DNA of 64,000 bases from Desulfosoma sp. (lineage in GTDB: Bacteria > Desulfobacterota > Syntrophobacteria > Syntrophobacterales > DSM-9756), in contig JBBFKW010000006.1 of the NCBI GenBank assembly GCA_037481835.1, positions 32,001 to 96,000 on the forward strand. The letters are read 5' to 3'. Both the position numbers and the translations under genes were made by a program. The notes below the pieces were generated by a model. The model ran no database searches and had not been told where the DNA came from. It worked only from the letters and a program-made list of their open reading frames with translations. Below, one piece after another: positions 1 through 64,000 of this stretch (its first letter is position 1; every line of letters begins with the position of its first letter).

Positions 1-1
1 G

Positions 2-1786
2 GCCCTCGTCACGGAACACAGCCTGGACAGCCACCTCCTTTACACCTATGCCGTGATCGTCCACGAATTCGAACACAACCAGTGCGGCAGCGAAACCACC
101 ATGGAAACCCCCTTCGACATGTGGCTGAACGAAGCCTACACCGTGGATGTGGAACACCGCTACATGGCCGACCGATTCGACCCCACCTTCGTCCGCCTCC
201 AGCAGGTGGACACCATTCGCAACCCACTCCTGGGCCCCCTGGCCATCGAAGACGGCGGCTCCGCGGGTGCCATCGTGCGCCGCGGCTTTAACGACCCCGA
301 CGAGCTGGTGGATTCGGTCACTTACGTAAAAGGGGCGGAAGTCATTCGGATGCTTCGCCTCATGCTGGGCTCAAAGGCTTTCGACGCCGGGATTCGGCTT
401 TATTTTACGCGCTACAAGAACGGCAACGCGAATACGGACCAGTTCTTCCAATGCTTCGAAGAGGCCGCGGGAGTCTCCCTCGGCGCGTTTAAGAAAAAAT
501 GGCTGGAACGGCCGGGATACCCCAAAGTGACGGCCCGCACCCACTACGATGCCCCGTCGCGGACTTTTACCGTGACGTTGCGCCAGGACGCGGCGGAAGA
601 CGAAGAGCCCTTCCCTATCCCCGTGGAAGCGGCCTTGGTGGACCAAAACGGGCGCGATCTGGAAGGAACCGCCAAAACCCTGGTTCTGAAAAGCCGCGAA
701 CAGACCTTTCAGTTTGCCGATCTGCCCTCTCCTCCCGCCTTCGCCTCCCTGAACCGGGACGCTTCTTTCTACGGCACTTTCACGGAAGAAAGCCTCGACG
801 ACGATACCCTGTGCCTCCAGGCACTCAAGGACCCCAACCGTTTCAACCGCGTCGAGGCATTCCGGAAACTCACCGACCGCCAGCGGATTCTCCAGATCAC
901 GTCGCCGGGGAGCGTTGTTTCCGAAGCCTGGCTTTCCCTTTACGGAAAAATCCTGAACGATTCCGGCCTCTCTTCGGCCTGCAAAGCCTGCATGCTTCGC
1001 ATCGACGAACAGCCTCTGGATCGCCGGTTCGCCGCCTGGTTTCCCGAATTGGTCCGAGCCCGAGACGCCCTCATGGCCGCCGTCAACACCCGATACGCCC
1101 CCGAACTGGCGGCCGCCTTCCACGAACTCCAAAAATCCATGGAATCGCCCGCATCGCTTCAGGAAGGGATCGAAAGACGACTTCTTTCATCGGTCCTCGT
1201 GGATCTCATCGCCGTCGCCGACACGGCGGAAGTCCACGGCATGCTTTTGGACGTTTTTCGAAGGGCCCGGACGGCGACGGAACGGTGCGTGGCTCTTACG
1301 GCCCTGCACCGCAGTTCCTGGCCGGGACGCTTGGCCCTCTTGGAAGAAACCTACGCCCTGTGGCACCGGGACGTGACCGGATACGCCAACTACTTGAAAG
1401 TGATCGCCTCGGGAATCCACCCGGACGTGTGGTCCCTGGTGGAACGAGAAAAGGAACGCCCCGGCTTCGACCTCACCCATCCCACGCTCAGCCGCGCACT
1501 GCTCGTCACCATGGCCCAAAACACACGTCGGGTATGGACCGAGGAAGGCATCGATTGGATCCGCCGGCACGTCATCCAGCTCGCTCCCATCAACGCCGGC
1601 ATCGCCCGGCGGCTGCTCAACACCTTCCAGCACGTGCCGCACCTCAAACCCGAATGGCGCCGCCGCGTCTGCCGGGCTTTGGAAAACATCGTGGAAAGCG
1701 TCTCCGAAAAGACGAGCCCGAGCATCTTCGGACAGGCCGCGGCGTATCTGGAATCCTGCCGCCGCCTTTCGGAGCCCGGTGCATGA
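2..1786 (+). CDS. pepN: M1-family aminopeptidase N, 5'-truncated by window edge
   Basis: HEFEH-x18-E zinc motif (IVHEFEHNQCG...WLNEA) and YVKGAEVIRM motif; frame is open back to position 2. Confidence 0.9.
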   Translation, partial: ALVTEHSLDSHLLYTYAVIVHEFEHNQCGSETTMETPFDMWLNEAYTVDVEHRYMADRFDPTFVRLQQVDTIRNPLLGPLAIEDGGSAGAIVRRGFNDPDELVDSVTYVKGAEVIRMLRLMLGSKAFDAGIRLYFTRYKNGNANTDQFFQCFEEAAGVSLGAFKKKWLERPGYPKVTARTHYDAPSRTFTVTLRQDAAEDEEPFPIPVEAALVDQNGRDLEGTAKTLVLKSREQTFQFADLPSPPAFASLNRDASFYGTFTEESLDDDTLCLQALKDPNRFNRVEAFRKLTDRQRILQITSPGSVVSEAWLSLYGKILNDSGLSSACKACMLRIDEQPLDRRFAAWFPELVRARDALMAAVNTRYAPELAAAFHELQKSMESPASLQEGIERRLLSSVLVDLIAVADTAEVHGMLLDVFRRARTATERCVALTALHRSSWPGRLALLEETYALWHRDVTGYANYLKVIASGIHPDVWSLVEREKERPGFDLTHPTLSRALLVTMAQNTRRVWTEEGIDWIRRHVIQLAPINAGIARRLLNTFQHVPHLKPEWRRRVCRALENIVESVSEKTSPSIFGQAAAYLESCRRLSEPGA

Positions 1787-1792
1787 TCCCCC

Positions 1793-1836
1793 TTGACATA
1801 CGTCCTTTCGATGCTTCTTTTGAGAACTGTTCCTAG
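1793..1836 (+). promoter_or_regulatory. Candidate sigma70 promoter with PerR-type operator
   Basis: TTGACA near 1793 followed by imperfect inverted repeat TGAGAACTGTTCCTA (1821-1835), directly upstream of a Fur-family gene and rbr. Confidence 0.45.
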
Positions 1837-1856
1837 AAAGTTTACGGAGATTCAGC

Positions 1857-2246
1857 GTGGTTCGACTCACCCGACAGAGGAAAGCCATCCTTGAGGTTCT
1901 TCGCCGGGCCCATGAGCACTTGACGGCTGAAGAAGTGTACGCCGCCGCCCGTGGTATGGAGCCTCGAATCAGCCTGGGGACGGTTTACCGAAATTTGGAC
2001 ATCCTCGTCGAAGAGGGTTTGATCCAAAAGATCACCACGGGGTCGGGCCCCATGCGTTTTGACGGCAATCCCGAGAAGCATGCCCATTTGCGCTGCCAAC
2101 GGTGCGGCACCCTGGAAGACCTGCCCATGAAAAAAGCTTTCGATCCCCGCGAATACGTGGACTCCAGCCTGGGTCACGTGGTGCGGGGTGCGGTCCTGGA
2201 ATTTCACGGCCTGTGTCGCCGATGCGCCGCCGAACCCGACGCCTGA
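1857..2246 (+). CDS. perR: Fur-family transcriptional repressor, probably PerR
   Basis: RLTRQR, HLTAEEVY, SLGTVYRNL, HAHLRCQRC and C-terminal CRRC motifs; precedes rubrerythrin. Confidence 0.85.
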   Translation: MVRLTRQRKAILEVLRRAHEHLTAEEVYAAARGMEPRISLGTVYRNLDILVEEGLIQKITTGSGPMRFDGNPEKHAHLRCQRCGTLEDLPMKKAFDPREYVDSSLGHVVRGAVLEFHGLCRRCAAEPDA

Positions 2247-2367
2247 GGTGTAGGCGGTTTGCAGGGCGTGAACGGGCCGAAACGGTCCGCCGGGGATTTT
2301 CCCGGCAGGGTCTTGGTTTGGGGATGAAGACAATGACGTTGAGAAACAGAAGACATGGAGGGACACG

Positions 2368-2943
2368 ATGGGACGTTTGAAAGGCACTCGGACGGAAAAG
2401 AACCTCTTGACGGCGTTCGCCGGAGAATCCCAGGCTCGAAACCGTTACACCTACTTCGCTTCCCAAGCCCGCAAGGAAGGTTACATCCAGATGGCGCTCA
2501 TCTTTGAAGAAACCGCCAATCAGGAAAAGGAACACGCCAAGCGCTTCTTCAGCTTTCTCGAAGGCGGAGAAGTGGAAATCCAGGCGGCCTTCCCGGCGGG
2601 TGTCGTGGGGACCACCTTGGAAAACCTCAAAGCCGCCGCGGCCGGCGAACACTATGAGCACACCGAGATGTACCCGGGCTTTGCCGCCATCGCCAAAGAA
2701 GAGGGCTTTCCCGAAATCGCGGCTCTGTTCATGAACGTTTCCAACGCCGAAAAGCAGCACGAAAAGCGCTACCGGGATCTCGCGGAAAACATCGAAAAAG
2801 GCCGCGTTTTTAAACGGGAAGCCCCGGTCAAATGGCGCTGCATCAATTGCGGCTACATTTACGAAGGGACGGACGCCCCCAAGCAATGCCCGTCCTGCGC
2901 CCATCCCCAAGGGTATTTCGAACTCCTTGGAGAAAACTGGTAA
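2368..2943 (+). CDS. rbr: Rubrerythrin
   Basis: [20 protein letters not shown] diiron motifs, C-terminal CINC...CPSC rubredoxin-like domain. Confidence 0.97.
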
Positions 2944-3013
2944 CCCGCCGTTTGGAGCCACGGCGGCTCGGCCGCCGCGGCTCTTGTCTCATCCCAAAGG
3001 AGGTGACCGTTCT

Positions 3014-4210
3014 ATGGCGCCGGTGCCCATCAAGGACAACATTTTCAACGTGGGCGTAGTGGATTGGGACATCCGAGATTTCCACGGATATTCCACCTAC
3101 AAGGGCACGACCTACAACGCCTACTTGGTCGTGGACGAAAAAATCACCCTGTTCGATACCGTCAAAAAACCCTTCAAGAACGATCTTCTTCATAACATCG
3201 GGAAAATCACCGACCCGCAAAAGATCGACTACCTGGTTGTTAACCATGTGGAAATGGACCATTCGGGCTCCGTCCCCGAAATCATCGAAGCGGTGAAGCC
3301 GGAAAAAGTTTTCTGTTCCCCCATGGGCAAGAAAGCCCTGGAGGCCCACTTCGGTTCCCACCAGTGGCCTCTGGAAGTGGTGGAAAACGGCCGGGAAATC
3401 TCCTTGGGGCGGCGCACGGTTCGCTTTATGGAAACCCGCATGCTCCATTGGCCCGACAGCATGTTCAGTTACATCCCGCAAGACAAGCTCCTCATTTCCA
3501 GCGACGCTTTCGGCCAGCACTGGGCGACGAGTGAAACGTTCGACGACGAGGTGGCATTGTCGGAATTGCTGCGCCACGCCGCCAAGTATTACGCCAACAT
3601 CCTGTTGCCCTACTCGCCTTTGGTCCGAAAGCTCCTGGGGGCCGTCGCCGAGATGAAGCTGGAAATCGACATGATCGCCCCCGATCACGGGCTGATTTGG
3701 CGAAGCCGGCCGGATGCGATCCTCAAGGCCTACGAGGATTGGAGTCTTCAGAAAGCCGAGCGCAAGGCCCTGATCATTTACGACACCATGTGGCATTCCA
3801 CGGAAAAGATGGCCCATGCCGTCGCCTCGGGCCTGGCCGACGAAGGCGTCTCCCACAAGCTGCTGAACCTCAAACGCAACCACCGCAGCGACATCCTCAC
3901 CGAAGTGCTGGACAGCAAGGCCCTCATTTTCGGGTCTCCCACCCTGAACAACGGCATGCTCCCTACCATGGCGGACATCCTGTGCTACCTCAAGGGGCTC
4001 AAGCCCACGGGGAAAATCGGCTCCGCCTTCGGCTCTTACGGTTGGAGCGGCGAAGCGGTGAAGGACATCGTTCGGTGGATGGAAGAGATGAAGATCGAAA
4101 TCGTGGAGCCGCCCGTTCGGGTCCAATACGTTCCGAACCAGGATGTCCTGGCCCAGTGCGCGGAACTGGGGCGCAGGGTGGGCCGGGCCGTCAAGGAACG
4201 CGTGGCCTGA
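3014..4210 (+). CDS. fprA: Flavodiiron protein (rubredoxin:oxygen/NO oxidoreductase)
   Basis: HVEMDHSG, HWPDSM, SSDAFGQH and PDHG metallo-beta-lactamase motifs plus flavodoxin domain (GSYGWSGEA); ATG 3014 after AAGGAGG. Confidence 0.95.
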   Translation: MAPVPIKDNIFNVGVVDWDIRDFHGYSTYKGTTYNAYLVVDEKITLFDTVKKPFKNDLLHNIGKITDPQKIDYLVVNHVEMDHSGSVPEIIEAVKPEKVFCSPMGKKALEAHFGSHQWPLEVVENGREISLGRRTVRFMETRMLHWPDSMFSYIPQDKLLISSDAFGQHWATSETFDDEVALSELLRHAAKYYANILLPYSPLVRKLLGAVAEMKLEIDMIAPDHGLIWRSRPDAILKAYEDWSLQKAERKALIIYDTMWHSTEKMAHAVASGLADEGVSHKLLNLKRNHRSDILTEVLDSKALIFGSPTLNNGMLPTMADILCYLKGLKPTGKIGSAFGSYGWSGEAVKDIVRWMEEMKIEIVEPPVRVQYVPNQDVLAQCAELGRRVGRAVKERVA

Positions 4211-4262
4211 GGGTTTGGGCCCGGTGCGGGGACGGTCCCGGCCGGGCGCACAGGAGGACACG

Positions 4263-5579
4263 ATGGATGCTTTGCTTTTGTCACGTTTGCAGTTTGCCGC
4301 CGCCACGTATTTTCATTTCTTATTCGTCCCGCTCACCTTGGGCCTTTCCATCCTCATCGCCCTGATGGAAACGCGCTTTGCGCGTTCAGGCGATGAAGAG
4401 TACCGGAACATGGCCCGGTTTTGGGGCAAGATTTTTCTCATCAACTTCGCCATCGGCGTGGTGACGGGGATCACCCTGGAGTTCCAGTTCGGCACCAACT
4501 GGTCCCGCTATTCCCGATACGTGGGGGATGTCTTCGGGTCCCTTCTCGCCATTGAAGCCACGGCGGCCTTCTTTCTTGAATCGACTTTCATCGCCGTCTG
4601 GGCCCTCACCTGGAATCGCTTGTCGGCCAAAGCCCACGCCGTGACCATCTGGCTCGTGGCCTTCGCCTCAAATCTTTCCGCCGTATGGATCCTCACCGCC
4701 AATGCCTGGATGCAGCATCCCGTGGGCTACACCCTCCGCGGGGGGCGAGCGGAACTTACGGACTTTTTCGCCGTCGTGACCCAGCCTTTCGCCTGGCACA
4801 CCATCGTCCACACCCTGAGCGGCGCCTACATTCTGTCCGGGATGTTCGTCATGGGCGTGAGCGCCTATCATCTGCTGCGGCGGCAGCATGTGAGTTTCTT
4901 CAGCCGGTCGTTCCGCATGGGGACAGTGATGGCCTTGATCTTTTCCGTGGTGGCCGTCGTCCACGGCCACGTGCAGGGATCCGAAGTGGCCAAGGCGCAG
5001 CCCACCAAGCTTGCGGCCATGGAATCCCTTTGGGAGACGAAACAGAAGGCCCCGCAGCACTTGTTGGTCATCCCCGATGAAAAAGGCGAACGGAATCGGC
5101 TGGAACTGGGGGCCATGCCCGGCGTGCTGAGCCTGCTCGCCTACCATGACGTGAACGCCACGGTCCGAGGGCTCAAAGACTTTCCCAAGGAAGACCGTCC
5201 CCCGGTGACCATCACCTTTCTCGCCTTCCGCATCATGATCGGCCTCGGGTTTCTCTTTCCCGTGCTTGCTCTGTGGGCTTTCTGGAAGCGCAACCGCCTT
5301 CTGGAAAGCCCCCGCCTGCTCAAGGTCATGCTTTACGCCATTCCCCTTCCCTATATCGCATCCCAGGCCGGGTGGACCGTGACCGAAGTGGGACGGCAGC
5401 CCTGGGTCGTCTACGGCGTCATGCGGACCGCCGACGCCGTATCGCCCATCGCTCCCTCCCAGGTGGCGGTGTCGCTGACGGCCTTCGTGGTGGTGTATTC
5501 CCTGCTCGGCCTCGCCGCCTTTTATCTCATGGCGCGTCATGCCAAACGGGGCCCGGCGGTCGAAGTCGCCGCATCTTAG
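4263..5579 (+). CDS. cydA: Cytochrome bd quinol oxidase subunit I
   Basis: LSRLQFA..HFLFVPLT, EFQFGTNW, QPTKLAAME, EVGRQPW; ATG 4263 after AGGAGG. Confidence 0.97.
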   Translation: MDALLLSRLQFAAATYFHFLFVPLTLGLSILIALMETRFARSGDEEYRNMARFWGKIFLINFAIGVVTGITLEFQFGTNWSRYSRYVGDVFGSLLAIEATAAFFLESTFIAVWALTWNRLSAKAHAVTIWLVAFASNLSAVWILTANAWMQHPVGYTLRGGRAELTDFFAVVTQPFAWHTIVHTLSGAYILSGMFVMGVSAYHLLRRQHVSFFSRSFRMGTVMALIFSVVAVVHGHVQGSEVAKAQPTKLAAMESLWETKQKAPQHLLVIPDEKGERNRLELGAMPGVLSLLAYHDVNATVRGLKDFPKEDRPPVTITFLAFRIMIGLGFLFPVLALWAFWKRNRLLESPRLLKVMLYAIPLPYIASQAGWTVTEVGRQPWVVYGVMRTADAVSPIAPSQVAVSLTAFVVVYSLLGLAAFYLMARHAKRGPAVEVAAS

Positions 5580-5606
5580 ACAGGGTTCAAGACAGGAGGA
5601 AGGACC

Positions 5607-6683
5607 ATGCTTGCGTCCGTATGGTTTGTGCTTTGGGGCCTGCTATGGGCCGTCTACTTCATGCTGGGCGGCTTCGACCTGGGTCTTGGCATCATGCAAC
5701 CCTTGGTCGCCCGCTCGGAAGAAGATCGCCGCATGATCGGCCAGGCCATGGGACCGTATTGGAACGGTAACGAGGTGTGGCTCATCGCCGCAGGCGGCGT
5801 GACCTTCGCCGCCTTTCCCACCACCTACGCCGTCATGTTCAGCGGCTTGTACAGCGCGCTCATGCTGATCCTTTTCGGGCTCATTCTTCGAGGGATCGCC
5901 TTGGAATTTCGCAACCAGAGCCACAGCGGCGCTTGGAAATCCTTGTGGGACGCCTGCCTTGTGGTGGGAAGCTTTCTTCCCGCTTTCCTTCTGGGCGTGG
6001 CCTTCGCCAACATTTTTCAAGGCCTGCCCATCGACCAAAACGGTGTTTTTCAAGGAACCTTGTGGACCCTCCTGAACCCCTACGGGTTACTGGGCGGGTT
6101 GTTGTTCCTGCTGCTTTTCATGGAGCACGGCACGTTGTGGCTCGCGGTGAAGACCACGGGGCCGCTCCATGAAAGGGCGGGTCAATGGGCCAAAGGCCTC
6201 TGGTGGGCTCTTGCCGCCACGGCCGTGGGTTTTCTCGTGGCCACCTGGTATGCAACGCGCCTGTACGCCAATTACATCCAAAACCCCATGCTCTTTTCCG
6301 TGCCCATCGTGCTCATCCCCGCCGTGACCGTGGCGGCCCTTTTCGGCATTCGGTTGTTCGCCGGAAAGAACCGGTGGGGCCGGGCCTGGATCGCATCGGC
6401 CTTGACCATTGTGGGAGCGACCTTTTTCGGTGTCATCGGCCTGTATCCCAACATGTTGCCGTCGAACCTCAACCCGACCTACAGCCTCACGGTCCATAAC
6501 GCCGCCTCCAGCCCTCTGACGCTGAAGATCATGCTCGTCGTCGCCATCATTTTCGTGCCCCTTGTGATCGCATACCAGAGCTGGGCATACAAACTGTTCC
6601 ACCGCACGGTGAGCGAGGAGGATCTGGCCTACGAAGAAGCCTACGGCCAGGACATCGCCCCGCCTGTGTCGTCCAACGGTTGA
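5607..6683 (+). CDS. cydB: Cytochrome bd quinol oxidase subunit II
   Basis: GFDLGLG and GPYWNGNEVWLI motifs; multi-TM protein; follows cydA. Confidence 0.96.
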   Translation: MLASVWFVLWGLLWAVYFMLGGFDLGLGIMQPLVARSEEDRRMIGQAMGPYWNGNEVWLIAAGGVTFAAFPTTYAVMFSGLYSALMLILFGLILRGIALEFRNQSHSGAWKSLWDACLVVGSFLPAFLLGVAFANIFQGLPIDQNGVFQGTLWTLLNPYGLLGGLLFLLLFMEHGTLWLAVKTTGPLHERAGQWAKGLWWALAATAVGFLVATWYATRLYANYIQNPMLFSVPIVLIPAVTVAALFGIRLFAGKNRWGRAWIASALTIVGATFFGVIGLYPNMLPSNLNPTYSLTVHNAASSPLTLKIMLVVAIIFVPLVIAYQSWAYKLFHRTVSEEDLAYEEAYGQDIAPPVSSNG

Positions 6684-6695
6684 TCCGCCAAAGAA

Positions 6696-6733
6696 CGGGC
6701 CTTCGAGTCGCCCGACTGCGACCCGAAGGCCCG
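6696..6733 (+). terminator. Strong hairpin after cydB (no U tract)
   Basis: CGGGCCTTCG-A-GTCGC...GCGAC-C-CGAAGGCCCG inverted repeat. Confidence 0.4.
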
Positions 6734-6976
6734 CAGGAAGGGCTCCGCGAAAGCCTTTTCCACCCCGCCCGGCCCTTATGGCGGGCCCCCTTGATACCGT
6801 GATCCGCACAATACCATCCCTTGAAGGAATCCTTTCCCGCCGAGGGACGGCGCCGAGGGCGCAGACGGGCGAGTCATAAAGTCCGTCTTTGTGCCCGCAC
6901 CTCCAATGGGCCTTCGACGGCGAGAGCCGGCGCGGGGGCGTCGCGTTTTTCATTTCCGAGCGTGCCATTCTCGTTC

Positions 6977-7006
6977 TTGACAATCCCTTAAAAGTGTCAG
7001 TAAAAG
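6977..7006 (+). promoter_or_regulatory. Candidate sigma70 promoter of the qrc operon
   Basis: TTGACA (6977) and TAAAAG (7001) in an AT-rich intergenic patch. Confidence 0.45.
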
Positions 7007-7126
7007 GACCATGTTTGTGAAAAAATGCGTTTAGCCGCCGGGAAAGGCGTCCCGTGCGGCGGCGTTTTATTCCGACGATACTCGTTTTTTCTTTCCGTTA
7101 ACCCTTGGAAGGCGTGGGGCGGACTC

Positions 7127-7684
7127 ATGGGCGAAGTGAAAAAGAGCGCGTCACAAAGGGGCGTCGGCATCGTTTCTTTCCTTGCCGGATTCATCGGAGC
7201 GCTTCTGGTCGGATGGGTCGTCTTTCCCAACGTGTTGTATTCCACCAAGACCCAGCCGATCACGTTCCTCCATTCCTCCCATCAGGACAGCAACTGCGAA
7301 GACTGCCACTTTTTCCGTGAGGACGGCTCCTACAGCGGCCTTCCCAAAGTGGAAAAGTGCGCGGAATGCCATGCCGAACCCATGGGAGACAGCCCCGAGG
7401 AAAAGAAGCTCGTCGAGGAATACATCCAGCAGGAACGGGAAATTCCATGGCTGGTTTACGCGTGGCAGCCGGACAACGTCTATTTTTCCCACGCGGCCCA
7501 CACGCAGCAGCAGGGGATCGAATGCGTCCGGTGCCACCGTGACGTGACCAAGGAAACCAAGAACCCGCCTTTTAAGGAAAACCGCCTGACGGGCTACAGC
7601 GAAAAGACCATGAAGATGGTGGAATGCGAAAAATGTCATGCGGAACGCGGGGCCAGCAATGCCTGTCACCTGTGCCACAAGTAG
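7127..7684 (+). CDS. qrcA: Membrane-anchored pentaheme cytochrome c, quinone reductase complex subunit A
   Basis: N-terminal TM helix; five CxxCH (CEDCH, CAECH, CVRCH, CEKCH, CHLCH); QPDNVYFSH; gene context. Confidence 0.88.
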   Translation: MGEVKKSASQRGVGIVSFLAGFIGALLVGWVVFPNVLYSTKTQPITFLHSSHQDSNCEDCHFFREDGSYSGLPKVEKCAECHAEPMGDSPEEKKLVEEYIQQEREIPWLVYAWQPDNVYFSHAAHTQQQGIECVRCHRDVTKETKNPPFKENRLTGYSEKTMKMVECEKCHAERGASNACHLCHK

Positions 7685-7845
7685 TCAAGGCGCCACCGCG
7701 GGCTGGGTGGAAGGCGGAGGGAACCCCCGCCCTAAACCCCACGCTCGGTCCGTTGCCGGAGACGGGCGCGGTGCAAGAGGGCTCGTCGCAAAGGTTTGAT
7801 GGAGGCCCATGAGGTCCCTAACCGAATGAACGCGAGGGATTTGGA

Positions 7846-10251
7846 ATGAGTCTTGGGCGAAGAGCATTTCTACAGTTTGTGGGCGGAGCCATCGGCGGGA
7901 CGTTGCTCACCCCCATCCCCTGGAAGCTGGCGGACGATTCCGCCATTTGGACCCAAAACTGGTCCTGGCGCCCGTCGCCGCAACGGGGGGAAATCACGCG
8001 GGTGCGCAGCGTGTGCCAGCTGTGCCCGGGAGGATGCGGGATCACGGCGCGATTGGTGAACGGCCGTCGGGCCGTGGCCGTCACGGGAAACGAAGCCCAC
8101 GCCGTGAGCGGCGGAGGCCTGTGCCCCGTGGGGGCTTCCAGCCTGCAGTATCTGTATGCGCCCTACCGCATCCAGCAACCCTTGAAACAAACGGGATCCA
8201 GGGGCGACCTCAAGGGTTTCAAGCCCGTCTCTTGGGCTGAGGCCCTCAAGGAGGTGACGGCCAAGCTGACCCAGTTGCGTTCGGGCGGAAAACCCCACAC
8301 CGTCGCCTGCCTTACGGGCCAGAAACGCTCCACCGTGACCCGGCTGTGGAAGCACTTCCTCACGGCTTACGGATCACCCAATTTCTACACCATGCCCGAT
8401 GCCGCCGACAGTGTGCGCCTCGCCGTGGCGCTCACCACTGGCATGGATGCCGAACCGGGCTTCCAGTGGGACAAGGCCTCCTATGTGCTGAATTTCGGGG
8501 CTCCCCTGTTGGAAGGCTGGGGCAGCCCGGTTTATCTCCAGCAGGTGTTCGCTCGGTGGCAAACGGAAAAGCCCGGAGTTCCCCGCACCGGATTGGTTCA
8601 CGTGGAATCCCGAGCGTCCCTGACGGCATCCAAGGCCCATCGCTGGATCGCGTGCAATCCGGGAACGGAAGCCGCTTTGGCCCTGGGCATCGCCCATGTG
8701 TTGGTGCGCGACAAGCTCTATGATGCCGCCTTCGTGGCGGAGAAGGTTTTCGGGTTCGAGGACTGGATTGATCCCACGGGCGCCCAGCGAAAGGGTTTCA
8801 AGAACGTCGTGCTTGCCAAATACGGTCTGGAGGACGTCTCCAAGACCACGGGAGTCGCCCCTCAGGTCATCCAAGATCTGGCGCGGGAGTTGGCCAAGCA
8901 AAAGCACGCCCTTGTGGTCTGGGGCCAGGACAAAGCGGACAAACCCAACAACCTCTACCACGACCTGGCTTTCCTTGGCCTGAACGCCCTTCTGGGGGCT
9001 CTTTCCCCGTCCGGGACCGTGGCCCTGGTCCCGCACGATCCATGGCCCGATTTCCCGGAACCGGTCCTGGATACGGACGCCTACCGCGGCGCGGGCCAGA
9101 CGGCTCTGGGACGCCCGTCGGCGGTGCCCCGGACCAAAGCGCCGGTCAACAGCGTCATGCCGTTCCTGGAAGCCTTGGCTTCGGGATCCGAATATCCCGT
9201 GGAACTCCTCTTCGTCCATGAGGCGAATCCCGTCTACAGCCTTCCCGAGGCGGCTCTCGCCGCGCAGGCTCTTCAGAAAGCGGGCATGGTGGTTTCCTTT
9301 TCGTCCTACATGGACGAAACCACCCAATGGGCGGACCTTGTGCTTCCGAACCACACGGCCTTGGAACGGCTGGACGACGTGGTCGGCCTTCCAGGGGCCC
9401 CTTACGCCTATTACGCGGTCTCGTCCCCCATCCTCAAGCCCCTCTACGACACAAAGAACACGGGCGACGTCCTGCTGGGCCTGGCCGCCTCCGTCGGAGG
9501 CGGGGTGGCCGAAAGCCTCCCGTGGAAAACCTACGAAGACGTCCTCAAGCTCAGGGTCGAGGCCATCGCCAAAGCCGGTTCGGGACTCGTTCCGTCGGCC
9601 GATTCCTTCGATCCCGCCTCCGTTCGGCCCGGAAACATCTTGAAACCCAATTTCAAAGACGCCGCCGATCTGTGGAACAAGCTGAAAGGCGGCGCCTGCT
9701 GGGTGGACGCCCCGGCGGCGGTCACCTTTGCGACCCCGTCGGAACGGTATGAACTGGCCTGCCAGGGCCTCTTGGCGAGCGTCTCTGCCACGGCCGCCGA
9801 CGATTTGTTCATGCCGCGCTTCCATCCTTTGAAGCCGTCGGGCGAGGAATCCGAATACCCCCTGCTGCTCATAACCTACTCTTCCCTGATGCTTTCGGAA
9901 GGCTACGTCCCCAACACGCCTTTCATGAACAAACTCCTCCCGGACGATCTGTTGAAAAAGCAGGACGTCTTTGTGGACATACACCCGCAAACGGCCCGCT
10001 CGGTGGGCCTCACCGACAAGGCCGCCGCCGTACTCAAGACCCCTCGCGGGGAAGCCCGGGTCCGCGTCCGGGTCACTGCGGCCGTCAAGCCCGGCGTGGT
10101 GGCGGTACCGCAGGGGTTCGGCCACACGGCCTACGACGAATACGTGCAACAGAAGGGATTCAATGCCAACAGCCTCATCGAGGTGCAGTTGGACCCCGTC
10201 ACGGGGCTGGGAACGGTCTGGGCCACTCGGGCCCAGCTGCGACGGGCGTAA
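7846..10251 (+). CDS. qrcB: Molybdopterin-oxidoreductase-like Tat-exported subunit QrcB
   Basis: Twin-arginine signal GRRAFLQF, PIPWKLADDSAIWTQNW, CQLCPGGC..C; lies between cytochrome c and FeS subunit genes. Confidence 0.88.
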   Translation: MSLGRRAFLQFVGGAIGGTLLTPIPWKLADDSAIWTQNWSWRPSPQRGEITRVRSVCQLCPGGCGITARLVNGRRAVAVTGNEAHAVSGGGLCPVGASSLQYLYAPYRIQQPLKQTGSRGDLKGFKPVSWAEALKEVTAKLTQLRSGGKPHTVACLTGQKRSTVTRLWKHFLTAYGSPNFYTMPDAADSVRLAVALTTGMDAEPGFQWDKASYVLNFGAPLLEGWGSPVYLQQVFARWQTEKPGVPRTGLVHVESRASLTASKAHRWIACNPGTEAALALGIAHVLVRDKLYDAAFVAEKVFGFEDWIDPTGAQRKGFKNVVLAKYGLEDVSKTTGVAPQVIQDLARELAKQKHALVVWGQDKADKPNNLYHDLAFLGLNALLGALSPSGTVALVPHDPWPDFPEPVLDTDAYRGAGQTALGRPSAVPRTKAPVNSVMPFLEALASGSEYPVELLFVHEANPVYSLPEAALAAQALQKAGMVVSFSSYMDETTQWADLVLPNHTALERLDDVVGLPGAPYAYYAVSSPILKPLYDTKNTGDVLLGLAASVGGGVAESLPWKTYEDVLKLRVEAIAKAGSGLVPSADSFDPASVRPGNILKPNFKDAADLWNKLKGGACWVDAPAAVTFATPSERYELACQGLLASVSATAADDLFMPRFHPLKPSGEESEYPLLLITYSSLMLSEGYVPNTPFMNKLLPDDLLKKQDVFVDIHPQTARSVGLTDKAAAVLKTPRGEARVRVRVTAAVKPGVVAVPQGFGHTAYDEYVQQKGFNANSLIEVQLDPVTGLGTVWATRAQLRRA

Positions 10252-10324
10252 TGAAGGCCCATGCATCGGCCGCCCAGGGACATGCGGCGGCTTGAGGTCG
10301 TCAGCCTAACAGAGGATGTCACCC

Positions 10325-11086
10325 ATGAGCGGAAGCGCACATTCGGAGCATGCGGAAAGCAAGGTCCGTTACGGCATGGTCATCGACCTGGACAAGTGCA
10401 CGGGCTGCGGAGCCTGTTCGGTAGCCTGCCAGCAGGAGAACAACGTCTCCTTTCGGCCCGATGAAAGCGACAAGCTGCGCACCCTGTCCTGGATGACCCT
10501 GTATCGGTTGGAAAACGGGGCGGATTGGCCCGACTACCGGGCGGCCATGCTACCGCGACCGTGCATGCATTGCGACTCGCCCCACCATTCCCCGTGCACC
10601 TTTGTGTGTCCCGTGAACGCCACCATCCGAGACGAGCACACGGGGATTGTGGACCACGTGGCCGTGCGCTGCATCGGCTGCCGTTACTGCATGGTGGCCT
10701 GCCCGTACCATGCGCGTTCCTTCAACTGGTGGGATCCCAAATGGCCCAAGTCCATGGAAGCCATGCTGACCCCGGAGGTGAGCCCGCGCATGCGCGGTGT
10801 CGTGGAAAAGTGCACCTTCTGCCACCACCGCCTCAACCTGGCCCGCGACCGGGCTCGGCTCAACGGCGAAGACCCGGACGGTGTCGTCTACACCCCGGCA
10901 TGCGCCGAAGTGTGCCCGACCGGGGCCATCACCTTTGGGAACCTGAAGGATCCCAACAGCGATGTGGCCAAGTTGGCCAAAGACCCCAGGGCCTTTCGCA
11001 TTCTGGAAAAACTCCACACGGAACCCAAAGTCTACTACTTGAGTTCCGCGCAGTGGATACGGCGTCAATCGGACAACGGTCTGTGA
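10325..11086 (+). CDS. qrcC: 4Fe-4S ferredoxin subunit QrcC (NrfC/PsrB family)
   Basis: YGMVIDLDKCTGCGAC, CMHC, CIGCRYC, EKCTFC. Confidence 0.9.
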   Translation: MSGSAHSEHAESKVRYGMVIDLDKCTGCGACSVACQQENNVSFRPDESDKLRTLSWMTLYRLENGADWPDYRAAMLPRPCMHCDSPHHSPCTFVCPVNATIRDEHTGIVDHVAVRCIGCRYCMVACPYHARSFNWWDPKWPKSMEAMLTPEVSPRMRGVVEKCTFCHHRLNLARDRARLNGEDPDGVVYTPACAEVCPTGAITFGNLKDPNSDVAKLAKDPRAFRILEKLHTEPKVYYLSSAQWIRRQSDNGL

Positions 11087-11123
11087 TCACAGGGGCACCT
11101 TTAGAATCTTTCAGGAGTCAGTC

Positions 11124-12365
11124 ATGGATAAGGCATTGATACCGGAAGGTGTGAAACGTTGCCCGCTGCCGGTCTTCGCCCTCTGGATGCTGTTTTTGTT
11201 CGCCGTAATCGCTTGGGGGATCTACGCCGGCTTGACCGTGCTCATCAAGGGGTTGAACGTCACCGGCTTGAACAACTATTTCGGGTTCGGGCTTTACATC
11301 ACGGTGGATTTGGGGATCATCGCCTTGGGCGCCGGGGCCTTCTTTTCCGGTTTCATGTATTACGGCCTGTCCCGATTCTTCCCCAAGCTCAAGGAACTCC
11401 ATAAGATCATCAACCTGGCGGTCATTGTGGGTTTTTGCTGCTACACGGGCGCCCTGCTCGTGCTCTTGCTGGAAATCGGGCAGCCCCTGCGGGGTTGGTT
11501 TGGCTACTGGCACGCCAACGTGCACTCCATGCTCACGGAAGTCATCTTCTGCATTTCGTGTTATGCGATCGTGCTGGTCATCGAGTTCGTGCCCATCATC
11601 TTGGAAAACCGCAAGTTGGACGCCGTTAAGTCCTTGCACATCTTCGGCCACAACCTTCATGAAATCATGGCCATCTTCGCCATGACGGGCACTTTCCTGA
11701 GCTTCTTCCATCAAGGCTCGCTGGGCGGCGTCCCCGGCGTCATGTTCGGCCGGCCGTTCGCCTACCGCACGGGGTTCTTTATCTGGCCGTGGACCTTTTT
11801 CCTCTTCACCCTGTCGGCCATGGCCTGCGGTCCTGCCTTTACGGCCCTCATCTGCCGCATCATCGAAAAAGTCAGCAACAAGAAGCTGGTGGACCGCAGC
11901 GTCTACGAACTCATCGCCAAGATCACCGGAAGCCTCCTGCTCATCTACCTCATCCTCAAGACCCTGGATACGCTCTACTGGGCCTTGGACACGGCTCCCG
12001 GATTCGGCTTGAAGTTGAGCGACTTCTATCGAGAGCCCTACGGCATGTGGCTCCTTTTTGCGGAATTGGGCCTGTGCGGCGTCGTTCCGGTCCTTCTCCT
12101 TCTCACCCCCAAGACCCGCAGTTCCAACGGGCTTCTCTTTCTCGGCTTTTTCCTCAACTGCGCCGGGATCGTCATCAACCGGTTCGCCATGACGGTGGAA
12201 GCCCTGGCGATCCCCGTCATGCCCTTCGACCAGTGGGCGGTCTACATTCCCACGTGGGCCGAATGGGCGCCGTGCGTGGCCATGTTGGCGTACGGGGCGG
12301 TGATCGTCTCCTTGTCCTATCGGTATCTGCCCATCTTCCCGAGAGAAAAGGAACTGAACCCTTAA
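11124..12365 (+). CDS. qrcD: NrfD/PsrC-family integral membrane subunit QrcD
   Basis: MDKALIPEG start, about 10 TM segments, FLSFFHQGSLGG, YIPTWAEW. Confidence 0.9.
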   Translation: MDKALIPEGVKRCPLPVFALWMLFLFAVIAWGIYAGLTVLIKGLNVTGLNNYFGFGLYITVDLGIIALGAGAFFSGFMYYGLSRFFPKLKELHKIINLAVIVGFCCYTGALLVLLLEIGQPLRGWFGYWHANVHSMLTEVIFCISCYAIVLVIEFVPIILENRKLDAVKSLHIFGHNLHEIMAIFAMTGTFLSFFHQGSLGGVPGVMFGRPFAYRTGFFIWPWTFFLFTLSAMACGPAFTALICRIIEKVSNKKLVDRSVYELIAKITGSLLLIYLILKTLDTLYWALDTAPGFGLKLSDFYREPYGMWLLFAELGLCGVVPVLLLLTPKTRSSNGLLFLGFFLNCAGIVINRFAMTVEALAIPVMPFDQWAVYIPTWAEWAPCVAMLAYGAVIVSLSYRYLPIFPREKELNP

Positions 12366-12535
12366 ATTCGCTTCCGCCTGAAAAGTCGGCATCGCTCTTT
12401 ACGGGGAGCGCCGGCCCGTTGCGGGCCCGCTCCCCGTCGGTTTTGCGGTCCGCGTTTGGGTTTGACACGCCCCGTTGCGGGTGTTACCCTTCGGCGGTTC
12501 GGACCCATTCATGACGGCTGAGGCGACGGTTTCCC

Positions 12536-13324
12536 ATGCGACCCGAAAAACCCCGGTTACTGGACTTTTTTGAAAGCAACCACCACCTGAAGTTGGTCCT
12601 CTCCCTGACGGTGCTCTTTCTTCTGATCCTCGAGACCTTGATCTACCTCACGGCGGCGAGCCAGGCGGGCCAACGCACACGGCTGATCATCACCAACACG
12701 GAAGGGCAGAAGATCTACGAGACGACGGGCAGCACGCTGTCGAGCTACGAAAAGATGGTGTTTGAGAGCACCTTCGGGCCCCTGGATAGATACCGCATGC
12801 ATTTGCAGAGCGAAGAGCGGCCGTTTCCTTTTCGGGCGTGGCTTTCCGCCGCCATCGGCGTCCCGGTGGGCCTCATTTTGATCATCGCCTTTGCCATCAA
12901 AGCCTTTCTGAACCTGCTTTACGGTGACCCGGAACATCATCCTGAGGCGACCCCGCACCCTTTGCCCCAGGAAGGGCGGTTCACGTCCCTTTTTGAAATT
13001 TTCAAAGGCATTTCCGTCTTCCACGTGGGCGTTCTTGTCGTCGTCGGGGTGGTCCTTTTTTGGATGGTGCCCAACCTTTTGGGCGACTTCGGCCGTGTAG
13101 CCTGGGCGTTTCTCAGGGAATACAAGATCCTGGTCTTCGGAGGCGCCCTTTTCCTGGCCGGATTGCTCATTTGGATCATCTACCTGCGCTACCGACTGTC
13201 CAAGCAGGTGCTCCAAAACCAAGTGGAAATCGAAAAGCTGCGACTCGAATACCATCGCACGTCCGAGGGCAGGCCGCTGGAACTCTTGACGGCTTCGCAA
13301 ACCGAGCCCCGCTCCGACGCCTGA
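12536..13324 (+). CDS. Hypothetical membrane protein (about 4 TM)
   Basis: 262-aa ORF with hydrophobic segments; no family recognised. Confidence 0.7.
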   Translation: MRPEKPRLLDFFESNHHLKLVLSLTVLFLLILETLIYLTAASQAGQRTRLIITNTEGQKIYETTGSTLSSYEKMVFESTFGPLDRYRMHLQSEERPFPFRAWLSAAIGVPVGLILIIAFAIKAFLNLLYGDPEHHPEATPHPLPQEGRFTSLFEIFKGISVFHVGVLVVVGVVLFWMVPNLLGDFGRVAWAFLREYKILVFGGALFLAGLLIWIIYLRYRLSKQVLQNQVEIEKLRLEYHRTSEGRPLELLTASQTEPRSDA

Positions 13325-13347
13325 GGTTCACGGGAAAGGATCAGCCC

Positions 13348-13797
13348 ATGCTGTTCAGCCGCCTATTCAAAAGAAGAAAAGAAGAGCCCCAGGAGAAAAA
13401 GCCCGACATCAACCAGGGCATTTTCTACCTTTACTTGATCATCGGGTTGCAGGTGCTCTTCGTCTTCGGCCTGATGGCCGTCATCATCACGTTGGGAAAA
13501 GTGTTGGCCACGCCCTTGTGGGTCTTTTTGTTCAGCCTGGCCGTCGGGGCGACGGCCTGCTACTACATTTATAAGAAGGCGCAGCAGCAGTTCCGAAAAC
13601 TTCGAGAAGCCTTAAGGCATGTGGATCTTTCGGACCGAAACTATGAAATCAGCTTCATGGGCGGCGTGCTCACCATGAAGGTGGAACACAACCCCCGCAA
13701 GCTCCTTGAAGACCATTCCAACGCGGTGGTGGACGCCGAAGCCTTGGAGGCGTCCGCGGCCGCCATTCCGCCCAAGATCGCCGGCCTTTCCCGGTAA
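13348..13797 (+). CDS. Hypothetical membrane protein (2 TM)
   Basis: ATG 13348 after GAAAGGA; MLFSRLFKRR..., two hydrophobic helices. Confidence 0.7.
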   Translation: MLFSRLFKRRKEEPQEKKPDINQGIFYLYLIIGLQVLFVFGLMAVIITLGKVLATPLWVFLFSLAVGATACYYIYKKAQQQFRKLREALRHVDLSDRNYEISFMGGVLTMKVEHNPRKLLEDHSNAVVDAEALEASAAAIPPKIAGLSR

Positions 13798-13806
13798 ATC
13801 GCCGCC

Positions 13807-15486
13807 TCATTCCTCATCCGGCTGGAGCCGGGTGAGGCTCATGCCCGGCAGGGTCGGTTCCTTCCACCGGGTCAGGACCGTATCCCTGCGCCAGTGCAGA
13901 TCGTCTTTTTGAGGGTGATCCACGTTGTAGTGCAGCCCACGGCTCTCCTTCCTCGCCATGGCGCACCGCACGATGAGTTCCGCCACGAGCGCCAGGTTCT
14001 GCAATTCCACCAGATCGGGGTGCAGGGGGATATTGGGCAGATGCTCCTTGATTTCCATGCGCACCTGCGCAATGTGGAGGCTCGCCAGGTGGAGCCGTTT
14101 GTCCGTGCGGACGATGCCCACGTAGTTCCACATGAGCCGACGGATGACGTCCCAGTTGTGGGCGATGAGGACCATCTCGCTCTGGGCGCCGTTGCCGGCC
14201 GTCGTCTCGATGGCCACCTGCGGCACATGGGGATAGCCCCTTTTCTGCCATCGCCCCAGGTTTTCATTGCAGTGGACGGCGGCCCGATGGGAAAAGACGG
14301 CGGCTTCCAGAAGGGAGTTGCTGGCCAGGCGGTTGGCACCGTGCAAGCCGGTGCAGGCGCATTCGCCGATGGCATAGAGGTTCTCGATGGAGGTTTGGCC
14401 CCACACGTCCGTCGCAATCCCGCCGCACATGTAGTGGGCCGCCGGCACCACCGGAATGGGATCCTTGGTGATGTCGATCCCCAAGCTCAAGCACTTCTTG
14501 TAGATGTTGGGAAACCGTTCTTTCAGGAAGTTCGCGTCCCGATGGGTGATGTCCAAATAGACGCAGTCGTCTCCCGTTCTTTTCATTTCCGTGTCAATGG
14601 CGCGGGCCACCACGTCGCGGAAAGCCAAATCCTTTAACGGGTGGTATTTGGCCATGAAGGCGTGCCCGCGTTTGTCGATGAGTCGGCCGCCTTCACCGCG
14701 GACGGCTTCCGAGATGAGAAAATTCTTGGCGTGGGGGTGATAGAGACAGGTGGGGTGGAACTGGACGAATTCCAGGTTGGCCAGGGCCGCTCCGGCCCGA
14801 TAGGCCATGGCCAGCCCGTCCCCCGTGGCCACATCGGGGTTGCTCGTGTAAAGATACACCTTGCCGGCCCCGCCCGTGCACAGCAGGGTGGCGTGCGCGG
14901 TGAAGATATGGACTTCCCCGCTCTTTTCGTCCAACACGAAAGCGCCCCAGCAGCACTGCCGCTGCTGCACGGCCACGGACCCGACCCGGATCGCCTGATA
15001 ATCGATGATGAGGTCCAGGGCCAAATGATTTTCGAAGATGGCCACGTTGGGGTGCGATTCCACCGCCTCGACCAAAACCCGTTCGATGGCCTGCCCGGTC
15101 ATGTCCTCGGCGTGGACGATCCGGTTTCGGCTGTGTCCCCCTTCCCGGCCCAAGTCGAACAAACAGTTGGGGGTGCGACCCTTGGAAAAGGGAACGCCGA
15201 TGGAGGCCAGCTCCTGGATGCGTTCCGGAGCCGACCGCACCACCAGCTCCACCACCTCGGGTTTGCTCAGCCCATCGCCCGATTTGAGCGTGTCCTCGAT
15301 GTGCAATTGGAAAGAATCGTCCGGTCCCAAAGCGGACGCGATCCCGCCCTGAGCGTAGTTCGTGCTCGTCTCCAGTTTGTCCTTTTTGGTGACGATGGCC
15401 ACCGTGGCGTTGCGAGCGACCTTCAGGGCGAAGGTCAACCCGGCGATACCGCTGCCGATGACGAGAAAATCGAAACGATGCTCCAT
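13807..15486 (-). CDS. nadB: L-aspartate oxidase
   Basis: IGSGIAGL, TNYAQGGIA, REGGHS, QFHPT, LISEAVRGEG, GLHGANRLASNSLLE. Confidence 0.96.
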   Translation of the reverse strand: MEHRFDFLVIGSGIAGLTFALKVARNATVAIVTKKDKLETSTNYAQGGIASALGPDDSFQLHIEDTLKSGDGLSKPEVVELVVRSAPERIQELASIGVPFSKGRTPNCLFDLGREGGHSRNRIVHAEDMTGQAIERVLVEAVESHPNVAIFENHLALDLIIDYQAIRVGSVAVQQRQCCWGAFVLDEKSGEVHIFTAHATLLCTGGAGKVYLYTSNPDVATGDGLAMAYRAGAALANLEFVQFHPTCLYHPHAKNFLISEAVRGEGGRLIDKRGHAFMAKYHPLKDLAFRDVVARAIDTEMKRTGDDCVYLDITHRDANFLKERFPNIYKKCLSLGIDITKDPIPVVPAAHYMCGGIATDVWGQTSIENLYAIGECACTGLHGANRLASNSLLEAAVFSHRAAVHCNENLGRWQKRGYPHVPQVAIETTAGNGAQSEMVLIAHNWDVIRRLMWNYVGIVRTDKRLHLASLHIAQVRMEIKEHLPNIPLHPDLVELQNLALVAELIVRCAMARKESRGLHYNVDHPQKDDLHWRRDTVLTRWKEPTLPGMSLTRLQPDEE

Positions 15487-15633
15487 GGATGGGTCCTTTC
15501 CTCAAAGGGGCGTCCACACCCGACGGGCCGCACGGTCCGGGCCCGTTCTTGACAGGCGCGACTCTAGTGCATTACAGAGTAGGAGTAAAGTATTGGAAGA
15601 TCAAAAACTTTTTGACAAGCCACCGAGTCGCTC

Positions 15634-16353
15634 ATGACCCCTGTGCCGCCCGATCTTGCAGAAAAAACCGATTCTTCGCCGCCTCTTTTCGCCCCGGGTC
15701 TTCCCGCCGTCGTCGTCTTTGATTGCGACGGCGTCCTTTTCGATTCCCGGGAGGCGAACATCCGGTTCTACAACCATGTCATGGAGCGCTTCGGCCGCCC
15801 GCCCCTTCGAGCGGACCAAGTGGACTATATCCACATGCATTCGGCACGGGAGTCCCTGGAGTACCTCCTGGGTCCGGGCGCCGATCTCGAGGCGGCGTGG
15901 GAGTATTGCCAGAGCCTGGATTTTCGCATCTTCAACCGGTACTTGCGCAAGGAACCGGGTCTGGACAAGCTTCTCCATTACCTCAAACCCCGATGCAGAA
16001 TCGCCCTCGCCACCAATCGAACGGTTTCCACGCGGGATCTCCTCGCCTCTTTTCACCTGGAGGGCGCTTTTGATCTGGTGGTGACCGCAGCCGACGTGGC
16101 CCGTCCCAAGCCTCACCCGGAAAGCATGGAAAAGATCCTCAAGGTCTTCGGCACCGTAGCGCACCATGTCCTCTTCGTTGGAGATTCCCAGGTGGACGCC
16201 CTTCTGGCGGAAGAAACGGGTGTGGTCTTCGCCGCCTACAAGAACCCGTCCTTGCCCGCCCACATCCATGTGCCGTCCTTTGGGTACCTGCAAGCCGTTT
16301 TGGCCAAGTCCCTGGATGCCGCCGCAGTGAGGGCGCGCCCCATCCTTTCATGA
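15634..16353 (+). CDS. HAD-family hydrolase (phosphoglycolate phosphatase-like)
   Basis: FDCDGVLFDS, ATNR, KPHP, FVGDSQVD motifs. Confidence 0.88.
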   Translation: MTPVPPDLAEKTDSSPPLFAPGLPAVVVFDCDGVLFDSREANIRFYNHVMERFGRPPLRADQVDYIHMHSARESLEYLLGPGADLEAAWEYCQSLDFRIFNRYLRKEPGLDKLLHYLKPRCRIALATNRTVSTRDLLASFHLEGAFDLVVTAADVARPKPHPESMEKILKVFGTVAHHVLFVGDSQVDALLAEETGVVFAAYKNPSLPAHIHVPSFGYLQAVLAKSLDAAAVRARPILS

Positions 16354-17135
16354 ACCTTTTGCACGGCCGTTTTCAAGGGCTCTTCCTTGTGGGCACGTGC
16401 CATCGGGATCCGCGTGGGCTTCGACGCGCGAACACCCTTTTGGATCTTCTCGCTCCCGACGTGGTTCTGGTGGAAGTGAGCCCTTTTGCGGTTTGGATCC
16501 GAAGCGAACACCGCAGGTTTTTCCTGGAGCTTTTTCAAAAGAATCTCAGGGCCGCCGCGGCGGCGCACGGGATGAGCCTCCCCGTCGCCCTCCGCGTGCC
16601 CGCCGTCCGGCACATCCCCATCCAGTGCGCCCTGCCCTTCGAACTGCGCGCCGCCCGGCGCCGGCACGCCTTGCGGGGAACCCCTTATTTTTGCGTGGAC
16701 CGAAGCGATGCAAGCCGCCTCTTTGTATCGGATTGGCCGAACTGGTTATCCTCGAACAATCTGAAAAGCCTTCTTGCATCGAGCGCCCCGGTGCCGCCTT
16801 CGGTTGCCGAAGAATACGGCAGGGCTCGAGCCGCCCTCGCAGGGCTCACGTCGCCGGCGTATCGTTTCCGCGGGCCGGACGGGGCCGTGTGGGAGCGCAG
16901 GGAGCGGTTTCTGGAACACGCGGTGCGGGCGACGCTCCGGGTGCTCGCCCCCGAACGGCTCGTCTACCTCGGCGGATGGACTCACGTGGTGCCGAACGAC
17001 GGCTTGAGCCTGTTCGACAGGCTCCGCGACTTGGCGCCGACAAGTCTCCTTCTGGACGACGTCGACCGGATCGAAAAGGCGGATCGGATGCCCTCGGCAC
17101 AAGGGATGGAACGATCCCGACCGCCGCAGCCGTAA
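16350..17135 (+). CDS. Hypothetical protein, possibly TraB/GumN-like fold
   Basis: ATGA overlap with the HAD gene; LVGTCH...PDVVLVE...RE...YLGGWTH pattern. Confidence 0.55.
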   Translation: MNLLHGRFQGLFLVGTCHRDPRGLRRANTLLDLLAPDVVLVEVSPFAVWIRSEHRRFFLELFQKNLRAAAAAHGMSLPVALRVPAVRHIPIQCALPFELRAARRRHALRGTPYFCVDRSDASRLFVSDWPNWLSSNNLKSLLASSAPVPPSVAEEYGRARAALAGLTSPAYRFRGPDGAVWERRERFLEHAVRATLRVLAPERLVYLGGWTHVVPNDGLSLFDRLRDLAPTSLLLDDVDRIEKADRMPSAQGMERSRPPQP

Positions 17136-17246
17136 AGTGTGCGGCTTGCGCATTGCAATGGGGGGTTCTTTTTGTTATGAAGGATACGTTGGTGGAAAGC
17201 CACCGGCTCCAAGGGCTAAGGCCGTGTTTGTGGGCCGACCAATGCG

Positions 17247-17517
17247 CCCTTGGTCGTGCTAGGCGGGGAGCTAGCGGTTCCCTGTACCCGAAATCCGCTC
17301 AGCGGGGCTGAATCCCCTTTCGAGGGACCGGTTGGGGCGACCCGATCGGAACTGCACCGTCGGTCGGACACCTCGCAACAGACGGATGTGAACCCCGTCA
17401 GGTCCGGAAGGAAGCAGCGGTAAGCATTGCGGTCTGTGTCGAGGTTCATTCTGACTGGACGCTGCAGGGAAGTCGGGCCGGCCCTCATCGACTCGACAAA
17501 GGGTGCACGACCAAGGG
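17247..17517 (+). ncRNA. ffs: Large (Alu-domain-containing) signal recognition particle RNA
   Basis: Helix-8 signature TCAGGTCCGGAAGGAAGCAGC; 5' Alu-like GTGCTAGGCGGGGAGCTAGCGGTTCCCTGTACC; termini CCCTTGGTCGTGC/GCACGACCAAGGG pair; T run follows. Confidence 0.93.
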
Positions 17518-17563
17518 TCTTTTTTTGCCCCTCGGCCGCCTTTTCGATCGTCCCCTTTCCCCC

Positions 17564-18016
17564 TCAAACATCCAGGGTGTGGCTCACAATGTTGTAATGT
17601 TCGGCAAAGACCGGGCCACGCCCCTTGAACATGCTCACGTGGGTGAGCACCCATTCGGCCACTTCCAAGCGCTTGGATTCCGAAAGGGCGTTGAAACAGG
17701 CGAACATGGCCTCTTCCGTGGGAGCCTGCTCCATCTGCCGCCAAATATCCGAAGGACTCATGCTCTGCTCCTTGTCTTCTTCCCGTCGGGCCCGCATCTT
17801 TTCCGTGGCTTCCTTGGCCTGGGCAAGAACGCCGTCCAGGTCTCTTTTGAGAGATTGGACGACCCGCTCCAGTTCTTCCAAGGAGTCGCATCGCACAAGC
17901 GTCTGGCCGGAGGGCTGAGGTTCGGCCCAAAGGAGCGCAAACGACAAGGGCGACCCATCGGGGCGATCCGGCGTCTCAGCGACCTCCAAGCGGAGCGACA
18001 CTATCGGTTGACTCAT
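17564..18016 (-). CDS. Hypothetical protein
   Basis: 150-aa ORF with RBS-like AAAGGAAA and a coiled-coil-like middle; no family recognised. Confidence 0.7.
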   Translation of the reverse strand: MSQPIVSLRLEVAETPDRPDGSPLSFALLWAEPQPSGQTLVRCDSLEELERVVQSLKRDLDGVLAQAKEATEKMRARREEDKEQSMSPSDIWRQMEQAPTEEAMFACFNALSESKRLEVAEWVLTHVSMFKGRGPVFAEHYNIVSHTLDV

Positions 18017-18389
18017 TGGCTTTCCTTTCCCATGGACGAAAAAATTTCCCCGTCTTTTGCCGTCAAGCTAACGCCTCCGGGAGGCCGTGACAAGCGCCGC
18101 TTACCATCTTTGTCTTTCTTGTCCCACCGCAAAAAAACGCTTGATCCCGCCTTCGACTTTCCTCAAGCTCCAAGATGTGGCGGCCCCTTCCCCCTCAGTG
18201 AAATCGTGGGGCCGGATCTTTGGCATGTTTTTCTCTATCCATGAGCCTAAGCGGAGCTGCGCGTGTGCCGCTGCGTAAGTTTCATGGAAGCCGACTCCAT
18301 GAGAAAGATCCCGTATCCCGGGCAAGCCTGCTCATACGGCGCTTTCATCGGCGGGCCGGCCCGCTTCAGGAAAATCCCCGAGGACCATT

Positions 18390-19733
18390 GTGGAAAAGCT
18401 CATGCACGCCGACCATAGCGGTATTCCGAGCAGAAGCTGGACTGGGCCTTCCGTCGCTCTCCTTTGGGACCAATCCCTCGTCTGGGGCCTCTTGGTGATC
18501 GATGCCCTGGAAGCCTTGTGCGTTCCGTACCGTCCCCTTCGCTCGGCGCACATTCGATCGGGAGCCTTATCCGACCACGGCCTCCTCATCGTCCCCGGGG
18601 GCTGGGCCAGCCATAAAGCTCGGGCGCTCGGCTCGGAAGGTCTGCAGCGGATCCGCGACTTCGTGCTGCGTGGAGGGGCCTATGTGGGGTTTTGCGGTGG
18701 TGCCGGCCTGGCCCTCGACGGCTCGGCTTCTCTCAACCTCGTCCCCATCGTGAGAAAAGCCCTGAACCGCCGCCTTCCCAACGCCAGCGGCGAAGTCTGG
18801 ATTGAAGGCGATGCGAAACATCCTTTTTGGAAAGGCATCCCCCCGAGAATTCCTGTGTCCGTCTGGTGGCCCTCTCAGTTCGCTTCCGACGACGGCGCGG
18901 GGGTGGAATGTGTCGCTCGGTACGCAGGCCCCGGAGAGGATTTTTGGGTGGCGGATTTGTGCGCCGCCGATGTGGCGGCCACCGGCGGTTCCTGGAAGGA
19001 TTGGGAAGGATCTTACGGGATCAACTTGGACCCCGGGCTGCTTCAAGGCCAGGCGGCGATCCTGAGCTGTCGGGTGGGCGACGGGCTCGCCGTCCTGTCC
19101 TACCCTCACCTGGAAACGCCCGACGGCTGGGGACGGCGGCTCCTCAACAATATCCTTCGAGTCCTCCAAAGAGAATGTCCTCAAGAGGCTCCCCGAGACC
19201 CGGTCCCGGAACCTCCAAGCCTTGCAGCGTATCGAGCCATGCAGGCCGCCTTCGAGGAGTTCCGGTCCCTCATCGCCTTCGGCGAACGACATCTTCTATG
19301 GCGGTGGCGCCGTCCCTGGGTGCTCCAATGGCAAAGAGGCGTTCGCGGGTTGGAATACGGCACCCTCTATGTCTGCCTGCGTTTTGTGCTTTCCCACTGT
19401 CTCCGGGAAAAGCTCTCTTCGCACCCTGCGCACTCCTGGGAAGAACCCGCTGAAACCCTGCTCCGCTCCGCCGGGCTCTTTTGCCGACAGGCCCGAAGAC
19501 TTCTTCTGGAAGAGAAGGCGGCGAGCCACAACGGGCCTGTAGGGAAGCTCCAACCCGTCAACCCCACCGTGGACACCCTGCGTCAGGCCCTTTTCGGCCG
19601 CGGCATGAGCCATGCCGGTCTCTCCCAGGAGCTTTTCGACAGCTTGGATGTCTTGCTCTATCTTGCCGTGGAACGCCGCCGACACCACGGCCGACCGTCC
19701 CGGTCCCTCTGGACCGAGGAACCCGGCGTTTGA
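18390..19733 (+). CDS. BPL-N (class I glutamine amidotransferase-like) domain protein
   Basis: LLIVPGG...IRDFVLRGGAYVGFCGGAG and SYPHLE motifs; start uncertain. Confidence 0.7.
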   Translation: MEKLMHADHSGIPSRSWTGPSVALLWDQSLVWGLLVIDALEALCVPYRPLRSAHIRSGALSDHGLLIVPGGWASHKARALGSEGLQRIRDFVLRGGAYVGFCGGAGLALDGSASLNLVPIVRKALNRRLPNASGEVWIEGDAKHPFWKGIPPRIPVSVWWPSQFASDDGAGVECVARYAGPGEDFWVADLCAADVAATGGSWKDWEGSYGINLDPGLLQGQAAILSCRVGDGLAVLSYPHLETPDGWGRRLLNNILRVLQRECPQEAPRDPVPEPPSLAAYRAMQAAFEEFRSLIAFGERHLLWRWRRPWVLQWQRGVRGLEYGTLYVCLRFVLSHCLREKLSSHPAHSWEEPAETLLRSAGLFCRQARRLLLEEKAASHNGPVGKLQPVNPTVDTLRQALFGRGMSHAGLSQELFDSLDVLLYLAVERRRHHGRPSRSLWTEEPGV

Positions 19734-19756
19734 CGCCGAAGCCTTCGGGAGCGCTC

Positions 19757-22513
19757 ATGGCCGAAGAACTCGAACAGATCAGCCGTGCCTCCAGCTACCT
19801 TGCCACGTTGTTGCGCCGGAACCCGGACGACGTGGACTGGCTGTGGAACCAAAAGAATCTTCTCCGGCGCTACGCCGTAACCGACCTCTATAACGACCTT
19901 ACCCGCACCGTCCATGACGCCGCGTCTTGGAAGGCTGCACTCATCGCCTTTCGCCGATTCAAGCAGAGGCATTTCTTGCGCATCGGCGCCCGCGACCTTT
20001 TGGGCCGGGCCGATCTTGCAGAGACGACGGCTCAGTTGAGCGACCTGGCTCAGGTGGCCTTGGAAGCCGGACTGCAATGGCTCAAGGACCATCCGGCGCT
20101 GTGGGCCCCGCCGGCGCTTGCCGCGCGGATTCCGGAGCTGTTTCGTCACCACACCCTGACGGTGCTCGGTTTGGGAAAGCTGGGAGGCCGGGAACTGAAC
20201 TACGTGTCGGATGTGGATCTGTTGTTTCTTCGTGAAGACACAAACGGGCGGGCTTCCGACGACGACCGTGAGAAATTCTACGAAACCTTGTGCCTCCTGT
20301 GCCAGAAACTCGTCAGCCTCCTGGCCGATTCCGTGGAAGGCGACCGGGTTTTTCACGTGGACCTTCGGTTGCGCCCCCAGGGCAAAGACGGGGAGCTGGT
20401 GCCTCGACTGGCGGCGGCCACGTCCCATTATCTGCTGCACGGCCGGGCCTGGGAACGCCAGATGCTCCTCAAGGCTCGACCCGTGGCCGGAGACCGGGCT
20501 TTGGGAACGGCTTTTCTCCAAGAAGTGCGCCCCTTCGTCTTCCGCCGATTCCTGGACTTTCAAGCCCTGGACGAACTAAAAAGCATGCGGGACCGCATCC
20601 TGCAGGAGTTGCGTTCCCAACGCCAGGGGGCGCCTTTCGACGTCAAGCTGGGGGTCGGGGGCATCCGGGAAGTGGAGTTTCTCGTCCAATCGTTTCAGCT
20701 GATCTACGGAGGGCGCATGCCGCAGCTGGACGAGCCCAATACGCTTGCCGCCTTGGAAAAATTGAAAAGCCTCGGGCTGCTTCCGGCCGAGGCCGCCGAA
20801 GAGCTGCGATCGGCCTACATTTTCCTTCGCCGCGTGGAACACTGGATTCAGCTGGATCAGAATCGACAGACGCAAAAGATCCCCGCTTCCCCGGAAGCAC
20901 GCCGAAGGTTGGCCGAAGCCCTCGGGTTTGAGGGCGACTGGGATCGTTTTTGGAAGTCCCTGGAGACGCATTGCCAGATCGTCCACAGGCACTTCACGGC
21001 GCTTTTCGAGCCGAGCGAGGCCGCCCGATCCCAAGAAAACGGCGCTCCTGAACAGGAGACGTCTTGGGACACGGCCCCAAGCGACGGCCCTTCGGGGTTG
21101 GATCGAAGCATTCCCTCCCTTGCCGGGCTGCCAAAGCCGCTTGCCGCCGGCATCCTTCAGGCCGTCACGCCCTTTTTCACAGAGGCGGATGGTCCCCGCG
21201 CCGGGGCCATGGCGGCCCGCATCGAACGCTACTTGGCTCAAGTGCGGCGCCGTCCTGGACTGGTTCATTTCCTGGCCTCCCATAAGGGGTTCATTCAGGA
21301 CATCTTTCCCGCTTTGGTGCGCTGCGATTTGGTGGCCGACCTTCTGGGAAGCCAGCCCAGCCTGGTGGAAGCCCTCAGCACCTGGGATCGCTTGGATGTG
21401 CCTCACGAACAATGGGAGGCCTCGGCGCAGGCCATCCTGGCCAAAGCTTCGTCTTATGAAGAACGCCTGGAGTGGCTTCGAAGGCTCAAGAATGAGCGGT
21501 TCTTCCTGCTGGCTCTGGCCGACGTGGCGGGGTTCTTGACACATGAAGCGCTGGAAAGAGCCCTTTCGGATCTGGCCGATTTCGTGGTCCGCCGCACCTT
21601 GGCGGCCGTCATGGACGCCGTGGGCCTCGCCCCCGGCCTGCCCCTGGCCGTCATCGCGCTGGGATCGCTCGGCAGCCGGGAAATGGACTACCTTTCCGAT
21701 GTGGACCTCATGTTCGTCTACGAACCCGAAGAAGGGGAAAAGGCCGACCACATTCCCGTTTCGGTGATCCGCATGCTGCAAAGATTTATGCGCATGTTGA
21801 GCACCCCGCTGCAGGAAGGACCGGGTTATAATGTGGATGCGCGGTTGCGCCCCACGGGCTCTTACGGCCCTTTGGCGGTCACGCGATCCACATGGGAAGA
21901 TTACTACGCCACAAAGGCGGACATTTGGGAACTTCAGGCGCTGCTGCGCTTTCGGCCCATCGCCGGGGACCCAGACCTCGGGTCGGCCTTGCGGGAGATC
22001 GCACGGAGCCTGTGCTTTCAAAAACGGGACCGGGAAACGGTCTGGCCCAGGTTGTGCTCCTTGAGGAAGCGCATGGAAGAGGAACGCACGGCCGAAAGAG
22101 AGGATGCCGTGGACATTAAGTTGGGTCCGGGAGGCCTTGTGGACTTGGAATTTCTCGCCCAAGGCGTGCAGCTCACCCACGGCCATGCCAATGCGGCACT
22201 CCAGCAAGGGTCCACCAAGGCCTTGCTCGCGCAGGCGCTTCCCCATGTCCCCGGCGGGGGCAAAGCCATGCCCGAGATGATCGAGGCTTTTTCGGCCTAC
22301 AAAGACCTGGAGCACCGGGTGCATCTCATGAGCCATCGAGCGGGATCGCTTCTGAGCAAAAACCAATTTATGGAACTGGCAAAATTGTCCCTGTGGCCGG
22401 CCGGTGCGGAAAGCCGTCGCATCCAGACCTGGGAGGATCTTCTGGCCGTGCGCCGGCGCGTTCGCCGCCTCTTTGACGGCGTGTGCGGCCGTGAGGCCCC
22501 ACAACCCCATTGA
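19757..22513 (+). CDS. glnE: Glutamine synthetase adenylyltransferase / adenylyl-removing enzyme
   Basis: Two NTase domains: LGKLGGRELNYVSDVDL, VDLRLRP, DVKLGVGGIREVEF; LGSLGSREMDYLSDVDL, DIKLGPGGLVDLEF. Confidence 0.93.
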   Translation: MAEELEQISRASSYLATLLRRNPDDVDWLWNQKNLLRRYAVTDLYNDLTRTVHDAASWKAALIAFRRFKQRHFLRIGARDLLGRADLAETTAQLSDLAQVALEAGLQWLKDHPALWAPPALAARIPELFRHHTLTVLGLGKLGGRELNYVSDVDLLFLREDTNGRASDDDREKFYETLCLLCQKLVSLLADSVEGDRVFHVDLRLRPQGKDGELVPRLAAATSHYLLHGRAWERQMLLKARPVAGDRALGTAFLQEVRPFVFRRFLDFQALDELKSMRDRILQELRSQRQGAPFDVKLGVGGIREVEFLVQSFQLIYGGRMPQLDEPNTLAALEKLKSLGLLPAEAAEELRSAYIFLRRVEHWIQLDQNRQTQKIPASPEARRRLAEALGFEGDWDRFWKSLETHCQIVHRHFTALFEPSEAARSQENGAPEQETSWDTAPSDGPSGLDRSIPSLAGLPKPLAAGILQAVTPFFTEADGPRAGAMAARIERYLAQVRRRPGLVHFLASHKGFIQDIFPALVRCDLVADLLGSQPSLVEALSTWDRLDVPHEQWEASAQAILAKASSYEERLEWLRRLKNERFFLLALADVAGFLTHEALERALSDLADFVVRRTLAAVMDAVGLAPGLPLAVIALGSLGSREMDYLSDVDLMFVYEPEEGEKADHIPVSVIRMLQRFMRMLSTPLQEGPGYNVDARLRPTGSYGPLAVTRSTWEDYYATKADIWELQALLRFRPIAGDPDLGSALREIARSLCFQKRDRETVWPRLCSLRKRMEEERTAEREDAVDIKLGPGGLVDLEFLAQGVQLTHGHANAALQQGSTKALLAQALPHVPGGGKAMPEMIEAFSAYKDLEHRVHLMSHRAGSLLSKNQFMELAKLSLWPAGAESRRIQTWEDLLAVRRRVRRLFDGVCGREAPQPH

Positions 22514-22530
22514 CGGGAGGCCTGCACCCT

Positions 22531-22959
22531 ATGGCCGTTTTCCCCACAATCACCGTGGACCGATCGTCCATCAACATTTCGGATATGACCGCTGTCTTGG
22601 AAGGCGATGACCGGGTCGTGTTCGCCTACCCCTATGGCTCCTTCTTGGAGGAAGGCCCGTTCCGAGACGTGGACATCGCCGTTTTCACCTCCCCGGACGA
22701 AAACCCTTTCGAAGTCAGCGCCGACCTCAAGATCGCCCTCTCCCGCCGGACCGGAATTCCCCCGGATTGTTTCGACATCCGGGTGATCAATCAGGTGGTG
22801 GACACTTGCGACCTCACGGGGCTGCTCTACCTCGAAGATGTCTTCACCAAAGGCCGACGTCTTGTAGACAAGGATCGGCAGATCCTCGCCGATTATTTGG
22901 AACGCTTCGGGTGGAGGTACCGTGAGTGCCTCGGCCTCATCCAGGAGTTTCTGTCATGA
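22531..22959 (+). CDS. Minimal nucleotidyltransferase (MntA-type antitoxin)
   Basis: FAYPYGSF...FRDVDIAVF (GS-x-DxD); GGGAGG RBS. Confidence 0.8.
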   Translation: MAVFPTITVDRSSINISDMTAVLEGDDRVVFAYPYGSFLEEGPFRDVDIAVFTSPDENPFEVSADLKIALSRRTGIPPDCFDIRVINQVVDTCDLTGLLYLEDVFTKGRRLVDKDRQILADYLERFGWRYRECLGLIQEFLS

Positions 22960-23189
22960 AAGTGGAGGCCGCCATTAAAGCCCGTGAACACGGGTTGATT
23001 TCCCTCGAACTCTTTCGAAAGCTGAAACCATTCTTTGATTTTAGAAACAGTCTGATTCACCGCTATGGGCCGATCGATGATACTTTGATGATACGAAACA
23101 TCATGGAAGGGCGGGGAGATTTTGAAAGGTTTGTCGAGGAGGCGGAAAATTATTTGGCTGGGGGTGATACAAAAAGAGGCAACGGGTAA
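22956..23189 (+). pseudogene. Truncated HEPN/DUF86 (HepT-like) toxin
   Basis: RNSLIHRY fits R-x4-H-x-Y; only 77 aa with the N-terminal helices apparently missing; ATGA overlap with the MNT gene. Confidence 0.65.
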
Positions 23190-23333
23190 GAGGAAGTTTT
23201 CAAGCTGAGCCCTTGAGCTCGACTTTCATACAAACATGGCCAAGGAACCCTTCTGCGACGCGCTCCTAGCCGCTTCGGAACGCTCATTTTCTATTTGACA
23301 TCACCCCCCCACTCTTGCCATTTTAAAAATCCG

Positions 23334-23411
23334 TCCAAACAAAGGCGTTTGGATCCTGCAATCGAACACCGCAGTTCGAAAAGGCCCTCCGCGCAGGCGG
23401 AGGGCCTTTCG
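23334..23411 (+). promoter_or_regulatory. Candidate ANTAR-binding dual hairpin with adjoining terminator-like stem
   Basis: TCCAAAC-AAAGGC-GTTTGGA and TCGAAC-ACCGCA-GTTCGA, both hexaloops with A1/G4, then AAAGGCCCTCCGC-GCAG-GCGGAGGGCCTTT; TTGACA at 23295. Confidence 0.65.
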
Positions 23412-23474
23412 TGCCTTTGGTTTCCCGGACAACGTCGTCCTTTATCCATTCATCAGGAAGGAGTGTTATCCGCC

Positions 23475-24605
23475 ATGTGCCGGCTATGTGCCCTGACGAG
23501 CTCCGAACCGCTGTCTCCCATGAAGGCTATCGAAGCCTTGGATGTCATGCGGGAAGGTCATGACGGCTCAGGTGTGGGGCTCTTTTTGAGCGACCTGGGA
23601 GGGCCGTGGGAAGAATTGGAAGGAGCGCCCATCCTCTCGGGGATCTTCACCAACGACGGCCTGAAACGGCTCGATCGGTTCATGATGGAAATCGGCTTTA
23701 TGACCAAGTACAAGCTGACCATCAAGACGCCGAAGACGGCCCCGCCCGGCGTCCCCAAGCGGGACGTCTATCTCATCCGCGCCTACGAACTGCCCGAGGA
23801 ATGGGACTCCCTTCCCCAGCAGGAAATCCAAAACCGCCTCACGGGCGTTCGGCTACAGCTGCGCCAGATGGGCCAGGAAAAGGAAGACATGATCGTCTTC
23901 AGCTTCTGGCCCGATTGCATCATGATCAAGGAAATCGGCGATCCCATGACCGTGGCCGAATACCTGCGCCTGGACCGCAAGGAACTTCAAGCCCGAATCA
24001 TCCTCGCTCAAGGACGCCAGAACACCAACTACGCCATCAACCTCTACGCCTGCCATCCCTTTTTCATCCAAGGGATCGCCACCATGACCAACGGGGAGAA
24101 CACGGCCTTCGTGCCCATCCGCGAATTCCTTACCTCACGAGGCTTTCCAGGCTACGTGGGGTATCAGTCCGATTCCGAGGTCTTCACCCACATCCTGCAC
24201 TACATGCGCCATTTCCTGGGCTTGGACCTGGAATACTACAAACACGTCATCACGCCCCTCCAAGACGAGGTGTTGGAGACGCATCCCAACGGAGCCTTTC
24301 TCAAGCACATCAAGCGAAGCTGCCGGCGGCTCATCATCGATGGGCCCAACTGCGTCATCGGGTGTCTTCCGGACAAGCGGCTCTTTATGGTCCAAGACCG
24401 TAAGAAATTGCGCCCGGGCGTGGTGGGCGGCAAACCCGGCCTGTATGCCTTTTCGTCGGAAATGTGCGGCCTGGACGCCCTGATTCCCGACCGTGACAAA
24501 TCCAAGGACGTGCAACCCATGCACTTGGACACGGCGATCGTCGGACCGGATCGCCGGGAGGTTCGTCTATGCTCTCAGATGGATACATCAGCCCCAGTTC
24601 ATTGA
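23475..24605 (+). CDS. Glutamate synthase, stand-alone class II amidotransferase subunit
   Basis: N-terminal MCRL (Ntn Cys), RQNTN, HPF, NGE, SDSE, DRKKLRP. Confidence 0.88.
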   Translation: MCRLCALTSSEPLSPMKAIEALDVMREGHDGSGVGLFLSDLGGPWEELEGAPILSGIFTNDGLKRLDRFMMEIGFMTKYKLTIKTPKTAPPGVPKRDVYLIRAYELPEEWDSLPQQEIQNRLTGVRLQLRQMGQEKEDMIVFSFWPDCIMIKEIGDPMTVAEYLRLDRKELQARIILAQGRQNTNYAINLYACHPFFIQGIATMTNGENTAFVPIREFLTSRGFPGYVGYQSDSEVFTHILHYMRHFLGLDLEYYKHVITPLQDEVLETHPNGAFLKHIKRSCRRLIIDGPNCVIGCLPDKRLFMVQDRKKLRPGVVGGKPGLYAFSSEMCGLDALIPDRDKSKDVQPMHLDTAIVGPDRREVRLCSQMDTSAPVH

Positions 24606-26203
24606 GTCTTCGGGACCTGCCCTGGCGGGTTCACTGGAGCCTGGAAAAATGCACCCTGTGCGGCCGCTGCACGACGGTGTGCCCGGTGCATGCCATCGAA
24701 CTCGGCGTGTTCCGAAAACGGGTGGTGGAGACGGCTTTCGGCATCACCCAAGAGCCCTCCAATGTCTATAAGGTCTTTTACGGCATCCGCCAGAAAACGG
24801 ACCCTGCCTACGCCTGCATCGGCTGCGGCATGTGCTCCATGGTGTGCCCCAACGACGCCATCCTGGCGTACCGTTCCGAGGAAGCGGACAAGCTGCGGTT
24901 CCACATCAACCGGGGCGGCCAGCCGCGGCGCCGCGGAGGCCGACGCAACGTCCCGGGCGGGATTCTGGACCGCATCAAATTCATTCGCATTTCCATGCTC
25001 ACCGACCCGGCTCTGGATGCGGGCCGTCACGAATTCGAACTGCGCACGCTCTTGGGGCGCGTCCTGCCTCCCGAGGAGAACCTCAGGCTTCTCAAGGAAA
25101 ACGGCTGGATTCCGCCGGTTCGGGAAATCTACCCTCTGATCATCGGCGGCATGTCCTTCGGGGCCCTTTCGCCCACCATGTGGGAAGGGCTCCAGATGGG
25201 CGTGGCGTACCTCAACGAGGAACTGGGCATGCCGGTTCGCATGTGCACGGGGGAAGGCGGCTGCCCGCCGCGGCTCTTGCGCTCCCGTTTCCTCAAGTAC
25301 GTCATTTTGCAAATCGCCAGCGGCTATTTCGGCTGGGATGAAATCATCCACGCCATTCCCGAAATGAAGGAAGACCCCTGCGCCATCGAGATCAAATACG
25401 GCCAAGGCGCCAAGCCGGGAGACGGCGGTCTTCTCATGTGGTACAAGGTGAACAAGCTCATCGCCGCCATTCGCGGCGTCCCGCCGGGGGTGAGTCTCCC
25501 CAGCCCGCCGACGCATCAGACCAAGTATTCCATCGAAGAGGCCGTGGCCAAGATGATCCAGTCCATGTCCATGGCGTGGGGTTTCCGCGTGCCGGTCTAT
25601 CCCAAGATTTCCGGCACTTCCACGGCCCTGGCCGTCTTGAACAACCTCACCCGAAACCCCTACGCCGCGGGATTGGCCATCGACGGCGAAGACGGCGGCA
25701 CCGGAGCCGCCTACAACGTGTCCATGGACCACATGGGCCATCCCATCGCCTCCAATATCCGGGACAGCTACCTCACGCTGGTCAAGCTCGGAAAGCAGAA
25801 CGAAATCCCGCTGTTCGCCGGGGGAGGCATCGGGAAGAACGGCAATTTGGCCGCCAACGCCGCCGCGCTCATCATGCTGGGAGCCAGCGGGGTGCAGTGC
25901 GGCAAATACATCATGCAGGCGACGGCAGGCTGTCTGGGATCGGAGTCGGATCGGTGCAACGTGTGCAACATCGGCGTCTGTCCCAAGGGGATCACATCCC
26001 AAGACCCCAGGCTGTACCGGCGGCTGGATCCCGAGAAGGTGGCGGAACGGCTGGTGGACGTCTTTCTTGCCTTCGATACGGAACTGAAAAAGATCGTTGC
26101 GCCTCTCGGCCGGTCCACGTCCCTTCCCATCGGCATGTCGGACGCCTTGGGAATCGATGACGCGGCGGCGGCCGAACGGCTGCACATCGCCTATGTGGTG
26201 TAG
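24569..26203 (+). CDS. Glutamate synthase FMN-binding subunit with N-terminal 2x[4Fe-4S]
   Basis: MSFGALS, TGEGG, IEIKYGQGAKPGDGG, DGEDGGTGAA, C..C..CPKGI; two CxxCxxCxxxCP motifs. Confidence 0.92.
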   Translation: MLSDGYISPSSLSLRDLPWRVHWSLEKCTLCGRCTTVCPVHAIELGVFRKRVVETAFGITQEPSNVYKVFYGIRQKTDPAYACIGCGMCSMVCPNDAILAYRSEEADKLRFHINRGGQPRRRGGRRNVPGGILDRIKFIRISMLTDPALDAGRHEFELRTLLGRVLPPEENLRLLKENGWIPPVREIYPLIIGGMSFGALSPTMWEGLQMGVAYLNEELGMPVRMCTGEGGCPPRLLRSRFLKYVILQIASGYFGWDEIIHAIPEMKEDPCAIEIKYGQGAKPGDGGLLMWYKVNKLIAAIRGVPPGVSLPSPPTHQTKYSIEEAVAKMIQSMSMAWGFRVPVYPKISGTSTALAVLNNLTRNPYAAGLAIDGEDGGTGAAYNVSMDHMGHPIASNIRDSYLTLVKLGKQNEIPLFAGGGIGKNGNLAANAAALIMLGASGVQCGKYIMQATAGCLGSESDRCNVCNIGVCPKGITSQDPRLYRRLDPEKVAERLVDVFLAFDTELKKIVAPLGRSTSLPIGMSDALGIDDAAAAERLHIAYVV

Positions 26204-26315
26204 CGCACAAGAAAACCGCAACAAAGCGCGATGAACGCACCGGAGGGGTCCCCCGATCGTCGGTTGAAAGAACCGAGACGGGCGGACGAACCGGATATGG
26301 AAGGGTGAAGAACCG

Positions 26316-28655
26316 ATGCAACGCATGACGACGCACGACGCCTTTTGGATTTCCGGGCGCGAAAACGGGCGGCGCTTGGAATCGCGGATCTTGGAGGAAC
26401 GCATCCAACACGCCTTGGCGCAAGGACACCGCCGGCTGGAAGTGGAAGCCTTCGGGCAGCACGGCATCGGGGGCCGACTGTGGCGCTCCGACGGAGAACC
26501 CGTCACCGTCACGGTGCACGGCACGGCAGGGCAGCGCCTGGGCTCCATGGGCTTTCCCAACACGGTGATCGAAGCCCTGGGGCCGGCTTCCGATGATGTG
26601 GGCTGGCTGAACGCCGGAGCGGAAATCATCGTCCACGGCCATGCCGCCAACGGCGTGGCCAATGCCATGGCCCAAGGCAAAATTTTCATCGCCGGGAGCA
26701 TCGGCGCCCGCGGGATGACCATGACCAAGCACAACCCCCGATTCGACCCGCCGGAACTGTGGGTGCTGGGGTCCGTGGGGGACTATTTCGCCGAATTCAT
26801 GGCCGGGGGAATCGCCGTCGTGTGCGGCCACGAACCGCTCAATCCCGGCAATGTCCTGGGGTATCGCCCGTGCGTGGGCATGGTAGGCGGCAAGATCTTC
26901 TTTCGAGGCCCCCACGGGGGATACAGCCACGCCGACGCCAAGCTCGTGCCGCTGAGCGATGACGACTGGCACTGGCTGGTGAAAAACCTCCAAAATTTCT
27001 TGGAAAAGATCAAAAAGACGGACCTCTTTCCCCTGTTTGCCCAGCGCAGCCAGTGGCAGCTTCTGGAGGCCCGGAAACCCCACGAAAAGGGGGCCGTGCC
27101 GAGAAAATCCATGAGCGCCTTTCACCGGGAGGTATGGGACCGGGAGCTGGGTCCCGGCGGCCTCATCGGGGACCTCACGGACCTGGATCGAAGCCCCATT
27201 CCGGTGATCGTCTCCGGGATCCTTCGCCGTTACGTGCCCGTTTGGGAAAACAAGAAATACGCCGCCCCGTGTGAGGCTTCATGCCCGACGGGGATCCCGG
27301 TCCACGAGCGATGGCGGCTCATTCGGGAGGGGCGGGTGGACGAAGCCGTGGACATGGCCTTGGCCTACACGCCCTTTCCGGCCACGGTGTGCGGTTACCT
27401 GTGCCCCAACCTGTGCATGGAATCCTGCACGCGGCAGGGCCTGCGCATGGCGCCCGTGGATGTGACGCAGCTGGGCAAGGCCAGCCTCAAGGCCAAGCTC
27501 CCCGAACTCCCGCCGCTCAGCGGCAAGAAGATCGCCGTGATCGGCGGCGGGCCCGCGGGCCTTTCCGTGGCGTGGCAGCTGCGCCAAAAAGGCCATGAAG
27601 CCGTGGTTTACGACAGAAGCCGACAATTGGGCGGTAAGATCACGGACGCCGTGCCCAAAACCCGCATTCCCGACGACGTCCTCAACGCCGAACTGGACCG
27701 CATCCGCCAGGCCCTGCCCCACGTGCACCTCCAGCAGGAACTCACCCGGGACGACCTGGAGCGGCTCAAGGCGGACTTCGACATGATTGTCGTGGCCGTC
27801 GGCGCGCAAAAGCCGCGCTCGTTGCCCGTGCCCGGGGCGGAACGGCTCATCCCCGCCCTGGAATTTCTTCAAAAGGCCAAACGAGACGCCGTGACCGTGG
27901 GCCGCACCGTGGTCGTCATCGGCGCCGGCAACGTGGGCTGCGACGCCGCCACGGAAGCGTATCGGCTGGGCGCCGAAAAGGTCACCCTCATCGACATCCA
28001 GGAACCCGCTTCCTTCGGAAAGGAACGGCAGGCGGCGCAGGCGGCGGGCGCCCAATTTCGATGGCCCTGTTTCACCAAAGCCGTTACGGCCCAAGGGGTG
28101 GAACTCACCACCGGGGAAATCCTTCCGGCCGATACGGTCATTATCGCCATCGGGGATCAGCCGGATCTGTCCTTTCTGCCCGACACGGTGCAGACGGAAC
28201 GAGGATTTATCAAGGTCGACGAATACTTCCAGACGACCGATCCGAAGATTTTCGCCATCGGCGATGTGGTCCGCTTGGGCCTCCTGACCGACGCCATCGG
28301 TGCGGGACGTAAAGCGGCTCAGGCCATCGACGATATCCTTTCCGGACGGCGGCCGAGGCAGCAGATCCGTCCCATGATCGACCCACGGCGTGTGAAGCTG
28401 GAATACTTCGATCCGAGGCGGCTTCGCTTCGATGGGGTGGAGCAATGTGCGGGGGAATGCGCGTCGTGCGGTTCCTGCCGGTACTGCGGCATTTGTGCGG
28501 CCATATGCCCTCAGGCGGCCATACGGCGCGAAGGCGGCTCCAACGGCGACTTCCAAATGGTCGTGGACCCCGACCGGTGCATCGGGTGCGGGTTCTGTGC
28601 CGGGGCGTGCCCCTGCGGCATCTGGAACCTTGTGGAAAACGACCCCCTGGAATGA
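26316..28655 (+). CDS. Glutamate synthase GXGXG beta-helix domain fused to GltD-like FAD/NAD(P) oxidoreductase and ferredoxin
   Basis: GDYFAEFMAGG, CVGMVGG; APCEASCP, CGYLCP; IGGGPAGL, IGAGNVG, FAIGD; C-terminal CxxCxxCxxxCP x2. Confidence 0.88.
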   Translation: MQRMTTHDAFWISGRENGRRLESRILEERIQHALAQGHRRLEVEAFGQHGIGGRLWRSDGEPVTVTVHGTAGQRLGSMGFPNTVIEALGPASDDVGWLNAGAEIIVHGHAANGVANAMAQGKIFIAGSIGARGMTMTKHNPRFDPPELWVLGSVGDYFAEFMAGGIAVVCGHEPLNPGNVLGYRPCVGMVGGKIFFRGPHGGYSHADAKLVPLSDDDWHWLVKNLQNFLEKIKKTDLFPLFAQRSQWQLLEARKPHEKGAVPRKSMSAFHREVWDRELGPGGLIGDLTDLDRSPIPVIVSGILRRYVPVWENKKYAAPCEASCPTGIPVHERWRLIREGRVDEAVDMALAYTPFPATVCGYLCPNLCMESCTRQGLRMAPVDVTQLGKASLKAKLPELPPLSGKKIAVIGGGPAGLSVAWQLRQKGHEAVVYDRSRQLGGKITDAVPKTRIPDDVLNAELDRIRQALPHVHLQQELTRDDLERLKADFDMIVVAVGAQKPRSLPVPGAERLIPALEFLQKAKRDAVTVGRTVVVIGAGNVGCDAATEAYRLGAEKVTLIDIQEPASFGKERQAAQAAGAQFRWPCFTKAVTAQGVELTTGEILPADTVIIAIGDQPDLSFLPDTVQTERGFIKVDEYFQTTDPKIFAIGDVVRLGLLTDAIGAGRKAAQAIDDILSGRRPRQQIRPMIDPRRVKLEYFDPRRLRFDGVEQCAGECASCGSCRYCGICAAICPQAAIRREGGSNGDFQMVVDPDRCIGCGFCAGACPCGIWNLVENDPLE

Positions 28656-28691
28656 GACTTCAGGCCGACAAGACGGCCTCCGTGGGCCATG

Positions 28692-29504
28692 TCACCATTT
28701 GACGAGATGCACGGCGGGAAGACTCCGGCCCAGGAACCTCTCCCCGATGGTCTGAAATCTCAAGGGCACATCGGTCACGTAGAAAGTGTATTGGGGCGGC
28801 GCGGAGGCGTCCGCGCTCAACCCCGAAGCCTCCAGGACCTCGGCCGTCTGGTCGGCCATGGCCTCGGCCGAATCCACCAGCTGCACGCCGGGCCCGACGA
28901 CCTCCTGGAGCAAGGGCTTCAACAGAGGGTAATGCGTGCAGCCCAAGACCATGGTGTCGATGGGGTGGCAGAGGACGGGTTTGAAGTATTCCTGGGCGGT
29001 GAGCCGCGTCACCGGATGGTCCAGCCACCCTTCCTCCACGAGGGGGACGAAGAGGGGGCACGCCTGGGAAAAGATCCGCACGGACGGATCGTAGCGGTGG
29101 ATGGCCCGGGCATAGGCGTTGCTATTGATGGTGGCCGGCGTGCCGATGACCCCCACATACCGGGCTCGCGTCACACTCACGGCACTGCGGGCTCCCGCGT
29201 CGATGACGTCCAAAACGGGCACGGGGGACATGCTCTCCACGACATGGCGGGCGACGGCGGCCATGGTGTTGCAGGCGATGATGAGGAGCTTGACGCCCTG
29301 CTTGAGGAGAAATCCGGTGATTTCCGCGGCGAAGGCGCAAATGGTTTCCACTGACTTGACCCCGTAGGGCACCCGTGCCGTGTCGCCGAAATAGATGATG
29401 TTTTCGAAGGGCAGCCGCTCCATGAGGGCCCGAACGACGGTGAGTCCCCCCACGCCCGAATCGAAAACGCCGATGGGCAAATGCTGTGCCGGCTGTGACG
29501 CCAC
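28692..29504 (-). CDS. murI: Glutamate racemase
   Basis: IGVFDSGVGGLTV, GDTARVPYG, IACNT, LGCTHYP; GTG start chosen from GGAGG RBS. Confidence 0.95.
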   Translation of the reverse strand: MASQPAQHLPIGVFDSGVGGLTVVRALMERLPFENIIYFGDTARVPYGVKSVETICAFAAEITGFLLKQGVKLLIIACNTMAAVARHVVESMSPVPVLDVIDAGARSAVSVTRARYVGVIGTPATINSNAYARAIHRYDPSVRIFSQACPLFVPLVEEGWLDHPVTRLTAQEYFKPVLCHPIDTMVLGCTHYPLLKPLLQEVVGPGVQLVDSAEAMADQTAEVLEASGLSADASAPPQYTFYVTDVPLRFQTIGERFLGRSLPAVHLVKW

Positions 29505-29616
29505 GATCGTTCTTTCCTCCTGAGAGACGATGACGGGACGTTGCGCTCGTCCCGCCATCGCCGTCCCGTAACCTGTCGCCGTTCGACAAGAAAGCCGCGA
29601 AGCTTGCCCTTTCGGG

Positions 29617-31107
29617 CTAACGTCGGCGGAATCCCCCCAAAATGCCGCCGAGCACGCCGCGGACGATGGCCCGGCCGATCTGGCTCCCCACGGTCCGCGC
29701 GGCCTGCTTGGCCACCGTTTCCACCAAGCCTTGCCGGCGCTTCGTCCCGAACAAGACGTCGCTCAAGCCCCCGCGGTCTTCTGCGCCCTTGCCCGCCCTC
29801 GGCGGCTCTCCCTTTGACTCGATGCTTTCCCTGCGAAGCGCTCGGGCCTTCAAAATCTCATAGGCCGACTCCCGATTCACCGGCGTGTCGTATCGGCGCC
29901 CCACGGGGCTGCGTTCCATGACGGCCGCCCGCTCCGCCGCCGTGATGGCTCCGATGCGGCACCGCGGCGGGCAGATGAGGGTCCGTTCCACCGGCATGGG
30001 AATGCCTTTTTCCTGGAGCGTGGAAACCAAAGCCTCGCCCACGCCCAGTTGGAGAAGGACCTTGGCCGTATCGAGGCGGGGGTTGGGCACGAAGGTTTCC
30101 GCTGCCGTTTTCACGGCCTTCTGATCCCGGGGCGTGTAAGCCCTCAGGGCGTGCTGGATGCGGTTGCCCAATTGGCCCAAGATGTCGTTGGGCACATCGT
30201 CTGGAAACTGGGAACAGAAATAGACGCCGACCCCTTTGGACCGGATGAGCCGCACCACCTGTTCCACCCGTTGCCTCAGGGCCGGCGGGGCGTCGTCAAA
30301 GAGCAGATGGGCCTCATCGAAAAAGAAGACCAGTTTGGGTTTGTCCAAATCGCCCACCTCGGGCAGGTTTTCGTAGAGTTCGGAAAGCAGCCACAGGAGC
30401 AGATGGGCATAGAGCCGGGGTTTGAGGATGAGTCGGTCCGCCGCCAGGATGTGAATGACACCCCGGCCCGTGAGGTCCGTGCGGAACAGGTCGGCCAGTT
30501 CCAGAGCCGGTTCCCCGAACAGGGCGCTCCCCCCCTCTCGTTCCAGGGACAATAGGGCGCGCTGCACCGCGGCGATGGATTGCGTATTCACGAGACCGTA
30601 AGCGGAAGAAATGTCCGTGCGCCGTTCGGAGACGAACTGCAGCAAGGCCCGAAGGTCGTCCAGGTCGAGGAGCAGCAGCCCTTCGTCATCGGCGAGCTGG
30701 AAGGTGATATCCAGAACCCCGGCTTGGACGTCGTTCAGTTCCAGCATGCGGGCCAGAAGGCTGGGGCCGATTTCGCTCACGGTCGTGCGCACGGGATGCC
30801 CGGCCACACCGAAGACGTCCCAGAAGACGACCGGGTTTCCTTCGTTCGTGTAGCCCTCGAGCCCGACTTCGGCCACCCGCCGCCGGATCCTTTCATCGGC
30901 GACCCCGGGCAGGGCGAGCCCCGCCACATCCCCTTTCACGTCGGCGAGAAAGACGGGAACGCCCAACCGAGAAAAACCTTCCGCCAAAACGAGCAAGGAG
31001 ACCGTCTTGCCGGTGCCCGTCGCCCCCGCCACCAGTCCGTGCCGATTGCCGTAACGGGAAAGCAGGTAAACCGGCTTTTCGCCTTTTCCAATCAGAAAGC
31101 GGTCCAT
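29617..31107 (-). CDS. DUF853 / YjgR HerA-like ATPase
   Basis: NRHGLVAGATGTGKT, DVKGD, FFDEAHLLF, LGNRIQHALRA. Confidence 0.92.
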   Translation of the reverse strand: MDRFLIGKGEKPVYLLSRYGNRHGLVAGATGTGKTVSLLVLAEGFSRLGVPVFLADVKGDVAGLALPGVADERIRRRVAEVGLEGYTNEGNPVVFWDVFGVAGHPVRTTVSEIGPSLLARMLELNDVQAGVLDITFQLADDEGLLLLDLDDLRALLQFVSERRTDISSAYGLVNTQSIAAVQRALLSLEREGGSALFGEPALELADLFRTDLTGRGVIHILAADRLILKPRLYAHLLLWLLSELYENLPEVGDLDKPKLVFFFDEAHLLFDDAPPALRQRVEQVVRLIRSKGVGVYFCSQFPDDVPNDILGQLGNRIQHALRAYTPRDQKAVKTAAETFVPNPRLDTAKVLLQLGVGEALVSTLQEKGIPMPVERTLICPPRCRIGAITAAERAAVMERSPVGRRYDTPVNRESAYEILKARALRRESIESKGEPPRAGKGAEDRGGLSDVLFGTKRRQGLVETVAKQAARTVGSQIGRAIVRGVLGGILGGFRRR

Positions 31108-31311
31108 CGTTTCTCCCCTTGCGCCGAAAGCCCCAGGCCGGCCCCGGTGTTCCTCGTCGTCGCCATTTGAGCGAACGCAGTTCCTCCGGGAAAGATCCCG
31201 GCGATTGTGCACCCGCCCTTCAGGAATTCCGTCTTCAGGACAATGGCACGAAACTCATCTCAAGCTCAAGTTCGTATGACACGGGATCGAGACAAACACG
31301 GATCCGAACCC

Positions 31312-31342
31312 GTAGGTTGGGGTGAGCGCAGCGAACCCCAAC
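31312..31342 (+). repeat. GTAG-type REP palindrome
   Basis: GTAG-GTTGGGG-TGAGCGCAGCGAA-CCCCAAC. Confidence 0.65.
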
Positions 31343-31473
31343 ACGAATTGCCGGATTTGCGAAAAGTTACAGACTCCCTCCGGCAGGGTTTATGGCATTG
31401 TCGGGCAGGCTCCCGGGGGACCGCAAGACGCCACAAAGCTCCAAAGGGCAAAAAGGGTCTTTGCCCGCCCGGG

Positions 31474-32733
31474 TCAGAGAGCATTTCGAAGGACGCCCAG
31501 GAGTTGCGGCTCGGCCACGCGGCGCGGATTCGTGAAAATGGCGGGATCCTCCATGGCCTGCCGGGCGATGGTCGGAAGGTCTTCTTCTTTCACGCCGATG
31601 GCACCGAGTCGCTCCGGTATCCCGAGACCGCGGGCAAAGGCCCTCATGGCCTCCACGGCCTTTTCCGCGGCGATCCGTGTCGGTTTGCCGGCCACGTCTT
31701 CGCCCATGGCCCTGGCGATCTCGGCAAGACGATCCGCGCATTCTTCCAGATTGTCCTCCTGGATCCACGGGAGCAGCACGGCGTTGCACAACCCGTGGGG
31801 CAGATTGTAAAGGCCCCCGAGCTGATGGGCCACGGCGTGGACCGCGCCGACCCCGGCGCTGTTACAGGCGAGCCCGGCAAGATATTGGGCATAGGCCATG
31901 GCCGCACGGGCTTCCACATCATATCCGTGGGAAAACGCCTTCGGGAGATGCTCTGTGATAAGGGCGACGGCCGTCAGGGCGCAGGTCTTTGACAGGGGAG
32001 AGGCATTTCGGGAGAGATAGGCTTCTACGGCGTGGGTGAAAGCGTCCATGCCCGTCTGGGCGGTGAGTGCCGGCGGCATGCCGACCATGAGGGTCGGATC
32101 GTTCACGGCCATAAGGGGGATGAGCCGCCAGTCCACGAGGGTCAGCTTGGTCTTCCTTTCCACATGGGTGATCACGGCAAACCGCGTGACCTCGCTGCCC
32201 GTGCCCGCGGTGGTATTTACGGCGATGAGGGGCGGCAGGGCGCGCTTCAGCTTGTTGATGCCCACAAAGTCCCAGAGCACGCCGTCGTGAGCGGCCAGGA
32301 CGCCGATGGCTTTCGCCGCGTCGTGGGCGCTGCCGCCTCCCAGGGAAATGATCATGGCGCCCCGGTGGGCTTGGTACAGCTCGTAGCCTTCCCTCACACA
32401 CGCCTCGGTGGGGTTGGCTACGACGCCGTCGAAGACTTCCACCTCCAGTTTCGCCGCCTCCTGAAGGACCTTGAGGACTTCCCGGGCGATCCCCGCCGCC
32501 ACGATGCCTTTGTCGGTGCACAAAACGGCCCGTTTTTCGGGGAAAGCCCTAAGATACCCGGCAATCTTTCCAAGCGCCCCGACCCCGAAGAGGCTCACCG
32601 GTTGGGCGAAAAAGTCCGCGAATCGCGCCGTATCGCCCATCCAGACCCGAGACCCCGCCGGGCCGCCTCCTTGCCACATGCCGCCGCCCCAAAGGCCGGT
32701 TCCGGCACCCGGGCCTTTTCCCGTCTCCGCCAT
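31474..32733 (-). CDS. Iron-containing alcohol dehydrogenase
   Basis: GGGSAHDAAK, NTTAGTGSEVT, GMDAFTHAVEAY, HAVAH, PHGLCNA; start could alternatively be 32640. Confidence 0.93.
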   Translation of the reverse strand: MAETGKGPGAGTGLWGGGMWQGGGPAGSRVWMGDTARFADFFAQPVSLFGVGALGKIAGYLRAFPEKRAVLCTDKGIVAAGIAREVLKVLQEAAKLEVEVFDGVVANPTEACVREGYELYQAHRGAMIISLGGGSAHDAAKAIGVLAAHDGVLWDFVGINKLKRALPPLIAVNTTAGTGSEVTRFAVITHVERKTKLTLVDWRLIPLMAVNDPTLMVGMPPALTAQTGMDAFTHAVEAYLSRNASPLSKTCALTAVALITEHLPKAFSHGYDVEARAAMAYAQYLAGLACNSAGVGAVHAVAHQLGGLYNLPHGLCNAVLLPWIQEDNLEECADRLAEIARAMGEDVAGKPTRIAAEKAVEAMRAFARGLGIPERLGAIGVKEEDLPTIARQAMEDPAIFTNPRRVAEPQLLGVLRNAL

Positions 32734-32944
32734 GGCTTCCTCCCCTCCCGCTACGCGGCCGGATTTTTCCAATTCCCTTGGCCGATTCTCCCGTATCGCC
32801 CCCGTCCCTTGCGTGTCAACCCCCTGGAAGCGAGGCGCTTTGGCTTTTTCCCCGATCCCTGATTTTTTTCGCTGATCGGCGGGTCGGAACGGCTATATTA
32901 CCGGGGTTCGTCATAAACCCTAGCGATGGTGAGGTTCACAGGAC

Positions 32945-34762
32945 ATGAAGACGTATGCCCATCTTTTCCTGGAGCGAGCGGAGCATGGCGGTGAGAAAAG
33001 AGCCCTTTTGTACCGGCGGGACGACCGATGGCACGAGATGACGTGGCGGGTGTTTTTGGACCAAATTCGCCGGACGGCCCAAGCCCTGGTTTCTCTCGGG
33101 GTGGAAGCGCAGGACCGCGTGGCCGTCTGGAGCCATAACCAACCCCGATGGACCGTCGCCGACGTGGCCTGTCAATGCGTTCGGGCCGTTTCGGTGCCCA
33201 TCTATCCCACCAACACGGCCCGCCAAGCGGCCTACATCCTCAAGGATTCCGAAGCCGAGGTGATCTTCGTCGGCTCTGAAGACCAACTGGCCCGAGCCCT
33301 ATCCGTCGTGGGTGAACTGCCGCACGTCAAGGCCGTGGTCCGCTTGGACGATGCACCCGAGGAGGCCTATTCGGAAAAAGTCATGGCCTTTGATCAGTTC
33401 CTGGCTTTGGGAGACTCCGCCTCCCTGGGCGATGCGGTTTCGACGCGCCTTGCCGAAGGCCGCCCCGAGGATCTCTTGACCCTCATCTACACCTCAGGCA
33501 CCACGGGAGACCCCAAAGGGGTGATGCTCACCCAATCCAACGTGCTCTACCAGATGACGTCGCACGAGGAACGGATCCCCCCGTGCGGTCAGGCCGACGT
33601 TTCCCTGTGCTTTCTTCCCCTTTCCCACGTGTTCGAAAGGACCTGGACCTATTATGTGTTTCACAAAGGGATGACCAACGCCTACCTGGACGACCCCAAG
33701 CAGGTGATGCACGCCCTGGCCCAGGTGCGCCCGACCATCATGTGCACGGTGCCGCGCCTCTTGGAAAAGATTTACGGAGGCATCCACGAAAAAGTGCAGT
33801 CGGCCCCGCCGCTGAGGCGCCGCCTCTTCCACTGGGCCGTCTCCGTGGGCGACGATGTTTTTCGGCGCCAAAAGGACGGCTTGGACGTTCCGGCGCCACG
33901 ACGCATACAGCACGGCCTGGCGTCCACCCTGGTTCTGAAGAAACTCCAAGGACTCTTCGGCGGCCGCATCCGGTTCATGCCGTGCGCGGGAGCGCCCCTT
34001 TCGGCCGAAATCTAGCGGTTTTTCTGCGCCGTCGGGGTTCCCATCGTGTGCGGCTACGGCCTGACCGAAACCACGGCCACCGTCACCTGCCATGAACCCA
34101 GAGGATTCTCCTTCGGCACGGTGGGGCGGCCTCTTCCCGGCCAGGACGTGCGCTTGGACCGCCGCACCCAGGAAATCTTGGTCCGAGGCCCCAACGTCAT
34201 GAAGGGCTACTACAACAAGCCGGAAGCCACCGCCGCGGTCTTCACGGAAGACGGCTATTTTCGCACGGGGGACGCCGGCACTTTCGACGCCTACGGGGAA
34301 CTCATCATCACGGACCGGATCAAGGATCTTTTCAAGACCTCGGGAGGCAAATACATCGCCCCGCAGATGATCGAGACGCTCATCGGCGCCGACCCCGCCG
34401 TGGAGCAGATCGCCGTGGTGGGGGAAGGCCGAAAATGCGTCACGGCCCTCATCGTGCCCAGCTTTGAAAACCTGGAAAGTTTCCTGACCGAGAAGGGACT
34501 CCGGGGATTGCCCCGGGAAGACCTGGTGCGGCACCCGCTCGTCGTGGAATTCTACGGCCGCAAGATCGACGAGCTCACGCGCGAACTGGCGCCGCACGAA
34601 AAGATCGTGCGCTTTACGCTCCTGCCCAAGGAATTCTCTTTGGAAGACGGGGAGATGACCCCCACGTTGAAGCTCAAGCGCAAGGCCATCCTGGAACGTT
34701 ACGCCTCCGTCATAGAAGCCATGTACCGGGACATCGACCAATCCCGAGGAAAAGGCTCGTGA
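32945..34762 (+). pseudogene. Long-chain fatty acyl-CoA synthetase interrupted by one in-frame TAG (34013-34015)
   Basis: YTSGTTGDPKG, GAPLSAEI*RFF..GYGLTE, FRTGD, DRIKDLFKTSGGKYIAPQ; both halves in the same frame. Confidence 0.85.
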
Positions 34763-34968
34763 AGCCCACCCATGGATCCTTGGGCTCGCCCGCCGCGCGC
34801 CCACGGCGGGCGCCGTGCCCCGCAATCCATATCCATGCAGGAGCGGTCCTATCCGTTCTTGTCCCGGTTAAGGCCGCTTGTGCAGCCGCCCGAAAGAGCC
34901 GCTCTTTCCCCTTCCGGGCTCGACGATGGCCGAAGGAATCCCGAAAGGAAGCCGGATCTTTAAGGTTT

Positions 34969-35448
34969 TCATCCGGTATGGTCCGCCGCGTCCGAAACGG
35001 CGGCTTCAATGCCGCCGGTAAGGCTCAGAAGCTGCTCCACGGTGATGGGCACGGCGGAACGGTCGTTCCCGGCGGCGGCGTAGACGCGGGGAAACCGGCG
35101 CATGGCGCTGTCGATGACGATTTTGACCGAAGGCGGCAACAGGAAGGGACAGACGCCTCCGGGGGCATAGCCCGTGTAGCGCAGGACTTCGTCCTGCCCC
35201 GGAAGGCGCACCTTTCCCGTGAGCCCTGCCGCCTGCTTCAGCCGGGATCCCTTGATCCGCCGGTCTCCGCAGGTGACCGCCACCACGGGCTGATCCCCCA
35301 CGACGAAGAGGATGCTCTTGGCGATTTCCGCGACACTGCACCCCACGGCCTTGGCCGCCGTCTCCGAAGTGGGGGTGAGTTCCTCGAACTCCCGAACCTC
35401 AATGCCCTGCTTTATGAGGTAGGCTTTCACGTCCGCGATGCTGGGCAT
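34969..35448 (-). CDS. YbaK/EbsC-family aminoacyl-tRNA deacylase
   Basis: AAKAVGC..IAKSILF, TGYAPGGVCPF, AAAG. Confidence 0.88.
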   Translation of the reverse strand: MPSIADVKAYLIKQGIEVREFEELTPTSETAAKAVGCSVAEIAKSILFVVGDQPVVAVTCGDRRIKGSRLKQAAGLTGKVRLPGQDEVLRYTGYAPGGVCPFLLPPSVKIVIDSAMRRFPRVYAAAGNDRSAVPITVEQLLSLTGGIEAAVSDAADHTG

Positions 35449-36154
35449 GGTCTCCTCTTTCCTTCAGCCCCTGTTCGATTTGGGTCAAGATGTCCGCCGC
35501 AAGCCGCTGCGGATCTTCGGCGTCCCGGATGGGACGGCCCACGACGATGTGATCCGCCCCCGAGGCGAAGGCGCGGCGGGCGTCCACGGTTCGTTTCTGG
35601 TCGTCCACGTTGGCCACGGGACGGATGCCGGGAGCGACCACGAGAAAGCCGCCGCCCAACTCGCGGCGAAGCCTGGGGATTTCCAGCCCCGAAGAGATGA
35701 GGCCGTCGCAACCCAGGGCCAGGGCCCGCCGAGCCCGCGAGAGCACCAGGTCCTCCACCGAGCATGAAAACCCCAGATCGCGTAAATCCCCTTCATCCAG
35801 GCTCGTCAAAGCCGTCACAGCCAAGATTTTCACCGACCCCTTGGCTTCCACGGCCGCTTTGAGCATGCCGTCGTTGCCGTGCACGGTGGTGAAGGCCACG
35901 TTTCTCTCGGCCACCTGGGCCGTGGCCCGCCGCACTGTTTCGGGCACATCGAAGAGTTTCAGGTCGAGAAACACCTTGGCACCCCGGTTCTGGATCCATT
36001 CCACCATGGGGAATCCGCCGGCGAGAAACAGTTCGAAGCCCACCTTGAAAAACCCCACCTGATCTTCGAGCCGCTCAACCCAACGCTTGGCCTCTTCGGG
36101 CGACGGCAGGTCCAGGGCGAAAATAAGCCGTTCACGCAACGGAATGGTGTCCAC
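35399..36154 (-). CDS. pyrF: Orotidine-5'-phosphate decarboxylase
   Basis: LIFALD, KVGFELF, FLDLKLFDVPETV, VTALTS, PGIRP, VVGRPI. Confidence 0.95.
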   Translation of the reverse strand: MDTIPLRERLIFALDLPSPEEAKRWVERLEDQVGFFKVGFELFLAGGFPMVEWIQNRGAKVFLDLKLFDVPETVRRATAQVAERNVAFTTVHGNDGMLKAAVEAKGSVKILAVTALTSLDEGDLRDLGFSCSVEDLVLSRARRALALGCDGLISSGLEIPRLRRELGGGFLVVAPGIRPVANVDDQKRTVDARRAFASGADHIVVGRPIRDAEDPQRLAADILTQIEQGLKERGDHAQHRGRESLPHKAGH

Positions 36155-37417
36155 TCACGCCTCCATGCCGAAAAAGTTCATAAGGACGAAATGCAGGCAC
36201 CGGCGCAGCACACCATAGGAAAAATGCCGGTGCGCCAGCCGGTAGTTGTGTTCCACCATGGCCCGGCACCGCTCTTCCGATTGGAGCACGTTCCGGATGC
36301 GGGCCACCAGCCGGCGGCTCACGTAGCCGTCCATGATGAGAAGGTCGAACCCCAGGGGCTCGATGTCCCGCACGAAGGTGGCGTAGCGGTTGACCACCAG
36401 GGGTTTACGGAAATAGATGGCTTCGAGAAAGGCGTTCCCGAACCCTTCGTAGAGGCTCGGGTACGTGATGAGGTCCGCATGGGGGTAGATGTCCCACAGG
36501 GCGATGCCGTCTTGGGGCGGAGGGGTTTCCACCCACGGGTCCACCACGTGGGTTCCCAGGAAGGTCAGGGACACCCCGTGCTGTCTCGCCTGGTTCTGGA
36601 GCCACGAGGCATAGTCCGGGTCCACCTCGCCCGCCTGGTGGGTGATGAGGAGTCGATAGCCCAGGTCTTTCAATGCCCCGGCGATTTCCACGGCATGCTC
36701 GATCCCCTTGCGGCGGATGACCCGGGTCGGCTGCACGATGAGCTTGTCTTCGGGGTCGAAGCCCAGCGTGCGGCGCAATTCCCGGCCCCCTTCCGGATCC
36801 GGCTCGGGCGGATGGTCGAAATCCAGCACGTTGGGAATGACAAAAGAAGAGACTCCGCGCCGATGGGCCAAGTCTTCGTGGGCGGCTGAACTGATGACCA
36901 CGTGCTGGATGGTGGGCAAAGCCGGCGGGAAAGCCATGGACAGGAAGTCCCGCACGCAGTTGACCGCACAGCGGCTCTGTTCCCAGTAGAACTCGTGGTG
37001 GTGGGCAATGGTGGGCAGTTTCCGCTCGGCAATGACTTCGGTGAGGGCCAGGCCCAGGGGGATGTGCAGGGGACTCGCCAGAGCGTTTTCCACGACGAGC
37101 AGGCGGATATCGAAGGTCTTGAGAAAGTCGCAGAGCCTTTGCTTGAGCAGGGAGCGATAGTCGTGGATCTTCTGGGTCAGTTCAGGGGAACGGATTTCAC
37201 GGCCGAAAGCGTGGGCCTGAATCCATTGGTTTTCCGGATGCAGGAAATGGGCTTCGGGAACCACCATGGACCGTGACGGATCCTTGTGAACTTCGCCCCC
37301 CCACCAGAAACATTCATACCCGCATTCGCGAAGCACATCCGCCCATTTGCCGGCTTCCATGGTCACGCCGTCGGCTGCGGTAAACCGGGTGGACACAAAA
37401 CCGATATGGGTCGCCAT
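36155..37417 (-). CDS. GT4 glycosyltransferase, MggS (mannosylglucosylglycerate synthase)-like
   Basis: DGVTMEAGKW, HHHEFYWE, QPTRVIRRKGIE, YPSLYEGFGNAFLEA. Confidence 0.8.
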   Translation of the reverse strand: MATHIGFVSTRFTAADGVTMEAGKWADVLRECGYECFWWGGEVHKDPSRSMVVPEAHFLHPENQWIQAHAFGREIRSPELTQKIHDYRSLLKQRLCDFLKTFDIRLLVVENALASPLHIPLGLALTEVIAERKLPTIAHHHEFYWEQSRCAVNCVRDFLSMAFPPALPTIQHVVISSAAHEDLAHRRGVSSFVIPNVLDFDHPPEPDPEGGRELRRTLGFDPEDKLIVQPTRVIRRKGIEHAVEIAGALKDLGYRLLITHQAGEVDPDYASWLQNQARQHGVSLTFLGTHVVDPWVETPPPQDGIALWDIYPHADLITYPSLYEGFGNAFLEAIYFRKPLVVNRYATFVRDIEPLGFDLLIMDGYVSRRLVARIRNVLQSEERCRAMVEHNYRLAHRHFSYGVLRRCLHFVLMNFFGMEA

Positions 37418-37493
37418 AAAAACTCCCGCAGAAGGGTTGATCTGTGACGGAAATTGTGCCCATACTCGGCCCAAAAAGCAAGGACGGCTCTCC

Positions 37494-39107
37494 ATGGCGA
37501 GTCCACAAAACCTCATCGTCTTTCATTACCATCTGCTTCGGGGCGGGGTGCGCACCGCGCTCCTGCGAAGCCTCCAGTGCCTCGCCCACGAAGGGTGGGC
37601 CACCGGCCGGCGAATCACCCTGGCCGTGGGCCGTGCCGACGGGGCGCGGAGTTTCGCGCGCACCTTGGCGACGCTCGTCCCCGATGTGTCCGTCATCGTG
37701 GATCCCCGGCTGGACTACCGAGAGGAGCCGTGGCCCGACGCCGCGAGCTTTTCCCAAGACGTGCGGGCCTTGAGAGACGCCATGCTGTCCTGGGCCGGCG
37801 GGTCGGCTCTTTTTTGGCTGCACAACCCCACCTTGGGCAAGAATGCGGCGGTCACCGCCGCATGGAGGGACGCGGCCCGCAGGGCCTGGGCCGACGGTCT
37901 TGACTGCCGTTTCCTGTATCATATCCACGACTTTCCCGAATGCGGGCGCACGGCCAACATGGAACGGCTCCGGAACTGCTGGAATCAGGGCGGCCTCGTC
38001 GACCTCTATCCTGCGGTTCCCAACACGGCCTACGCCGTGCTCAATTCTAGGGACCGAAACCGGCTCGTGCGCTGCGGCCTGCCTCCCGAGCGGGTTTTTT
38101 GGCTGCCCAACGTGCTCATCCCTTCGTCGAGCCCGCCCGCTCCTCTCCAGGATACCCGCCGCAAAGCCATGGAAGCGGCCCTCGCGAACTACGCCCTGGC
38201 CCACGCCTACCTTTTCGACCCCTCCCGGCCCCGATGGCTTCTTCCCATCCGGCTCATCCGAAGAAAAAACGTCATGGAAGCCCTCCTTCTTTCGGCCCTC
38301 ACTCCCGAAGCCCCTCAGCTCCTCGTCACCTTGGATGCCACGTCGGCCCAGGAAAAACCCTACGCCGAAGCGCTCAAGCAGTTCGTCCGGCACAAGCGGT
38401 TGCCCTGCGTCATCGGCTTCGGCACCGAACTGGTCGGGACGGCCTTTTCCTTCGAAGAACTCATGATGTTCTGCGACGCCGTCGTCACCACCTCCCTCCT
38501 GGAAGGCTTCGGCTTCGCCTTCCTGGAAGGCCCGCTCCAAGGCCGCCCCCTTCTCGGCAGAAATCTTCCTGACGTCACGGCCGATTTTGCCGCCGTCGGG
38601 TTTCCCAGCCACCGCCTCTACGACACCCTTCCCGTGCCGCTGCAAGACCGCCACCGGATCCGCCTCTTGGACAAAGGCCGGCGGTTCGCCGCACGTTATG
38701 CGAAGATCGTCCGGACCCTTTCCCGGGAAGACCTGGATCGGTTCACATCGCGGCTTGAGGCCGTCTACGGCGGTGCTTCCGTGGATTTCGGCATGCTGGA
38801 TTTCGAGGCGCAGCGCGACCTTGTGGGAGAGGCCCTGATCGGGGGGCTGGATGGAGTTTTCCCCGAATCGATGGAGCCGGTCCGGATGGATGAGGAAGCT
38901 TCCAGGGCTTTTTTCGCCCGGTTCGGCCCTACGGCCCACGCCCGGCGGCTCACGGACGCCTTCAATGCTTTGTGGGCGGCGGATCGCACCACGCAGGAGG
39001 ACCGGCCCGCTCGGGGGGAGATCGAAGGCGAACCCGATGTGAATGCATGCGTGAGTGCCCTCTTTTTCGATCCCGTGTACCAGAGGCCGCTATTCGGAGG
39101 ATGGTGA
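37494..39107 (+). CDS. GT-B (GT4-like) glycosyltransferase
   Basis: FHYHLLRGGV, HNPTLGKN, HIHDFPE, PIRLIRRKNVME, SLLEGFGFAFLE. Confidence 0.8.
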   Translation: MASPQNLIVFHYHLLRGGVRTALLRSLQCLAHEGWATGRRITLAVGRADGARSFARTLATLVPDVSVIVDPRLDYREEPWPDAASFSQDVRALRDAMLSWAGGSALFWLHNPTLGKNAAVTAAWRDAARRAWADGLDCRFLYHIHDFPECGRTANMERLRNCWNQGGLVDLYPAVPNTAYAVLNSRDRNRLVRCGLPPERVFWLPNVLIPSSSPPAPLQDTRRKAMEAALANYALAHAYLFDPSRPRWLLPIRLIRRKNVMEALLLSALTPEAPQLLVTLDATSAQEKPYAEALKQFVRHKRLPCVIGFGTELVGTAFSFEELMMFCDAVVTTSLLEGFGFAFLEGPLQGRPLLGRNLPDVTADFAAVGFPSHRLYDTLPVPLQDRHRIRLLDKGRRFAARYAKIVRTLSREDLDRFTSRLEAVYGGASVDFGMLDFEAQRDLVGEALIGGLDGVFPESMEPVRMDEEASRAFFARFGPTAHARRLTDAFNALWAADRTTQEDRPARGEIEGEPDVNACVSALFFDPVYQRPLFGGW

Positions 39108-40063
39108 TGGAACGGTGGCGGGATTGGCTCTCAGCCCATGTTTCTCGAAAACCCGCACCCACGGCGGAAGCCGGCTCCGTGCCGCGTCTTGACCCCAAAC
39201 CCCGCGTGGTCCTTTTCGATATCTACGGCACGCTCCTCGCCGCACGGCACGGAGATTTGGAAGCCCAGGTGCGCAATCGCCCGGCCGAGGAAAGCTTTGT
39301 GGAAACGGCTCGTTTTTTCGGCTTTTCCGAAGAAGACGGCCTGGCGTGGGCGGAAGGCTTCTTTCGGGCGGTAAAAGAAGAGCACGAGCGGTGCCGAGCC
39401 ATGGGGATCGGACGGGCGGAGGTGCTCGTCGAACGCATCTGGGAAGAGCTCCTGCGGAGTGTGCCCGATCCGCCGCCCACTCTGCCGGATCCCTTGGATG
39501 CGGCCTTGTACCGGGAACTCAAGGCCAACCCGGTTTCGCCTTACGAAGGCGCCGCCGAGGCGTTGGCGGCCTTGCACAGGGAAGGCTACCTCCTGGGGGT
39601 GGCGTCCAACGCCCAGTTTTACACGGTGCCCATTTTGGAATATGCCCTCGGCGGCGAAGGGCGCCTTTTTCCCGGTGCCGAACCCCTCGGGCCCGCCGAA
39701 GGCGAGGGCGAGACGGCGGCCCTGACGTGGGAAAAGCCCCTCTCGGAGGGCGCTTCGGAAACCGCTCCGGAAGCCCTTTTCCATCCCGACTGGATTTTCT
39801 TCTCTTTCCACCTAGGCTTCGCCAAACCCGATCCCCATTTCTTCCGGCTCGTCGCCACGCGGGCACGGCGCTGCGGCTGGAACCCCGAAGAGGTGCTCGT
39901 GGTGGGAAACGATCCCGTCAACGACATGGAAGCCGCCCGATTGCACGGCATCCAAGCCGTTTTGTTTTCGCCCGCCCCGACCGCGACGCCGCTCGGCGCC
40001 TCGTGGTCCGGGCCGAGTGTGCATCGGTTCGACGCGCTGGTGCAGGCCCTGATCGGCCGCTGA
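39101..40063 (+). CDS. HAD-family hydrolase, possible sugar-phosphate phosphatase
   Basis: LFDIYGTL, ASNAQFYT, AKPDP, VGNDPVND. Confidence 0.82.
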   Translation: MVMERWRDWLSAHVSRKPAPTAEAGSVPRLDPKPRVVLFDIYGTLLAARHGDLEAQVRNRPAEESFVETARFFGFSEEDGLAWAEGFFRAVKEEHERCRAMGIGRAEVLVERIWEELLRSVPDPPPTLPDPLDAALYRELKANPVSPYEGAAEALAALHREGYLLGVASNAQFYTVPILEYALGGEGRLFPGAEPLGPAEGEGETAALTWEKPLSEGASETAPEALFHPDWIFFSFHLGFAKPDPHFFRLVATRARRCGWNPEEVLVVGNDPVNDMEAARLHGIQAVLFSPAPTATPLGASWSGPSVHRFDALVQALIGR

Positions 40064-40088
40064 GAGAGTGCTGGGAAAGGAGCCCTAA

Positions 40089-41456
40089 ATGTCCAATTTT
40101 GCCCAAAAGCATACAAAAATCGCCACCTTCTACCTGCTCACCCAGGGCCACTCCAAGATGAAGGAAGAACTCATCCACCATTCCCGGTGGAAGAAGACGG
40201 TGCTGGTGGTCCCCTTGCTGGCCAGCGAATTTACCGATCCGGAAAATCGCCCCGTTTTCGAAAACATCCTGGATGAGCTGCGCCACGCGCCGTACATCTC
40301 CCGCATCCTGTTCGGCCTGGACGGGGCGACGGAAGAGGAGGCGCGCGAACTGTGGGGCATGGCCCGCCACCGCGGCTTGCAGAACACCCTGGTGGTCCAC
40401 AATGACGGGCCGGGTTTCCGAGGCATCTACGATCAGCTGTCCCAGGCCGGTTTCGCTTTGGACGTGCGCGGCAAAGGCCGCAACATGTTCCTGTCCTTCG
40501 GGATCGCCATGGCTCTGGGCGCGCAGACCGTGGCCCTCGTGGATGCCGATATCCGAACCTTCACCTGCGAACAGCTGGATCGGCTCATCTATCCGGTCCA
40601 AGTGTTGAACTACCAGTTTTCCAAGGCCTTTTACGCGAGACTGAAAAACGGAGAGCTTTACGGCCGGGTCAAGCGCCTGCTCCTGGATCCCCTCCTCATC
40701 GCCCTCAAACGCAAGTTCACCGAAAGCCAGGAAGAAAAAGTCCTTCGCCTCGTGGATTTCCTCCTCACGTTCAATTACCAGCTTTCCGGCGAAGTCGTCT
40801 TCGACATGAGCCTCCTCAAGCGCATGCATTTTGCCATGAACTGGGGGGTGGAAATTTTCACTCTCATCGAAGTCTATCGAAAAGCCAACACCATCGCCCA
40901 GGTGGAAATTTCCCACGAACCCTTCGACCACAAGCACCAGCCCGTCTCCCCCGAGGACAAGGACCGGGGCCTGCACAAGATGGCCATCGATATCGTGACG
41001 ACGCTCCTGAGCGCTCTCGTCATCGAAGAGGGCTTGGAGATTTCCGACCACTTCATTCGCGATCTCACCCTCACCTACATCAACGTGGCCGATACGCTCA
41101 TCAAGATGTACGCGGACAACGCCGCCTTCTGCGGGCTGGACTACGACCCGGACCGGGAGGAAGCCATGGTCCACGGCGTGTTCAAAAACGCCGTCCTCTA
41201 TGCCGGCGACCTGCTCCTGTCCCCCTATCGGCTCGCGGACCGGTTCGCCTCTTTCGTGGGAAGCCAGCCGGCTTTCCAGCCCTATGTGGCCTCGGGGCTC
41301 ATCCAAACCATCCACCAATGCGCCCAGCAGGCCCGGACCCAGCTTTTTGAAACACCGCAGACCGTGTCCTGGGATCGGGTGCTCCGCAAGGTGCCGGGAA
41401 TCATCTACGACATCATCAACGTGGTGGAGACTGAAAAGCAGAAGTTCGCGCCGTGA
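40089..41456 (+). CDS. Glucosyl-3-phosphoglycerate synthase-like GT-A glycosyltransferase
   Basis: GKGRNM, VDADI, KAFYARL..LYGRVKRLL, YQLSGE, WGVEI, FDHKHQ. Confidence 0.75.
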   Translation: MSNFAQKHTKIATFYLLTQGHSKMKEELIHHSRWKKTVLVVPLLASEFTDPENRPVFENILDELRHAPYISRILFGLDGATEEEARELWGMARHRGLQNTLVVHNDGPGFRGIYDQLSQAGFALDVRGKGRNMFLSFGIAMALGAQTVALVDADIRTFTCEQLDRLIYPVQVLNYQFSKAFYARLKNGELYGRVKRLLLDPLLIALKRKFTESQEEKVLRLVDFLLTFNYQLSGEVVFDMSLLKRMHFAMNWGVEIFTLIEVYRKANTIAQVEISHEPFDHKHQPVSPEDKDRGLHKMAIDIVTTLLSALVIEEGLEISDHFIRDLTLTYINVADTLIKMYADNAAFCGLDYDPDREEAMVHGVFKNAVLYAGDLLLSPYRLADRFASFVGSQPAFQPYVASGLIQTIHQCAQQARTQLFETPQTVSWDRVLRKVPGIIYDIINVVETEKQKFAP

Positions 41457-42924
41457 GCCGCTCCAAAATGGCGCGACGCCCGGCGTAAAACGCCACGGCC
41501 ATGGCATCCACGACGGCGTCCACCTCGTTGCGGTAGAACGCTTCGGCCTGTTCGGGCGGCACGCCCAAGCGTTTTTGGACGGCGCGCACGGCGCCGTAGG
41601 TGCGCGCGCCCAACCGATGGAGCTTTTCCCGGCAAAATTCCAGGAAAGCGGCGGTGTACAAGTAGGTCAGGCAGTTCTTGACGGCCTCCAGCCGGCGGGT
41701 CGCCAGAAGATGGGCGAGGCTTTCGTAAAGGATGCGGATCCAAAAATCCCGGGTGATATCGAGAAAGACCAGCGGGCTTTCATCGTCCGTGGGGGCGCTA
41801 TGCAGTCGTTCCAGCCCATGCCGGACGGCTTCAAAGGTTTCCGGATCCAGGCTTTCCCTCATGGCCGCTTCGTAGCGGGAAAAGCCTGAAAGAAGCGTCT
41901 CCCGCTTTCGATCCACGTCGAACACATCCGTGGAACCGGGATCGATGAAGGCGATGCCCGTTTTGTCCGGGCCCCAGGTTTTCGGCCGTTTCAGGGGTTC
42001 ATCGGAGCCGAGCAGGCGCGTTATCCGGCCGTCTTGGTCTTCGTAGTGCAGGAGCCTCCCCAGGGCCGAGCCGATGACTTCCCCGGGCATGACGGAAAGT
42101 TTGGCTTCATCGGTGATGTCGTGCAGCTTGGCGCCCAAATAGACTTCGTAGATGTCCGTTTCGGGATCGGCGATGTTGTCGAAGGTCGTGGCGATATCCG
42201 TCCCGTAGCGGCGGCGGGCGTCGTCCCAGACGGCTTCCCGTTCGTGGCGGACCGCCCCCGCCGAAAGGACGATGTCTCCCGAAATGCCCCCGGGGACGTA
42301 GCAGCCCATGAGGGTCGTGAGCGGCCCCACGATGAAGCGGGTCAACGAGGCGTCCACGAAATGGCGGGCGTAGCGCGCCGTGATGAAAAAATGCCGCTCC
42401 GGGGCCGAAGCCCGATGACGGGCTTCCACGGCGGCGAAGGTGCGAAACCAAGGGCGAAAGTCGTTTCGAAGATCGCCGTCCAAAATGATCAGCGTTTGCA
42501 GGCTCGAGCAGTGGGCCGTTTCGTCGAAAATGAGCTTGAGGGCGCTGCCTTTTCCGGGCGTGCGGTCTCCCTTGTAGCCGTCGTAGGGGGTGGCGGCCAC
42601 AAGGAGCCGCTCCCGTGCCGATGCCGGCGCACTCCGAAGATAGTCGCACGCCGCCGAAAGGGCGGCTTCCACCGTGGAAACATCGGGCCGATCCAGCGTC
42701 AGGGTTCCGTCGGAGACGACGAAAGCGATGCGATCATCCGGGTAGGCGGCCAGGGCGGCTTCCATCCCACGGCGCAGTTCCGCCCCGATGTTGTCCGCAT
42801 TTTGAAACGTGGGGTGCCCCACGACGCGCCTCGGCACGAACCGCGCCAGAATCCCGCCCAAGGCCCCCTCTTCCACGGGAAATCCGCCGCGAAACACATT
42901 CCGATCCACCTGGGTCAATGACAC
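41416..42924 (-). CDS. GT2-like glycosyltransferase, glucosylglycerate/mannosylglycerate synthase-like
   Basis: GKGSAL, ILDGDLR, YARHFVDASLT, ISGD, YGTDI, LGAKLHD; GTG start after AAAGGGGG. Confidence 0.7.
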   Translation of the reverse strand: MSLTQVDRNVFRGGFPVEEGALGGILARFVPRRVVGHPTFQNADNIGAELRRGMEAALAAYPDDRIAFVVSDGTLTLDRPDVSTVEAALSAACDYLRSAPASARERLLVAATPYDGYKGDRTPGKGSALKLIFDETAHCSSLQTLIILDGDLRNDFRPWFRTFAAVEARHRASAPERHFFITARYARHFVDASLTRFIVGPLTTLMGCYVPGGISGDIVLSAGAVRHEREAVWDDARRRYGTDIATTFDNIADPETDIYEVYLGAKLHDITDEAKLSVMPGEVIGSALGRLLHYEDQDGRITRLLGSDEPLKRPKTWGPDKTGIAFIDPGSTDVFDVDRKRETLLSGFSRYEAAMRESLDPETFEAVRHGLERLHSAPTDDESPLVFLDITRDFWIRILYESLAHLLATRRLEAVKNCLTYLYTAAFLEFCREKLHRLGARTYGAVRAVQKRLGVPPEQAEAFYRNEVDAVVDAMAVAFYAGRRAILERLTARTSAFQSPPR

Positions 42925-43012
42925 CTTGTCCCCCTTTCTTTCGCCCCCGCCCACCCTCACCCCCCGCCGTCTCATATCCCTTGCCCCAAAACGCCCCTTC
43001 CCGGGTGTATTG

Positions 43013-45247
43013 TTAGAACGCCGGGGATTTGGCGACCCGGCCCAAGTCGCCCCGAAGCCGATGGGCCAGCAGCGTGCATCGCTTCTGAATCCGGTCGTTT
43101 CGCACGGCCATGGCCAGGGCCTTTCGCGACCCCACCAGCACCACAAGCTTTCGGCCGCGCGTTACGGCCGTGTAGAGCAGGTTCCGCTGGAGCATCACGT
43201 AGTGTTGGGTGACGAGGGGCACCACCACCGCCGGGTATTCGCTCCCCTGGGACTTGTGCACACTCACGGCGTAGGCATGGGTGATTTCGTCCAGCTCCGA
43301 AAAATCGTAGGCCACCACGCGACCGTCCATGAGCACCCGGATTTCCTGGTTTTCCTCGTCCACCGCATGGATCCGGCCCAGATCGCCGTTGAAGACGTCC
43401 TTGTCGTAGTTGTTGCGTAGCTGCATGACCTTGTCGCCCACGCGGTAAACCCGCCCGGCCCGTTCCACGGCGCGCCCTCGGGGGTTGAGCGCCCTCTGGA
43501 GGGCCTCGTTCAGGTTCTGGGCGCCCACCGTCCCGCGGTGCATGGGGCTGAGCACCTGGATATCGTCCACGGGATCGAGCCCGAACCGGGCGGGGATGCG
43601 CTTCGTGCAGAGTTCCAGCACCACTTGGAGCACATCCTGGGGATCGTCCTTTTCGATGAAATAGAAATCCGACAGTCCCCCTTGGCGGGAACCGCCGTTG
43701 ATGGGAAACAGCCCTTCCCGGATCCTGTGGGCGTTGACGACGATGAGGCTCTTTCGGGCCTGGCGGAAAATTTCGCTCAGGCGCACCACGGCAAAGGCCC
43801 CCGAGTCGATGATGTCCTGGAGGACGTTGCCGGCCCCCACCGACGGCAGCTGGTCCACATCGCCGACGAAAATCACGGTGGTTTTGGGGGCCACGGCCTT
43901 CAGGAGGTGATGGGCGAGGAGCGCATCGAGCATGGAGGCTTCATCCACGATGAGGCAGTCGGCGGCCAGGGGCTTGTTTTCATTGCGCTGGAAGCCTCCC
44001 GCCTGAGGGCTGAATTCCAAAAGCCGGTGGATGGTGGCCGCCTCATGCCCTGTGGTTTCGCTCAATCGTTTGGCGGCGCGGCCGGTGGGGGCGGCCAGAG
44101 CCACGCGGGCCCCCAGGCGCTTGTAGGCGGCGCACACGGCCTTGACCAAAGTGGTCTTGCCGGTGCCGGGGCCTCCCGTGATGACCAGGACCTTGTCCGT
44201 GAGCGCTTTGCGGACGGCTTCCATCTGGAGCGGCGCCAGGGGAAAGGGCAGGCTCGCCGTGACGGCGCTCAGGGTTTCGTCGATCTTGGCGGGCGGGAAC
44301 CGTTTGGCGAAGGAGGCCACATAGGTCAGGCGGGCGGCCGTCTGCGTTTCCGCCGCATGGTAGCCTCGAAGATAAACGGCCGTCTCATCCCCCATGAGGC
44401 GCGCCGCCTCCTCGGGGAGCCGTTCCAGCACGGCGCGCCCGTCGGCGCTCAAGTTTTGCAGGCCCTTCGCCAAGACCTCCACGGGGGCTTCCAGAAGTTT
44501 TCGGGCGTCTTCCAGCAGCCGCTTTTTCGGCACGCACACGTGGCCTTCATCGGCGGCCTGAAAAAGCACGTAATGGAGGCCCGCTTCGGCCCGGAGCTCG
44601 GAATCCGGCCCGAAACCCAGGTTCCGGGCGATCTTGTCGGCGGTGACGAAGCCGATGCCCGCCACATCCATGGCGATCCGGTAGGGGTTTTCCCGGAGGA
44701 CCTTGAGGGATTCCTTGCCGTACTGCTTGAAGATCCGGGTCGCATGGGAGGCGCTCACCCCGTGGGTCTTGAGGAAGATCATGACTTCCCGGATTTCTTT
44801 CTGATCGTCCCAGGCCTTGAGGATCATGCGAAGGCGCTTGGGGCCGATCCCGTCCACTTGCAGGAGCCGCTCCGGGTCGGTGTCGATAACCTCCAGGGTG
44901 GCCGTCCCGAAGGCCTTGACGATGCGTTTGGCCATCTCAGGCCCGATGCCCTTGATGAGGCCCGAGCCCAAGTATTTGCGGATGCCTTCCACGGTGTCGG
45001 GGCTGAGGGTCTCGTATTGGTCGGCCCGGAACTGTTCGCCGTACTTGGGATGGCGGCTCCAGGCCCCGCGGAGCCGAAGCACTTCGCCGGGTGTGACCGA
45101 AACGAAGGACCCCACCACGGTCACCAGGTCGCGGCGGCCGCGCACCTTGAGGCGCAAGACACTGTAGCCGTCCTCTTCGCCGGCGTAGGTGATGCGTTCC
45201 ACTTGGCCTTCCAGGGTTTCCACGCTCGAAGCCCCTCGATCCTGCAT
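43013..45247 (-). CDS. recD2: RecD2-type ATP-dependent DNA helicase
   Basis: HPKYGEQF, HhH motifs, GGPGTGKT, APTGRAAKR, DEASM, GDVDQLPSVG, HKSQGSEY, LLYTAVTRG. Confidence 0.95.
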   Translation of the reverse strand: MQDRGASSVETLEGQVERITYAGEEDGYSVLRLKVRGRRDLVTVVGSFVSVTPGEVLRLRGAWSRHPKYGEQFRADQYETLSPDTVEGIRKYLGSGLIKGIGPEMAKRIVKAFGTATLEVIDTDPERLLQVDGIGPKRLRMILKAWDDQKEIREVMIFLKTHGVSASHATRIFKQYGKESLKVLRENPYRIAMDVAGIGFVTADKIARNLGFGPDSELRAEAGLHYVLFQAADEGHVCVPKKRLLEDARKLLEAPVEVLAKGLQNLSADGRAVLERLPEEAARLMGDETAVYLRGYHAAETQTAARLTYVASFAKRFPPAKIDETLSAVTASLPFPLAPLQMEAVRKALTDKVLVITGGPGTGKTTLVKAVCAAYKRLGARVALAAPTGRAAKRLSETTGHEAATIHRLLEFSPQAGGFQRNENKPLAADCLIVDEASMLDALLAHHLLKAVAPKTTVIFVGDVDQLPSVGAGNVLQDIIDSGAFAVVRLSEIFRQARKSLIVVNAHRIREGLFPINGGSRQGGLSDFYFIEKDDPQDVLQVVLELCTKRIPARFGLDPVDDIQVLSPMHRGTVGAQNLNEALQRALNPRGRAVERAGRVYRVGDKVMQLRNNYDKDVFNGDLGRIHAVDEENQEIRVLMDGRVVAYDFSELDEITHAYAVSVHKSQGSEYPAVVVPLVTQHYVMLQRNLLYTAVTRGRKLVVLVGSRKALAMAVRNDRIQKRCTLLAHRLRGDLGRVAKSPAF

Positions 45248-45320
45248 TGGTTTTGACAACGGCACGGTGATTGTTAGAATAGCATTGAAATCTCGACGAT
45301 TCCAAGAAGGGAGGACGACC

Positions 45321-45557
45321 ATGGCTCTGTACATCAAAACCGATGATTACCGCAAATACGGCATCAGCAAGTATTCCACGCTGGAACAGGTGCGGGCCGT
45401 GGTCCAAAGGGAACTGAACATTCGACCGCTCTTCGTGCGGTTCGTCAATAAGCATGAATTCATCCGGGTGGATTTCCTGAAGCCCCAGGCCCGCCGCAAG
45501 AGGGATAGATCCCAGCCCAAGGCCGGCGAGGGAGGCCGTCGGCGCCGCCCCCGCTGA
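45321..45557 (+). CDS. Small basic hypothetical protein (78 aa)
   Basis: Strong RBS AAGGGAGG; MALYIKTDDYRKYGISKYS...; Arg-rich tail. Confidence 0.7.
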   Translation: MALYIKTDDYRKYGISKYSTLEQVRAVVQRELNIRPLFVRFVNKHEFIRVDFLKPQARRKRDRSQPKAGEGGRRRRPR

Positions 45558-45842
45558 ACCCCCGGGGGCTGTTCCGCCCACCCGGTCCAGCTGCCCCTCG
45601 GGGAGGGTCGCCTCCCCGGTCCCCGCGGGCGGGCGCGCCTCCCCCGTCCCCGCTGAAGACACGGGGGGCGCTTCCTTTTGGCCCGTCCCCGATGAAACCC
45701 AAGGGGTGGTTTTGCTCACCCGGTCCCCCTGAACCTCGGGGGTGGTTGCGTCTGCTCCTTCCCCGCGGGCGGGCGCGCCTCCCCCGTCCCCGCGGACGGG
45801 TTCGAGTTCACCTTGCTCTCTCTACGGCTTTCCCGCTTCCGT

Positions 45843-46034
45843 CTCCCTCTCCCCCCCGGGCTCGCCGCTTCCGTCTCCCTCTCCCCCTGGTCTTGCGGAT
45901 TCTTAGCTCCCTCTCCCGCCACACTAACGGATTCCATTCTCCCGCTCTCCCCAGGTTCGGAGGCTACAAGCTCCCTCTCCCCCTTTAGGGGGAGAGGGCT
46001 GGGGTGAGGGGGCCAAAGGGCCGGGGTGAGGGGG
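45843..46034 (-). repeat. Palindromic element copy 1 with ~32-bp degenerate tandem array
   Basis: CCCTCTCCCCC-TTTA-GGGGGAGAGGG-CT-GGGGTGAGGGGG at 45973-46012; CTCCCTCTCCC cores recur leftward about every 32 bp. Confidence 0.9.
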
Positions 46035-46065
46035 CCAATTCAACAAGGATCGCCGGGAATCCACT

Positions 46066-46428
46066 ATGCACCCTCCGAGAAAACCAAAGGACATCACAAC
46101 AAAGGCCCGCTCTCTGAGAAAAAACCAAACCGACGCCGAATCGCTCCTCTGGCTTCATCTCAAGGGCCGACACCTGGCGGGAAAGAAGTTTCGCCGCCAG
46201 TACCCCATCGGGCCTTTTGTGGCGGACTTCGTCTGCGCCGAAGCAAAACTCGTCGTGGAAATCGACGGCGGGCAGCATGCCGCCCAAAACGAGCGGCAAA
46301 AGGATGCTCGGCGCTCAGAATACATGGAAGCTTTGGGATATCGGGTCCTGAGGTTTTGGAACAATGAAGTCTTGAATGAAACGCACGCGGTGTTGGAAGT
46401 CATTCGGCGGCATCTGGTAAGGGATTGA
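46066..46428 (+). CDS. DUF559 (Vsr-like / YcjD-family) endonuclease, copy 1
   Basis: ARSLRKNQTDAE..LW, FRRQYPIGPFVADF, LVVEIDGGQH, GYRVLRFWNNEV. Confidence 0.92.
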   Translation: MHPPRKPKDITTKARSLRKNQTDAESLLWLHLKGRHLAGKKFRRQYPIGPFVADFVCAEAKLVVEIDGGQHAAQNERQKDARRSEYMEALGYRVLRFWNNEVLNETHAVLEVIRRHLVRD

Positions 46429-46430
46429 CA

Positions 46431-46817
46431 CCCCCTCACCCTGCCCTCTCCCCCTAAAGGGGGAGAGGGGAACTGCATTTGAGGCTCTCTTCCCCCCAAA
46501 GGGGCAGAGGAGAACTGGATTTGAGGTTCTCTTCCCACAGTAAACTGGTAAACTTAAATCTGTTTCTCCCCCAAACTCGAAGCTTCCTATCTCCCTCTCC
46601 CCCCGGTCGTGCCGATTCCGTGCTCCCTCTCCCCCTGGGCTTGCGGATTTCGATCTCTCTCTTCCCCCTTGGAGTTCGCTGACTTCAAGCTCCCTCTCCC
46701 GCCACACTAACGGATTCCATTCTCCCTCTCCGCCCAGGTTCGGAGACTCCAAACTCCCTCTCCCCCTTCAGGGGGAGAGGGCTGGGGTGAGGGGGCCAAA
46801 GGGCCCGGGTGAGGGGG
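46431..46817. repeat. Palindromic element copies 2 (+) and 3 (-) with converging arrays
   Basis: CCCCCTCACCCTGCCCTCTCCCCC-TAAA-GGGGGAGAGGGG at 46431-46470; inverted copy at 46756-46795; ~43-bp and ~32-bp units between them. Confidence 0.9.
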
Positions 46818-46848
46818 CCAATTCAACAAGCATCACCGGGAGTCCACT

Positions 46849-47211
46849 ATGCACCCTCCGAGAAAACCCAAGGACATCACAACAAAGGCCCGCTCTTTGA
46901 GAAAAAACCAAACCGACGCCGAATCGCTCCTCTGGCTTCATCTCAAGGGCCGACACCTGGCGGGAAAGAAGTTTCGCCGCCAGTACCCCATCGGGCCTTT
47001 TGTGGCGGACTTCGTCTGCGCCGAAGCAAAACTCGTCGTGGAAATCGACGGCGGGCAGCATGCCGCCCAAAACGAGCGGCAAAAGGATGCTCGGCGCTCA
47101 GAATACATGGAAGCTTTGGGATATCGGGTCCTGAGGTTTTGGAACAATGAAGTCTTGAATGAAACGCACGCGGTGTTGGAAGTCATTCGGCGGCATCTGG
47201 TGAGGGATTGA
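46849..47211 (+). CDS. DUF559 endonuclease, copy 2 (identical protein)
   Basis: Same 120-aa sequence; 783-bp tandem period; three synonymous differences. Confidence 0.92.
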   Translation: MHPPRKPKDITTKARSLRKNQTDAESLLWLHLKGRHLAGKKFRRQYPIGPFVADFVCAEAKLVVEIDGGQHAAQNERQKDARRSEYMEALGYRVLRFWNNEVLNETHAVLEVIRRHLVRD

Positions 47212-47213
47212 CA

Positions 47214-47582
47214 CCCCCCTCACCCTGCCCTCTCCCCCTAAAGGGGGAGAGGGGAACCGGATTTGAGGCTCTCTTCACCCTAAAGGGGGAGAGGGGAACT
47301 GGATTTTGGGGCTTTCTTTTCCCTAAAGGGGGAGAGGGGAACTGGATTTCAGGATGTCTTCACCCCAAAGGGGGAGAGGGGAACTGGATCTCAGGGTTTC
47401 TTCCCCCTAAGGGGAAGGGGGGAAACGCCGGCGGCATCTGGTGAGGGACTGACACCCCCTCACCCTGCCCTCTCCCCCTAAAGGGGGAGAGGGGAACTGG
47501 ATCTCAGGCTTTGTTACCCCCAAAGGGGGAGAGGGAAGCTGGATTTGAGGATGTCTTCACCCCTAAAGGGGGAGGGGGGAAA
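47214..47582 (+). repeat. Palindromic element copies 4 and 5 with 42-43-bp arrays
   Basis: Elements at 47214-47254 and 47455-47494; unit ~CCCTAAAGGGGGAGAGGGGAACTGGATTTGAGGnTnTCTTC. Confidence 0.9.
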
Positions 47583-47679
47583 CGCAGCACGACGGCCCCT
47601 TCCCTTGAGGGCGACAAACATGCCGAAGGACGCCGCCGCTCCGGTAGGCGTTTGAGAGCCCTGCCGGTCGGGGGCCCAT

Positions 47680-47925
47680 TTGAAGGCGGTGCCGGTCCCC
47701 TGATTCTCAAAGGGCAGGGCCTGTCCCCAAATTATTAAGGGCAGGGCCTGTCCCCCAATTATTGAAGGGCGCAGCCGGTCCCCTGATTTTTTAAAGGGTA
47801 ATGCTTGTCCCCCAACGATTGAAGGGCGCTGCCGGGGCTCTAAGCATTGAAGGACACTGCTGGTCCTCCAGTCATTGGATGGCGCTGCTGAGGCTCTGAT
47901 CGCCCGAAGGTTGTGCCGGTCTCCC
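47680..47925 (+). repeat. Degenerate ~28-bp tandem array (about 8-9 units)
   Basis: Units resembling TGAAGGGCnnnGCCTGTCCCCnAATTAT. Confidence 0.75.
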
Positions 47926-47984
47926 GGCCCTCGCAGGCGGAATCCCGCGTCTGTCTCCTACGCTCGCAGATTTCAACCGTTCTC

Positions 47985-48197
47985 TGCCCAAGGCTAGCGG
48001 ATTCCTACCTCGCCCTCTCCCCAGCCTCGGGCATTCCAACCTCCCTCTCCCTACGGTCAGACCTTCCAAGCTCCCTTTCCCGCCACACTGGCGGATTCCA
48101 TTCTCCCGCTCCGCCCAGGTTCGGAGACTCCAAACTCCCTCTCCCCCTTCAGGGGGAGAGGGCCGGGGTGAGGGGGTCAAAGGGCCGGGGTGAGGGT
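47985..48197 (-). repeat. Palindromic element copy 6 with array (orphan copy of the DUF559 left flank)
   Basis: 48070-48197 closely matches 46689-46815 but is followed by the trp promoter instead of a nuclease gene. Confidence 0.88.
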
Positions 48198-48230
48198 GCC
48201 AAGGGGTCGGGGCAAGGGCGCAAAAAAATC

Positions 48231-48261
48231 TTGACATCCCCTCCCCGAAGAATTTATCCAT
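48231..48261 (+). promoter_or_regulatory. Candidate sigma70 promoter of the aroF-trp operon
   Basis: TTGACA at 48231; AT-rich TTTATCCAT 17-18 nt downstream. Confidence 0.55.
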
Positions 48262-48307
48262 AGCCTGTCTCAAAAGACGGCACCCAAAAAAGCGAAAGGC
48301 AAAAACC

Positions 48308-48403
48308 GTGCGCGCAGTGCAACAATCCCGAAATCTTCATTTCTGGTGGTGCTGGTGGTGGTGCGTTGCGCACGGGTGCGCCGACGGGGGTGCGTCGCTT
48401 TAG
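48308..48403 (+). CDS. trpL: trp operon leader peptide (31 aa)
   Basis: GTG...TAG reading MRAVQQSRNLHFWWCWWWCVAHGCADGGASL; five Trp codons; GAAAGG RBS; upstream of terminators and the trp operon. Confidence 0.88.
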   Translation: MRAVQQSRNLHFWWCWWWCVAHGCADGGASL

Positions 48404-48427
48404 ACCACCTGCACGAATGAAGCCATC

Positions 48428-48465
48428 AAGACCGTGGGCCACCCGGCCCACGGTCTTTTTGTTTT
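48428..48465 (+). terminator. Attenuator terminator 1
   Basis: AAGACCGTGGGCC-ACCC-GGCCCACGGTCTT followed by TTTGTTTT. Confidence 0.88.
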
Positions 48466-48471
48466 GGGGAC

Positions 48472-48505
48472 AAGGCCGTGGGATTTCATCCCGCGGCCTT
48501 TTTTC
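48472..48505 (+). terminator. Attenuator terminator 2
   Basis: AAGGCCGTGGGA-TTTCA-TCCCGCGGCCTT followed by TTTT. Confidence 0.82.
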
Positions 48506-48549
48506 ATTGTACGCCATCCCTCAAGGGAACTCACAGGAGGACACCCATC

Positions 48550-49620
48550 ATGCTGGTCGTGATGCACAAAGGAGCCACACCGGAAGACGTGGCGCACGTG
48601 GTGCGCGCCATCGAAAGTCGAGGCTACAGCGCGCGGCCCATCCAGGGCGGCGAACGCATGGCCATCGGCATCCTCAACAATCGCGGCCCGGTGGATCCCA
48701 ACTGGGTGTTGGGCCTTCCCGGCGTCAAGGAAGCCATCCCGGTGACCCGACCGTACAAGCTGGTGAGCCGCGAATTTCACCCGCAGGACACGGTGGTGAC
48801 CGTGGGCGATGTGCGCATCGGCAACGGCACGGTGGTCGTCATCGCCGGGCCGTGCGCCGTGGAAAGCGAGGAACAGGCCCTGACCATCGCCCGCCACGTG
48901 AAGCGCGCCGGGGCGCATCTTTTCCGAGGCGGAGCCTTCAAGCCTCGCACCTCCCCTTACGCCTTCCAAGGACTGGGCGAACAAGCCCTGAAAATCCTCG
49001 TCAAGGTGCGCGAAGAAACGGGTCTTCCCATCGTGACGGAAGCCTTGGACCACACCGTCTTCGACCTGGTGGAAGAAGCCGCGGACATCGTCCAGATCGG
49101 CGCCCGCAACATGCAGAATTTCACCTTGCTTCGCCGCGCGGGGCATTCCTCCAAGCCCGTGCTCCTCAAACGAGGCATGGCCGCGACCCTGGAAGAATGG
49201 CTCATGGCCGCCGAATACATCCTGGAAGGCGGCAACCCCAACGTCATCTTGTGCGAACGCGGCATCCGCACCTTTACGGATCACAGTCGAAACACGTTGG
49301 ATCTTTCGGCGGTGCCCGTGGTGCGCAAGGAAAGCCACCTGCCCATCATCGTGGATCCCAGCCACGCCTGCGGCCGCCGGGATCAGGTGATTCCGTTGAG
49401 TCGCGCCGCCGTGGCCGTCGGCGCCAACGGACTCATGGTGGAAGTCCATCACCGGCCGGAAGAGGCTCTGAGCGACGGCGCCCAGTCGCTCTACCCCGAC
49501 CAGTTCCGAAGGCTGTGCGACGAAATTCAACCGCTGGTGCAACTGTACGCCCGGGCGCCCGAATCCCGAAGCGGAGCCGAGGCGGCCCGTTTCGACGCGG
49601 TGGCGGGGGCGTCGGTTTAA
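48550..49620 (+). CDS. aroF: DAHP synthase, type I-beta
   Basis: IAGPCAVES, GGAFKPRTSPY, QIGARNMQNF, LLKRG, CERGIRTF, DPSH. Confidence 0.95.
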   Translation: MLVVMHKGATPEDVAHVVRAIESRGYSARPIQGGERMAIGILNNRGPVDPNWVLGLPGVKEAIPVTRPYKLVSREFHPQDTVVTVGDVRIGNGTVVVIAGPCAVESEEQALTIARHVKRAGAHLFRGGAFKPRTSPYAFQGLGEQALKILVKVREETGLPIVTEALDHTVFDLVEEAADIVQIGARNMQNFTLLRRAGHSSKPVLLKRGMAATLEEWLMAAEYILEGGNPNVILCERGIRTFTDHSRNTLDLSAVPVVRKESHLPIIVDPSHACGRRDQVIPLSRAAVAVGANGLMVEVHHRPEEALSDGAQSLYPDQFRRLCDEIQPLVQLYARAPESRSGAEAARFDAVAGASV

Positions 49621-49720
49621 GGGGCTGGAAGGATGCGGCCGCATCCCCCGCGACGGTTCCGGGGGGCAGAAGCCGGGCCGGAAGGTTCGGCATCCGGAGA
49701 TTCTCCAAAGGACGGACACG

Positions 49721-51349
49721 ATGAAACTGCGGTTTTTTCCCACACGGAAGGAATTCGCCGAGGGGCTCAGCCGGGGAAACCTGGTCCCCGTGTGCTGCGA
49801 CCTTTTGGCCGACACGGAAACCCCCGTGTCGGCTCTGGCCAAGATCCGTCGTCCGGGCCGTCCCGTTTTCCTCCTGGAAAGCGTGGAAGGCGGTGAACGC
49901 TGGGGGCGCTACAGCTTCCTCGGCGCTTCCGCGTCGCGGCATGTTCGGATCTTCCGGGACCGCGTGGACCTGGAGGAAAACGGCGTGCGGCGCAGCCTGG
50001 ACCACGGGGGCGATCCCCTCGCACTCCTGCGCGCGATCATGGCCCCCTACCGGCCCGTCACCATCCCGGGACTGCCTCGGTTTTGGGGCGGCCTTGTAGG
50101 GTGGTTCGCCTACGAAACGGTCTCCTTCTTCGAAAGGATTCCCCACGGGCTGCCGCCCGAAGAGCCCCTGGCTCATTTCGTCATGACGGATGAGCTCCTC
50201 ATCTTTGACAATGTGCGCCACACTCTCACCCTGCTGGTCCCCGTGTATCGGCAAAACGAGGCGGACGACCCGGGAAGTCTCTACGACGAAGCCGTCTCGC
50301 GCTTGGAAAAACTGGCCGAATCCCTTGGGCGGCCTTTGCGGGTGCCGGCCGTTGCCCTGGCCGAGCCCGCCTCGGCCCCTCCACCCCCCCAACCCTCGTG
50401 CCCAACAGGAAAAACGGCGCGCCATGAAGGACCGGGGCACAGCGGGCAAAACGGCGCACCGGCGGAGAAGCCGCACAATGTGCCGACCGGGGAAGTCGCC
50501 CAAGCCGGCGCGTTTGGCTCGACCATATCCCGAGACGCCTTTCTTGCCATGGTCCGCACCGTCAAAGAACACATCACGGCAGGGGACGTCATCCAAACCG
50601 TGATTTCCCAGCCGTTCGTGCTCCGGCCCGCCCCCGATCCCTGGTTCCTGTACCGCGCCCAGCGCTACGTGAATCCGTCTCCCTACATGTTCTTCATGGA
50701 ACTGGACGATCGGATCCTCGTGGGTTCTTCTCCGGAAACCATGGTTCGGCTGGAAAACGGTGTGGCGACCCTTCGGCCCATCGCCGGCACGCGCCCCCGG
50801 GGCGCCACGGAACAGGAAGACCGCCGCCTCGCCGACGAGCTCCTGAAAGACCCGAAAGAAAGAGCCGAACACCTCATGCTCGTGGATCTCGGCCGAAACG
50901 ACCTGGGACGGGTCGCTGAAACGGGCACCGTCCAGGTCACCGACCTCATGGTCGTGGAACGCTACTCCCACGTCATGCACCTCGTCTCCAACATCACGTG
51001 CGACCTTCGCCGGGACGCCGACGCGTGGGATCTCCTGCGGGCCACCTTTCCGGCGGGAACGCTCACCGGAGCCCCCAAGATCCGGGCCATGGAAATCATC
51101 GCCGCCCTGGAACCCGCGCCGAGGGGTCCTTACGGCGGCGCCGTGGGCTACATCGCCTTTACGGGCAACATGGATCTCGCCATCACCATCCGCACGGCAT
51201 GCCTCAAAGACGGCACCATGACCGTGCAGACCGGGGCGGGCATCGTGGCCGATTCCGTCCCCGAACGGGAATACGAGGAAACGGTGAACAAGGCCCGGGC
51301 CATGCTCAAGGCCGTGGCCCTGCTGCACAACGCCAACAAGAACCCCTAG
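49721..51349 (+). CDS. trpE: Anthranilate synthase component I
   Basis: DTETP, LLESVEGGERWGRYS, NPSPYMF, PIAGTRPRG, EHLMLVDLGRND, PAGTLTGAPK. Confidence 0.95.
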   Translation: MKLRFFPTRKEFAEGLSRGNLVPVCCDLLADTETPVSALAKIRRPGRPVFLLESVEGGERWGRYSFLGASASRHVRIFRDRVDLEENGVRRSLDHGGDPLALLRAIMAPYRPVTIPGLPRFWGGLVGWFAYETVSFFERIPHGLPPEEPLAHFVMTDELLIFDNVRHTLTLLVPVYRQNEADDPGSLYDEAVSRLEKLAESLGRPLRVPAVALAEPASAPPPPQPSCPTGKTARHEGPGHSGQNGAPAEKPHNVPTGEVAQAGAFGSTISRDAFLAMVRTVKEHITAGDVIQTVISQPFVLRPAPDPWFLYRAQRYVNPSPYMFFMELDDRILVGSSPETMVRLENGVATLRPIAGTRPRGATEQEDRRLADELLKDPKERAEHLMLVDLGRNDLGRVAETGTVQVTDLMVVERYSHVMHLVSNITCDLRRDADAWDLLRATFPAGTLTGAPKIRAMEIIAALEPAPRGPYGGAVGYIAFTGNMDLAITIRTACLKDGTMTVQTGAGIVADSVPEREYEETVNKARAMLKAVALLHNANKNP

Positions 51350-51375
51350 GTCGGGCAAAGCGCAGCGAACCCCGG
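51346..51375 (+). repeat. Degenerate GTAG-type REP
   Basis: CTAGGTCGGGCAAAGCGCAGCGAACCCC shares AGCGCAGCGAACCCC with the REP at 31312. Confidence 0.4.
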
Positions 51376-51403
51376 TGCCTGCAACGCCCCAAGGAGGTCT
51401 GCC

Positions 51404-51979
51404 ATGATCGTCATGATCGACAATTACGATTCCTTTACCTACAACCTGGTCCAGTACCTGCAAGTGCTGGGGGCCGACGTGCGGGTCATCCGAAACGATG
51501 CGGCGTCGGTGGAAGAAATCCTGTCCTGGAACCCGAGCGGGATCGTCATCTCTCCGGGTCCGGGAAAACCCGAAGACGCCGGCGTTTCGGTCGCCCTCAT
51601 CCGCGCGGCCGCGCCCTCCGTTCCCATCCTGGGCGTGTGCCTGGGCCATCAGGCCATCGCCGTGGCCTTCGGGGGCCGCGTGGGCCCCGCCCGGTCTCTC
51701 ATGCACGGCAAGACCTCCATGGTCCAGCCCGACGGGCGAGGCATCTACCGGGGCCTTTCGGGTCCGTTCCAGGCCATGCGTTACCATTCCCTGGCCGTTT
51801 TCCGAGACGCCCTTCCCGACTGCCTGGAAATCAGCGCGGAAGCCGACGACGGCGAAATCATGGGGATCCGCCACAAGGCGTACCCGTGCGAAGGCATCCA
51901 GTTTCATCCCGAATCCATCATGACACCCGTGGGAAAGCGCCTCTTGCGCAACTTCCTCAACGGGCACGGAGGTCACTGA
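51404..51979 (+). CDS. trpG: Anthranilate synthase component II
   Basis: IDNYDSFTYNL, SPGPG, GVCLGHQ, RYHSL, QFHPES. Confidence 0.95.
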   Translation: MIVMIDNYDSFTYNLVQYLQVLGADVRVIRNDAASVEEILSWNPSGIVISPGPGKPEDAGVSVALIRAAAPSVPILGVCLGHQAIAVAFGGRVGPARSLMHGKTSMVQPDGRGIYRGLSGPFQAMRYHSLAVFRDALPDCLEISAEADDGEIMGIRHKAYPCEGIQFHPESIMTPVGKRLLRNFLNGHGGH

Positions 51980-51980
51980 C

Positions 51981-53009
51981 GTGTTTCGCGACTGCCTGCA
52001 AAAGATCGCCAAAAGGGTGGACCTTTCGGAAGAAGAGATGAGCGCCGTCATGGATGGGCTCATGTCCGGGGACCTCACCGACGCCCAGATCGGGGCCTTT
52101 ATGGCCGCTCTGGCCACCAAGGGAGAAACCTTTGCGGAACTGGCCGGGGCGGCCCGGACCATGCGCCGCAAGGCCCACCGCATCCACGTGAACGCCTCCA
52201 CGGTGGTGGACACCTGCGGGACGGGAGGCGACGGCGCCCACACGTTCAACATTTCCACCACGGCGGCCTTCGTCGTGGCGGGATGCGGCGTTACGGTCGC
52301 CAAGCACGGCAACCGGTCGGTGTCCAGCCGGTGCGGGAGCGCCGACGTGCTGGAAGCTTTGGGGGTGCGCCTGGATACGGACCCGGAAGTGGTGGAAGAG
52401 GCCGTGGGGGAAATCGGCATCGGGTTTCTCTTCGCGCCGCTCTACCACGGCGCCATGCGCCATGCCGCCAAAGCCCGAAAAGAAGTGGGCCTCCGATCCA
52501 TTTTCAACATGCTGGGCCCCCTCACCAATCCCGCCGGAGCCAACTGCCAGGTGCTGGGCGTCTACGCCCCGGAGCTGACGGAAATGTTCGCCAAGGCCCT
52601 GCAGCGTCTCGGGGCGCGCCGCGCTTTCGTCGTCCACGGTCACGACGGCCTGGACGAAATCACGGTGTGCGCCCCCACCCGGGTGACGGAACTCCAAGAC
52701 GGATTGCTGCGAACCTATGATTTGGACCCGGAACGGATCCTGGGCCGAACGGCCGACCCCGAAGCCCTTCGCGGCGGATCGCCCCAAGAAAACGCCAAAA
52801 TTCTGCGATCCATCCTGGAAGGGGCGGCGGGGCCGCGCCGGGACGTGGTCGTCTTGAACGCGGCGGCGGCTCTGGTGGCTGCAGGATCGGCGGAGGACCT
52901 GAAGGAGGGGGTGAGGCTCGCCGAACAGAGCCTGGATTCCGGCGCAGCCCGGGCCAAGCTGGACGCCCTGGTGCGCTTCACTCGGGAACGCGCTCCATCG
53001 GTGGGGTGA
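51981..53009 (+). CDS. trpD: Anthranilate phosphoribosyltransferase
   Basis: DTCGTGGDG, FNIST, KHGNRSVSS, FNMLGPLTNP, DGLDE. Confidence 0.96.
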   Translation: MFRDCLQKIAKRVDLSEEEMSAVMDGLMSGDLTDAQIGAFMAALATKGETFAELAGAARTMRRKAHRIHVNASTVVDTCGTGGDGAHTFNISTTAAFVVAGCGVTVAKHGNRSVSSRCGSADVLEALGVRLDTDPEVVEEAVGEIGIGFLFAPLYHGAMRHAAKARKEVGLRSIFNMLGPLTNPAGANCQVLGVYAPELTEMFAKALQRLGARRAFVVHGHDGLDEITVCAPTRVTELQDGLLRTYDLDPERILGRTADPEALRGGSPQENAKILRSILEGAAGPRRDVVVLNAAAALVAAGSAEDLKEGVRLAEQSLDSGAARAKLDALVRFTRERAPSVG

Positions 53010-53029
53010 AGGGTTGCCCGCTCATCCGG

Positions 53030-53515
53030 CCCCCTCACCCCGGCCCTCTCCCCCTAAAGGGGGAGAGGGGGGCATTGAACTTCCGCCGATGGGTTGGGCC
53101 CTGTCCGCTGGATTCGTGCCACTTCTCCTTCGGGTCGGCTCCCCCCTTCCCTGGATCAGTTCCCCCTCTCCCCTTCATTCATTCCCCCTCTCCCCTTGAG
53201 GGGAGAGGGTCGGGGTGAGGGGTGATAGGCAAGGGGATAAGGGTAAGAAGTAGAGGGTAGGCAGGGAAGGGTAAGGGGTAAAGGATGAGCGGGGAAAAAA
53301 GCTCGGGGTCCGGATTCACGCTTCTATCGATGGGTTCCCCCTTGCCTCGATGGCACGCTCCCTGTCTCCTGGATTCGAGCCACTTCTCCTTCGGGTCGGC
53401 TCCCCCCTTCCCTGGATCAGTTCCCCCTCTCCCCTTCACTTATTCCCCCTCTCCCCTTGAGGGGAGAGGGTCGGGGTGAGGGGTGAAGCGTAAGGCGAGA
53501 GGGGTGAGGGGTGAT
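53030..53515. repeat. Palindromic element copies 7 (+), 8 (-) and 9 (-), a ~125-bp direct duplication and purine-rich heptamer-like tracts
   Basis: Elements at 53030-53070, 53184-53222 and 53445-53483; 53100-53225 repeated at 53361-53486. Confidence 0.88.
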
Positions 53516-53546
53516 TCGTGAAGATTGAAAAAACGGAGTAGCCACA

Positions 53547-54539
53547 ATGGCCGATTTTCTTTCCCGAATTCTTCATGCCAAGAAGGCGGAAACGGCGGCG
53601 CAGGCGGCCCGGCGGCCCCTTGCGGAGATCCGCCGCGATGCGGAAGCCATGCCGCCGCCCCGTCCCTTCGCCGCCGCCTTGGCCCTCGGTCCGGATCGCA
53701 CCTCCCCCCTTCCGGGAAAAATCGCCCCCGTAGTCCCTGGGGTGGCGGAACCAACTTTGGCGCCCTCATCCTCCCCAAAGGCGCCCCTTCTGCCCGCTTC
53801 CGGTACGGACCGGAGGTTCGCGCTCCCAGAGGCCGCCCAGGGGGATGCGCCGAACGCTGGCCATCCATCCTGCCCCGTGCGGTTGATTGCGGAAATCAAG
53901 AGGGCGTCCCCGTCCAAGGGACCGCTCCGCCCCGACCTCGACCCGGCGGATCTGGCTCACGCTTACGCCAGGGGCGGCGCGGCGGCCCTTTCCGTCTTAA
54001 CCGACGGCCCTTTCTTCGGCGGCTCCCTGGAGGATCTCGCGGTCGCCCGAAGCGCCGTCTCCCTTCCGGTCCTTCGCAAAGATTTCATCGTGAGCGACTA
54101 TCAAATTTACGAAGCGAGGGCCGCCGGAGCCGATGCGGTCCTCCTCATCGTCCGGGCGGTAAGCCCCGCTTTTCTCCGGGACGCCCTGGCCTTGTGCGAG
54201 GCTCTTGGGCTGGGCGCCTTGACGGAAGTTCACAACGAGGCCGAAGTGGAAACCGCCCTGGCCTGCGGCGCCCAAATCCTCGGCGTAAACAACCGCAACC
54301 TTGAAACGTTTGAAACAAATGTGCACACCTCCATCCGCCTGCGCTCGCAAATCCCCGAAGACCGCATCATGGTCGCCGAAAGCGGCATCCGCGACCGCTC
54401 GGACATCGAGCGGCTTCGGGCCGTGGGAATTTTAAATTTCCTCGTTGGAGAATCCCTGGTGCGCGCTGCGGACCCGGAAGCAGCCGTGCGAGATTTCCTG
54501 GGCCCTTTCGGCCCCCTCACCCCGACCCTCTCCCCCTAA
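53547..54539 (+). CDS. trpC: Indole-3-glycerol-phosphate synthase with ~60-aa insertion
   Basis: LIAEIKRASPSKG, LSVLTD, PVLRKDFI, GVNNRNL, VAESGI, FLVGESL. Confidence 0.93.
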   Translation: MADFLSRILHAKKAETAAQAARRPLAEIRRDAEAMPPPRPFAAALALGPDRTSPLPGKIAPVVPGVAEPTLAPSSSPKAPLLPASGTDRRFALPEAAQGDAPNAGHPSCPVRLIAEIKRASPSKGPLRPDLDPADLAHAYARGGAAALSVLTDGPFFGGSLEDLAVARSAVSLPVLRKDFIVSDYQIYEARAAGADAVLLIVRAVSPAFLRDALALCEALGLGALTEVHNEAEVETALACGAQILGVNNRNLETFETNVHTSIRLRSQIPEDRIMVAESGIRDRSDIERLRAVGILNFLVGESLVRAADPEAAVRDFLGPFGPLTPTLSP

Positions 54540-54950
54540 AGGGGGAGAGGGAGATCTGGAAGGTTCCAATCCTCGAGGGGGAGAGGGGGATGGGGAGCGG
54601 GCCAATCCTCAAGAGGGAGAGGGGGATAAGGAACGGGCCCATGCTGAAGTGGAGAGGGGGATAAGAAGATGGAGAGCAGGCCGGTCCTGAAGGGGGAGAG
54701 GGAGAGGGAGGTGAGGAGCGGGCCAATCCTGAAGTGGAGAGGGGCAAAGGGAGATGCCGAACGTGTCAGTCCTCGAGGGGGAGAGGGGAATGCGGAGCGG
54801 GCCAATCCTGAAGTGGAGAGGGGCAAAGGGAGTTGCGGAAGGTTCGAGCCTTCAAAGGGGGGAGGGGGATGGGGAGCGGGCTGGTCCTAAAGGGGGAGAG
54901 GAGAGAGGGAGGTGAGGAGCGGGCGGATTCCGATGGGGGAGGGGGACGGC
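54512..54950 (+). repeat. Palindromic element copy 10 with ~35-43-bp purine-rich array
   Basis: CCCCCTCACCCCGACCCTCTCCCCC-TAAA-GGGGGAGAGGG then about 10 units containing GGAGAGGG...GAGCGGGCCAATCCT. Confidence 0.88.
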
Positions 54951-55138
54951 AGGGCCGGGGCGAGTCCACCGGGGAAAATGAGGCTTGACGGCTTTGACCA
55001 TGAAAAAGTGGCGACATTATGAATTTGAAGGGGCGAGCCCACGGGGAAAAATGAGGCGCGACGGCGGGGGGCCCATGGCAGGTTTGCTATGGCGCGGTTC
55101 CTGCCGAGCCAAAAGGCTCAGGGCTATGGGAGCCAATA

Positions 55139-55292
55139 ACCCCCCATCACGGGCGGCCCATCACAACGAAGGATGAAAGTCTCATAGTTACGGTCTGTTA
55201 CAGAGACTTTCATATACCCCCCATCACGGGCAGCCCGTGACAACAAAGGATGAGAGTCTCGTGGTTACGGGATGTTACCGAGACTTTCATAT
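55139..55292 (+). repeat. Two 77-bp direct repeats, each with an internal hairpin
   Basis: ACCCCCCATCACGGGC...ATGAAAGTCTC...GAGACTTTCATAT at 55139 and 55216. Confidence 0.85.
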
Positions 55293-55308
55293 CAACGGAG
55301 GCCTACCG

Positions 55309-55959
55309 ATGGACATTAAAATTTGCGGGATCACGACGGTGGAGGATGCGGCGGCCGCGGCCGCCCTGGACATCCAAGCCGTGGGGCTCGTCTTTTACCC
55401 CAAGAGCCCGCGGTTCGTGGACGAGGCGGCGGCCCGCCGCATCGTGGAAAGCCTCCCTTCCCGGATCGCCGCCGTGGGGGTCTTCGTGGATACGCCCGCT
55501 TCGGCCGTGCTCCAAACGGCTCGGGCCGTGGGCCTTCACGCCGTGCAGCTCCACGGGTCCGAACCCCCGGAGGACATTTGCCGCCTTCGCGACGCCGGCC
55601 TTCGGGTCGTCAAGGCCCTCTTCGTCAACCGCGCCCCCGGCCTGGACGCTCACACGGCTTACGCCCCCACGGCGTTTCTCGTGGAATGCGCGGGATCCCG
55701 GCGACCCGGCGGGAACGCCTTGACCTGGGACTGGTCCCGGGCCCGCGGGGCCATCCCCGCCGTGCCCATGATCCTCGCCGGGGGCCTCACCCCGGAAAAC
55801 GTCCGGGACGCCGTCCTCGCCGCAGACCCGAGCGGCGTGGACGTGAGTTCCGGTGTGGAAAGCCGCCCGGGTCGAAAGGACCCGGAGAAGATGCACCGAT
55901 TCGTGAACGCCGTGCGCCGCCTTCGGCCGCACCCATCCCAAGGAGGAATCTTCTCATGA
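55309..55959 (+). CDS. trpF: Phosphoribosylanthranilate isomerase
   Basis: [40 protein letters not shown]. Confidence 0.95.
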
Positions 55960-57188
55960 ACCCCACCGCAGCCTCATCTTACGCCTCGCCGCCGTCCGCC
56001 AAAGCGGCGGGCACCGCCGTGCCGGATGCGCGCGGCCATTTCGGTCCCTTCGGAGGCCGCTACGTGGCCGAAACCCTCATGCCGGCCCTGCTGGAACTGG
56101 AAGCCGCCTTCGAGGCGGCCCGGAAGGATGCGACCTTCCACGACGCCTTTCATCAGCTGCTCTCGGAATACGCCGGGCGCCCCACGCCCCTGTATCCGGC
56201 CCGGCGGCTCACGGCCCACTGCGGCGGTGCCCGCATCTACCTCAAACGGGAAGACCTGGCTCACACGGGCGCCCACAAGATCAACAACACCCTGGGCCAG
56301 GTCCTGCTCGCCCGGCGCATGGGCAAAACCAAGGTCATCGCGGAAACGGGCGCGGGCCAGCACGGCGTGGCCACCGCCACCGCGGCGGCCCTCTTCGGCA
56401 TGGAATGCCGGGTCTTCATGGGCACGGAAGACGTCAAGCGCCAGGCGCCCAACGTGCGCCGCATGGAACTCCTGGGCGCCCGAGTCGTCCCCGTCTCCTC
56501 GGGCACGGGAACCCTCAAGGACGCCATGAACGAAGCCATGCGCTACTGGGTGAGCGCCGTTCGGGATACCTTTTACGTCATCGGATCCGTGGCGGGCCCC
56601 CACCCCTACCCGGTGATGGTGCGCGACTTCCAGAGGGTCATCGGCGACGAAGCGCGCCGTCAGATCCTGGATCGGGAAGGACGCCTGCCGGACGCCCTCA
56701 TCGCCTGCGTGGGCGGCGGCAGCAACGCCATGGGCCTCTTCTATCCCTTTCTGGACGACCCCGTGGCCATGATCGGCGTGGAAGCCGCCGGAGAAGGGAT
56801 CGACACGGGAAAACACGCCGCCACCCTGGGCGCCGGATCCGTCGGGGTGCTGCACGGATCCAAGTCCTTCGTCCTCCAGGACCCTTACGGCCAGATCCGG
56901 GAAGCCCACTCCATCTCCGCCGGGCTGGACTATCCCGGCGTGGGCCCCGAGCACGCGTGGCTCAAGGAAAGCGGTCGAGCCCGCTACGTGGCCGTGACGG
57001 ACTCGGAAGCCTTGGAAGCCTTCCGGACCCTCTCCACCCTGGAAGGCATCATCCCGGCCTTGGAAAGCGCCCACGCCGTGGCCTACGCCATGGAAGAAGC
57101 GGCGCGAAGGGGCCCCGACGAGATCCTCATCGTCAATCTTTCCGGCCGGGGCGACAAGGACTTGGGCATCGTCTTTCGGGATCTCTAG
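55956..57188 (+). CDS. trpB: Tryptophan synthase beta chain
   Basis: [53 protein letters not shown]. Confidence 0.97.
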
Positions 57189-57241
57189 GAAGACGGGCGG
57201 TTCGCAGAGAAACCCATCACCTTTTTGGAAAGGATCCATCC

Positions 57242-58039
57242 ATGAGCCGACTGGCACGGCTTTTCGCCGATCTCAAGGAAAAACACGAAGGCGCCCTCGT
57301 GGGCTTCGTCACGGCAGGCGATCCCACGCCCGACGTGTCGTTTCACATCCTTCGGGCCATGGCCGAAGCGGGCGTGGACATCATCGAACTGGGGGTGCCC
57401 TTTTCCGATCCCACGGCCGACGGCCCCGTGATCCAGCGCTCGTCGGCCCGCGCGCTCGCCCAAGGCATGACCCTGGAAAAGACCCTGGATCTGTGCCGGG
57501 CGCTGCGCCGGGAAACCGACGTGCCGCTTGTCGTCTTCAGCTACTACAATCCCATCCTGGCCATGGGCGGAAGGCGCTTTTATGAAGAAAGCGTGCGAGC
57601 CGGAGCCGACGCCGCCCTCGTCGTGGACCTCCCGCCCGAAGAATCGCGGGAACTGCTGGACCAGTGGAGCGGGAACCGGCTGGATTTCATCCGGCTTGCG
57701 GCGCCCACGACCCCGACGGAGCGCATGGCGGCCATCGCCCGGGACGCCTCGGGGTTTCTCTACCTGGTGTCCATGACCGGGGTGACGGGAAGCGCCGGGC
57801 TGGATCTTTCGGAAGTGGCGGCAACGGCGGCGCGGTTGAAGGAGGTGACTTCCCTTCCCGTCTGCGTGGGCTTTGGACTTTCGCAACCCGAGCACGTTTC
57901 GGCGGTGTGCCGGGCGGCGGACGGCGCCGTGGTGGGAAGCGCCTTTGAAAGGCTCATCGAGAAAAACCTCGGGGCGAAAGATCTTCCCGAGCGGATCGCC
58001 CGCTACGCCCGCACCCTCAAAGCCGCCACCCGCTCGTGA
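57242..58039 (+). CDS. trpA: Tryptophan synthase alpha chain
   Basis: ELGVPFSDPTADGPVIQ, YYNP, VDLPPEE, GVTG, VGFG, VVGSA. Confidence 0.97.
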   Translation: MSRLARLFADLKEKHEGALVGFVTAGDPTPDVSFHILRAMAEAGVDIIELGVPFSDPTADGPVIQRSSARALAQGMTLEKTLDLCRALRRETDVPLVVFSYYNPILAMGGRRFYEESVRAGADAALVVDLPPEESRELLDQWSGNRLDFIRLAAPTTPTERMAAIARDASGFLYLVSMTGVTGSAGLDLSEVAATAARLKEVTSLPVCVGFGLSQPEHVSAVCRAADGAVVGSAFERLIEKNLGAKDLPERIARYARTLKAATRS

Positions 58040-58049
58040 CTCCGGGCCG

Positions 58050-58426
58050 TGCGCCCCTTCCCCGTCGGGGCATGCCAGCCCCCTTTCCCCGCCGGGGAAC
58101 GCCGGCCCCCTCTCCTCCTTCGGCCACTTCCAGCCCCCTGCGCCGATTGGGGGATACCAGCTCCCTCTTTGCCGAATTTTCGGCCCCTTATCCCCCTTCC
58201 GGCAATTCAGCCCCCTCCCCCCTCTGGGCGATCTCAGACTCCTTCTCCCGTTTGGGGGACGCCAGCCTCCCTCCCCCCTTCCGCCAATTCCAGTCCCCTT
58301 CCCCCCTTGGGGGATCCTAGACTCTCTCTGCCCCCTTTGGGGAATCTCAGACTCCCTCTCCCCCCTCTGGGGAATTTTAGGCTCCCTCTCCCCCCTCTGG
58401 GGGGAGAGGGCCGGGGTGAGGGGGGG
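58050..58426 (-). repeat. Palindromic element copy 11 with ~30-bp array decaying leftwards
   Basis: Element at 58384-58426; unit ~CTCCCTCTCCCCCCTCTGGGGAATnTnAGr. Confidence 0.88.
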
Positions 58427-58715
58427 CACACCCGCCGATCTCCCCCTAAAAATCCCCCTTCCCTCGGCGCGCGCCGCGGGTTATGAGCCGACACAAACCC
58501 CGCCGGGTTCGGTTCCGCCGGAAGGCCAGCCTTTTAACGGGCCGTCCCCGGGCTTTTCGACACCGCCTTCCCGCTCTCGTTTTTTTCGCACTCAGCGCTT
58601 CCGGAAGGCATCCGCCCTCTCCTTCATGCCACGGAAAGGAGGTGGGAACGCGTCAACGCCAATCCCTCGAGACCCTCTAAGACCTGGAAACCTTCATCTT
58701 CCACGGAGGAGCGAC

Positions 58716-59969
58716 ATGAAGAAATGGATCGGCCTGGTGAGTGTGGTCTTTTTCGCCGCAGGAGCGGCCCTTTACGCGGCAAGCCTGAGCGATGTGGAAG
58801 AACTGGGAAAACAGATCATGTTCGACCAAAAACTTTCCGTGCGTAACAACCAATCCTGCGCCAGCTGTCACGATCCCAAGGCGGGCTGGGCGGGCGGCGT
58901 GCCGGGGATCAATCTCAAGGGCGCCGTCTATCCCGGATCCATCCGCACGGCTTTCGGCAACCGAAAGCCCCCGTCCGCCTCCTACGCCACGGTGGCCCCT
59001 CGGCTTGATTACGATCCCGACGAAGGGCTTTTCTTCGGAGGCAATTTCTGGGACGGGCGGGCTACCGGCTGGGAGCTGGGGAATCCCGCGGCCGACCAAG
59101 CCCGGGGGCCTTTCCTCAACCCGGTGGAGCAGGCTCTGCCCTCTCCGGCCGATGTGGTCCAAAGGGTGTGCGCGTCCAAGTACGGCTGGCTGTTTATGGC
59201 GCTGTGGGGGGACGACGCCTGCGACAACATGACCAGGGGGTACAACGCTGTGGCCCTCTCCGTTGCCGCCTACGAGGCGTCACGGGAGGTGAACGCCTAC
59301 AGTTCCAAGTACGATGCCGTCCAGATGGGAAAAGCCGAATTCACGGACCAGGAGAGTTTGGGGCTGGAAGTCTTCGAAGGCAAAGGACGGTGCGCCGCCT
59401 GCCATGTCCTCGATCCCCAGACGGACGGCGCTCCTCGCGTTTTCACCGACTTTACCTACGACAACCTGGGCATCCCCAAAAATCTTAATAATCCCTTTTA
59501 CGCCACGGACCCGACTTTCGTAGACAAGGGCCTCGGGGACTTTCTCAGGAGCCTTGCCGGGGACGACTCCTGGAGGAGCGCTCCCTACGTGACGGAAAAC
59601 ATAGCCGCTCTGGACAACGAAACCTTGTACGAACTCGCCACCCAAAACGACGGCAAGTTCAAGGTGCCCTCTTTAAGGAATGTGGACCTGAGGCCCGGTC
59701 CGGGCTTTGTCAAAGCCTACGGGCATAACGGCTACTTCAAGTCCCTGGAATCCATCGTTCACTTCTACAACACCAGGGACGTGCTGCCGCGCTGTGAGAG
59801 CGACATGACCGACGCCCAAGCCATGAAAGCCGGCTGCTGGCCCGCTCCGGAATTTCCCGATAACGTGAACACGGACGAATTGGGCGACCTGGGACTTTCG
59901 CCCGAGGAAGAGGCCGCCCTCGTCGCGTTCCTGAAGACCCTCTCCGACGGCTACTTCAAACCCGAATAA
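58716..59969 (+). CDS. Diheme cytochrome c peroxidase / MauG-family protein
   Basis: Signal peptide; CASCH and CAACH; FWDGRA, QARGPFLNPVE, FKVPSLRNV, YGHNG, LVAFLKTL. Confidence 0.92.
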   Translation: MKKWIGLVSVVFFAAGAALYAASLSDVEELGKQIMFDQKLSVRNNQSCASCHDPKAGWAGGVPGINLKGAVYPGSIRTAFGNRKPPSASYATVAPRLDYDPDEGLFFGGNFWDGRATGWELGNPAADQARGPFLNPVEQALPSPADVVQRVCASKYGWLFMALWGDDACDNMTRGYNAVALSVAAYEASREVNAYSSKYDAVQMGKAEFTDQESLGLEVFEGKGRCAACHVLDPQTDGAPRVFTDFTYDNLGIPKNLNNPFYATDPTFVDKGLGDFLRSLAGDDSWRSAPYVTENIAALDNETLYELATQNDGKFKVPSLRNVDLRPGPGFVKAYGHNGYFKSLESIVHFYNTRDVLPRCESDMTDAQAMKAGCWPAPEFPDNVNTDELGDLGLSPEEEAALVAFLKTLSDGYFKPE

Positions 59970-59999
59970 GCCGACGGCCCCGCCTCCACCTCGTTCACT

Positions 60000-60304
60000 C
60001 CGCCCTGTGGGGGACTTCCGGCCCCACCTCCCCCCTCAGGGACATTTCAGGCTCCCTCTCCCCCTGTTCTGGAATCTTAGACGCCCTCTGCCCCTCTAGG
60101 GAATCTCAGACTCCCTCTCCCCTCGTTGGGGAATCCTAGACGCCCTCTGCCCCTCTGGGAAATCTCAGGCTCCCTCTCCCCCCTCTGGGGAATCCTAGAC
60201 GCCCTCTGCCCCTCTGGGAAATCTCAGGCTCCCTCTCCCCCCTCTGGGGAATTTTAGGCTCCCTCTCCCCCCTCTGGGGGGAGAGGGCCGGGGTGAGGGG
60301 GGGG
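60000..60304 (-). repeat. Palindromic element copy 12 with 29/30-bp array
   Basis: Element at 60261-60304; exact 59-bp dimer repeated at 60128-60186 and 60187-60245. Confidence 0.9.
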
Positions 60305-60370
60305 CCTTTCTCCTTTACGATTCCTTCTCAACCCTGAACCCATGACCCCCGCCGGAGGACCCGGCGCGCC

Positions 60371-60520
60371 ATGATCCCCCCGAGCCGCCTCTTCGCTGCC
60401 GGGCGCCGAACCGTTTCCCGGGATCTTCCCGACTTGGGCCGGTACATCCTCATCGGCCGCCTGAACACCGTCGTCGCCTTTTTGGGCAGCCGTCACATCG
60501 CCTTCTTCAGCAGAGGGGAA
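60371..60520 (+). pseudogene. Internally deleted GtrA-family remnant
   Basis: AGRR..RD....RYILIGRLNTVV joined directly to AFLGSRHIAF; matches the N- and C-terminal ends of the GtrA at 62230. Confidence 0.7.
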
Positions 60521-60596
60521 ACTTCCGGTGAAAGCCCCTCTTCTCCTGGAAGAGCGAAGAGCGGCGGCACGGTGAGGACGCAAGGAGGGGGGATGG

Positions 60597-60996
60597 CCCC
60601 CCTCACCCTACCCTCTCCCCCCAAAGGGGGGAGAGGGTAATAAACACAGTTAGACGCAGAGCCGCTCTTAGCCCCGACCGTTGCCTCTCGCTTCCCTTTG
60701 GGGGGAGAGGGTAACAAGCACCTCTCTCCCCCCTTTGGGGGACGAGGGCAATAAACACCTCTCGCTTCCCTTTGGGGGAGAGGGGAATAAGCACATTTAA
60801 ATGTAGAGCGGATCTTAGCCCCTACCTTTCCCTCTCGCCCCAATGTGAGGAGAGGGGGATACACACAGTTAGAGGCAGAGCCGCTTTTAGCCCCGACCGT
60901 TGCCTCTCTCCCCAAGGGAGAAGAGAGGGGCAAAGTTCATTATACGTAGAGCCATTATGAGCCCCTCCCCTTCCGTCTCCCCAAAGGGGGAAAGGG
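60597..60996 (+). repeat. Palindromic element copy 13 with ~36/75-bp degenerate array
   Basis: Element at 60597-60637; ACACAGTTAGAnGCAGAGCCGCTnTTAGCCCCGACCGTTGCCTCTC recurs at ~60644 and ~60863. Confidence 0.85.
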
Positions 60997-61042
60997 AAAA
61001 AGGGTGAGGTGGTGGAGCACACTCGCGGGCGGAGAAGTCATC

Positions 61043-61320
61043 CTCCCTCTCCCCCTTCGGGGAATCTTGGGCTCCCTCCCCCCTTCGGGGAATTCCAGCG
61101 CCCCTCCACCCTTTGGCCGATTCCAGGCCCCCTCTCCCCTCCTTGGGAAATCTTAGACCACCTGTCCCCCCTCTGGGGATTTTTAGGCTCCCTCTCCCCC
61201 TCTTGGGAATTTTAGGCTCCCTCTGCCCCTCTGGGAAATCTTGGGCTCCCTCTCCCCCCCTTGGGGAATCTAAGACTCCCTCTCCCCCCTCTGGGGGGAG
61301 AGGGCCGGGGTGAGGGGGGG
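61043..61320 (-). repeat. Palindromic element copy 14 with ~30-bp array
   Basis: Element at 61278-61320; same unit family as the arrays at 58.3 and 60.1 kb. Confidence 0.88.
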
Positions 61321-61349
61321 CCTCGGTCCTCCGCCTGCTTCCCGGGGGG

Positions 61350-62060
61350 TTACGGCTTGTCGGCAAAACAGTACACCGTCAAGCCTGCCAAATCGTTTCC
61401 TTCGATCACCTTCAATTCCAACAAACACAATGCCTTGAAGAGCCCATTGAGGATCGGCGGCACCTCCCCAAGCTGAGACCGGGCCGTGTCTCGGCCCGCA
61501 ATTTTCCGACCCCACCGAGCCGCGGCAGCCATGGGCAGCACGGCGGCGAAATAATAGCCGGCTTTCTTTTCCTCCAACCCGGCATCCTTGACGACACGCC
61601 TCAATCCCGAAAGCGTATAGCGCCTCCGATGCCCCAAAAAGACATCATGGCCGCTCCAAAGGCGCGGAAAAGCCGGAACGGTGATAAAAAACCGTGTTCC
61701 CCTCTTGGCCCCGCCTGCAAGGCTCCTCAAAAAGGCAAGATCGTCATCCACGTGTTCGAGCACATCCATGAGAAGCACCAAGTCCCCTTCCAGCCTGTCC
61801 ATCCCGCGCCGGTAGTGGAGGACTTTGGGCCCGATGACCTCGTCGCACTCCGACGGATAGGCGGGATCAAGGCACCAGGCCTCCCGAGCCCCCGAGTGCT
61901 CGAGAAGATAGCGGGAGAAAAAGGCCGATCCGGCCCCCATGTCCACGATCGTTTCAGGGATTTTTCCTTGAAGAAGGACCATCATGGCCCGCGCTTTGGA
62001 CCCGTAATCCCAATGGTCTTCCAATCGCCCCTCCAGCAGGCCCGTTTCTTTGACGTCCAA
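61350..62060 (-). CDS. Class I SAM-dependent methyltransferase
   Basis: IVDMGAGSAFFS, LMDVLEHVDDD, ITVPAFPRLWSGHD..LGHRRRY; TTG start after AAGGAG. Confidence 0.85.
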   Translation of the reverse strand: MDVKETGLLEGRLEDHWDYGSKARAMMVLLQGKIPETIVDMGAGSAFFSRYLLEHSGAREAWCLDPAYPSECDEVIGPKVLHYRRGMDRLEGDLVLLMDVLEHVDDDLAFLRSLAGGAKRGTRFFITVPAFPRLWSGHDVFLGHRRRYTLSGLRRVVKDAGLEEKKAGYYFAAVLPMAAAARWGRKIAGRDTARSQLGEVPPILNGLFKALCLLELKVIEGNDLAGLTVYCFADKP

Positions 62061-62229
62061 GGCTTCCCCCTCTCCTTACCGCTCAGGCCCGTGCCAGGCT
62101 CTTTCCAGGCCCCGACAGCGCAAAAGGGCTTTTGCCATGAAAACCCCGTTGCCCCGGCGTAAAAGGCACGCTACTTTGTTCCCGCAATGGATGAGCGCCG
62201 CCACATTTCTTTTAGCGAAAAGACGCCTC

Positions 62230-62670
62230 ATGGACTTCTTGATCCGGATCGTCACCGCCGGCCGCCGATGGGCAGCACGGGACATCCCTTCCTTCAATCG
62301 ATACGTGCTCGTCGGCTTGGTCAATTCGGTCGTCGGCTACGGGGTCATCTTCGGGCTCCTCAGCCTTGGAGCAAACCCCTACCTGAGCAACGCCTCCGGT
62401 TACGCCGTGGGCATCACCGTTTCCTACATCCTGAACAAGCGCTTCAGTTTCCGATCCCGAAAACCCGACCGCACGGCCTTTCCCCTGTTCGTCGCCTCCC
62501 TCGCCGTCGCCTATCTCGCCAACCTGGCCGTGCTTTTCGCCCTGCTCCGGTGGGGCGCCGTAAACCCCTACCTGGCCCAACTTCTCGCCGGCGGGGTGTA
62601 CACCCTCGTCGGCTTCCTGGGAAGCCGATACATCGCCTTCGGGTCCAAGCACGTACAAAATGCGCCTTGA
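62230..62670 (+). CDS. GtrA-family membrane protein
   Basis: RYVLVGLVNSVVGY, SYILNKRFSF, four TM segments; start uncertain. Confidence 0.85.
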   Translation: MDFLIRIVTAGRRWAARDIPSFNRYVLVGLVNSVVGYGVIFGLLSLGANPYLSNASGYAVGITVSYILNKRFSFRSRKPDRTAFPLFVASLAVAYLANLAVLFALLRWGAVNPYLAQLLAGGVYTLVGFLGSRYIAFGSKHVQNAP

Positions 62671-62792
62671 ATCTCCTTTCCCCGGGCGTGATTCACACCG
62701 CACCCGAAGGAAGACCTTCCCCGTAAACGATAAGTGAAGAAGGTCCTACGCACCAACATCAGCCATACACTTTCGACCAGGATACTCTGAAT

Positions 62793-64000
62793 TCAATCCC
62801 CCGTAAGCGTCTTCAGTCGGGATAACGCCTGGGAGATCCCCTCAGGCGCGCTGTGAGGTGATTCCCTCACAGGACTGGGCCTCAAAACCAGCCAGGGATC
62901 GTCCCAGTAAATGACGATGTGACGCCCGTCGTTAAGGATGCCCTCCAAAGCTTGGAAATACTCAGTGCGGTCAACGTTCAGAAAAGCATCGAAAGAAACG
63001 AGCATACCTTGGCGACGTGTCCGCCACTCATCCGGGTAATGGAGGTTGTGCGTGGTGGGCTGTAGATACAGGATGATATATTCAGCCTCATCAACACCTT
63101 TAGGGAAAGGGAAAACCCTTTTTACGTGAGTAAAATGTGCAGCCACGTTGCCCTGGACGGAGATGGTCGCTTCCTGCCCAATGATCTCGCGGATTGAATC
63201 CACACGAGGATCAGGCTTCAGGGTCAGACTCCAGGGCCGCCAGAGATTGAGCGACCCCGGCAAAGGAAGAGGCGCCATGATATACCCGACACCGATGTTC
63301 ACGGCCAGAATGGCCGCGGCAAAAACCCCTGGCCGCACGTTGCGAAGCATTTCGGCGTATCGCCGGCAGCCGTACACGGCGGCACAGGCCAACACCGGCA
63401 CAAGGGTGGCCGTATGGTAAGCGGCGATTCCCCTCGGCATGGGAACCGCCGAGAGCAAGTTGGCGGCCAAATCCGCACAACCCGGCAGAAGGAAAGACGG
63501 AGCGGCCAGGGGCGCTCCAAAGAACAAGAGCAAGAGTCCCATGAGATATTTCGCGCCGCCGAAATGAATGAAAACGGTCTTTAGAACAAAGGGTAATCTT
63601 TTCAGCGTCCCAAAGATTATTTCGCCGACGGAATGTCCTAGCCAACTATACCGGCTGAAGTGGCCCATTCCTTCCGAAAGCATCAAATGCCTGCCGGTGG
63701 GGGAAAATGCAGGAATGATCCGCCCGAAAACCAAAAAAATGTGGAAGGCACCGAGGGTCACCAAGACGCTCCCCCGACCCCACTCCCTCCAGCGGATACC
63801 CCACAGGATGCCGAAGCCCGCAACGCAGAGGCCGAAATGCTCCTTACATAAAAGGATCACAACGGAGCATAGCACTAACAAACCAAAGCGTTTCCTTTCC
63901 ACAGCGAGAAAACCTGCGGCGATAAAAGGAACGGCCAATGTCTCGGCATGGAACGCCCATGGGACGGCGCTCAGGACGTAAGGGTTCACGAGAACCGCAA
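62793..64000 (-). CDS. DUF2079-like membrane glycosyltransferase-type protein, 5'-truncated by window edge
   Basis: FHAETLAVP, LLCKE, RYSWLG; multi-TM; visibly lower GC than the flanking genes. Confidence 0.6.
   Translation of the reverse strand, partial: AVLVNPYVLSAVPWAFHAETLAVPFIAAGFLAVERKRFGLLVLCSVVILLCKEHFGLCVAGFGILWGIRWREWGRGSVLVTLGAFHIFLVFGRIIPAFSPTGRHLMLSEGMGHFSRYSWLGHSVGEIIFGTLKRLPFVLKTVFIHFGGAKYLMGLLLLFFGAPLAAPSFLLPGCADLAANLLSAVPMPRGIAAYHTATLVPVLACAAVYGCRRYAEMLRNVRPGVFAAAILAVNIGVGYIMAPLPLPGSLNLWRPWSLTLKPDPRVDSIREIIGQEATISVQGNVAAHFTHVKRVFPFPKGVDEAEYIILYLQPTTHNLHYPDEWRTRRQGMLVSFDAFLNVDRTEYFQALEGILNDGRHIVIYWDDPWLVLRPSPVRESPHSAPEGISQALSRLKTLTGD

Follow-up and report, generated by a model that had tools for sequence, protein, structure and literature searches.

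DUF559 is a very common orphan protein family, with members that include E. coli YcjD and NGO0050 of N. gonorrhoeae, the protein of the solved structure 3hrl; to our knowledge, neither YcjD nor NGO0050 has a known function. Enzymes of the PD-(D/E)xK type hydrolyse DNA and form no covalent intermediates. The BoxC/PIT/TM repeats, first described in the 1990s, are associated with genome instability in their vicinity, and in 30 years we know of no origin or partner protein for them. In REP/RAYT systems, by comparison, inverted palindromic repeats stand on either side of an enzyme gene and are also dispersed between genes as singles and doublets, with one or few enzyme genes per repeat population. 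REP and REPIN with RAYT were reportedly described by Nunvar in 2010 and by Bertels and Rainey in 2011.

The BoxC/PIT/TM repeats have been counted in more than 260 genomes, and the sections of Holder et al. (2015; PMC4666352) drawn on here treat them as orphans: ‘we never found ... remnants of transposases or integrases’. According to the same sections, short loops join three blocks, namely a pyrimidine arm, a purine arm and a further purine block that mirrors the second (G opposite G, A opposite A or T), and the repeats are intergenic, multicopy, found in either orientation and sometimes arranged as palindromic pairs. The E. coli motif folds into a triplex in vitro, which was not seen in duplex DNA or in vivo (PMC4666352). 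In Ssn/NTS systems, as set out in the portions of Chenal et al. (2025; PMC11893778) used here, a small single-domain nuclease gene has its own hairpin repeat on both sides, tens to hundreds of gene-less copies are scattered through the genome, and many enzyme-repeat pairs exist across phyla. Both sides are flanked for 42% of Ssn homologs, and 81% of genomes with more than 200 repeats have a homolog (PMC11893778). The homing endonucleases of the I-Bth0305I/EDxHD type have a Vsr-like catalytic fold and an E-x-D...H...D motif; I-Bth0305I carries extra DNA-binding domains, is encoded in a group I intron and has recA as its homing target (PMC3239194, in part). Caulobacter VsrA, a Vsr-like nuclease with a DUF559 domain, can cause DNA damage when it acts; it has a proposed mismatch repair role linked to a solitary cytosine methyltransferase, and the parts of that report used here describe no repeat context (PMC12907096).

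Two DUF559 genes bracketed by inverted repeats

The window analysed here, 64,000 nt of a Desulfosoma genome, holds two DUF559 genes that encode identical 120-aa proteins (Table 1). Each lies between a left element and its reverse complement, which starts 2 nt past the stop codon, a layout that the sequence-only reading of this DNA had described; at gene 1 the stop TGA occupies 46426-46428 and CCCCCTCACCC of the right element runs from 46431. The two genes are not independent instances, which corrects that reading: a 783-bp segment is duplicated in tandem (45905-46687 and 46688-47470), with one gene per copy. The cassettes sit within a 2.8-kb spacer packed with repeats, in which 32-nt C-rich arrays lie 5’ of each left element and 42-nt G-rich arrays lie 3’ of each right element. 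A third unit in this spacer is evidently a cassette that has lost its gene, keeping a 23-nt remnant of the gene’s 3’ end and the right element.

Table 1. Repeats and genes of the DUF559 locus and of the DNA downstream of it, in window coordinates.
Feature	Position	Strand	Basis
C-rich array 5’ of left element 1, ~32-nt units, core CTCCCTCTCCCC	45842-45972	+	direct-repeat families
Left element 1: 11-bp hairpin (45973-45998) and third block GGGGTGAGGGGG (46001-46012)	45973-46012	+	inverted repeats
Third block GGGGTGAGGGGG, second copy	46023-46034	+	read from sequence
DUF559 gene 1, 120 aa, YcjD-type Vsr-fold predicted nuclease	46066-46428	+	PF04480, E 4.4e-40
Right element 1, reverse complement of left element	46430-46469	-	inverted repeats
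Two 42-nt units, GGGGGAGAGGGG core, overlapping right hairpin	46451-46540	+	direct-repeat family
C-rich array 2, 32-nt units	46590-46755	+	direct-repeat families
Left element 2	46756-46795	+	inverted repeats
DUF559 gene 2, tandem duplicate, same protein as gene 1	46849-47211	+	ORF comparison
Right element 2	47213-47253	-	inverted repeats
Array of five 42-nt G-rich units	47235-47430	+	direct-repeat family
DUF559 ORF remnant (last 23 nt + stop), then right element 3 (47454-47493)	47420-47493	+	repeat copy 47429-47558, 89%
Array of three 42-nt G-rich units	47475-47590	+	direct-repeat family
C-rich array 3, 32-nt units	47994-48136	+	direct-repeat families
Left element 3, gene-less; degenerate third blocks until ~48217, then TTGACA box common to congeners	48137-48177	+	inverted repeats
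Gene-less element, 22 nt past trpD stop, in 546-nt spacer	53032-53069	-	pattern search
Gene-less element, trpD-trpC spacer	53186-53221	+	pattern search
Gene-less element, trpD-trpC spacer, second copy of 260-nt direct repeat	53447-53482	+	pattern search
Gene-less element, trpC 3’ end; then tandem array, ~45-nt units, GGGAGAGGG core	54514-54551	-	pattern search
Gene-less element	58384-58422	+	pattern search
Gene-less left-type element, opens L-300 nt-R unit	60261-60299	+	pattern search
Right-type element, closes L-300 nt-R unit	60600-60637	-	pattern search
Degenerate element	60963-60996	-	pattern search
Gene-less element	61278-61316	+	pattern search

Left element 1 has the sequence CCCTCTCCCCC-ttta-GGGGGAGAGGG-ct-GGGGTGAGGGGG, and the blocks of the element follow one another as pyrimidine arm, loop, purine arm and mirror-image purine block. 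Its computed DNA fold (-14.2 kcal/mol) leaves the third block unpaired, and computed Watson-Crick hairpins come to -13 to -14 kcal/mol. At the cassettes the 40-nt inverted arms show 85-88% complementarity from end to end, rising to 97% across 31 nt. Among repeats with an asymmetric purine arm across the loci compared, 93 have a third block that mirrors the arm and 4 have one that repeats it directly. Three-block, multicopy and dispersed, the window element is by its make-up a BoxC/PIT/TM intrastrand triplex motif, and the likeness to BoxC suggested by the sequence-only reading was correct. It has the block order and short loops of the published repeats, and their intergenic, multicopy setting in either orientation with occasional palindromic pairs (PMC4666352, in the sections drawn on here). 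It differs from these orphans in its position on both sides of a nuclease gene, in the many co-varying variants that exist of it, in its 11-bp stems, and in its outward extension by the 32-nt and 42-nt tandem arrays. In 45000-49000 no Rfam model reached its gathering score, and a search of 45300-48600 gave no match to a sigma-70-type promoter, which says nothing on expression.

The encoded protein matches PF04480 with 136.4 bits (cut-off 20.6) over profile positions 2-108 of 109, and belongs to the same family as E. coli YcjD and N. gonorrhoeae NGO0050 (3hrl). Its only Pfam matches are DUF559 and REase_MTES_1575, not GIY-YIG. Neither the protein (at E <=0.01) nor the genome matches PF03852, the canonical Vsr profile. 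The structure 3hrl matches residues 21-115 with E 1.4e-26, and a structure model (pLDDT 86.6) has a predicted fold that resembles 3hrl, the catalytic domain of I-Bth0305I (3r3p) and Vsr (1cw0), with I-Bth0305I as the next match after 3hrl (Foldseek E 1.6e-4, TM 0.80 on target). Of 161 proteins compared, 158-161 share each of the residues E25, R44, Q45, D54, E65, D67, H71, D80 and R83, and 159-161 share each of the four residues D54, E65, D67 and H71; catalytic-type residues are conserved, on what is predicted to be a Vsr-like PD-(D/E)xK fold. Prediction of a homodimer returned a score of 0.00, which counts neither for nor against one.

Gene-less repeats and the history of the locus

After the second cassette, the window holds 11 more composite elements, one of them degenerate, close to the 10 further copies counted earlier. 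The genome has about 62 elements (63 pattern matches) in 27 loci, with only two DUF559 genes. The repeats cluster beside the gene in this genome: 9 of the 27 element loci lie within 91 kb starting at the cassettes, 2.5% of the genome (binomial P ~1e-8), or 8 of 26 when the cassette locus is left out. The 11-mer GGGGGAGAGGG occurs 163 times in the 3.63-Mb genome compared with ~6 times expected from base composition, and a control with the element pattern read backwards gave 0 matches in all genomes searched. Gene-less copies take the form of singles, doublets of both ends and tandem arrays, including doublets with 22-nt and 34-nt centres (contig C6, 165991-166994). Similarity to DUF559 was looked for in the L-300 nt-R unit (60261-60637) and none was found.

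Neither an element nor a stand-alone DUF559 gene was found in three congeners (G001-G003), and spacers are far shorter in congener G003 than here: 342 versus 2776 nt in the syntenic recD2-aroG spacer, 30 versus 546 nt between trpD and trpC, and 138 versus 807 nt 3’ of trpC. Gene and repeats alike were evidently acquired by this lineage after its split from the congeners. The sequence-only reading had suggested looking for empty sites in related strains; the congeners have neither gene nor element and short spacers at the same sites, with no clean insertion junction readable. At the trpD-trpC insertion, which is gene-less and bounded R...L rather than L...R, divergence from G003 blurs the junctions, no target duplication is readable, and the gene-bearing cassettes of another genome (G021) gave no readable junction against its congeners G024 and G040 (~75% identity, synteny broken at the cassette). 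A related strain represented by metagenome contigs has the DUF559 gene in this position too, and of the 11 differences between the two genes 8 are synonymous; its flanking arrays are of other length, the C-rich array 5’ of left element 1 having a 64-nt skip, and its contigs break at these repeats. In the present genome the gene occurs as a tandem duplicate only, with no recent spread.

The complete genome of a relative (G006) carries 192 and 101 copies of two repeat variants, which were paired as a 110-nt doublet at all eight loci fetched. This doublet has the same upstream/downstream pairing as the flanks of DUF559 genes in genome G063, and G006 contains ~100 such gene-less doublets of both cassette ends with one intact DUF559 gene. 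Three further copies of the left end of its own cassette keep the first 33-50 nt of the ORF. The abundant left-type variant differs from the one beside the only intact gene, and the latter variant has just 4 copies.

Gene-repeat pairing in other genomes

We compared two sets of loci. Set 1 is the best 80 of 585 relatives from many phyla. For set 2, 301 genomes were sampled evenly across the phylum, and 80 of their 102 HMM matches, the present genome excluded, were used. With a flank inverted-repeat score of at least 12 counted as positive, inverted repeats flank 64 of 79 loci in set 1 versus 14 of 297 shifted pseudo-genes, and 69 of 78 loci in set 2 versus 10 of 390 shuffles; the enrichment at DUF559 flanks that the sequence-only reading had proposed to test is strong in both. 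The strict three-block motif was found upstream of 108 of 158 loci and downstream of 108 of 158, whereas the controls gave 0 of 316 for shuffled flanks and 12 of 732 for shifted windows. At 121 of 161 loci, repeats lie within a few nucleotides of both ends of the gene (~360 nt). Cassettes measure 380-539 bp between the outer hairpins (median 426, n=86), with no transposase gene inside. Judged from these flanks, the pairing of gene and repeat spans phyla.

Repeat variants include GGGAGAGGG/GGGTGAGGG, GGGGGAAGG/GGATGGGGG, GGGAGGGG/GGGGAGGG, AAAGGGGGG/GGGGGGATT and others, and some branches have one variant upstream of the gene and another downstream. Placed on the protein tree, the upstream variant labels require 34 changes versus a shuffled mean of 58 (minimum 54, 200 shuffles) and the downstream labels 48 versus 62. 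The repeat variant is evidently inherited along with the protein branch, although low label-change counts can also reflect plain co-inheritance among kin.

Presence of the element also tracks presence of the gene, as had been proposed: at least one element was found in 54 of 69 DUF559-positive genomes versus 60 of 232 negative ones, and at least five in 36 of 69 versus 34 of 232. Among genomes with at least ten elements, 23 of 47 are without a strong DUF559 gene (with 92, 81 and 61 elements, for example), so the gene is not needed for repeat upkeep; many of these assemblies are fragmented, with contig breaks at the repeats, and may hide DUF559 genes. Zero copies of the repeat variant counted were found in 15 of the 69 positive genomes, which may hold other variants. 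The distribution of the gene is patchy (0 of 3 congeners, 69 of 301 genomes in the phylum), and among the best 80 of 585 relatives, proteins 48-65% identical come from very different phyla. As to a transfer vehicle, matches to 33 of 72,556 plasmid records and 2 of 50,697 phage records indicated no clear carrier. Many of the 33 plasmid records are chromids or whole chromosomes filed as plasmids.

How nuclease and repeat may be connected

We favour the view, with a probability of roughly 0.55, that DUF559 and its repeat belong together in the way that RAYT belongs with REP and Ssn with NTS, here with a Vsr-fold enzyme as the nuclease. The locus shares with REP/RAYT the inverted repeats flanking an enzyme gene and the dispersed gene-less copies; however, RAYT is an HUH Y1 transposase with a covalent intermediate while DUF559 is a predicted hydrolytic nuclease, and the RAYT-like gene of this genome goes with another REP. 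It shares with Ssn/NTS a small single-domain nuclease gene with its own hairpin repeat on both sides, abundant scattered gene-less copies, many enzyme-repeat pairs across phyla and a similar strength of association (PMC11893778, in the portions used here). The enzymes differ in fold, GIY-YIG in Ssn and Vsr/PD-(D/E)xK in DUF559, and the NTS/SRM repeat is a hairpin with a conserved upstream stretch, unlike the mirror third block of the DUF559 repeat. Cutting of ssDNA has been shown for Ssn (PMC11893778) and is a prediction for DUF559.

We suggest that the DUF559 nuclease would recognise its own repeat when this is single-stranded and folded into a hairpin with a third strand, and would nick beside it, as RAYT does at REP and GIY-YIG Ssn at NTS. 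From the nick, host repair and replication might then make new copies of the repeat, be it through template switching, gene conversion or slippage. Because a PD-(D/E)xK enzyme is hydrolytic, it could not perform strand transfer alone; spread of the repeat would depend on host repair and replication, and the copying step is a proposal only. Copying that depends on a nick would account for the outward tandem arrays and for the instability reported at such repeats. The earlier suggestion that the nuclease recognises or nicks the hairpin and propagates it agrees with the flank, genome-level, congener and transposase comparisons; the element-rich genomes without a strong DUF559 gene fit it poorly.

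Since the pairing recurs across many bacterial phyla, DUF559 is the best candidate partner for the BoxC/triplex repeats. We put forward only tentatively the broader idea that DUF559/YcjD proteins are the missing partners of BoxC/PIT/TM repeats, in a third, independently evolved nuclease-repeat partnership that recognises an intramolecular DNA triplex. We found no paper linking DUF559 to these repeats in the article texts consulted. If the idea holds, DUF559 would be the first enzyme family specific for triplex-folded DNA, and its many enzyme-site pairs would be a natural and programmable set of tools for cutting ssDNA. Should the enzyme indeed cut the folded repeat that goes with it, the origin of the repeats and the instability of their neighbourhoods would be accounted for, and a third enzyme class would stand beside REP/RAYT and NTS/Ssn.

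The nuclease might instead serve the host by cutting its own repeats, which would mark chromosomal DNA as has been proposed for Ssn/NTS in Neisseria; it could trim repeat-bearing ssDNA, for example in transformation, recombination or replication restart, with the gene placed among its own sites for co-inheritance or regulation. The layout is that of NTS-ssnA-NTS, for which site-specific ssDNA cutting and an effect on transformation have been shown (PMC11893778, in part). Purifying selection on the gene, visible in the mostly synonymous strain differences, conservation of catalytic-type residues and the persistence of repeats in many genomes without the gene would suit such a role. Yet the gene is patchy even within genus and order, 12 of 161 DUF559 genes have internal stops, cassette remnants occur, and proteins 48-65% identical are found in very different phyla, all of which better fits an element that comes and goes than a housekeeping function. 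We consider a host-serving role unlikely.

Homing is a less probable explanation again. Here the nuclease, possibly as a dimer, would cut dsDNA at gene-less palindromic doublets, and repair from an occupied copy would insert the gene between the two halves. I-Bth0305I, whose catalytic domain is the next fold match, is homodimeric, cuts a pseudopalindromic site and, like the DUF559 cassette, behaves as a selfish gene (PMC3239194, in part); gene-less doublets exist in this genome and in G006, and cassettes are compact and uniform in length. The DUF559 protein is a bare 120-aa domain encoded between repeats in intergenic DNA, with no intron or intein, and no occupied/empty pair at one site was found in the comparison of G021 with G024 and G040. 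Against homing, the ~100 empty doublets of G006 against one intact gene are unlike efficient homing, which moreover cannot put 38-nt single elements at new, unrelated sites, and where upstream and downstream variants differ the joined site would not be palindromic.

That DUF559 is a passenger or an unrelated enzyme, doing for example very-short-patch-type mismatch nicking while host processes or another enzyme spread the repeats between which its gene tends to lie, we regard as improbable: repeat-rich genomes without the gene, the ascription of repeat loss and change to replication problems by Holder et al. (PMC4666352, in part) and the DNA damage seen with Caulobacter VsrA, itself tied to a cytosine methyltransferase, when the methyltransferase is absent (PMC12907096, in part) point that way, but a passive passenger predicts neither the bracketing at both ends nor the shift of variant with protein branch, and this genome (99.4% complete) has no C5 cytosine methyltransferase (PF00145), which with the absence of a Vsr profile match led us to reject very-short-patch repair. 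Another transposase as mobiliser, the alternative that the sequence-only reading had itself raised, was rejected as well for this genome: its only Y1/RAYT-like gene, a single weak Y1_Tnp match (27.9 bits, contig C8, 140941-141240), goes with another REP and is 65 kb away from the closest of the elements, and congener G001, without elements, has two better Y1_Tnp matches.

Probable traces of a similar cassette are visible in E. coli, where ycjD is followed at a distance of ~150 nt by a BoxC version, GGAGAGGG-tta-GGGTGAGGGG, and the end of the ycjD ORF falls inside a CCCTCTCCC-tga hairpin remnant; with no 5’ element in K-12, ycjD looks like a decayed cassette. In the present genome the repeats have expanded spacers in the trp operon region, and so bear on operon structure and on breaks in metagenome assembly.

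A DUF559 gene between inverted copies of a triplex-type repeat

The products of both DUF559 ORFs in the window match PF04480 with an E-value of 4.4e-40, and the two genes arose from a 783-bp tandem duplication. Each ORF is preceded by a left element, CCCTCTCCCCC-loop-GGGGGAGAGGG-nn-GGGGTGAGGGGG, in which a pyrimidine arm, loop and purine arm are followed by a mirror purine block, and a right element, the reverse complement of the left one, begins 2 nt beyond its stop codon. We refer to the gene bracketed by these elements as a cassette. Stacked 32-nt C-rich units lie outside every left element and stacked 42-nt G-rich units outside every right element. In computed folds of the single strand, each element forms an 11-bp hairpin (-13 to -14 kcal/mol) with the third block unpaired.

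Features of the cassette locus (window coordinates)
Feature	Position	Strand	Remarks
recD2-type helicase gene	43013-45337	minus	divergent; one border of the repeat-filled 2.8-kb spacer
DUF559 ORF 1	46066-46428		120-aa product, identical to that of ORF 2
DUF559 ORF 2	46849-47211		120-aa product, identical to that of ORF 1
Third unit	47420-47493		final 23 nt of the DUF559 ORF plus right element; rest gone
Third left element	48137-48177		without gene
DAHP synthase gene	48478 onward		first of the trp gene run; other border of the 2.8-kb spacer

Two further features of this spacer were seen. The interval separating the third right element from the third left-side array contains about eight tandem 28-nt units (ATTGAAGGGCGCTGCCGGTCCCC-like; 47677-47940) with no relation to the triplex-type element. 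Within 48385-48505, just 5' of the DAHP synthase/trp genes and after a TTGACA box common to the congeners, are two hairpins that resemble terminators and have T runs (48428-48457 and 48472-48500); they may represent a leader or attenuator, and the only Rfam match to this segment was a weak one to ar14 (E 0.026).

The element is the G/C-rich 'intrastrand triplex motif' (TM, TMECO) of Holder et al., 2015 (PMC4666352), a repeat named BoxC first and PIT elements later. As given in the main text of that paper, it has 23 copies in E. coli MG1655 and is carried by more than 260 genomes, its strand, when isolated, forms a stable triplex in vitro, no triplex being seen in duplex DNA or in vivo, local variability is raised at the repeats, and transposase or integrase remnants were never found beside them. 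That main text contains none of the words DUF559, ycjD, endonuclease or Vsr, and in the open-access papers searched we found no link between DUF559 and BoxC, PIT or triplex-motif repeats. In E. coli K-12, ycjD, a DUF559 gene, terminates within a CCCTCTCCC-tga hairpin remnant, and about 150 nt 3' of it there is a copy of part of the gene's 3' end (GGAGACGGTGCTGGAGAATATTC...), after which comes a full BoxC-type element, GGAGAGGG-tta-GGGTGAGGGG. The layout of this downstream region (positions 2041-2900, minus strand, of locus L024) is the same as that of the gene remnant at 47420-47493 in the window.

Pairing of gene and repeat across genomes

Pairing was assessed in two samples of DUF559 loci, both picked without regard to their flanks. 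The first comprised the best 80 of 585 confirmed relatives (48-65% identical) on contigs taken at one genome per species, with record titles naming Desulfobacterota, Alpha-, Beta- and Gammaproteobacteria, Chloroflexota, Nitrospirota, Verrucomicrobia, Melainabacteria, Bipolaricaulota and others. Here the 160-nt flanks reached a local inverted-repeat score of at least 12 at 64/79 loci, compared with 14/297 pseudo-genes shifted inside the same loci. The second was the best 80 of 102 DUF559 places outside the source genome in a 301-genome sample, omitting the 20 weakest places and two lying within 260 nt of a contig start; 69/78 loci scored at least 12, compared with 10/390 dinucleotide shuffles. 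The full three-block motif was detected in 137 of the 161 upstream flanks and in 135 of the 161 downstream flanks; 121 loci had it on both sides. With a strict definition (stem of at least 8, spacer of at most 5) it was found at 108/158 loci on each side, while shuffled flanks gave 0/316 and shifted windows 12/732.

Cassettes are small and vary little in size, with 380-539 bp between the outer hairpins (median 426, n=86). The median distance from the end of the third block to the protein match is 21 nt, and that from the protein match to the downstream motif is 7 nt. Several relatives have a reading frame that continues into the right element and terminates within the hairpin loop, so that the protein ends in ...PSPRPSP.

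The repeat has many sequence variants, which include GGGAGAGGG/GGGTGAGGG, GGGGGAAGG/GGATGGGGG, GGGAGGGG/GGGGAGGG, AAAGGGGGG/GGGGGGATT, AAGAGGGGG/GGGGGAGTT and AGAGGGGA/AGGGGTGT, among others. On a FastTree phylogeny of the 161 proteins, upstream variant labels required 34 changes (shuffled mean 58, minimum 54 in 200) and downstream labels 48 (shuffled 62), showing that the gene and its flanks are inherited together; since labels are common to kin, these label changes alone do not prove co-evolution. On some branches the upstream variant differs from the downstream one (e.g. loci L118, L127, L128, L137 and L139-L141), so that the cassette ends can be distinct, like the left and right ends of elements. 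Of 277 hairpins whose purine arm was clearly asymmetric, 93 had a next block that matched only the mirror of the arm and 4 one that matched only its direct copy; 49 fitted both and 131 fitted neither. The triplex-type geometry has thus been kept despite sequence change.

At the level of whole genomes, 69 of the 301, a sample drawn evenly over phylum, were DUF559-positive with the Pfam model (E at most 1e-20). Elements of the source-genome variant occurred at least once in 54/69 positive and 60/232 negative genomes, at least five times in 36/69 and 34/232, and at least ten times in 24/69 and 23/232, counts in which related genomes are not independent. Genomes with 92, 81 and 61 elements showed no strong DUF559 gene, and 15 positive genomes had zero elements of this variant. 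The link is thus clear but far from complete; because fragmented assemblies break at elements, the counts may err in both directions.

Spread of the element and gain in this lineage

The 3.63-Mb source genome (60% G+C) holds 163 copies of the 11-mer core, against about 6 expected, and 63 matches to the composite element at 27 loci on 11 contigs; the reversed pattern, used as a control, had 0 matches in either search set (41 and 301 genomes). No DUF559 genes or recognisable remnants were found elsewhere in this genome. Nine of the 27 element loci fall within 91 kb beginning at the cassettes, 2.5% of the genome (P ~1e-8); without the cassette locus the figure is 8/26. Three gene-less doublets with a 22-nt centre lie at 165991-166994 of the same contig (C6, whose coordinates minus 32000 are those of the window).

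Three same-genus genomes (G001-G003, 95-99% complete) contain no element of the source-genome variant and no stand-alone DUF559 gene. They share the gene order near the window and differ in the spacers: that between recD2 and aroG is 2776 nt in the source genome vs 342 in G003, ~306 in G001 and ~851 in G002, and those between trpD and trpC and after trpC are 546 and 807 nt vs 30 and 138 nt in G003. The conserved order with short, element-free spacers indicates that the elements entered these core spacers once this lineage had diverged from its congeners. A related strain, in contigs of two hot-spring metagenome runs, has the DUF559 gene at the same locus, with 11 differences from the window ORF (8 synonymous) and two fewer 32-nt units upstream.

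The trp spacers (52982-53527 and 54491-55297) are enlarged by elements and two other kinds of repeat, a 260-nt direct repeat and ~45-nt tandem arrays with a GGGAGAGGG core. Past the end (~58033) of the gene order common to the three congeners, 58034-64000 has five gene-less elements. At 60261-60637 and C6:115706-116082, left-type and right-type elements surround 300 nt in copies that are 94% identical; no DUF559 similarity was found in the 300-nt interior, which may be a different cargo, and the stretch in the window has an 89-aa ORF at 60371-60640.

A relative's complete genome (G006) has two abundant repeat variants, in 192 and 101 copies, which at 8/8 loci sampled formed a 110-nt doublet in which 34 nt separate a left end from a right end. 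The same left/right pairing surrounds DUF559 genes in another relative, G063 (L118, L127). One rival, less likely explanation is homing of the gene into doublets. The only intact DUF559 gene of G006 has the abundant right-end variant and a rarer left-end variant (4 copies), and the other three copies of this left end are still joined to the opening 33-50 nt of the ORF, beyond which they break off; gene-bearing cassettes thus once stood at several loci and have since decayed. A second palindromic repeat, GTTCCCAAGCTNNAGCTTGGGAAC, adjoins many G006 doublets and cassette remnants (L199, L203-L205, L207-L209).

The enzyme and its probable action

The DUF559 protein matches 3hrl, a solved structure of an uncharacterised N. 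gonorrhoeae protein, with an E-value of 1.4e-26. The fold of its predicted model (pLDDT 86.6) matched, in order, 3hrl, the catalytic domain of the homing endonuclease I-Bth0305I, and Vsr. E25, R44, Q45, D54, E65, D67, H71, D80 and R83 are each conserved in 158-161 of the 161 proteins, and 12/161 genes have an internal stop.

REP sequences with their RAYTs are the older parallel to the DUF559-repeat pair, which is of a known kind, a nuclease gene accompanied by dispersed copies of its own hairpin repeat. The closest worked-out system is Ssn/NTS: as described in PMC11893778, the gene for Ssn, a small GIY-YIG nuclease, is flanked by its own NTS hairpin repeat, which has hundreds of gene-less copies, and site-specific cutting of ssDNA was shown for Ssn. 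By this analogy and the anatomy of the cassette, DUF559 is most likely a nuclease acting at its own folded repeat. It would recognise the folded single strand and nick beside it, and host copying at the nick could then spread the repeats and build the outward tandem arrays.

The same cutting activity might instead serve the host. Alternatively, DUF559 could have an unrelated function, the gene being a passenger. A mismatch-repair role is opposed by the finding of no C5 methyltransferase partner in the source genome.

We also considered a RAYT-like gene of the source genome as the elements' partner and rejected it, as this gene has its own, different REP. It is a weak Y1_Tnp gene at 140941-141240 of contig C8, with a different palindromic repeat (GTTGGGGTGAGCG...CGAACCCCAAC) on both sides and tandem G-rich units downstream, and looks like a separate REP/RAYT-type pair.
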